24,000 bases of DNA, taken from Pseudomonadales bacterium (GTDB lineage Bacteria; Pseudomonadota; Gammaproteobacteria; Pseudomonadales; Pseudohongiellaceae). The stretch spans positions 79,219 to 103,218 of the forward strand of contig JACKOK010000005.1 in the NCBI GenBank assembly GCA_024234365.1, read 5' to 3'. A program made the translations under genes and the position numbers. Under the pieces are notes generated by a model, which saw only the letters and a list, made by a program, of their open reading frames with translations, was not told the origin of the DNA and searched no databases. This document shows positions 1-24,000 of the stretch, piece by piece. The number at the start of each line of letters is the position of its first letter. The stretch's first letter is position 1.

Positions 1-492
1 GCCCCCACGGACGAAGAACTGGCCCATCATTACCTGTGGCGCTTCTGGCGCCATGTGCCGCGTGCGGGCTATGTCACGGTTTATGACCGCTCCTGGTATG
101 GCCGCGTGTTGGTGGAGCGCGTGGAGGGCTTCAGCCAACCCCAGGAGTGGGAGCGCGCCTATCCCGAGATCAATGCCTTTGAGGAGCAATTGACGGCGCA
201 CGGCATCGTGCTGCTCAAGTTCTGGCTGCACATCAGCCCCGAGGAGCAGTTGCGCCGTTTTCGTCAGCGGGAGGAGCTGGCGTGGAAGCAATACAAGATT
301 ACCGATGAGGACTGGCGCAACCGCGAAAAATGGCAGGCCTACGAGCAGGCGGTGCACGAGATGGTGGCACGGACCAGCACCCAGAATGCCCCCTGGCGGC
401 TGGTGCCTGCCGTGGACAAGAAGTTCGCCCGCTTAAGTGTGCTGCGCCAGGTCTGCGAGGCGCTGGAAGCGGTGCTGGCCTCGCCCTCCTGA
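1..492 (+). CDS. Polyphosphate kinase 2 (PPK2) family protein, C-terminal part; the 5' end lies outside the window
   Basis: Frame 1 is open from base 1 (APTDEELAHHYLWRFWRHVPRAGYVTVYDRSWYGRVLVERVEGF...). Stop TGA is at 490-492. The motifs HYLWRFWxxxPxxG, DRSWYGRV and the LKFWLHISxEEQxxRF segment are as I remember the PPK2 family. Confidence 0.8.
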   Translation, partial: APTDEELAHHYLWRFWRHVPRAGYVTVYDRSWYGRVLVERVEGFSQPQEWERAYPEINAFEEQLTAHGIVLLKFWLHISPEEQLRRFRQREELAWKQYKITDEDWRNREKWQAYEQAVHEMVARTSTQNAPWRLVPAVDKKFARLSVLRQVCEALEAVLASPS

Positions 493-589
493 ACCCACCG
501 GCAAGGGGCACTTGCGTGGGCCCCCGCTTTGCTGCACATTCGGGCTGTTCTGTTTCCCGTATATTGATTCCAGATCAGGAGAACTTCGC

Positions 590-3511
590 ATGTTTGCTGT
601 TGACCTGTCTTTGCTGCTCTCACGTTTCCCGTCTCGCTGGCTTGCCCTGTTCGTGCTGTTCGTGTTGAGCACCGGTCAGGGGCAGGCACAGGAACGCGAA
701 CTCGTGGAGGCGACTCTGAGCGAGGGCACCAATATGGCTGCGGCCATATCACCGGACGGCGAGACCCTGGTGCTGGCCCTGCAGGGCGTGTTGTGGACGG
801 TGCCCGCCAGCGGAGGGGAGGCGCTTCCCCTCACGCCGCCGGAAATGGACGCACAGGAACCGGTGTGGTCACCCGATGGCTCGCGCATCAGTTTTTATTC
901 CTTTGTGGGGGATGCTTTTTCGGTCTGGACGGTGGAGCCGGACGGTGACAATCTGGAGCGGATCGAAAACGGGCAGGGGGCCGATGCACGTTACCCTGCC
1001 TTCACCTACGACAGCCGCCAGATTCTGTATTCCAGCGACCAGAACGGTGGCTATGCGGTCTGGATGACGGACCTGCGCAGTGGTGAGCGGCGGCCCTTGA
1101 CCAGTGCGCAGGAAACCGGCTATCTGCCACCGACGACCCCGTATTTTTCCGGTGACGGCAATGCGGTTTACCCGACACTTTCCCCCGATGGCAACAACCT
1201 GGCCTTCGTGATCGACGGAGCGGAAAGCCGTCTTGTGGTGCGGGAGCTCTACGGTCGTGGTCTGCGTGAACTTTATCGTGCGCCCCTGCTTGGTGCGCCG
1301 CTGTGGTCGCCCGATGGCAACGGGCTCTATATCGTCGGCATGGACGGCAATGACACGTATCTGGCGCTGGTGCCGATGGATGGCTTGGGCGAAACCATCC
1401 TGGTCGAGGGCGGCGATATCTTCCCCTTCCGCCCCAGCATGGGGCCGGATGGCACGCTTTATTACACGGCGGATGGACAAGTGAAAACCCTGAGCCCGGC
1501 AGGGGAACCCGGTGCGGCAGTGCCCTTTACGGCGCGGGTGACACTGGATCGCACCCCTTATGAGCGGCGCTCGTATGATTTTCGTGAGCAGACGCCACGC
1601 AAGGCCCTGGGCATCATCGACCCGGTGCTGTCGCCCGATGGCAGCCAGGCGGTGTTTGCCGCGCTGGGAGACCTGTGGCTGGCGGATCTGGACAACGGTG
1701 AGCCGCGCCAGCTTACGGACGATGTTTATATTGATCTGTCGCCAAGCTGGTCCCCGGACGGGCAGCAGCTTGCCTGGGTGTCTGACCGTGATGGCAAGTC
1801 GGATATCTGGGTCATGCAACTGAGTGATGGCCGTGCCACCCGCCTGACGGATCTGGACAAGGCCCCCAGCTCACCGGTCTGGGGGCCGCAGGGCCAGCGT
1901 ATCGCCTATCTGCGCGATGTGGGCAACAGCGTGTTTATCTCGTCCACGGTCAATGTCATCGATGTGGCCTCGGGGGCGGACACGGCCATTTCGGAGGCGA
2001 TGTTTGGGCCCAGTGCTCCCGCGTGGTCGCCCGATGGCAGCAAGGTAGCGGTGTACTACCGTGACCCGGGCAACAGCCGTTTCCGCGAAGGGCATAACGT
2101 GCTGTATGTGTTGCCTGCCAGTGGCGAGGGCGAGAAGTTCTTTGTCAGCCCCGTGCCGGGCAAGTCTCTGGGGCGGCGGCAGCACAATCGTCCCGCCTGG
2201 TCGCCGGCAGGGGACATGGTCTATCGCATCGACGGGGAACTGTGGACGGTGCCCATGCAGGCCGATGGCACACTGGGCGATGCCCGCCGCATTGCGGCAG
2301 CGGGGGAGAACCCGAGCTGGTCTGCCGATGCCTCACGGCTGATCTATGTGGATGGCGACACCATCAAGCTGTACGAAAAGCGCCGCCGCCGCACGCGTGA
2401 GCTTGCCATCCAGCCGCAGTGGGTACAGGCGCTGCCGCAGAATGCGCTGACCATTCGTGCCGGGCGTCTGTTTGATGGCGTGAACGATGGTACGACTTCC
2501 GGCGTGGATATCGTGGTGCAGAACGGGGTGATTACCGATGTGCGGCAGGCGGGGTTCAGCCAGGTGGTTGGTACCCTGATCGATGCCTCCGACAAGTTTG
2601 TGATGCCGGGGCTGATCGAGAGCCACACCCACCAGTCCACCACTCTGGGCATCATGCTGGGCGACCACTACCTCTGCCATGCCATCACCACCGTGCGGGA
2701 AACGGGAGATGACCCGTATCATGCCGTTGAGCGCCGTGAGGCGGAGGCCTCCGGGCGCCGCCCCGGCCCCCGTGTGTTTACGGCCGGGCCATTGAACGAA
2801 GGCTCACGTGTCTCCTATGGCGTGTCGGAAACCGTGCAAAGCCCGCAGCGGGTGGCCGAATCCATGCGGCTTTCCAGTGCCCTGCAACTGGATATGTACA
2901 AAAGCTATGTGCGTCAGGATTACACGGCACAGCAGCGGGCGATCGAGCTGGCTCACGAGAGTGGAATTCCGGTGTCCTCGCACGAACTCTATCCTGCCGT
3001 GGCCAATGGCATCGATCAGATGGAACATCTCGCCGCCACTTCCCGCCGGGGCTACTCGCTGAAAGAGAGCCGTTTGAATATCGCCTATCAGGATGTGATA
3101 GAGCTGACGACCAAGTCCCGGGTGATCATTACGCCGACCATGTCGCTGAGCGAGCGTAGCTCCAATCTGGAGGCACAGAAGGCAACGCTGCTGAAGATCA
3201 TCAACGGCGGTGGCCGCATTGTAGCCGGCACGGATTCACCCTTCGTGGCCTTTGCCGATTCCCTGCACCGCGAACTCGAAATTTATGTCGAGGCCGGGCT
3301 CAGCACGTCCCAGGCTCTGCGCTCCGCCACCTCCGATGCGGCGAATGCCCTGGGTGCAGGCAATCAACTGGGACGTGTGGCACCTGGCTATATGGCCGAC
3401 CTGGTGATTCTCGATGGCAATGCCATCAACGATATTCAGCAGATCCGCCGGGTCAACACCGTGATCAAGAACGGCAGCGTGGCCTGCGTCAACCCGGTTG
3501 CGGCGCCTTGA
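590..3511 (+). CDS. Secreted TolB-like (PD40) beta-propeller / amidohydrolase-superfamily fusion protein (973 aa)
   Basis: Taken from ORF 437..3511. The start was moved to ATG 590, which has AGGAG at 577-581 (8-nt spacer) and is followed by a signal-peptide-like N-terminus (MFAVDLSLLLSRFPSRWLALFVLFVLSTGQGQA|QE). The N-terminal ~600 aa contain many SPDG/WSPDG blade motifs. The C-terminal ~350 aa carry PGLIESHTH (HxH), AGTDSP and PGYMADLVILD, typical of metal-dependent amidohydrolases. Confidence 0.8.
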   Translation: MFAVDLSLLLSRFPSRWLALFVLFVLSTGQGQAQERELVEATLSEGTNMAAAISPDGETLVLALQGVLWTVPASGGEALPLTPPEMDAQEPVWSPDGSRISFYSFVGDAFSVWTVEPDGDNLERIENGQGADARYPAFTYDSRQILYSSDQNGGYAVWMTDLRSGERRPLTSAQETGYLPPTTPYFSGDGNAVYPTLSPDGNNLAFVIDGAESRLVVRELYGRGLRELYRAPLLGAPLWSPDGNGLYIVGMDGNDTYLALVPMDGLGETILVEGGDIFPFRPSMGPDGTLYYTADGQVKTLSPAGEPGAAVPFTARVTLDRTPYERRSYDFREQTPRKALGIIDPVLSPDGSQAVFAALGDLWLADLDNGEPRQLTDDVYIDLSPSWSPDGQQLAWVSDRDGKSDIWVMQLSDGRATRLTDLDKAPSSPVWGPQGQRIAYLRDVGNSVFISSTVNVIDVASGADTAISEAMFGPSAPAWSPDGSKVAVYYRDPGNSRFREGHNVLYVLPASGEGEKFFVSPVPGKSLGRRQHNRPAWSPAGDMVYRIDGELWTVPMQADGTLGDARRIAAAGENPSWSADASRLIYVDGDTIKLYEKRRRRTRELAIQPQWVQALPQNALTIRAGRLFDGVNDGTTSGVDIVVQNGVITDVRQAGFSQVVGTLIDASDKFVMPGLIESHTHQSTTLGIMLGDHYLCHAITTVRETGDDPYHAVERREAEASGRRPGPRVFTAGPLNEGSRVSYGVSETVQSPQRVAESMRLSSALQLDMYKSYVRQDYTAQQRAIELAHESGIPVSSHELYPAVANGIDQMEHLAATSRRGYSLKESRLNIAYQDVIELTTKSRVIITPTMSLSERSSNLEAQKATLLKIINGGGRIVAGTDSPFVAFADSLHRELEIYVEAGLSTSQALRSATSDAANALGAGNQLGRVAPGYMADLVILDGNAINDIQQIRRVNTVIKNGSVACVNPVAAP

Positions 3512-4876
3512 TCAGAAAGCGCCTGCCGGCCCGGGAAAGACCACCGGGCTCTGCAGGCCATCTTCCGAGACGCTGGAGACGCCAAAGAAATAATTGTCGA
3601 TAACCACGTTCTCCAGCGTGAAACTGTCCACATTGCCCACGCTGCGCGAGTGTGTCCACTGTGCGTCCGTGGTCAAACGCCAGTGCACCCGATAGGCAGC
3701 GGCACCTGGCACTTTCTGCCAACTCAGTGTGGTGTCGGGGCTTACTTGACCACGAATGCTGACCTGGGTGGGCGGTGCGGGAGCCCAGGCCATGGAGGCG
3801 AGGGTAACGGCATTGAGCGCCGTCAACTTTGCCGCATAGTCGAAGTCCACATGTTCGATGACATCGCCATAGGCAATTCCGTTTTCCACCCGCACGTCCT
3901 GATGCTGCCAGTGATAGTTCTCATTGGTCTCCATGATGCGTACCGCCGGCAACCCCACCTCATTGAAAGGGCGGTGGTGCCCACCGCGACCAAAGCGATC
4001 AAGGCGGTAGACCATCATCACATCGAGATTGGGGACGTAGAGATCCGCCATGGTGTCGATATAGCGTGCGAGATTGCGCGATGCCGAATCCAGTTCGCCG
4101 CCCTGAAAGCGCCGCTGTGTGGCCTCATCCTGCGTCTCCACATACCGGGTGCCTTCGGAGAACACGCGGGCGGTGCTGTTGTTCACCACGCCGTTGATGC
4201 CGCGGATATTGCCGATCATGTCGTTATTGACGACCGCCTGCAGATGCCAGCCCTGGGCCAACGCGTGGCGGGCCAGAATCTCGCCGCCATTGAGCCCCTG
4301 CTCCTCGCCGGAGAGACCGACATAGAGGATGGAACCGGGAAAGCGGTACTGCGACAGAACGCGGGCCGTTTCCAGCACTCCGGCCATGCCTGAGGCATTG
4401 TCGTTGGCGCCGGGGGAATCGCTGGTGAAATCCATCGGGTCGCTGACGCGGTTGTCGATGTCGCCGCTCATCATGACAAAACGATTGCTGTCCCGCGTGC
4501 CGCGCTGAATGGCGATGACGTTGACCACTTCCACTGGGTTGGGAATGCGGCTGGTGCCGGAGACCGTGTCGCTGACATACATCACCTCCAGGCATCCGCC
4601 GCAGGCACGGGATATGCGCTCGAACTCCGCGTGAACCCAGCGTCTTGCGGCACCGATGCCGCGCGTGTCGGACTCTGTCTCCGAGAGGGTGTGCCGGGTA
4701 CCGAAGTTCACCAGAGTTTCGATATCGCTCTGTATGCGTGCGGCAGAGGGGCTGATGCCGATGGTGTAGAGGGCTTGTTCGTCTGCCAGGCCGACACTGC
4801 TCAGCGTGGTCAAGACAAGGGTGGCGACAAGGGTCTTCGGAAGTCGTAAACGCTGGGCGTATGCAGTTCTGTTCAT
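3512..4876 (-). CDS. Secreted M28-family metallopeptidase (aminopeptidase-like) with a C-terminal fibronectin-III-like domain
   Basis: Taken from ORF 3512..4924. The start was moved to ATG 4876 (MNRTAYAQRLRLPKTLVATLVLTTLSSVGLA, signal-like). M28 marks are GANDNASGMAGVLE, LSGEEQGLNGG and VVNNDMIG. The C-terminal ~90 aa (VSPDTTLSWQKVPGAAAYRVHWR...) look FN3-like. The stop codon directly abuts the stop of the convergent gene. Confidence 0.75.
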   Translation of the reverse strand: MNRTAYAQRLRLPKTLVATLVLTTLSSVGLADEQALYTIGISPSAARIQSDIETLVNFGTRHTLSETESDTRGIGAARRWVHAEFERISRACGGCLEVMYVSDTVSGTSRIPNPVEVVNVIAIQRGTRDSNRFVMMSGDIDNRVSDPMDFTSDSPGANDNASGMAGVLETARVLSQYRFPGSILYVGLSGEEQGLNGGEILARHALAQGWHLQAVVNNDMIGNIRGINGVVNNSTARVFSEGTRYVETQDEATQRRFQGGELDSASRNLARYIDTMADLYVPNLDVMMVYRLDRFGRGGHHRPFNEVGLPAVRIMETNENYHWQHQDVRVENGIAYGDVIEHVDFDYAAKLTALNAVTLASMAWAPAPPTQVSIRGQVSPDTTLSWQKVPGAAAYRVHWRLTTDAQWTHSRSVGNVDSFTLENVVIDNYFFGVSSVSEDGLQSPVVFPGPAGAF

Positions 4877-4980
4877 GAAGGAGGCTCCGCGCCTGTGGCT
4901 GTGAAGGGGATGACAATGCGCCAACGTCCCCAGAGTACACAGGTGAGATCCGTTCTGGAATGCCTGGCGGAATATTGTGT

Positions 4981-6042
4981 TCAGTTCCCCATCATGGGAG
5001 ATGCCGAGTTGAGGAGTGCATAGCCCCGGTTCAGCATCATCAATCCCATGAACATGACCAGTACGGCAGACACACGGATCAATTGTCGAATGGATTCCTG
5101 TGACAGATAGCTGGCGAAAAAGCCGAAGCCGATCAACGGCGGCAGGGTGCCAAGCCCGAAACTGGCCAGCATCAGGGCGCCGGTGAGTGGTTCGCCGGTT
5201 CCTGCGGCCATGATGTACATGGCCTGCAAGGGGCCGCAGCCCAGCAGAAGTCCGTTCAGAAGGCCGGTAACGAATGGCGTGCGCGGATGTGACAGGGATG
5301 CCATGACCTTTCTGGTCATGGCCTTGGGAAAGCGCAGGGTCAGAAGACGCAACTCGGGGATCAGGTGCAACATCTTCAGGCCAAACAGGAGCAGAAAGAC
5401 ACCCGCAATCAGGGCTGCCCAGCCACGCATGAGTGGCGTGACTGCAATCAGCGCGCCTGCCGCCCCGAACAGGGCACCGATCGTGGCATAGGAAAGGGTC
5501 TTGCCACTGCCGTACGCAGCATGCGCGATGGCGGCGTCTCCCAGGCTATTGGTTCTCTGTGCGTAGTTGACCACGAAACTGCCGCACATGCCGATGCAGT
5601 GAAATCCTGTCAGGAAGCCGATGAGCAGCAGGGCGGCGTAGCTCACACCGGAGTTGATCTGCATCATGACGCCGGGCATCAGACTGCGCCCCCATTGCAC
5701 GATGCCTCCGATACTGACAAGCAGCGCCAGGAACAACAGTACATTGCGGATACGATGGTCTGATTTTTTCCCCGCAACTGCAGTCGCTACCGATTGCTTG
5801 CTCACGTCAATGTCGGTCAGTGCCGCTTGTCCGGGCACCTCGTAGCCCAGGTTTTCGATGGCCTTCGCGATGAAGGAGGGGGATGTTCTGGCGGGATCAT
5901 ACAAGAGCGTTACGCGATGTTCGGTATGGCTGGCGTGTACCTCGCGGATGCCCTCACTCGTTTCCAGTGCGTTTTCAATGGCACTTTCACAGCCGCCGCA
6001 GACCATGCCGTTGACTTGCAACTGCAGAGATTTTTCCTTCAT
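4981..6042 (-). CDS. Heavy-metal-associated (HMA) domain fused to a polytopic membrane domain (DsbD_2 / TauE-SafE-like, HCxxMCG motif)
   Basis: Taken from ORF 4981..6183. The likely start is ATG 6042 (MKEKSLQLQVNGMVCGGCESAIENAL..., a classic GMxCxxC HMA fold start); ATG 6054 is an alternative. After ~110 aa come about six hydrophobic segments, including GFLTGFHCIGMCGSF. The function (metal export, import or handling) cannot be determined from sequence. Confidence 0.7.
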   Translation of the reverse strand: MKEKSLQLQVNGMVCGGCESAIENALETSEGIREVHASHTEHRVTLLYDPARTSPSFIAKAIENLGYEVPGQAALTDIDVSKQSVATAVAGKKSDHRIRNVLLFLALLVSIGGIVQWGRSLMPGVMMQINSGVSYAALLLIGFLTGFHCIGMCGSFVVNYAQRTNSLGDAAIAHAAYGSGKTLSYATIGALFGAAGALIAVTPLMRGWAALIAGVFLLLFGLKMLHLIPELRLLTLRFPKAMTRKVMASLSHPRTPFVTGLLNGLLLGCGPLQAMYIMAAGTGEPLTGALMLASFGLGTLPPLIGFGFFASYLSQESIRQLIRVSAVLVMFMGLMMLNRGYALLNSASPMMGN

Positions 6043-6198
6043 GGAGTCCCCCATTTCTCCGACTCGCCCATCGGGCCGCAGGGGCCGGATTCGGCACTTT
6101 CTTGATGCAACGCATGGAATGTCGGGTGATTCCGTGCCACGATGCAGGCGTGTGACCTTGAGCCACACATCATTCACATTCATCAGGAGGATAAGAAG

Positions 6199-6339
6199 AT
6201 GTCCAGAGAGACTGGAGACCGTTATCGCTGTGATTCATGCAAGGCCGAGCTTGTGTATGTGAAGGGCTGTCCGTGCCCGAGCACCATGCCACACTCCGAA
6301 ACCTGCTGCGGCAAGCAGATGACCAAGGTGACGGAGTAA
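6199..6339 (+). CDS. 46-aa Cys-rich protein, desulforedoxin-like (CxxC ... CC) with an extra CPC insertion
   Basis: ATG 6199 is preceded by AGGAGG (6185-6190, 8-nt spacer). The sequence is MSRETGDRYRCDSCKAELVYVKGCPCPSTMPHSETCCGKQMTKVTE. YxCxxC...CCGxxM matches my memory of the desulforedoxin / Dfx N-terminal FeS4 motif. The gene is divergent from the HMA membrane-protein gene. Confidence 0.6.
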   Translation: MSRETGDRYRCDSCKAELVYVKGCPCPSTMPHSETCCGKQMTKVTE

Positions 6340-6347
6340 TTCAGAGC

Positions 6348-6381
6348 GGGGCAGTGGGCCGGTCAAAGCACACACTGCCCC
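6348..6381 (+). terminator. Terminator-like hairpin downstream of the 46-aa gene, with no U-tract
   Basis: GGGGCAGTG (6348-6356) pairs perfectly with CACTGCCCC (6373-6381) around a 16-nt loop, starting 9 nt after the TAA stop. No T-run follows, so intrinsic-terminator function is uncertain. Confidence 0.3.
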
Positions 6382-6767
6382 GGAAGTCGGGGTTCCAGCG
6401 CAGCGGAGTTACCCGAACTTCCCTTGCAAGGTAACCGTGCATACCTTCACGGGCAACGCGACAAGATGTCGCATTCCGCCTGTTCGGCTTTCCCTCCAGC
6501 GCCCTGAGGCGCCCGTATGGATTCTCCTGCTTTCCGTTCCGCAGGCCTTCTGTCTTTTTCCTGTCTTGTCAAAATCAGCCATGTCAGAGTCAAATTTGAC
6601 AAAGATGAGGCGTTTGCCGTCATTCGCGCTATGCTGGTGTCCCTGGAAACCCGGGAAATTCCGCCCTGATACGGAGGCAGGGAAGTGCGGCACAGGGTTT
6701 GCTAGGAGCATGGCGACAGACGATTGAGCGATTCATCGGCCCGCGAGACCTGGGGAAGGACACCAAG

Positions 6768-8147
6768 ATGCCATTCGATCCATTTGTGCTGGCGCGCATT
6801 CAGTTTGCGGCCAATATCAGTTTTCACATTCTCTTTCCTACGCTCTCGATCGGCCTGTGCTGGATTCTGCTGTACTTCCGCACACGCTTTACGCTGAGTG
6901 GTGACAAGGACTGGGAGTACGCCTATTTCTTCTGGGTGAAGATCTTTGCCCTGACCTTCGCCCTGGGCGTGGTCAGTGGCATCACCATGAGTTTTCAGTT
7001 CGGCACCAATTGGCCGGGCTTCATGGAACGTGCGGGCAATATCGCAGGCCCGCTTCTGGGCTATGAGGTGCTGACCGCCTTCTTTCTGGAGGCCTCCTTC
7101 CTCGGCATCATGCTGTTCGGCAAGGATCGCGTGTCCAACCGGGTGCATCTGCTGGCTGCTACCCTGGTGGCAGTGGGCACCACCTTCTCGGCGTTCTGGA
7201 TTCTGAGCCTGAACTCGTGGATGCAGACGCCCACCGGGTACACCATGAACGAGGGGGTGATGATGGTGCAGGACTGGTGGGCCATCATCTTCAACCCGTC
7301 CTTTCCCTACCGCTTTGCACACATGCTGGTGGCCTCGCTGCTGACCAGCGCCTTCTTCGTGGCGGGCATCAGCGCCTGGCGCGTGCGTGACCGGCTGGAT
7401 GGCCCGGCGACGCGCAAGGTGCTTCGCACCGGTATTCTGATGGCAGCGGTACTGGCGCCGCTGCAGATATTTCTGGGTGACCTGCACGGGCTGAACACGC
7501 TGGAGCATCAACCGGCGAAGCTAGCCGCGATCGAAGGCATTTGGGAGACCCATTCCGGCGTCGGGCTGACCCTGTTCGGTTTCCCCGACGAGGAGGAGAG
7601 AACCACACACATGAAGGTGGAGATTCCGAAGGCGGCCAGCGTCATTCTGACACACTCCCTGAATGGCGAAATTCAGGGCCTGAACGAGTTTGAGGGGGAA
7701 CACCCGCCGGTGGCGATTGTGTTCTGGTCCTTCCGCATCATGGTGGGCGTAGGCATGCTGATGCTGCTGGTGGCCTGGTATGCGGCATGGCAGTGGTGGC
7801 AGAGAAGGGAGGAGAATCCCCTGTTGCTGACACTGCTCTCGCTGATGACCTATTCCGGCTGGGTGGCGGTGCTGGCGGGCTGGTATGTGACCGAGATCGG
7901 GCGGCAGCCCTGGATCGTCTACGGAGTTCTGACCTCCCAGGAGGTAGTGGCAGAGCACGGCTCGGGAATGCTGCTGAGCACCCTGATTGCCTATCTGCTT
8001 CTCTATGGATTCCTGCTGGTTTCCTATCTCATGACCCTGCGCTACCTCGCTTCCAAACCTGCGCGTTCCCTGTTGACGCTGCAACAAAAGGCGCAGGAGG
8101 CTCAGACCACACTGGGTTCACTGCACACGCCACAGGAGGGACTCTGA
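6768..8147 (+). CDS. cydA: Cytochrome bd-type ubiquinol oxidase subunit I (short Q-loop, CIO-like)
   Basis: Taken from ORF 6699..8147. The start was moved to ATG 6768 (GGAAGGA upstream; MPFDPFVLARIQFAANISFHILFPTLSIGL). Conserved CydA stretches are GYEVLTAFFLEASFLGIMLFG, WMQTPTGY, RFAHMLVAS and EIGRQPWIVYG. At 459 aa it is shorter than E. coli CydA (~520 aa), consistent with the cyanide-insensitive (CioA) subgroup. Confidence 0.9.
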   Translation: MPFDPFVLARIQFAANISFHILFPTLSIGLCWILLYFRTRFTLSGDKDWEYAYFFWVKIFALTFALGVVSGITMSFQFGTNWPGFMERAGNIAGPLLGYEVLTAFFLEASFLGIMLFGKDRVSNRVHLLAATLVAVGTTFSAFWILSLNSWMQTPTGYTMNEGVMMVQDWWAIIFNPSFPYRFAHMLVASLLTSAFFVAGISAWRVRDRLDGPATRKVLRTGILMAAVLAPLQIFLGDLHGLNTLEHQPAKLAAIEGIWETHSGVGLTLFGFPDEEERTTHMKVEIPKAASVILTHSLNGEIQGLNEFEGEHPPVAIVFWSFRIMVGVGMLMLLVAWYAAWQWWQRREENPLLLTLLSLMTYSGWVAVLAGWYVTEIGRQPWIVYGVLTSQEVVAEHGSGMLLSTLIAYLLLYGFLLVSYLMTLRYLASKPARSLLTLQQKAQEAQTTLGSLHTPQEGL

Positions 8148-8148
8148 C

Positions 8149-9141
8149 ATGGCTGACTGGTTACCACTGTTTTTCCTCGGCATCATGGGCCTGGCGCTGC
8201 TCGTCTATATCATTCTGGACGGCTACGATCTGGGCATCGGCATCTTGCTCTCGCGGGCGGAGGAGGACGAGAAGGACCAGATGATCGCGTCCATCGGTCC
8301 GTTCTGGGATGCCAACGAGACCTGGATTGTGCTGGGCGTGGGGGTACTGCTGATTGCCTTTCCCGCCGCTTACGGGCTGGTGCTGACCGAGCTGTATCTG
8401 CCCGCGACGCTGATGCTGATGGGGCTGATTCTGCGCGGAGTATCTTTCGACTTCCGCGCCAAGGCAAAGACGCAGTACAAGCAGCGCTGGAACCGGCTGT
8501 TTGCGCTGGGGTCTTTGCTCGCAGCCACGTCCCAGGGCTGGATGCTGGGGGCCTATGTGGTGGGGCTGGAGCACAGTGCCGTCGGCATGGCGTTCTCCGC
8601 CGGGATTGCAGTCACGCTGCCCGCGCTCTACATCATGCTGGGCTGTGGCTGGCTGATCATGAAGGCCGACGGCAGCCTCTATGAGAAGGCGATTGCCGGG
8701 GCGCGCTGGACAGTGTTGCCCATGGGCATCGGCATCTTCCTGCTCTCCATCGCTACACCGATCGTCAGCGAGGTGATTGCCGCCAAGTGGTTTACGCTGC
8801 CTGCCGCCATCGGACTGTTGCCCATTCCCATCAGTACCTCGCTGGCCTACGCCGCCATCGTCTGGGTGTTATGGCAGCGGCGCATACTGGATGCCGGTTT
8901 CGGTTGGCTGGTGTTCGTGTGCCTGATCGTGATCTGCCTGATGTCGGCGCTGGGGCTTGCCTACAGTATTTACCCCGACATCGTGATCAACCGCATGACC
9001 ATCTGGGATACGGCCTCGTCGCCGGAATCTCTGCGTTTCACCTTCTACGGAGTTGCCCTGACGGTACCGATGATTCTGGTGTATACCGTGTTCATTTACC
9101 GCATCTTCTCCGGCAAGGCGACGAAGCTGAGCTATGAATAG
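8149..9141 (+). CDS. cydB: Cytochrome bd-type ubiquinol oxidase subunit II
   Basis: The ATG is 1 nt after the cydA stop. The N-terminus LALLVYIILDGYDLGIGIL and GPFWDANETWIVLGVG are typical CydB signatures. The protein is polytopic and 330 aa long. Confidence 0.9.
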   Translation: MADWLPLFFLGIMGLALLVYIILDGYDLGIGILLSRAEEDEKDQMIASIGPFWDANETWIVLGVGVLLIAFPAAYGLVLTELYLPATLMLMGLILRGVSFDFRAKAKTQYKQRWNRLFALGSLLAATSQGWMLGAYVVGLEHSAVGMAFSAGIAVTLPALYIMLGCGWLIMKADGSLYEKAIAGARWTVLPMGIGIFLLSIATPIVSEVIAAKWFTLPAAIGLLPIPISTSLAYAAIVWVLWQRRILDAGFGWLVFVCLIVICLMSALGLAYSIYPDIVINRMTIWDTASSPESLRFTFYGVALTVPMILVYTVFIYRIFSGKATKLSYE

Positions 9142-9223
9142 AGACGATGATTGATATCCAGGGTGTTGTTTGCTGGCAAGGACTGGCACACTGGGGCAGA
9201 AGCCAGACAGGAGGAGTCAGAGC

Positions 9224-9704
9224 ATGTGGTATCAGGGCGGCTGCCTTTTGCGGCGCGGTGCAGTTTGAGGTGGAGGCACCGGAGGTAATCGAGTGCAGTG
9301 ACTGCAATTGCTCCATCTGCGCGAAGGCGGGGTTTCTGCATCTGATCGTGCCCAAGTCCCGCTTTCGTCTGCTGCAGGGGGAGGATCAGTTGAGTCTTTA
9401 TACCTTCAATACCGGCGTGGCGAAGCACACCTTCTGCCGTACCTGTGGCATCAAACCCTTCTATATTCCGCGCTCCAACCCCGACGGGGTGGATATCAAT
9501 GTGCGCTGCCTGAACCCCATTCCGCAGAACCTGCACATCACCAAATTCGACGGACAGAAACTGAGCAGCACGGCGCCGAACTGGCACATCTCAGTAAGAA
9601 ACGTCCTGATCCTGTTTCACTCGGGGTTCAGTTTTGTCACCCGGAATGACACTGTGAAGCTGTCTGTCGAGGTCTGCAAGATGCTGAGGTTTCCGTGCAG
9701 ATAG
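9224..9704 (+). pseudogene. GFA / CENP-V family (glutathione-dependent formaldehyde-activating-like) gene, apparently frameshifted
   Basis: A strong start (GAGGAG 9211-9216, then ATG 9224) gives MWYQGGCL and then hits a stop at 9263-9265. The family core (FCGAVQFEV...ECSDCNCSICAKAGFLHLIVPKSRFRLLQGEDQLSLYTFNTGVAKHTFCRTCGIKPFYIPRSNPDGVDINVRCL...FDGQ) continues in the +1 frame. Removing one T from the T4 run at 9246-9249 yields MWYQGGCLCGAVQFEV, the canonical N-terminus. The C-terminal part after FDGQ looks better in the original frame (EQHGAELAHLSKK, ending 9649). The 3' end is therefore uncertain between 9649 and 9704. Confidence 0.55.
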
Positions 9705-10041
9705 GTGGTTTGGTCTGGCACGCGAATGAAGTTACCGGTGGCACTGATCGTTCACGACGGTGTCTCCGATCCCTGACCATTGCTGGCGAAGAACCTGGAC
9801 GGCGAAATGCTGGTAGATTTCGTCCACACTCTTGTCGCCTGCTGAAATCGATATCGATCTGCGGTGCATGCCGTTGCCGGAGCCAGAGCCACCGCTACCC
9901 GGGAACGGTGAGCGCGACACCCTGTTCTGTTCCACCGGAAGCTCCAGCACCGGCATGTATTGCAGCAGCGTTGAGCATGGCGAGGGTGGCCTGCCCGACA
10001 AAGGGCCAGCGACTCTGCGGGGTTGTGGATTGATCGCAGTT

Positions 10042-10542
10042 TCACAACCTTGCCAGTCCGGATTTCCCATTGGGATTTGACGTGCCCAAAGTAAGCAGGT
10101 TGGCGTCTCTGCCTGTGGTGTGGATGACCGTCAGGAAGCCAACATCATCCCTGCAGAACAACTGTCGTTGCATGCTGAGGAGGGACGGAGAAAAGCCACG
10201 GCTCGCTTGAGGTATCTCCACGAAGTTGGCTGTGATCAGGGCATTCGAGAAGCGCTGCAGGCTGGTGGGGCCGTCCTCAAGAGTCGTCAGCGCAAGCTGC
10301 AATTGTCCCGTTTCCAACTGCAGCCCGCCCAGCACGGTAAATCCGGCTGGCAGATCGAAGCGGGGGAAGTTGTCGGGAATGCCGGGGTAGATATGAACCT
10401 CGGGAGAGGCGGGATTCTGCAGCAGGGCTTTGACCAGGGCGAGGGGAACGTTGCCCTCGAATTCGGCTGCCTGGCTGCCCGATGGCAGCGCGACACAGAG
10501 GCTCAGGATGAACAGGCAGGACGCAGGCGTTTTTCTTGTCAT
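10042..10542 (-). CDS. Secreted hypothetical protein (166 aa)
   Basis: Taken from ORF 10042..10590. The start was moved to ATG 10542 (AGAGGG 7 nt upstream). MTRKTPASCLFILSLCVALPSGSQA|AE is a clear signal peptide with an AxA-type cleavage site. No family was recognised. Confidence 0.6.
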   Translation of the reverse strand: MTRKTPASCLFILSLCVALPSGSQAAEFEGNVPLALVKALLQNPASPEVHIYPGIPDNFPRFDLPAGFTVLGGLQLETGQLQLALTTLEDGPTSLQRFSNALITANFVEIPQASRGFSPSLLSMQRQLFCRDDVGFLTVIHTTGRDANLLTLGTSNPNGKSGLARL

Positions 10543-10598
10543 GATGTGCCCTCTTGCGGATGATGATTTCGGGGGCTTGTTTCCCCACATTGTTGACG

Positions 10599-10628
10599 GG
10601 TATAGCAGGCGGGGCTGGGTTTAGTCAA
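10599..10628 (-). promoter_or_regulatory. Candidate sigma70 promoter for the secreted hypothetical protein gene
   Basis: The minus strand reads TTGACT (10628-10623), an 18-nt spacer, then TATACC (10604-10599), about 55 nt upstream of ATG 10542. Confidence 0.35.
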
Positions 10629-10675
10629 TGCAGGCCATCGGGAAAGTTGTGCCGAGTCTTGGGGGAAAATGGATT

Positions 10676-10752
10676 TGGTGCCCCGGACAGGATTTGAACC
10701 TGTGACCTGCCCCTTAGGAGGGGGCCGCGCTATCCAGCTGTGCCACCGGAGC
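10676..10752 (-). tRNA. tRNA-Arg (anticodon CCT)
   Basis: The reverse complement folds as a 77-nt cloverleaf. The acceptor stem GCTCCGG pairs with CCGGGGC (one G-U pair). The D arm is GCAC-AGCTGGATA-GCGC. The anticodon stem GCCCC/GGGGC carries the loop CT-CCT-AA. The T arm is ACAGG-TTCAAAT-CCTGT. The discriminator is A and CCA is encoded. Confidence 0.93.
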
Positions 10753-10812
10753 AGGGTGGTGTTGCGGGCCTGGCTGTTGGATAGGGCGCGGATTATAGCA
10801 CGGGGTTTGAAG

Positions 10813-10880
10813 GTAGGAGCCAGCCCTGCTGGCGATTGAGGGGCTGGAAGCTAGTAATCGCCTGCAGGGCAGGCTCCTAC
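10813..10880. repeat. Long imperfect palindrome (25-bp arms, 2 mismatches, 18-nt loop)
   Basis: GTAGGAGCCAGCCCTGCTGGCGATT (10813-10837) is the reverse complement of AATCGCCTGCAGGGCAGGCTCCTAC (10856-10880) except at two positions. It lies between the AP2 gene stop (10908) and the tRNA. No T-tract follows on either strand. Confidence 0.7.
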
Positions 10881-10907
10881 GGCATTTAGGAGAGGGACGG
10901 AGCCTGT

Positions 10908-11375
10908 TCAGGTAGCCACGCGGTTGGCTGCCACCTCTTCACGGCGGCGTTTGACCGCCATGGCTCGGGCCTTTTTGTCGCCGTATTTGTTGATGGAGAA
11001 GTAGGCATTGCGCTGCCGACGCTGCCCGCCAGCGTTTTCTTGCCAGGTAGCAACCCAGGCGTGGTCGCTTTCGGAGTAACTGACGCCGATTTCTCCAGAG
11101 GAATTAAGGGGAGAAACCTTGCGGGGGCTGAACTTGGTGTAGGGCCAGTGCTCCCCATAAATCTTGCGGCCTTCCTCGTCGCGCTTTTTCATGGCTGCCT
11201 TGATGGCATTGTCCTTGCCGCCGTATTTCTTGAAGGGGAAGGACTCCTGAAAGCTTTTTTCGTCGTATTTGATGCGCACCCATGCACAGTTGGTGCCGCG
11301 GGATTCGATGATGCTGATGTGGTGAAGTGGGTCCAGTTTTTTCACAAAAACCTCTCTGTCAACGCAAGAGCCCAT
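10908..11375 (-). CDS. DNA-binding protein with two AP2-like domains (phage or mobile-element type)
   Basis: There are two repeats of the AP2 pattern. The first is SRGTNCAWVRIKYDEKSFQESFPFKKYGGKDNAIKAAMKKRDEEG. The second is SGEIGVSYSESDHAWVATWQENAGGQRRQRNAYFSINKYGDKKARAMAVKRRREE. An alternative start is GTG 11345, which has GAGAGG and a 5-nt spacer and gives a stronger RBS than ATG 11375. Confidence 0.65.
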   Translation of the reverse strand: MGSCVDREVFVKKLDPLHHISIIESRGTNCAWVRIKYDEKSFQESFPFKKYGGKDNAIKAAMKKRDEEGRKIYGEHWPYTKFSPRKVSPLNSSGEIGVSYSESDHAWVATWQENAGGQRRQRNAYFSINKYGDKKARAMAVKRRREEVAANRVAT

Positions 11376-11440
11376 TGTCTCTGGGTCTCGACAAATTCCC
11401 CCGAATCTTCTCGTTGCCTCTATCCTTGTATGCGCGAGTG

Positions 11441-11680
11441 CTAGAGCCGTTGGCCCATGTGGCAGGCCATGTGTTGAATCACACCGGGTTTTTGGCAGGC
11501 GATTTTCGAAATCTTGTATTCGTATTCTTTCGCTGCCGGGTCCAGACCTACTGCTTCGCCGATGGCGGCGCTTAAGTCTGCTTCGGCCGCCTGTCGGGTC
11601 AGATAGGGGCCGGAGATATTGACCTGGAGTGTGGGCTCGTTTGGTGCTGTCGCAATAATATAGAAATTTTCAACGTTCAT
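11441..11680 (-). CDS. Hypothetical protein (79 aa)
   Basis: Intact ORF (MNVENFYIIATAPNEPTLQVNISGPYLTRQAAEADL...) lying upstream of, and co-oriented with, the AP2 gene. No clear RBS and no recognised family. It contains visibly AT-rich stretches. Confidence 0.4.
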   Translation of the reverse strand: MNVENFYIIATAPNEPTLQVNISGPYLTRQAAEADLSAAIGEAVGLDPAAKEYEYKISKIACQKPGVIQHMACHMGQRL

Positions 11681-12198
11681 TGCTGATAGTGTTTCTGATC
11701 CTGGCAGAGGTCGGGGTAGCGCCTCTGAGCGGTGCCCGTCCGGGTAGGACCGGCTCGTAGATCAGTTTTTACTCCTTCTGGAAGTGAGAACGGGATTGTC
11801 GCCGTTTTCTTACCCCGCGAACCGTAAAAATTGTTTTGCGATCCCTGCACGAAGCCGGGACAGATCCAGTCTGGAATCCTCACACTTAACCCACGCTGAA
11901 CCGGTGAGTTCGTGCGGGCCGAATCTGCCCTCTTGATTGGGCGCACATTATCCAGCTTTCCTGCGCATCTTAATAGTGTCTGAGGGGTAGAAAATGGGTG
12001 GATTTGCGGGATTTTGACGGTTTTTGAGCGGCAAGTGACTGTCGTCACTCCGCCAGGAGCTGTTGAGGCGGCGGTGAAAGGGCGGGGGCGGGGTGTTGCG
12101 GGTGTATTTTGTGGGCTGCTGGCTTAGAATTCCGGGCGTGTTTTTGCCGCCATACAGGGCGTTTCTTCCAGGTGGACGGGGTCTGCCGGTCGGTCTTC

Positions 12199-12921
12199 AT
12201 GAAAAAAATCAGCATCATCATTCCGGTCCTGCATGAAGTGCAGGCCCTGCGTCAGCATTTGCCGGCCTTGCAGGCCCTGCGGAGCCATGGATATGAGCTT
12301 CTGGTGGTGGATGGCGGGGGCGACGAAGATAGCCGCCAGGCCTGTGTGGGTCTGGTAGACAGATGGGTGTCGAGCCCTGTCGGGCGGGCAGCGCAGATGA
12401 ATGCCGGGGCTCAGCAGGCGAGCGGCGAGTTGCTACTGTTTCTGCACATAGACACGGTATTGCCGGAAACGGCGGAGTCCCTGTTGAATGGAGTGCTGGC
12501 TGATCCGCGCGTGCTCTGGGGGCGTTTTGATGTGCGTCTGAGCGGGCAGCACCGGGTGTTCCGTATGATCGAGACACTGATGAACTGGCGCTCCAGGCTG
12601 ACGGGGGTCGCAACGGGGGATCAGGCGATTTTCGTGCGCAGTACGGCCTTTGTGCGTGCGGGGGGCTTTCCGGCAATTCCGCTGATGGAGGATATTGCCC
12701 TCAGCAAAACCTTGCGCCACCTGGCCTGGCCACTGTGCCTGAGGTCGCGGGTGATCACCTCCAGCCGTCGTTGGGAGCGCCATGGCGTGTGGCGCACGAT
12801 CCTCCTGATGTGGAAGCTGCGGCTGTTGTATGTGTTGGGGGTGGCCCCGGCGACCCTGCATGCCATGTACACGAAAAAGCCCATGCAAGAAATTGAAAAG
12901 CAAGGAAAAAAAGATGTTTGA
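12199..12921 (+). CDS. Family-2 glycosyltransferase (resembles the TIGR04283-type that pairs with DUF2064)
   Basis: Taken from ORF 12109..12921. The start was moved to ATG 12199 (MKKISIIIPVLHEVQAL..., the typical GT2 beginning). Other marks are ELLVVDGGGDEDS, GRAAQMNAGA, LLFLHIDT, TGDQAIFV and PLMEDIALS. Confidence 0.8.
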   Translation: MKKISIIIPVLHEVQALRQHLPALQALRSHGYELLVVDGGGDEDSRQACVGLVDRWVSSPVGRAAQMNAGAQQASGELLLFLHIDTVLPETAESLLNGVLADPRVLWGRFDVRLSGQHRVFRMIETLMNWRSRLTGVATGDQAIFVRSTAFVRAGGFPAIPLMEDIALSKTLRHLAWPLCLRSRVITSSRRWERHGVWRTILLMWKLRLLYVLGVAPATLHAMYTKKPMQEIEKQGKKDV

Positions 12922-13558
12922 ATTTCCTCGCGCCCGCCTGGCGCTGTTTACCCGTGCCCCCGTGGCAGGGCGGGTCAAGACACGCATGCACGGCCGCTTG
13001 GGCGAGCAGGGGGCGTTGGCCTTGCACAAGGCCTTGATTGAACACATGGTGGACAAGACTGTGCGAGCATCCCTGTGCCCTGTGCAGCTTTGGGTTGCGG
13101 CTGATTCTGACGAGACTTTTCCTCATGAATATTTTTTAACCCTATGTAATAAAAAAGGAATTTATCGTCAGGAGGGGGGCGACCTGGGGGCGCGTATGCG
13201 TCACACGGTGCAAACACAGCTGATGCATGCCGACTATGTGCTGATTGTCGGCACAGACTGTGCGTCCGTGGACGAAGGCTATCTGCGCGCAGCTCTGCGC
13301 CTGCTGGCCGCAGGTGAAAACATCGTGATCGGGCCTGCCGAGGATGGCGGCTATGTGCTGCTCGGGCTGCGTATGACGCCGGATGCCTTGTTCGAAGGGG
13401 TGCCCTGGGGCAGTGAGCGGGTGATGGCCGTGACGCGGAGCAATCTGCGTGCAGCGGGGCTGAGCTGGCAGGAATTGCCCATGCGCTGGGATGTGGATAC
13501 ACCACAGGATCTGGGGCGTCTGGAAACGCTTGATCCTCCAATAAAAATAATGGAATAA
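12914..13558 (+). CDS. DUF2064-family (TIGR04282-like) glycosyltransferase-fold protein
   Basis: ATG 12914 overlaps the upstream stop by 8 nt (ATGTTTGA). Recognised marks are LALFTRAPVAGRVKTRM, GGDLGARM, IVGTDCASV, IGPAEDGGYVLLGL, VPWGSERV and WDVDTPQDL. Confidence 0.75.
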   Translation: MFEFPRARLALFTRAPVAGRVKTRMHGRLGEQGALALHKALIEHMVDKTVRASLCPVQLWVAADSDETFPHEYFLTLCNKKGIYRQEGGDLGARMRHTVQTQLMHADYVLIVGTDCASVDEGYLRAALRLLAAGENIVIGPAEDGGYVLLGLRMTPDALFEGVPWGSERVMAVTRSNLRAAGLSWQELPMRWDVDTPQDLGRLETLDPPIKIME

Positions 13559-13588
13559 CAGTTGGTTAAGAAATTTTATTAAAGAGGT

Positions 13589-14302
13589 TTAGACGAGCTC
13601 TTCCCGCTGCAGGAAGGTCACAAAGCGGTTGACGACCTGCTGGGTGGCGCGGGGGAGGTCAATGAAACGGCAGCCGCACATGGTCTGATTGCGTTCCTTG
13701 CTGTACTGGTAATAGATGATTTCGAGCCGGCAGTCCAGGGTCTGATCCTGGGATGGAATCTCGATCAGGGCATTGAATGTTTCCATCGGCTCAAACTCGG
13801 GTGTCACCTCTCCCGGAAAACCCACGCGGATGCCGGTGGCGGAAATATTGAGCACACGCCCGAACAGCTCCTGCTCCCGGCTCTGCGAGCTGTAGCGCGC
13901 AGTGGTTTTCATGCTGCCGGGCACATAGGCGCGGAAGGCCTCACGGCGCTGCATGTACAACATCTTTGCCGGGAAGGGAATCTGGTAATACAGCCCGTCC
14001 GGGCTGTCGATGGTGCGGGCACAGACCAGATCCTTGGCATGCACCTTGATGCCATGAATGCTCGCACGGATGCCGAATGTGGTGCGTGCCTCGATCTTGC
14101 GGTGGCCATCGCGGGGCGTCACTTCGTCCATGAGGAAATAACGTTCCTGCAGATTGGCGTCGAGAATCATGGTGTTGTACAGCTGAGCGCTGTCGTCAAA
14201 CTGCACGTTCACAAGGCTGCGTTCATTCTGCAGGGCGCGCAGTACACTGAAGATGTCGCCTGCGCCGTAGTAGTATCGGTCTGATCCGTCGTTGAATGCC
14301 AT
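13589..14302 (-). CDS. ycgR: Flagellar brake protein, YcgR/FlgZ type (PilZN + PilZ c-di-GMP receptor)
   Basis: Taken from ORF 13589..14386. The start was placed at ATG 14302, 19 nt after the flgN stop; the longer forms would overlap flgN. The PilZ signatures are present as QRREAFR (RRxxxR) and NISATG ((D/N)xSxxG). The position after flgM-flgN matches the flgMNZ arrangement described in Pseudomonas. Confidence 0.8.
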   Translation of the reverse strand: MAFNDGSDRYYYGAGDIFSVLRALQNERSLVNVQFDDSAQLYNTMILDANLQERYFLMDEVTPRDGHRKIEARTTFGIRASIHGIKVHAKDLVCARTIDSPDGLYYQIPFPAKMLYMQRREAFRAYVPGSMKTTARYSSQSREQELFGRVLNISATGIRVGFPGEVTPEFEPMETFNALIEIPSQDQTLDCRLEIIYYQYSKERNQTMCGCRFIDLPRATQQVVNRFVTFLQREELV

Positions 14303-14321
14303 TGTCGTTCTTGTTCTGGTG

Positions 14322-14780
14322 TCAGGCCCTGGCGATAGCTCGTGTATCGGAAGTCGTACTGGCATCGCCGCGTTGGTCGTAGACACCGGGCTGGGACGTT
14401 TTGCCTTGCAGGATGTCCAGCAGATGACGATTGTTCAGTTTACTTCGATGCACAATCGCACCATTGATATTGCTCAAGTCCGTGCAGTGCTGCAGGCTTG
14501 TGAGCAGTTTCTGATAGAGCTCGCCCAAACCCTCCTGCTGGCAGTAGTCACGAAGCCCGTTATTGTCTGCGCACTTGCGTAAAGATGCCAGCAGTTTCCG
14601 CCTTGCATCGTCATTGGCTTCGATTTGTGCCAGCAGTTGCGCCTTGTCGATCAAGGTCTGGCTCAATGCGCCGATATCCCGGCTTTCCAGCTGGTGGCGC
14701 TCGCTGCGCAACAGGTTTTCCAGCTGCGAGGCATTGTACAGGTCCTGCTCCAGCAGGGCTTGCATGGAGGCGTTGCTCAT
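14322..14780 (-). CDS. flgN: Flagellar export chaperone FlgN
   Basis: ATG 14780 is preceded by AGGAGAG. The protein is 152 aa, helical and Leu/Gln-rich (MSNASMQALLEQDLYNASQLENLLRSERHQLESRD...). It sits directly downstream of flgM. Confidence 0.8.
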   Translation of the reverse strand: MSNASMQALLEQDLYNASQLENLLRSERHQLESRDIGALSQTLIDKAQLLAQIEANDDARRKLLASLRKCADNNGLRDYCQQEGLGELYQKLLTSLQHCTDLSNINGAIVHRSKLNNRHLLDILQGKTSQPGVYDQRGDASTTSDTRAIARA

Positions 14781-14892
14781 GGAGTCTCTCCTGGGCAACC
14801 GTGGGGTTGCCGGCCAATGAAAACATACGATGCCCGCCACACAAGAGGAGGGCGGGTCGCATCAGGCAGAATCGATGGAGTCTGCTGCGTAC

Positions 14893-15210
14893 TTACAGGT
14901 CGCTTTCGAAGCCGAGAATTTTCTCGGCCAAACGTTCGACATTGACCTGGTATTGGCCGTTGGCAATCTGATTGCGGAGTTCGGTCACACGCCCCTTGTC
15001 CACATCGGGAAGTTGGCTGATATGCGCCTCAAGACCCTGCAGGTCGACAGCCTGTGAACTGATGTGCACGGTATCCTGCGCCGCAGACCTGCCGGATTTC
15101 TGCGCCTGCGCCTGGCTGATGGAAACGGGGCTGACGCCACTCGCGCCACTGCTGCGCTGCTGCTCGCTCGGTGTTTGCGTGGCATTGCTGCCAATAGTGC
15201 TAACAGTCAT
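14893..15210 (-). CDS. flgM: Anti-sigma-28 factor FlgM
   Basis: The protein is 105 aa. It has a Ser/Gln-rich disordered N-terminus and the conserved C-terminal block VDKGRVTELRNQIANGQYQVNVERLAEKIL. It lies between flgA and flgN. Confidence 0.88.
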   Translation of the reverse strand: MTVSTIGSNATQTPSEQQRSSGASGVSPVSISQAQAQKSGRSAAQDTVHISSQAVDLQGLEAHISQLPDVDKGRVTELRNQIANGQYQVNVERLAEKILGFESDL

Positions 15211-15301
15211 GACTTCTACCTTGATTGACAGGGTGTAGCTAAGACCCGGTGCCCCCGGATAAGCCGGAGGAGTGCCACAATCTTAATTACTCTCCCTGAT
15301 G

Positions 15302-15328
15302 TTGGCGACCAATTACTGAAAAACTTTA
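15302..15328 (-). promoter_or_regulatory. Candidate sigma28 (FliA) promoter for flgM-flgN-ycgR
   Basis: The minus strand reads TAAAGTTT (15328-15321), 11 nt, then GTCGCCAA (15309-15302). Against the consensus TAAAGTTT-N11-GCCGATAA this is 8/8 for the -35 element and 5/8 for the -10 element. It lies in the flgA-flgM intergenic region. Confidence 0.45.
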
Positions 15329-15348
15329 GAAAAATTTCGCACTTCCCG

Positions 15349-16110
15349 TCAGAAACCGACACTGGCTTCGCCCTGGCCGGTGACAACGGCCTGCACGACC
15401 ATATCGGAGTTCGTGTTACGGACATTGATGCGTTTACCGAGTTCGCCGCCCTGCAGGGCCACGCCTTGCTGACGAATCTCCACAGAACCTGCTTTTGCGC
15501 TCAGGGTGACGGTATCGCCCCGCTTCACCAGCATGGGGGCGGCAAGGGCTTCCTGTGCCACCGTTGCCCCAGCTGGCAGCGGGCGTCGTACCTCCATGCC
15601 CACGGCGAGTTCGCTGGCCTGCAGATAGCTGCCCCGCAGCAGGGAGATATCGCTTTGCTCAAGGCTCAGGTCTGCCGGGCTGAGGACTTCTCCCCGCGCG
15701 ATTGGCCGGGTGGTAACCAGTACCGGCTCAAAAATTTTCACCATTACCGGAACGTATTTGCTCCACGGCGCCGTTCCGACACATTCCACCTTGACGTTGA
15801 TGCGTCCCTGCGGGCGCTGATTCTGGTTAAGTGAGGCAATCAGGGGTTGCTCACACAGGGCCAGTGGCAGGCGAGGGTCAATGCGGCTGATCTCGATTTC
15901 CACCCGGCGGCTCAATGCCTTGTCTGTATGCTGCTCCCTGGCTGCCAGCTCCTGCGGGCTGAAGAAGGCGCTGACAAACTCGTTCACTGCTGCGGTCAAC
16001 TGCTCATGCGCGCTCAGCTGTTGTGCCTGTGCCGGCGCACACAGTATGGCCAGCATCAGGCCGATGCTGCGCTTACCGTGAGACGCGTGTTGGCGAATCC
16101 TGTCTGTCAT
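15349..16110 (-). CDS. flgA: Flagellar basal-body P-ring formation chaperone FlgA
   Basis: The protein is 253 aa. It has a signal-like N-terminus (SIGLMLAILCAPAQAQQ) and a C-terminal SAF-like segment (VKRGDTVTLSAKAGSVEIRQQGVALQGGELGKRINVRN). It is divergent from flgB. Confidence 0.85.
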   Translation of the reverse strand: MTDRIRQHASHGKRSIGLMLAILCAPAQAQQLSAHEQLTAAVNEFVSAFFSPQELAAREQHTDKALSRRVEIEISRIDPRLPLALCEQPLIASLNQNQRPQGRINVKVECVGTAPWSKYVPVMVKIFEPVLVTTRPIARGEVLSPADLSLEQSDISLLRGSYLQASELAVGMEVRRPLPAGATVAQEALAAPMLVKRGDTVTLSAKAGSVEIRQQGVALQGGELGKRINVRNTNSDMVVQAVVTGQGEASVGF

Positions 16111-16480
16111 ACCTTTTCCTGTTCCTGCTTCGCTGCGGCAGAACTTTCGTTTCAGGCGTCAAAAAAACAGCGCTATCCGCTGCGAGGGCGGGTTTGCGGC
16201 AATTTTGACGCGGGAAAACCGTGTGAGGGTAAAAGAAGCAATTTATATGCCGGGTTCCTGCCCGCGCCTTCAGGGAATCCCGAAGGGGAATTTCTTCGGG
16301 CATATCCCTGCATACGGGAGCGTGGGTCAAGGGGATGGAAACGAGCCTTGAGAGACGTTCTTCTTTTGCCGCTGCGCACCGTTACCAGGGCTTGCCGCTT
16401 GAGCGGAAATGCCTTGCCGATTTCCGTTTTTTTAGGGTGAAAAAATATATAACTATATGATATTAAATAAAAAATAATTT

Positions 16481-16496
16481 TGGCATAAGTATTGCT
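16481..16496 (+). promoter_or_regulatory. Sigma54 (RpoN) -24/-12 promoter upstream of flgB
   Basis: TGGCAT-AAGTA-TTGCT (GG at 16482-83, GC at 16494-95) matches TGGCAC-N5-TTGCW with correct spacing. It lies about 58 nt before the flgB ATG and is immediately preceded by a ~45-nt almost pure A/T tract (16437-16480). Confidence 0.6.
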
Positions 16497-16553
16497 CCCT
16501 GCTTTGCAACACACCGCTTTTGGGCGGCAACGGCAAACAGACAGGCAGACATT

Positions 16554-16970
16554 ATGGCAATCAGTTTCTCTCAGGCTCTTGGGGTACATGAACAGGCGCT
16601 GCTGTTACGCGGTCAGCGTTCGCAGATTCTGGCCACCAATATCGCCAATGCCGATACCCCCGGCTACAAGGCACGGGATTTTGACTTTGCTGCCGTGCTG
16701 AAGCATCGCATGGGCATGGCGCAGGACGAAATTGCTCTGAACACCACCCGCCCCGGCCACATCGGTGACAACACGGTTGCCGGTAGTGGCGCGGTGTCAG
16801 AAGACAATCTGCTTTACCGCATTCCGCTGCAGCCTTCTCTGGACGGTAATACCGTGGATGAACAGTTCGAAAACGCCAATTTTGCCCGCAATGCCCTGGA
16901 GCACCAGGCGAGCTTCCAGTTTCTCAACGGGAAGTTCGCGGGAATCATGAAAGCCCTGCGCGGAGAGTGA
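16554..16970 (+). CDS. flgB: Flagellar basal-body rod protein FlgB
   Basis: The protein is 138 aa. It carries the ILATNIANADTPGYKARD N-terminal rod motif and is first in the flgBCDEFGH order. Confidence 0.9.
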   Translation: MAISFSQALGVHEQALLLRGQRSQILATNIANADTPGYKARDFDFAAVLKHRMGMAQDEIALNTTRPGHIGDNTVAGSGAVSEDNLLYRIPLQPSLDGNTVDEQFENANFARNALEHQASFQFLNGKFAGIMKALRGE

Positions 16971-16972
16971 TG

Positions 16973-17422
16973 ATGAGCCTGATGTCCATTTTTGATATTT
17001 CCGGTTCCGCCATGAGTGCCCAGAGCGTGCGGCTGAACACGACTGCCAGCAATATGGCCAATGCCAATAGCGCGGCAGGAAGCCCGGATGAACTCTACCG
17101 CGCCCGTCAGCCGGTGTTTGCCACGGTGCGTGCCGGGCTGCTGAACCAGGCCAATGCCGATGCCTTCGGATTTGGTGGAGACGACAGTGTCGGGCAGGGC
17201 GTGCGGGTGACAGATATTGTGGAGTCCACGGCACCTTTTCAGCAGCGCTATGAGCCGGGCCATCCCCTGGCGGATGCCGAGGGGTATGTGTACTACCCGA
17301 ACGTGAATATCGTGGATGAGATGACGAACATGATTTCCTCCTCTCGTTCCTACCAGATGAATGTCGATGTGATGAATGCCGCGCGCACGATGATGCAGCG
17401 TGTGCTGTCACTGGGCCAGTAA
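16973..17422 (+). CDS. flgC: Flagellar basal-body rod protein FlgC
   Basis: MSLMSIFDISGSAMSAQSVRLNTTASNMANANS is a typical FlgC N-terminus, and the C-terminus is MISSSRSYQMNVDVMNAARTMMQRVLSLG. GGAGAG (16962-16967) gives a 5-nt spacer to ATG 16973. GTG 16967 and ATG 16970 are in-frame alternatives. Confidence 0.9.
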   Translation: MSLMSIFDISGSAMSAQSVRLNTTASNMANANSAAGSPDELYRARQPVFATVRAGLLNQANADAFGFGGDDSVGQGVRVTDIVESTAPFQQRYEPGHPLADAEGYVYYPNVNIVDEMTNMISSSRSYQMNVDVMNAARTMMQRVLSLGQ

Positions 17423-17462
17423 GCAGAATTGGAGATCAACGCAGTGTCATCAGGAGACGCTC

Positions 17463-18155
17463 ATGAGTGAAGTAACAAGCAATCAGAACGCCCTGAACAG
17501 GGTACTGGCGGATTACTCGCTGACCCGCCAGCAGCAGGAACCCCAGAAAAACAATGATCTGGGACGTAACGAATTCCTGCGTCTGCTGGTGGCGCAACTG
17601 GAAAACCAGGACCCGACCAAGCCCCAGGACAACGGCGAGTTCGTGGCTCAACTGGCACAGTTCTCCTCGCTGGAAGAGGCCCAGAAGATGAGCGCGAGTT
17701 TTGAGAGCTTCAGCTCCGCCTTCCAGTCTTCCCAGCATCTGCAAGCAACGTCCCTGGTGGGGCGCCCCGTGCATGTGGAGACGGACACCACGGCGTTGCT
17801 GGAAACCGGCGGCATCAGCGTGATTGCCGATCTGCCGCGCAGCACCGAGTTCGCTCAGCTCAGTGTGTACAACCAGTCCGGTGCGCTGGTGGAGAGTTTC
17901 AATCTGGGGCCACAGAGCGAAGGTCGCAACGAATTCATCTGGACGGGTTACGATGCCAACGATCAGCGTTTTCCCTCGGACGAGTACACCTTCCGCGTCA
18001 GCATTCCGGATGCCAGCGGTGATGGGGCAGAACAGGTAACAACCTACCTGAGCGCCAACGTCAACAGCGTCACCATTGAGCCGGGAGGTGGTTTGACACT
18101 GAACCTGGCGGGTGTGGGCCCGACACCGTTGTCCGAGGTTATCCAGATCAACTGA
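17463..18155 (+). CDS. flgD: Flagellar hook assembly (capping) protein FlgD
   Basis: ATG 17463 follows AGGAG (17452-17456). It carries the conserved block FLRLLVAQLENQDPTKPQDNGEFVAQLAQFSSLE. The protein is 230 aa. Confidence 0.9.
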   Translation: MSEVTSNQNALNRVLADYSLTRQQQEPQKNNDLGRNEFLRLLVAQLENQDPTKPQDNGEFVAQLAQFSSLEEAQKMSASFESFSSAFQSSQHLQATSLVGRPVHVETDTTALLETGGISVIADLPRSTEFAQLSVYNQSGALVESFNLGPQSEGRNEFIWTGYDANDQRFPSDEYTFRVSIPDASGDGAEQVTTYLSANVNSVTIEPGGGLTLNLAGVGPTPLSEVIQIN

Positions 18156-18219
18156 ACGAAGTACCCGGCATTCGATTTTTACATATTGCAGTACCAGTCT
18201 CTGAGAAAGGGGTGAACAC

Positions 18220-21200
18220 ATGAGTTTTAACATCGGTTTGAGCGCACTGGCCGCAGCACAGGAAGAGATTGCTGTCACCGGTAACAATATCGCCAACGCC
18301 AGCACCAATGGCTTCAAATCTTCGCGTACCGAATTTGCGGACGTGTTTGCCGCGTCCGTGCTCGGTGGTGGGGCAAGTCAGACCGGTGGCGGTGTCGGCG
18401 TGCAGGCGATTTCGCAAAACTTTTCCCAAGGCAATATTACCTTTACCGACAACACGCTGGACCTGGCGATCAACGGCAACGGTTTCTTTATCCTGCGCGG
18501 TGAGGACGGCAATGTGTTTACCCGGGCGGGCTCTTTCGGCACCGATCGTAATGGCAATATCGTCAACAGCCTCGGCGAGAAGCTGCAGGGTTTTGCGGCA
18601 ACACCGGACGGCAAGGCATCTGGTGGTGGTCCGTTGACCGATCTGGTGGTGACCACGGGGGAGATTCCCCCTCAGGCAACGACGCTGGTCAGCAGCCGCA
18701 TCAACCTCGATGCCACCGCTTCGCCTTCTTCCATCATTGGCACCAAGGTTCTGTCGAACAGCGGCCAGTCAGGCGTTCCCCAGTTCGGTACCCGCGTGGC
18801 ACGCCCCGCTGTCGTATCAGGAACCATCAGCACGGCAGGCACGGATTTCTCCGGCACCACCTCGGCCCGCACCGTGGGCACCTCCAACGTGTCCGGTGGC
18901 ATTAATTTTACGGCAGGAACCGGTGCCCAGAGTTTTTCCATCAGCGTCAACGGTGGTCCCTTTCAGTCCATTGATCTTTCTGCGGTAAACGCGGCAGACG
19001 GCACAGCGGTGGTGGCCGCGGTGAATGCAGCCCTGGCGGGGGCCGGTTTCACCGGCGCCAATGCCATCGATGTATCACTGGAGAACAATCGTCTGGTGCT
19101 GCAAACCACCGCAACAGGGGATTCGTCCCGTATTACCATCAGCGCGGTGCAGGGCCTGGCCTCCAATATCGTCAGCGCGACAGACGTCAAGGGCAAGACC
19201 GCACCGCCCACGGGCTTCACGATTACGCTGGACGGGGTTTCCCGCAATATTGTCATCGACAAGAATTTCACCAATACCGGGGCGGCAGCACTGGCGCTGG
19301 GGGGCGGTTCGGGCTCCGGTAATGAGGCGCTGGAAGACTATATCCAGTCCCAGATCAACACCAGTGCCGCGCTGCTGGGCAAGGTCACGGTCTCCATCGA
19401 TGCCAATGGCGCCATTCTCTTTGAGACCACGTCACAGACGGCCCAGACCTTGACGGTCAATCCGCTCAACTCCGTCAGTGGCGGCGTGAGCTTCGATCAG
19501 GTGGTGAGTTTTGCCACCACGAGACGAACCGGCACGCTGGATACCACGGACCTGGACTTCTCGACCGATAACACCAGCTTCACGATCACGGTAGATGGGC
19601 AGAGCCTGCAGATCACCCTCGCGGATGACTACAATGCTTCCGGTGGGCCGTCTTCCATTCTCGGTGAATTTGCCGAGTCCGGTCTGGAGGCGCTGGAAGA
19701 CGAGATTCAGAAACAGATCAATGCTTCCACTCTGCCGGGAGCCGTGAATGTCTCCGTCGGTTCCGATGGTCGCATCGTTTTCGAGATTACCGACTCGGAT
19801 TACAAGTCCCTGAAAGTGGCGAGTGACAGCAAGCCCGCCCAGATACAGGGGGCGGTGAATGTCAGCAGTGGTTATGACTTCAGTGCCGACAATTACACCT
19901 TCACCATCACCTACGAAGACGCAACGCTGGGCACGGTGACCTCCAACGCCATTACCCTGGACCAGAAGTACGACACCGGGCAGGAAGTCATCGACGCTTT
20001 GCAGAATGAAATCAATACCGACACCAATTTTGCCTTCCCCCTGGGCAAGGAACAGGTTCGTGCCCGTCTGGACTCCGCGACCGGTCAGGTCATCATCGAG
20101 ACGGTGGATACCGGCCCTTCGTCGGAATTGAACGTGGCGGTAACGGCGCCGGGGGCTGGTCCTTATGTCATCGGTAATCCGGGAGCACCGGTCAACGGCC
20201 AGGGCCCGGAGCTGGATTTCGCGAGCATCGTGACCTTCAACGGCAGCGAATTGAGCAATACCGGTGCCGCCGCAGTTGGCAATGGGTATGCCGCTGAAAC
20301 CATTCAGGTGACGGATGGTTCGGGAACCAAACAACTGGTCACGGTTGCCGCGGGTTCCACTGCCGCGCAGGTGGCCCAGCAGTTCTCCAACGTGCCGGGT
20401 ATCACCGCCACCGCCAGCACCGTGGCCTATATCGTGGCCACCAATACCGGTGACCCGGAGAACAAGGGGGCAGGCAGCAGCGGTGTCATCCCCAACCTGC
20501 CACTGAACTTCACCATCAACGGCAGCGAGTTTGAGACCCCTTTGTCAGACCCTAACGACCGTCTGCAGGATCTGGTGAACCAGATCAATGGCTCCACCGG
20601 CAATCTCAGTGCCCGTCTTGTGACCCTGGATTCGGGAACACAATTGCTGGAGGTCACCGAGAACAACGGTGCCAACCTGGTATTTACCGGCGGGGCGAAC
20701 GGCAAGGGTGCCATCACCATCGGTGCTTCCACCCGCGACCCGGTCAGCGGCGAACTGGTCTATGACGATTCGGTAGCCACGAAGCAGATCGCCAACCTCG
20801 CCAACCTGAGCAATGACGGCGTGGTTGTCGGGGGGGTGGTGGAGTTCACGCTCGATGAGAACGTGGTGATGGTGGATGCTGCCAAATCCCCAAGCGGCGT
20901 GGATATTCTGCCCGTGAATAACAGTATCTTCGGCAATATCAGCGATTCCGATGCGCTGGTGGGGACGCAGTTCGAACTGAACACCTTTGACCCGCTGAAC
21001 CCGGAAACCTATTACCGATCCACCGCCGTGGCGATTTTCGATACGGTCGGTATTCAACATACCCTGACGCAGTATTTCGTCAAGGAGCGTGCAAATGGGG
21101 CGGGAGATGTTGGTGGCGTCTGGAGCGTGTATTTCCAGATCGACGGCAAGGATATCGGCTACGATCCGGGCGGTCTGGACACCACGCCAGTGCTTGCCAA

Positions 21201-21789
21201 GGCGACCGTTCGCTTCAATGAGGCCGGTTTATATGACCAGACTCAGGACCCGATCTACGTCACCAACTGGACTCCGCTGGACAGTGCCGGCAAGCCCTCC
21301 GGTGCCGGGCCTGTTCCGGGCAACACCACGGTGGCGGAGTTGACCACCAACTCCAACTTCCGCATCGACCTGACCAAGATGACTCAATACGGCGGTGATT
21401 TCTCGGTGTTGTCCAACACCCAGAACGGTTTCGCCAAGGGGCAGTTGACCGGTCTGGATATCAATGACCGTGGCGCTATCTTCGCCCGTTTCTCCAATGG
21501 CCAGTCAACCATTCTGGGTGAGGTGGCGCTGGCCAAGTTTGATGATCAGTCCAAGCTCGCCAATGCCGGTGGCACGCGCTTCTCGGAAACCTCGGCTTCG
21601 GGTACCGGCACACCCAGTGGCGCAGGCACGGCAGGTCTGGGCGTGATTCAGTCGGGTGCACTGGAGGATTCCAACGTGGATCTGTCCGAACAACTGGTGC
21701 AATTGATCGTCTCGCAGCGCAACTTCCAGGCGGCGGCACAGATCATCGAATCCGCAGACACCGCCACACAGACCATTATCAATCTGTAA
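18220..21789 (+). CDS. flgE: Flagellar hook protein FlgE, giant form (1189 aa) with a ~750-aa central repeat-containing insertion
   Basis: The N-terminus is MSFNIGLSALAAAQEEIAVTGNNIANASTNGFK ... LAINGNGFF. The canonical D2/D1 part resumes at FDPLNPETYYRSTAVAIFDTVGIQHTLTQYFVKE (aa 923 onward). The C-terminus is LEDSNVDLSEQLVQLIVSQRNFQAAAQIIESADTATQTIINL. The gene sits in the flgD-flgE-flgF position. Residues ~168-915 have no counterpart in ordinary ~400-460-aa hook proteins. Confidence 0.9.
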   Translation: MSFNIGLSALAAAQEEIAVTGNNIANASTNGFKSSRTEFADVFAASVLGGGASQTGGGVGVQAISQNFSQGNITFTDNTLDLAINGNGFFILRGEDGNVFTRAGSFGTDRNGNIVNSLGEKLQGFAATPDGKASGGGPLTDLVVTTGEIPPQATTLVSSRINLDATASPSSIIGTKVLSNSGQSGVPQFGTRVARPAVVSGTISTAGTDFSGTTSARTVGTSNVSGGINFTAGTGAQSFSISVNGGPFQSIDLSAVNAADGTAVVAAVNAALAGAGFTGANAIDVSLENNRLVLQTTATGDSSRITISAVQGLASNIVSATDVKGKTAPPTGFTITLDGVSRNIVIDKNFTNTGAAALALGGGSGSGNEALEDYIQSQINTSAALLGKVTVSIDANGAILFETTSQTAQTLTVNPLNSVSGGVSFDQVVSFATTRRTGTLDTTDLDFSTDNTSFTITVDGQSLQITLADDYNASGGPSSILGEFAESGLEALEDEIQKQINASTLPGAVNVSVGSDGRIVFEITDSDYKSLKVASDSKPAQIQGAVNVSSGYDFSADNYTFTITYEDATLGTVTSNAITLDQKYDTGQEVIDALQNEINTDTNFAFPLGKEQVRARLDSATGQVIIETVDTGPSSELNVAVTAPGAGPYVIGNPGAPVNGQGPELDFASIVTFNGSELSNTGAAAVGNGYAAETIQVTDGSGTKQLVTVAAGSTAAQVAQQFSNVPGITATASTVAYIVATNTGDPENKGAGSSGVIPNLPLNFTINGSEFETPLSDPNDRLQDLVNQINGSTGNLSARLVTLDSGTQLLEVTENNGANLVFTGGANGKGAITIGASTRDPVSGELVYDDSVATKQIANLANLSNDGVVVGGVVEFTLDENVVMVDAAKSPSGVDILPVNNSIFGNISDSDALVGTQFELNTFDPLNPETYYRSTAVAIFDTVGIQHTLTQYFVKERANGAGDVGGVWSVYFQIDGKDIGYDPGGLDTTPVLAKATVRFNEAGLYDQTQDPIYVTNWTPLDSAGKPSGAGPVPGNTTVAELTTNSNFRIDLTKMTQYGGDFSVLSNTQNGFAKGQLTGLDINDRGAIFARFSNGQSTILGEVALAKFDDQSKLANAGGTRFSETSASGTGTPSGAGTAGLGVIQSGALEDSNVDLSEQLVQLIVSQRNFQAAAQIIESADTATQTIINL

Positions 21790-21829
21790 CACGGGCAACC
21801 TGGCCCTGTAATGAGTAGAGGATAGGCAA

Positions 21830-22570
21830 ATGGACAAGGCGCTTTATGTCGGCATGAATGCCGCGTCGCAGAACATGCTGGCGCAGGCCGTGAATGCCAA
21901 CAATCTGGCCAATGCGAGCACGACCGGTTTCCGTTCGGACTTCTCGCAGGCGCTGGCCTTGCAAGTGCAGGGGGACGGCTATCTGTCCCGTGCCTACAAC
22001 CAGTCCGAGACGCCGGCTTCCGATTTTGCACAGGGGCCGCTGCGACAGACTGGTAACGATATGGATATCGCCATTCAGGGCGAGGGCTGGATCAGCGTTG
22101 TCGCCCGCGATGGTTCCGAGGCCTATAGCCGTGCCGGCGAGCTGACACTCAGCCCCCTGGGGGAACTGATGACTGCCGATGGCCTGCCGGTGCTGGGCAA
22201 CGCAGGGCCGATTGCGCTGCCTCCCTTTGAGAAACTGGAAATCGGCAATGACGGCACGCTGTCCATTCGTGAACTGGGGCAGGGGCCACAGGTCATGTCG
22301 GTGCTGGATCGCATCAAACTGGTAAACCCGAATACCCAGGATCTGGTGAAGGGGGCAGATGGCCTGTTTCGTCGCCGTGATGGTGCCGAGGAGATTGCCG
22401 ATGGCAATGTGCGTGTTGCTGCCGGTTATCTGGAAGGCAGCAATGTCAATGTCGTAGACGCGATGGTGGAAATGATTGCTCTGACCCGTAACTACGAACT
22501 CAATATCAAACTGATGCAGACAGCGGAACGAAATTCCGAGGCCGCGGCCACTCTGCTGAGAATTCAATAA
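21830..22570 (+). CDS. flgF: Flagellar basal-body rod protein FlgF
   Basis: The protein is 246 aa. The N-terminus is MDKALYVGMNAASQNMLAQAVNANNLANASTTGFR and the C-terminus is LEGSNVNVVDAMVEMIALTRNYELNIKLMQTAE. Confidence 0.9.
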   Translation: MDKALYVGMNAASQNMLAQAVNANNLANASTTGFRSDFSQALALQVQGDGYLSRAYNQSETPASDFAQGPLRQTGNDMDIAIQGEGWISVVARDGSEAYSRAGELTLSPLGELMTADGLPVLGNAGPIALPPFEKLEIGNDGTLSIRELGQGPQVMSVLDRIKLVNPNTQDLVKGADGLFRRRDGAEEIADGNVRVAAGYLEGSNVNVVDAMVEMIALTRNYELNIKLMQTAERNSEAAATLLRIQ

Positions 22571-22584
22571 GCAAGGATCACATC

Positions 22585-23370
22585 ATGCATCCCGCTCTCT
22601 ATGTCTCCAAAACCGGGCTCAGTGCCCAGGACAAACAGCTCACGAGCCTGTCGAACAACCTCTCCAACGTGGCCACCACCGGCTTCAAACGTGATCGCGT
22701 GGTGTTTCAGGACCTGCTGTACCAGATTTATCGTCAGCCGGGTGGCAACTCTACCCAGGACACGCTGCTGCCCTCCGGTATGCAGATGGGGACCGGGGTG
22801 CGCACGGTGGGCACACAGAAGGTGTTCTCCCAGGGCGCATTGCAGACCACGGAAGAAACGCTGGACGTGGCCATTAATGGCCGCGGCTTTTTCCAGATCA
22901 CCATGCCCGATGGCACGGCGGCCTACACCCGTGATGGTCAGTTCCAGCTCAGTGCGGAAGGGCAACTGGTGACGACTGACGGACTGATTGTGGCGCCGGG
23001 CATCAGCATTCCCATCAATGCCAGTACAGTGACCATTGGTACCGATGGCACCGTGACGGCGGTGGTGGCAGGCGAAACCGCATCCACCCAGGTGGGCAAC
23101 CTGACCCTGGTGGATTTCGTGAACCCATCCGGTCTGCAGGCCATGGGGGGCAATCTGTTCCGCGAAACGGTTGCCAGTGGCAGCCCGCAGGAATCCACCC
23201 CCGGCACCAATGGCCTGGGCTCTCTGGAGCAGGGCTTGCTGGAAAACTCCAACGTGGACGTGGTGGAGGAGCTGGTCAATATGATTACCACCCAGCGTGC
23301 CTACGAGATGAACTCCCGCGTGATCTCCACAGCGGATCAGATGCTGCAGTTCATCAGCCAGAATCTGTAA
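22585..23370 (+). CDS. flgG: Flagellar basal-body distal rod protein FlgG
   Basis: The protein is 261 aa. Marks are LYVSKTGLSAQDKQLTSLSNNLSNVATTGFKRDR, AINGRGFFQI and LENSNVDVVEELVNMITTQRAYEMNSRVISTADQML. AAGGA lies 7 nt upstream of the ATG. Confidence 0.92.
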   Translation: MHPALYVSKTGLSAQDKQLTSLSNNLSNVATTGFKRDRVVFQDLLYQIYRQPGGNSTQDTLLPSGMQMGTGVRTVGTQKVFSQGALQTTEETLDVAINGRGFFQITMPDGTAAYTRDGQFQLSAEGQLVTTDGLIVAPGISIPINASTVTIGTDGTVTAVVAGETASTQVGNLTLVDFVNPSGLQAMGGNLFRETVASGSPQESTPGTNGLGSLEQGLLENSNVDVVEELVNMITTQRAYEMNSRVISTADQMLQFISQNL

Positions 23371-23406
23371 CAGACGTTTCGAACAGAGAGTTTCAGGAGC
23401 CTTGCC

Positions 23407-24000
23407 ATGAAGACAGGAATTCCGGCCATCATTCTGACTTTACCCCTGCTGGTGGCCTGCACGGCGACACCAAGCAACTATCCCGAGCCGAATGATCCCC
23501 GTTATGCCCCGGTGATGACGCCAACCCCGGTCACGCCCGTGCAGCAGACTGGCCTGATCTACACCCGCAACAGCGCGGTGGATCTGTATCAGCGCCGTGC
23601 GCATCGGGTGGGGGATGTGCTGACCATCAGCCTTAACGAAGCAACGACAGCAAGAAAGTCGTCCGGCACTTCCTTCACCAAGGAGAATGCAACGGCACTG
23701 GGCAACAACAATGTGCTGGGCACCGGCTTCATGAATTCCGGCCTGGCGCTGAACGGCGATATAGCCAGCAGCGTGGATTTTCAGGGCAGTGGCGAAGCTG
23801 ACCAGAGCAATCAACTGGTCGGCAGTATCACCGTGACGGTCTCCAATGTGTTGCCCAACGGCCTTCTTGAAGTGCGTGGTGAGAAGTGGTTGCAGCTGAA
23901 TCGCGGTAACGAGTTCATCCGCATCAGCGGCCTGGTGCGCAAGGAAGATATCGCGCCCGACAACAGCATTCTGTCAACGCGGGTGGCAGACGTGCGCATT
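23407..24000 (+). CDS. flgH: Flagellar L-ring lipoprotein FlgH, N-terminal 198 codons; the 3' end lies outside the window
   Basis: This ORF is not in the supplied ORF track because no stop occurs before the window edge. ATG 23407 follows AGGAG (23395-23399). MKTGIPAIILTLPLLVAC contains an LVAC lipobox. Conserved FlgH blocks are RAHRVGDVLTISLNEAT, VGSITVTVSNVLPNGLLEVRGEKW and IRISGLVRKEDI. Confidence 0.88.
   Translation, partial: MKTGIPAIILTLPLLVACTATPSNYPEPNDPRYAPVMTPTPVTPVQQTGLIYTRNSAVDLYQRRAHRVGDVLTISLNEATTARKSSGTSFTKENATALGNNNVLGTGFMNSGLALNGDIASSVDFQGSGEADQSNQLVGSITVTVSNVLPNGLLEVRGEKWLQLNRGNEFIRISGLVRKEDIAPDNSILSTRVADVRI

What the first reader, a model, noticed from the sequence alone, without database searches (positions are those of the whole stretch)
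18220..21789. Giant flagellar hook protein: ~750-aa insertion of tandem IN-motif-like modules inside FlgE
The N-terminal ~165 aa and C-terminal ~275 aa together make a complete ordinary hook protein; E. coli and Pseudomonas FlgE are about 400-460 aa (established knowledge). Between SRINLDA (aa ~160-166) and FDPLNPETY (aa 923) lie ~750 extra residues, about nt 18720-20965. This is the position where the outermost hook domain emerges. The insert is not low-complexity filler. It contains at least five diverged tandem modules, each starting with a [ST]F[ST]I[ST]x[DN]G strand, starting at: SFSISVNG (aa 238, nt 18931), GFTITLDG (aa 332, nt 19213), SFTITVDG (aa 453, nt 19576), TFTITYED (aa 560, nt 19897) and NFTINGSE (aa 763, nt 20506). 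Each then has a helix with a conserved I-N dipeptide (VAAVNAAL, YIQSQINTS, EIQKQINAS, LQNEINTD, LVNQINGS) and a V-V...DG-I-FE strand pair. A sixth, shorter unit may lie at aa ~693-745. The period is 94-121 aa. Duplication is still visible in the DNA: the 15-mer GAGGCGCTGGAAGAC occurs at 19324 and 19687, 363 nt (121 codons) apart and in frame. From memory this resembles the 'flagellin hook IN motif' module. I see no Cys anywhere in the 1189 aa. By inference, the hook would be decorated with a thick outer layer of repeated domains. This is analogous in principle to the enlarged Campylobacter/Helicobacter hooks and to giant flagellins of some marine gammaproteobacteria, but here it is built from a tandem array. 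Whether this architecture is already described I cannot tell without a database search.
Basis: partly seen in the sequence, partly recalled or inferred. Interest (0 to 1): 0.7.

Follow-up and report, generated by a model that had tools for sequence, protein, structure and literature searches.

The report
Giant flagellar hook protein with domain array
This gene is a real flagellar hook gene almost three times the usual size, because about 750 extra residues forming six small repeated surface domains sit inside it; the neighbouring junction, filament and cap proteins are enlarged with related domains, so the whole external flagellum is probably coated.

Summary
The ORF at 18220-21789 is an intact flgE (1189 aa) sitting in order within flgBCDEFG. 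Cutting out aa 166-920 in silico leaves a 434-aa protein that matches the NCBIfam FlgE equivalog end to end and above its cut-off. The insert lies inside domain D2. AlphaFold2 predicts six beta-beta-alpha-beta-beta-beta modules plus two beta linker regions. Profile comparison shows that M1-M4 are homologous to each other. M6 is linked only weakly, and M5 only by predicted fold. Pfam Flagellin_IN is the consistent top hit but stays below threshold.

The insert is composite. M5, M6 and the tail are shared with the 678-687-aa FlgE of cultured Pseudohongiella and LSUCC0112. The block at aa 185-685 is additional. It has a colinear counterpart, demonstrated from about aa 474, in the 1210-1213-aa FlgE of cultured Oceanospirillaceae.

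FlgK (1346 aa), flagellin (1248 aa) and FliD (1409 aa) are also giant in this clade and carry related modules. FlgL and the rod proteins are normal in size.

The shared 15-mer reflects conserved EALED codons, not a recent duplication. The insert is under purifying selection, and the gene is not an assembly artefact.

The most likely role is a structural outer coat of the hook. I found no published description. Verdict: a new variant of a known kind.

The parts
18220..21789 (+). flgE CDS, 1189 aa, giant hook protein
   Evidence: It is 100% identical to P0001.
18220..18714 (+). N-terminal core, aa 1-165: D0, Dc, the N-terminal half of D1 and the first strand of D2, ending in SRINLDA
   Evidence: Pfam Flg_bb_rod at aa 4-33 and D1 at 83-137. 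It is 66% identical to P. spirulinae FlgE over aa 1-184.
18715..20979 (+). Whole insert, aa 166-920, about 755 aa, an excursion from D2
   Evidence: No Pfam or PDB sequence match. Excising it restores a full-length FlgE equivalog match.
18772..20274 (+). Block at aa 185-685, absent from the 678-687-aa FlgE of Pseudohongiella and LSUCC0112. It contains an N-terminal beta linker, M1-M4 and a Gly/Pro-rich linker.
   Evidence: Pairwise alignment. The colinear counterpart in T. marinus and B. pacificum FlgE is demonstrated only from about aa 474-578 onward.
18931..19143 (+). Module M1, aa 238-308 (SFSISVNG...)
   Evidence: AF2 order bb-a-bbb. hhalign 94-95% to M3 and M4. Pfam Flagellin_IN at 13.9 bits covering profile 1-54 of 55. 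40% identity to FlgK aa 987-1084.
19210..19464 (+). Module M2, aa 331-415 (GFTITLDG...EALEDYIQSQIN)
   Evidence: hhalign 99.8% to M3. AF2. Related to the L003 flagellin at aa 538-610.
19573..19824 (+). Module M3, aa 452-535 (SFTITVDG...EALEDEIQKQIN)
19894..20148 (+). Module M4, aa 559-643 (TFTITYED...LQNEIN)
   Evidence: hhalign 93-95.5% to M1-M3. AF2.
20296..20445 (+). Module M5, aa 693-742, a shorter bb-a-b unit shared with Pseudohongiella FlgE
   Evidence: AF2. Alignment to P. spirulinae FlgE. No sequence similarity to M1-M4.
20503..20688 (+). Module M6, aa 762-823 (NFTINGSE...LVNQIN), shared with Pseudohongiella FlgE
   Evidence: AF2 order bb-a-bbb. hhalign 55% to M3. The equivalent unit in T. 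marinus FlgE scores 16.7 bits for Flagellin_IN.
20710..20964 (+). Beta-rich tail of the insert, aa 831-915, returning to D2
   Evidence: AF2 strands between aa 831 and 886. Conserved in P. spirulinae, T. marinus and B. pacificum.
20980..21789 (+). C-terminal core, aa 921-1189: the rest of D2, the C-terminal half of D1 and the D0 helix
   Evidence: Pfam FlgE_D2 at aa 921-1071 and Flg_bbr_C at 1144-1189. PDB FlgE matches over aa 921-1189.
16554..18155 (+). flgB, flgC and flgD upstream in the same operon, all of normal size
21830..23370 (+). flgF and flgG downstream, both of normal size
14322..16110 (-). flgN, flgM and flgA, transcribed divergently

Best explanation
Shown: this is the operon-encoded hook gene flgE of an uncultured marine gammaproteobacterium that NCBI labels Pseudomonadales or Pseudohongiellaceae. 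Domain D2 carries an excursion of about 755 residues. The excursion is predicted to fold into six small beta-beta-alpha-beta-beta-beta modules of the flagellin/hook IN-motif type, plus two beta linker regions. Four modules (M1-M4) are demonstrably homologous to each other. The insert is composite, conserved and under purifying selection. Related modules occur in the equally enlarged FlgK, flagellin and FliD of the same lineage.

Inferred: FlgE is exported and polymerises normally through its D0, Dc, D1 and D2 core. The module array ends up on the outside of every subunit and forms a thick outer coat on the hook. Contacts between arrays of neighbouring subunits would stiffen or stabilise the universal joint. 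They would also match the hook's outer radius to that of the bulky junction and filament, as part of an enlargement of all solvent-exposed axial proteins. This is the same logic as domains D3 and D4 of the Campylobacter hook and the outer-domain sheaths of flagellins.
For: - Identity: Pfam and NCBIfam FlgE matches. The excised protein passes the FlgE equivalog cut-off end to end. The operon order is flgBCD-E-FG.
- Fold: the AF2 model has pLDDT 70-90 across aa 190-915 and shows six modules of identical order. The single-module model has pTM 0.70.
- Repeat homology.
- Outer-domain character: Foldseek on the full model hits C. jejuni FlgE (5az4 at 4e-14, and 5jxl), P. aeruginosa FliC D2/D3 (8erm, 4e-7, TM 0.58), H. 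pylori FliD and H. pylori FlaA. The profile search of 1.8 billion proteins found distant relatives of M2/M3 mainly in flagellins and FliD.
- Coordinated enlargement: FlgK is 1346 aa in the same locus. A sister genome has FlgE 1191, FlgK 1347, FliC 1248 and FliD 1409 aa, but FlgL only 414. Pseudohongiella spirulinae has 687, 893, 701 and 939 aa. LSUCC0112 has 678, 891, 697/699 and 934 aa. T. marinus has 1210, 993, 1255 and 1315 aa.
- Shared modules: FlgE M1 is 40% identical to FlgK aa 987-1084. FlgE aa 510-594 is 37% identical to FliD. FlgE aa 231-359 is 28% identical to FliC.
- Constraint: dN/dS is 0.08-0.18 in the insert against 0.03-0.08 in the core. The length stays at 1177-1206 aa in 46 homologues that are 47-85% identical to the window across the insert.
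- Precedents from papers: the extra domains of C. jejuni FlgE stabilise the hook (PMC5097172, abstract). R. sphaeroides FlgK1 is 1363 aa with at least three IN motifs, gives a bulky junction, and deletions within it impair swimming (PMC7277832). Giant flagellins give filaments of at least 30 nm (PMC6248924).
Against: - No structure or micrograph of any of these hooks exists, so the coat and its mechanical role are inferred.
- The pTM of 0.52 means the arrangement of the modules relative to each other is uncertain.
- No inter-subunit model was made.
- One genome (L011) combines a 1195-aa FlgE with a flagellin of only 718 aa, so radius matching with the filament is not obligatory.
- Pfam Flagellin_IN is sub-threshold in every FlgE module.
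- The single-module model has no significant PDB match; the best is a cyanophage sheath domain at E about 0.01.
- A second, ordinary flgE elsewhere in the genome was not excluded.
Confidence: 0.6

Rival explanations
1. The module array mainly serves a second, non-mechanical function at the flagellar surface. Examples are adhesion to particles, oil droplets or algal surfaces, or display of O-linked glycans on a Ser/Thr-rich scaffold.
For: - The protein is rich in Thr (127), Ser (111), Asn (86) and Gly (140).
- The carriers are marine bacteria. According to Thomson et al., many Oceanospirillales, the order that includes the cultured carriers, consume hydrocarbons (PMC6248924).
- The same paper raises a possible second function for the giant flagellins.
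- The same modules coat the hook, junction, filament and cap.
Against: - No adhesin, lectin or enzyme family matches the insert in Pfam, NCBIfam or PDB.
- The hook is a tiny fraction of the flagellar surface, so an adhesive role would not obviously require modifying FlgE.
- The adjacent GT2 and DUF2064 genes are separated from the flg operon by other genes, and nothing here ties them to the flagellum.
Confidence: 0.2
2. The coat is protective. It would shield the conserved core of the hook and filament from flagellotropic phages, proteases or grazers.
For: Every solvent-exposed axial protein is covered, but not the largely buried FlgL or the periplasmic rod proteins.
Against: - dN/dS of 0.08-0.18 and fixed length indicate conservation rather than the diversifying selection expected of a phage or immune interface.
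- There was no hypervariability among the 46 homologues.
Confidence: 0.1
3. The long gene is not the working hook subunit. It would be a paralogue, a pseudogene-like expansion or an assembly artefact, with a normal FlgE elsewhere building the hook.
For: Some bacteria do carry two flgE-like genes; C. jejuni is reported to have a 58-kDa and a 92-kDa one (PMC5069557). I could not scan the whole genome.
Against: - The gene sits in the canonical slot between flgD and flgF in every locus examined.
- The reading frame is intact and under purifying selection.
- The identical sequence occurs in independent assemblies.
- There is no DNA repeat that could cause mis-assembly, and GC content equals that of the flanks.
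- In C. jejuni it is the long protein that builds the hook.
Confidence: 0.04

Closest known systems
Campylobacter jejuni FlgE (865 aa, domains D3 and D4) and Helicobacter pylori FlgE
   Same: - Both are hook proteins enlarged by extra outer domains inserted in D2.
- They are the best Foldseek matches of the full model: 5az4 at 4e-14 and 5jxl at 1.4e-12.
- The extra domains are reported to add stability to the hook (PMC5097172).
   Different: - The window's FlgE is 1189 aa, against 865 aa for a protein described as 'one of the longest' hook proteins (PMC5069557).
- The extra mass here is a tandem array of six small alpha/beta modules, not two large beta domains.
- The TIGR02489 flgE_epsilon model is not met: 135 bits against a cut-off of 412.85.
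- There is no sequence similarity within the insert.
Giant flagellins of Oceanospirillales (Thomson et al. 2018, PMC6248924)
   Same: - Both are marine gammaproteobacterial axial proteins of more than 1000 aa.
- Both grew by internal duplication of outer-domain units.
- Giant flagellins are encoded beside giant FlgE genes.
- FlgE modules are related to flagellin modules.
   Different: - That work concerns flagellin only.
- It explicitly leaves open whether other flagellar components are correspondingly large.
- Here the enlarged protein is the hook subunit, which has to remain a flexible universal joint.
Rhodobacter sphaeroides FlgK1 (1363 aa; at least three Flagellin_IN motifs and internal repeats; bulky hook-associated region)
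   Same: - It is an axial protein enlarged by IN-motif repeats that appear to come from internal duplication, and deletions within it impair swimming (PMC7277832).
- The FlgK next to this flgE is 1346 aa and contains related modules.
   Different: - It is a junction protein, not the hook subunit.
- R. sphaeroides FlgE1 itself is only 423 aa.
Pfam PF07196 Flagellin_IN (flagellin hook IN motif)
   Same: - It is the top Pfam family for isolated modules.
- The match to M1 covers nearly the whole profile.
- The I-N dipeptide in the helix is present in M2, M3, M4 and M6.
- The flagellin of the sister genome passes the threshold with 7 stretches. My FlgE-module HMM and the Pfam model place the domain start within a residue or two of each other there.
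   Different: - Every FlgE module is below the gathering score of 22.7 bits; the window's best is 13.9 bits.
- M5 has neither the motif nor any sequence similarity.
678-687-aa FlgE of cultured Pseudohongiella spirulinae and strain LSUCC0112
   Same: - These have the closest core sequence: 66% identity over aa 1-184 and 50% over aa 686-1189.
- They share the insertion site and the M5, M6 and tail part of the insert.
   Different: They lack the 500-aa block with M1-M4.
1210-1213-aa FlgE of cultured Thalassolituus marinus and Bacterioplanoides pacificum
   Same: - Their size is about the same.
- They have the same insertion site.
- They align colinearly over M3 or M4 through to the C-terminus at 31-33% identity.
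   Different: - They are much more divergent.
- Homology of the first half of the insert is not demonstrated.
- Their FlgK is 993 aa rather than 1346 aa.
- None of these proteins is described in the papers I could search.

Membership tests
FlgE (flagellar hook protein) | Match to a curated FlgE equivalog model above its cut-off | tested here: met
   The intact protein scores 392.5 bits against the 400-bit cut-off of NF004238, split into two stretches. With aa 166-920 excised it scores 414.6 bits in one stretch covering profile 1-413 of 414.
FlgE (flagellar hook protein) | Domain set: Flg_bb_rod, D1, FlgE_D2 and Flg_bbr_C | tested here: met
   All four are above their Pfam gathering scores.
FlgE (flagellar hook protein) | Position between flgD and flgF in the flgB operon | tested here: met
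   The order is the same in L003, L011, L012 and L013.
FlgE (flagellar hook protein) | The protein is the subunit found in the assembled hook | not testable with these tools
   This needs proteomics or EM of purified hook-basal bodies.
Pfam PF07196 Flagellin_IN | Score at or above the gathering threshold of 22.7 bits | tested here: not met
   The whole protein has no hit at E<=1. Of the M2/M3 segments, 1 of 20 hits at E 0.069. Of the M1/M4/M5/M6 segments, 8 of 40 hit, with best E 9e-4. The window's M1 scores 13.9 bits.
Pfam PF07196 Flagellin_IN | Conserved I-N dipeptide in the central helix | tested here: met
   It can be read directly in QSQINTS (M2), QKQINAS (M3), QNEINTD (M4) and VNQINGS (M6). 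M1 has VN, and M5 lacks it. The helices are placed by AF2.
Pfam PF07196 Flagellin_IN | Same domain as bona fide Flagellin_IN units in flagellins, FliD or FlgK | tested here: inconclusive
   The M2/M3 HMM hits the L003 flagellin at aa 647-696, where Pfam places Flagellin_IN at aa 659-699, giving the same inferred domain start. Distant profile hits are flagellins and FliD. No profile-profile comparison with the Pfam model itself was possible.
Tandem repeat array of homologous domains | Significant mutual similarity of the units | tested here: met
   M1-M4 give hhalign probabilities of 93-99.8%, apart from M1-M2 at 65%. M2-M3 gives BLASTP E 1.5e-16.
Tandem repeat array of homologous domains | All six units belong to one family | tested here: inconclusive
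   M6 reaches 55% against M3 and M5 shows no signal. The only shared feature is the same predicted secondary-structure order.
Epsilonproteobacterial large FlgE (TIGR02489) | Score at or above 412.85 bits | tested here: not met
   It scores 135.1 bits, on the core only.
Oceanospirillales giant-flagellin 'domain extension' (DE) repeat | Match to the DE-region HMM of Thomson et al. | not tested
   That HMM is a supplementary file I did not retrieve. Only a general relation between FlgE modules and flagellin modules was shown.

The most novel reading that the evidence does not exclude
A single pool of IN-type modules has been shuffled among FlgE, FlgK, flagellin and FliD. As a result, in these marine gammaproteobacteria the whole external flagellum, from hook to cap, would wear one continuous, co-evolving modular coat. 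The hook version would show how a universal joint can stay flexible under about 80 kDa of extra mass per subunit. This would answer the question left open by the giant-flagellin work: whether other flagellar components are correspondingly large.
Probability: 0.4. Interest if true: 0.7.

Novelty: new variant of a known kind. Interest (0 to 1): 0.55.

Why it matters
Hook proteins with extra outer domains are known from Campylobacter and Helicobacter, and giant flagellins are known from Oceanospirillales. A 1.2-kDa-residue-scale hook subunit (1189 aa) built from a tandem array of IN-type modules is not described in the papers I could search. Neither is the finding that hook, junction, filament and cap are all enlarged with related modules.

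The hook must bend continuously while it transmits torque. How it does so under a coat that roughly triples the subunit mass is a concrete structural question. Culturable relatives with 1210-1213-aa FlgE exist (Thalassolituus marinus and Bacterioplanoides pacificum), so cryo-EM and genetics could address the question directly.

The size series of 678-687 aa, then 1177-1213 aa in FlgE, together with the gain or loss of exactly one module in FlgK, also gives a natural series for studying how axial proteins grow.

Tried and rejected
- Whole-protein self-BLAST found only the diagonal. The repeats needed segment-wise BLAST and family-profile hhalign.
- TRF found no DNA-level tandem repeat apart from a trivial 9-mer.
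- The 15-mer as a sign of recent duplication is rejected.
- Sequence searches of the insert and of the M2/M3 profile against PDB gave only chance-level hits.
- Foldseek of the single-module model against PDB gave nothing at E<=0.001.
- A homologue search with aa 686-920 returned almost nothing, not even the query's own protein. I attribute this to a limit of the word index, not to biology.
- The genome-contig scan with aa 185-685 found only 5 close loci, because it relies on exact peptide patterns.
- Foreign origin of the insert is rejected on composition: GC is 0.56-0.62 both inside and outside it.
- Assembly artefact is rejected.
- I did not equate Thalassolituus marinus with Oleibacter marinus. 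The latter is now T. maritimus.

Full report
**Observation.** The ORF at 18220-21789 (+) is intact. It encodes 1189 aa with no Cys and is rich in Gly, Ala, Thr, Ser and Asn. Pfam places Flg_bb_rod at aa 4-33, the FlgE/F/G D1 domain at 83-137, FlgE_D2 at 921-1071 and Flg_bbr_C at 1144-1189, with nothing between 166 and 920. NCBIfam's FlgE equivalog NF004238 matches in two pieces at 392.5 bits, just under its 400-bit cut-off. When I joined aa 1-165 to aa 921-1189, the 434-aa product matched that model in one stretch from end to end (1-434 against 1-413 of 414) at 414.6 bits. The gene lies between flgD and flgF in a flgBCDEFG operon, with flgA, flgM and flgN transcribed divergently upstream.

**Position of the insert.** The conserved sequence runs through SRINLDA and, in the comparison with Pseudohongiella, on to aa 184. 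It resumes at about aa 916-921, where Pfam's FlgE_D2 profile starts at its position 10. The P. aeruginosa D-II crystal chain aligns from its residue 24 to aa 921. The excursion therefore leaves D2 after its first strand and returns into D2. This is the topological position used for extra outer domains in C. jejuni FlgE, which is the best Foldseek match of the full model (5az4 at 4e-14, 5jxl at 1.4e-12).

**Anatomy of the insert.** An AlphaFold2 model built on 46 homologues has pLDDT mostly 70-90 from aa 190 to 915. The terminal D0 segments are low, as expected for a monomer, and pTM is 0.52. The model shows six units with the same order of elements, beta-beta-alpha-beta-beta-beta:
- M1, aa 238-308
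- M2, aa 331-415
- M3, aa 452-535
- M4, aa 559-643
- M5, aa 693-742 (shorter)
- M6, aa 762-823

Beta-rich stretches lie at aa 176-219 and 831-886. M2 modelled alone gives pTM 0.70.

At sequence level, M2 and M3 are 44% identical (E 1.5e-16). Family-profile comparisons give M2-M3 99.8%, M1-M3 94%, M1-M4 95%, M2-M4 95.5%, M3-M4 93% and M1-M2 65%. M6 reaches only 55% against M3, and M5 gives nothing. Four units are therefore demonstrably one family, and the other two are linked only by predicted fold. A short motif that precedes the units also recurs (..G..NVS.G..F..). It accounts for a 75% hhalign match between aa 211-232 and the end of M3.

**The 15-mer.** GAGGCGCTGGAAGAC does occur at 19324 and 19687. 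It encodes EALED, which is invariant in both modules across the family. In six relatives the two sites use different synonymous codons. Overall, M2 and M3 share 51% nucleotide identity with dS about 1.3. The duplication is as old as the family, and the identical 15-mer is coincident codon choice on a conserved peptide. TRF finds no DNA repeat, and GC is the same inside and outside the insert.

**Not an artefact.** The identical protein is recorded under three NCBI accessions and in an independent Logan assembly. Forty-six full-length homologues of 1177-1206 aa, 47-85% identical to the window in the insert, keep the architecture. Pairwise dN/dS among six loci is 0.08-0.18 in the insert against 0.03-0.08 in the core. 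dS is near saturation, so these values are approximate.

**What the modules are.** The insert has no sequence match in PDB, and the single-module model has no significant Foldseek match. The best is an outer domain of a cyanophage sheath protein at E about 0.01.

Apart from hook proteins, the full model matches P. aeruginosa FliC D2/D3 (8erm, 4e-7, TM 0.58 on the target), the P. aeruginosa filament, H. pylori FliD and H. pylori FlaA/FlaB. The tool does not report which query residues align. The match to a 199-residue outer-domain fragment is best explained by the insert.

An HMM of M2/M3 searched against 1.8 billion representative proteins found strong hits only in this family. Of the weaker hits I scanned (1e-12 to 3e-4), most are flagellins and FliD proteins, plus DUF1217 proteins and a few unrelated-looking proteins.

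Pfam Flagellin_IN is the most frequent family when isolated modules are scanned. It matches 8 of 40 segments, with a best E of 9e-4, and the window's M1 scores 13.9 bits over profile positions 1-54 of 55. No module reaches the 22.7-bit gathering score. On the giant flagellin of a sister genome, which does pass the threshold with seven stretches, Pfam's best stretch (aa 659-699, profile 14-55) and my module HMM (aa 647-696, HMM 3-51) imply the same domain start. I conclude that the modules are divergent relatives of the IN-motif domain. They work like it and probably descend from it, but formal Pfam membership is not met.

**The insert is composite.** The FlgE of cultured Pseudohongiella spirulinae is 687 aa. 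It aligns with aa 1-184 (66% identity) and aa 686-1189 (50% identity) of the window's protein. M5, M6 and the beta tail are therefore shared, and aa 185-685 (M1-M4 plus linkers) are additional. Strain LSUCC0112 has a 678-aa FlgE.

Unexpectedly, cultured Oceanospirillaceae have giant hook proteins too: Bacterioplanoides pacificum at 1213 aa and Thalassolituus marinus at 1210 aa. These align colinearly with the window's protein from aa 474 or 578 to the end at 31-33% identity. By eye they contain six modules in the same order. The giant architecture is therefore either older than the Pseudohongiellaceae clade, with loss of M1-M4 in Pseudohongiella, or has moved between lineages. I cannot decide between these.

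**The surroundings change the picture.** The table gives protein lengths in aa.

| Genome or locus | FlgE | FlgK | FlgL | Flagellin | FliD |
|---|---|---|---|---|---|
| Window's own locus (L001) | 1189 | 1346 | — | — | — |
| Sister genome (L003; FlgE about 85% identical across the insert) | 1191 | 1347 | 414 | 1248 | 1409 (gene runs off the locus) |
| T. marinus (L013) | 1210 | 993 | 412 | 1255 | 1315 (gene runs off the locus) |
| P. spirulinae (L004) | 687 | 893 | 414 | 701 | 939 |
| LSUCC0112 (L010) | 678 | 891 | 414 | 697, 699 | 934 |
| L011 (GCA_040384045.1) | 1195 | 1224 | 414 | 718 | 1293 |

In the sister genome the rod proteins and FlgD are of ordinary size. All solvent-exposed axial proteins therefore scale together, while the rod proteins and FlgL do not. 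L011 is an exception, because it combines a giant FlgE with a mid-sized flagellin.

The modules are related across these proteins. FlgE M1 is 40% identical over 105 columns to FlgK aa 987-1084. FlgE aa 510-594 is 37% identical to FliD aa 299-380. FlgE aa 231-359 is 28% identical to flagellin aa 640-764. These E-values, 2e-7 to 3e-5, apply to a four-protein search space. The flagellin unit at aa 538-610 even shares the GGG.GSGN.AL motif of M2. FlgK occurs in a 1346-aa and a 1224-aa class, and the shorter class lacks exactly aa 981-1102, which is one linker plus one module.

**Mechanism.** What is shown: identity as FlgE, the insertion site, the modular fold prediction, the homology of M1-M4, conservation, and coordinated enlargement with shared modules.

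What is inferred: the array sits on the outside of each of the roughly 120 hook subunits (a number from general knowledge of Salmonella hooks) and forms a thick coat. Contacts within the coat would stabilise the joint, and the coat would give the hook an outer radius comparable with that of the bulky junction and filament.

From the added mass of about 78 kDa per subunit, and Salmonella-like helical parameters recalled from memory, I estimate a hook diameter of at least 25-30 nm. This is a rough calculation, not a result.

Published precedents support the logic:
- The extra domains of C. jejuni FlgE make the hook more robust (PMC5097172, abstract).
- The 1363-aa FlgK1 of R. sphaeroides, with at least three IN motifs, gives a bulky junction, and deletions within it impair swimming (PMC7277832).
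- Giant flagellins give filaments of at least 30 nm (PMC6248924).

Rival explanations are adhesion or glycan display, protection from phages or proteases, and the gene not being the real hook subunit. They are weighed in the rivals section. Purifying selection and constant length argue against an arms-race surface and against junk.

**Novelty.** C. jejuni FlgE, at 865 aa, is described as one of the longest hook proteins (PMC5069557). My searches of the held literature found no description of a hook protein above 1000 aa or of IN-type arrays in FlgE. The giant-flagellin paper asks explicitly whether other flagellar components are correspondingly large. Databases annotate these proteins only as 'flagellar hook-basal body complex protein' or FlgE. 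Enlarged hooks, giant flagellins and IN-repeat FlgK are all known, so I rate this a new variant of a known kind, of moderate to good interest. It is directly testable, because culturable relatives carry the same architecture.

Noticed in passing
L001:18275-22315 (just beyond the window's right end): The FlgK of the same operon is 1346 aa, about 1.5 times the 884-900-aa FlgK of Pseudohongiella. It contains several modules related to those of FlgE. A 1224-aa class in related genomes lacks exactly aa 981-1102, which is one linker plus one module.
   Followed up: partly
L003:15934-19680 and L003:21171-24044: A sister genome encodes a 1248-aa flagellin that passes Pfam Flagellin_IN with 7 stretches, and a FliD listed as 1409 aa whose gene runs off the end of the locus. 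FlgL is an ordinary 414 aa.
   Followed up: partly
L012:1094-4735 and L013:1092-4724: The cultured Oceanospirillaceae Bacterioplanoides pacificum and Thalassolituus marinus have FlgE of 1213 and 1210 aa, colinear with the window's protein. T. marinus is a congener of the giant-flagellin species Oleibacter marinus, now T. maritimus. Neither FlgE was picked up by the insert-based searches.
   Followed up: partly
L011:1506-5093 and L011:15541-17697: One genome combines a 1195-aa FlgE, a 1224-aa FlgK and a 1293-aa FliD with a flagellin of only 718 aa. Hook enlargement is therefore not strictly tied to a giant flagellin at that locus.
   Followed up: partly
window 13589-14386 (-): A YcgR-like flagellar brake protein (PilZN plus PilZ domains) lies directly next to flgN and flgM.
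   Followed up: no
window 12109-13558 (+): A glycosyltransferase family 2 gene is followed by an overlapping DUF2064 gene. From memory this is a recurrent gene pair. No link to the flagellum was shown.
   Followed up: no
window 10908-11375 (-): A 155-aa ORF with an AP2 DNA-binding domain sits between unannotated ORFs, in a gap between metabolic genes and flagellar genes.
   Followed up: no
window 437-3511 (+): A 1024-aa protein combines PD40/WD40-like beta-propeller repeats with a C-terminal amidohydrolase domain. An M28 peptidase gene follows on the opposite strand (3512-4924).
   Followed up: no
window 19324-19338 and 19687-19701: The acidic peptide EALED at the start of the module helix is invariant in both M2 and M3 across all sampled homologues, together with I46 and Q47 of the module alignment. 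Its role is unknown; metal binding or a contact site are possibilities.
   Followed up: no
L012:8555-8857 and L013:8308-8601: The Oceanospirillaceae loci carry a small gene of 97-100 aa with no Pfam match between flgI and flgJ. It is absent from the Pseudohongiellaceae-type loci.
   Followed up: no
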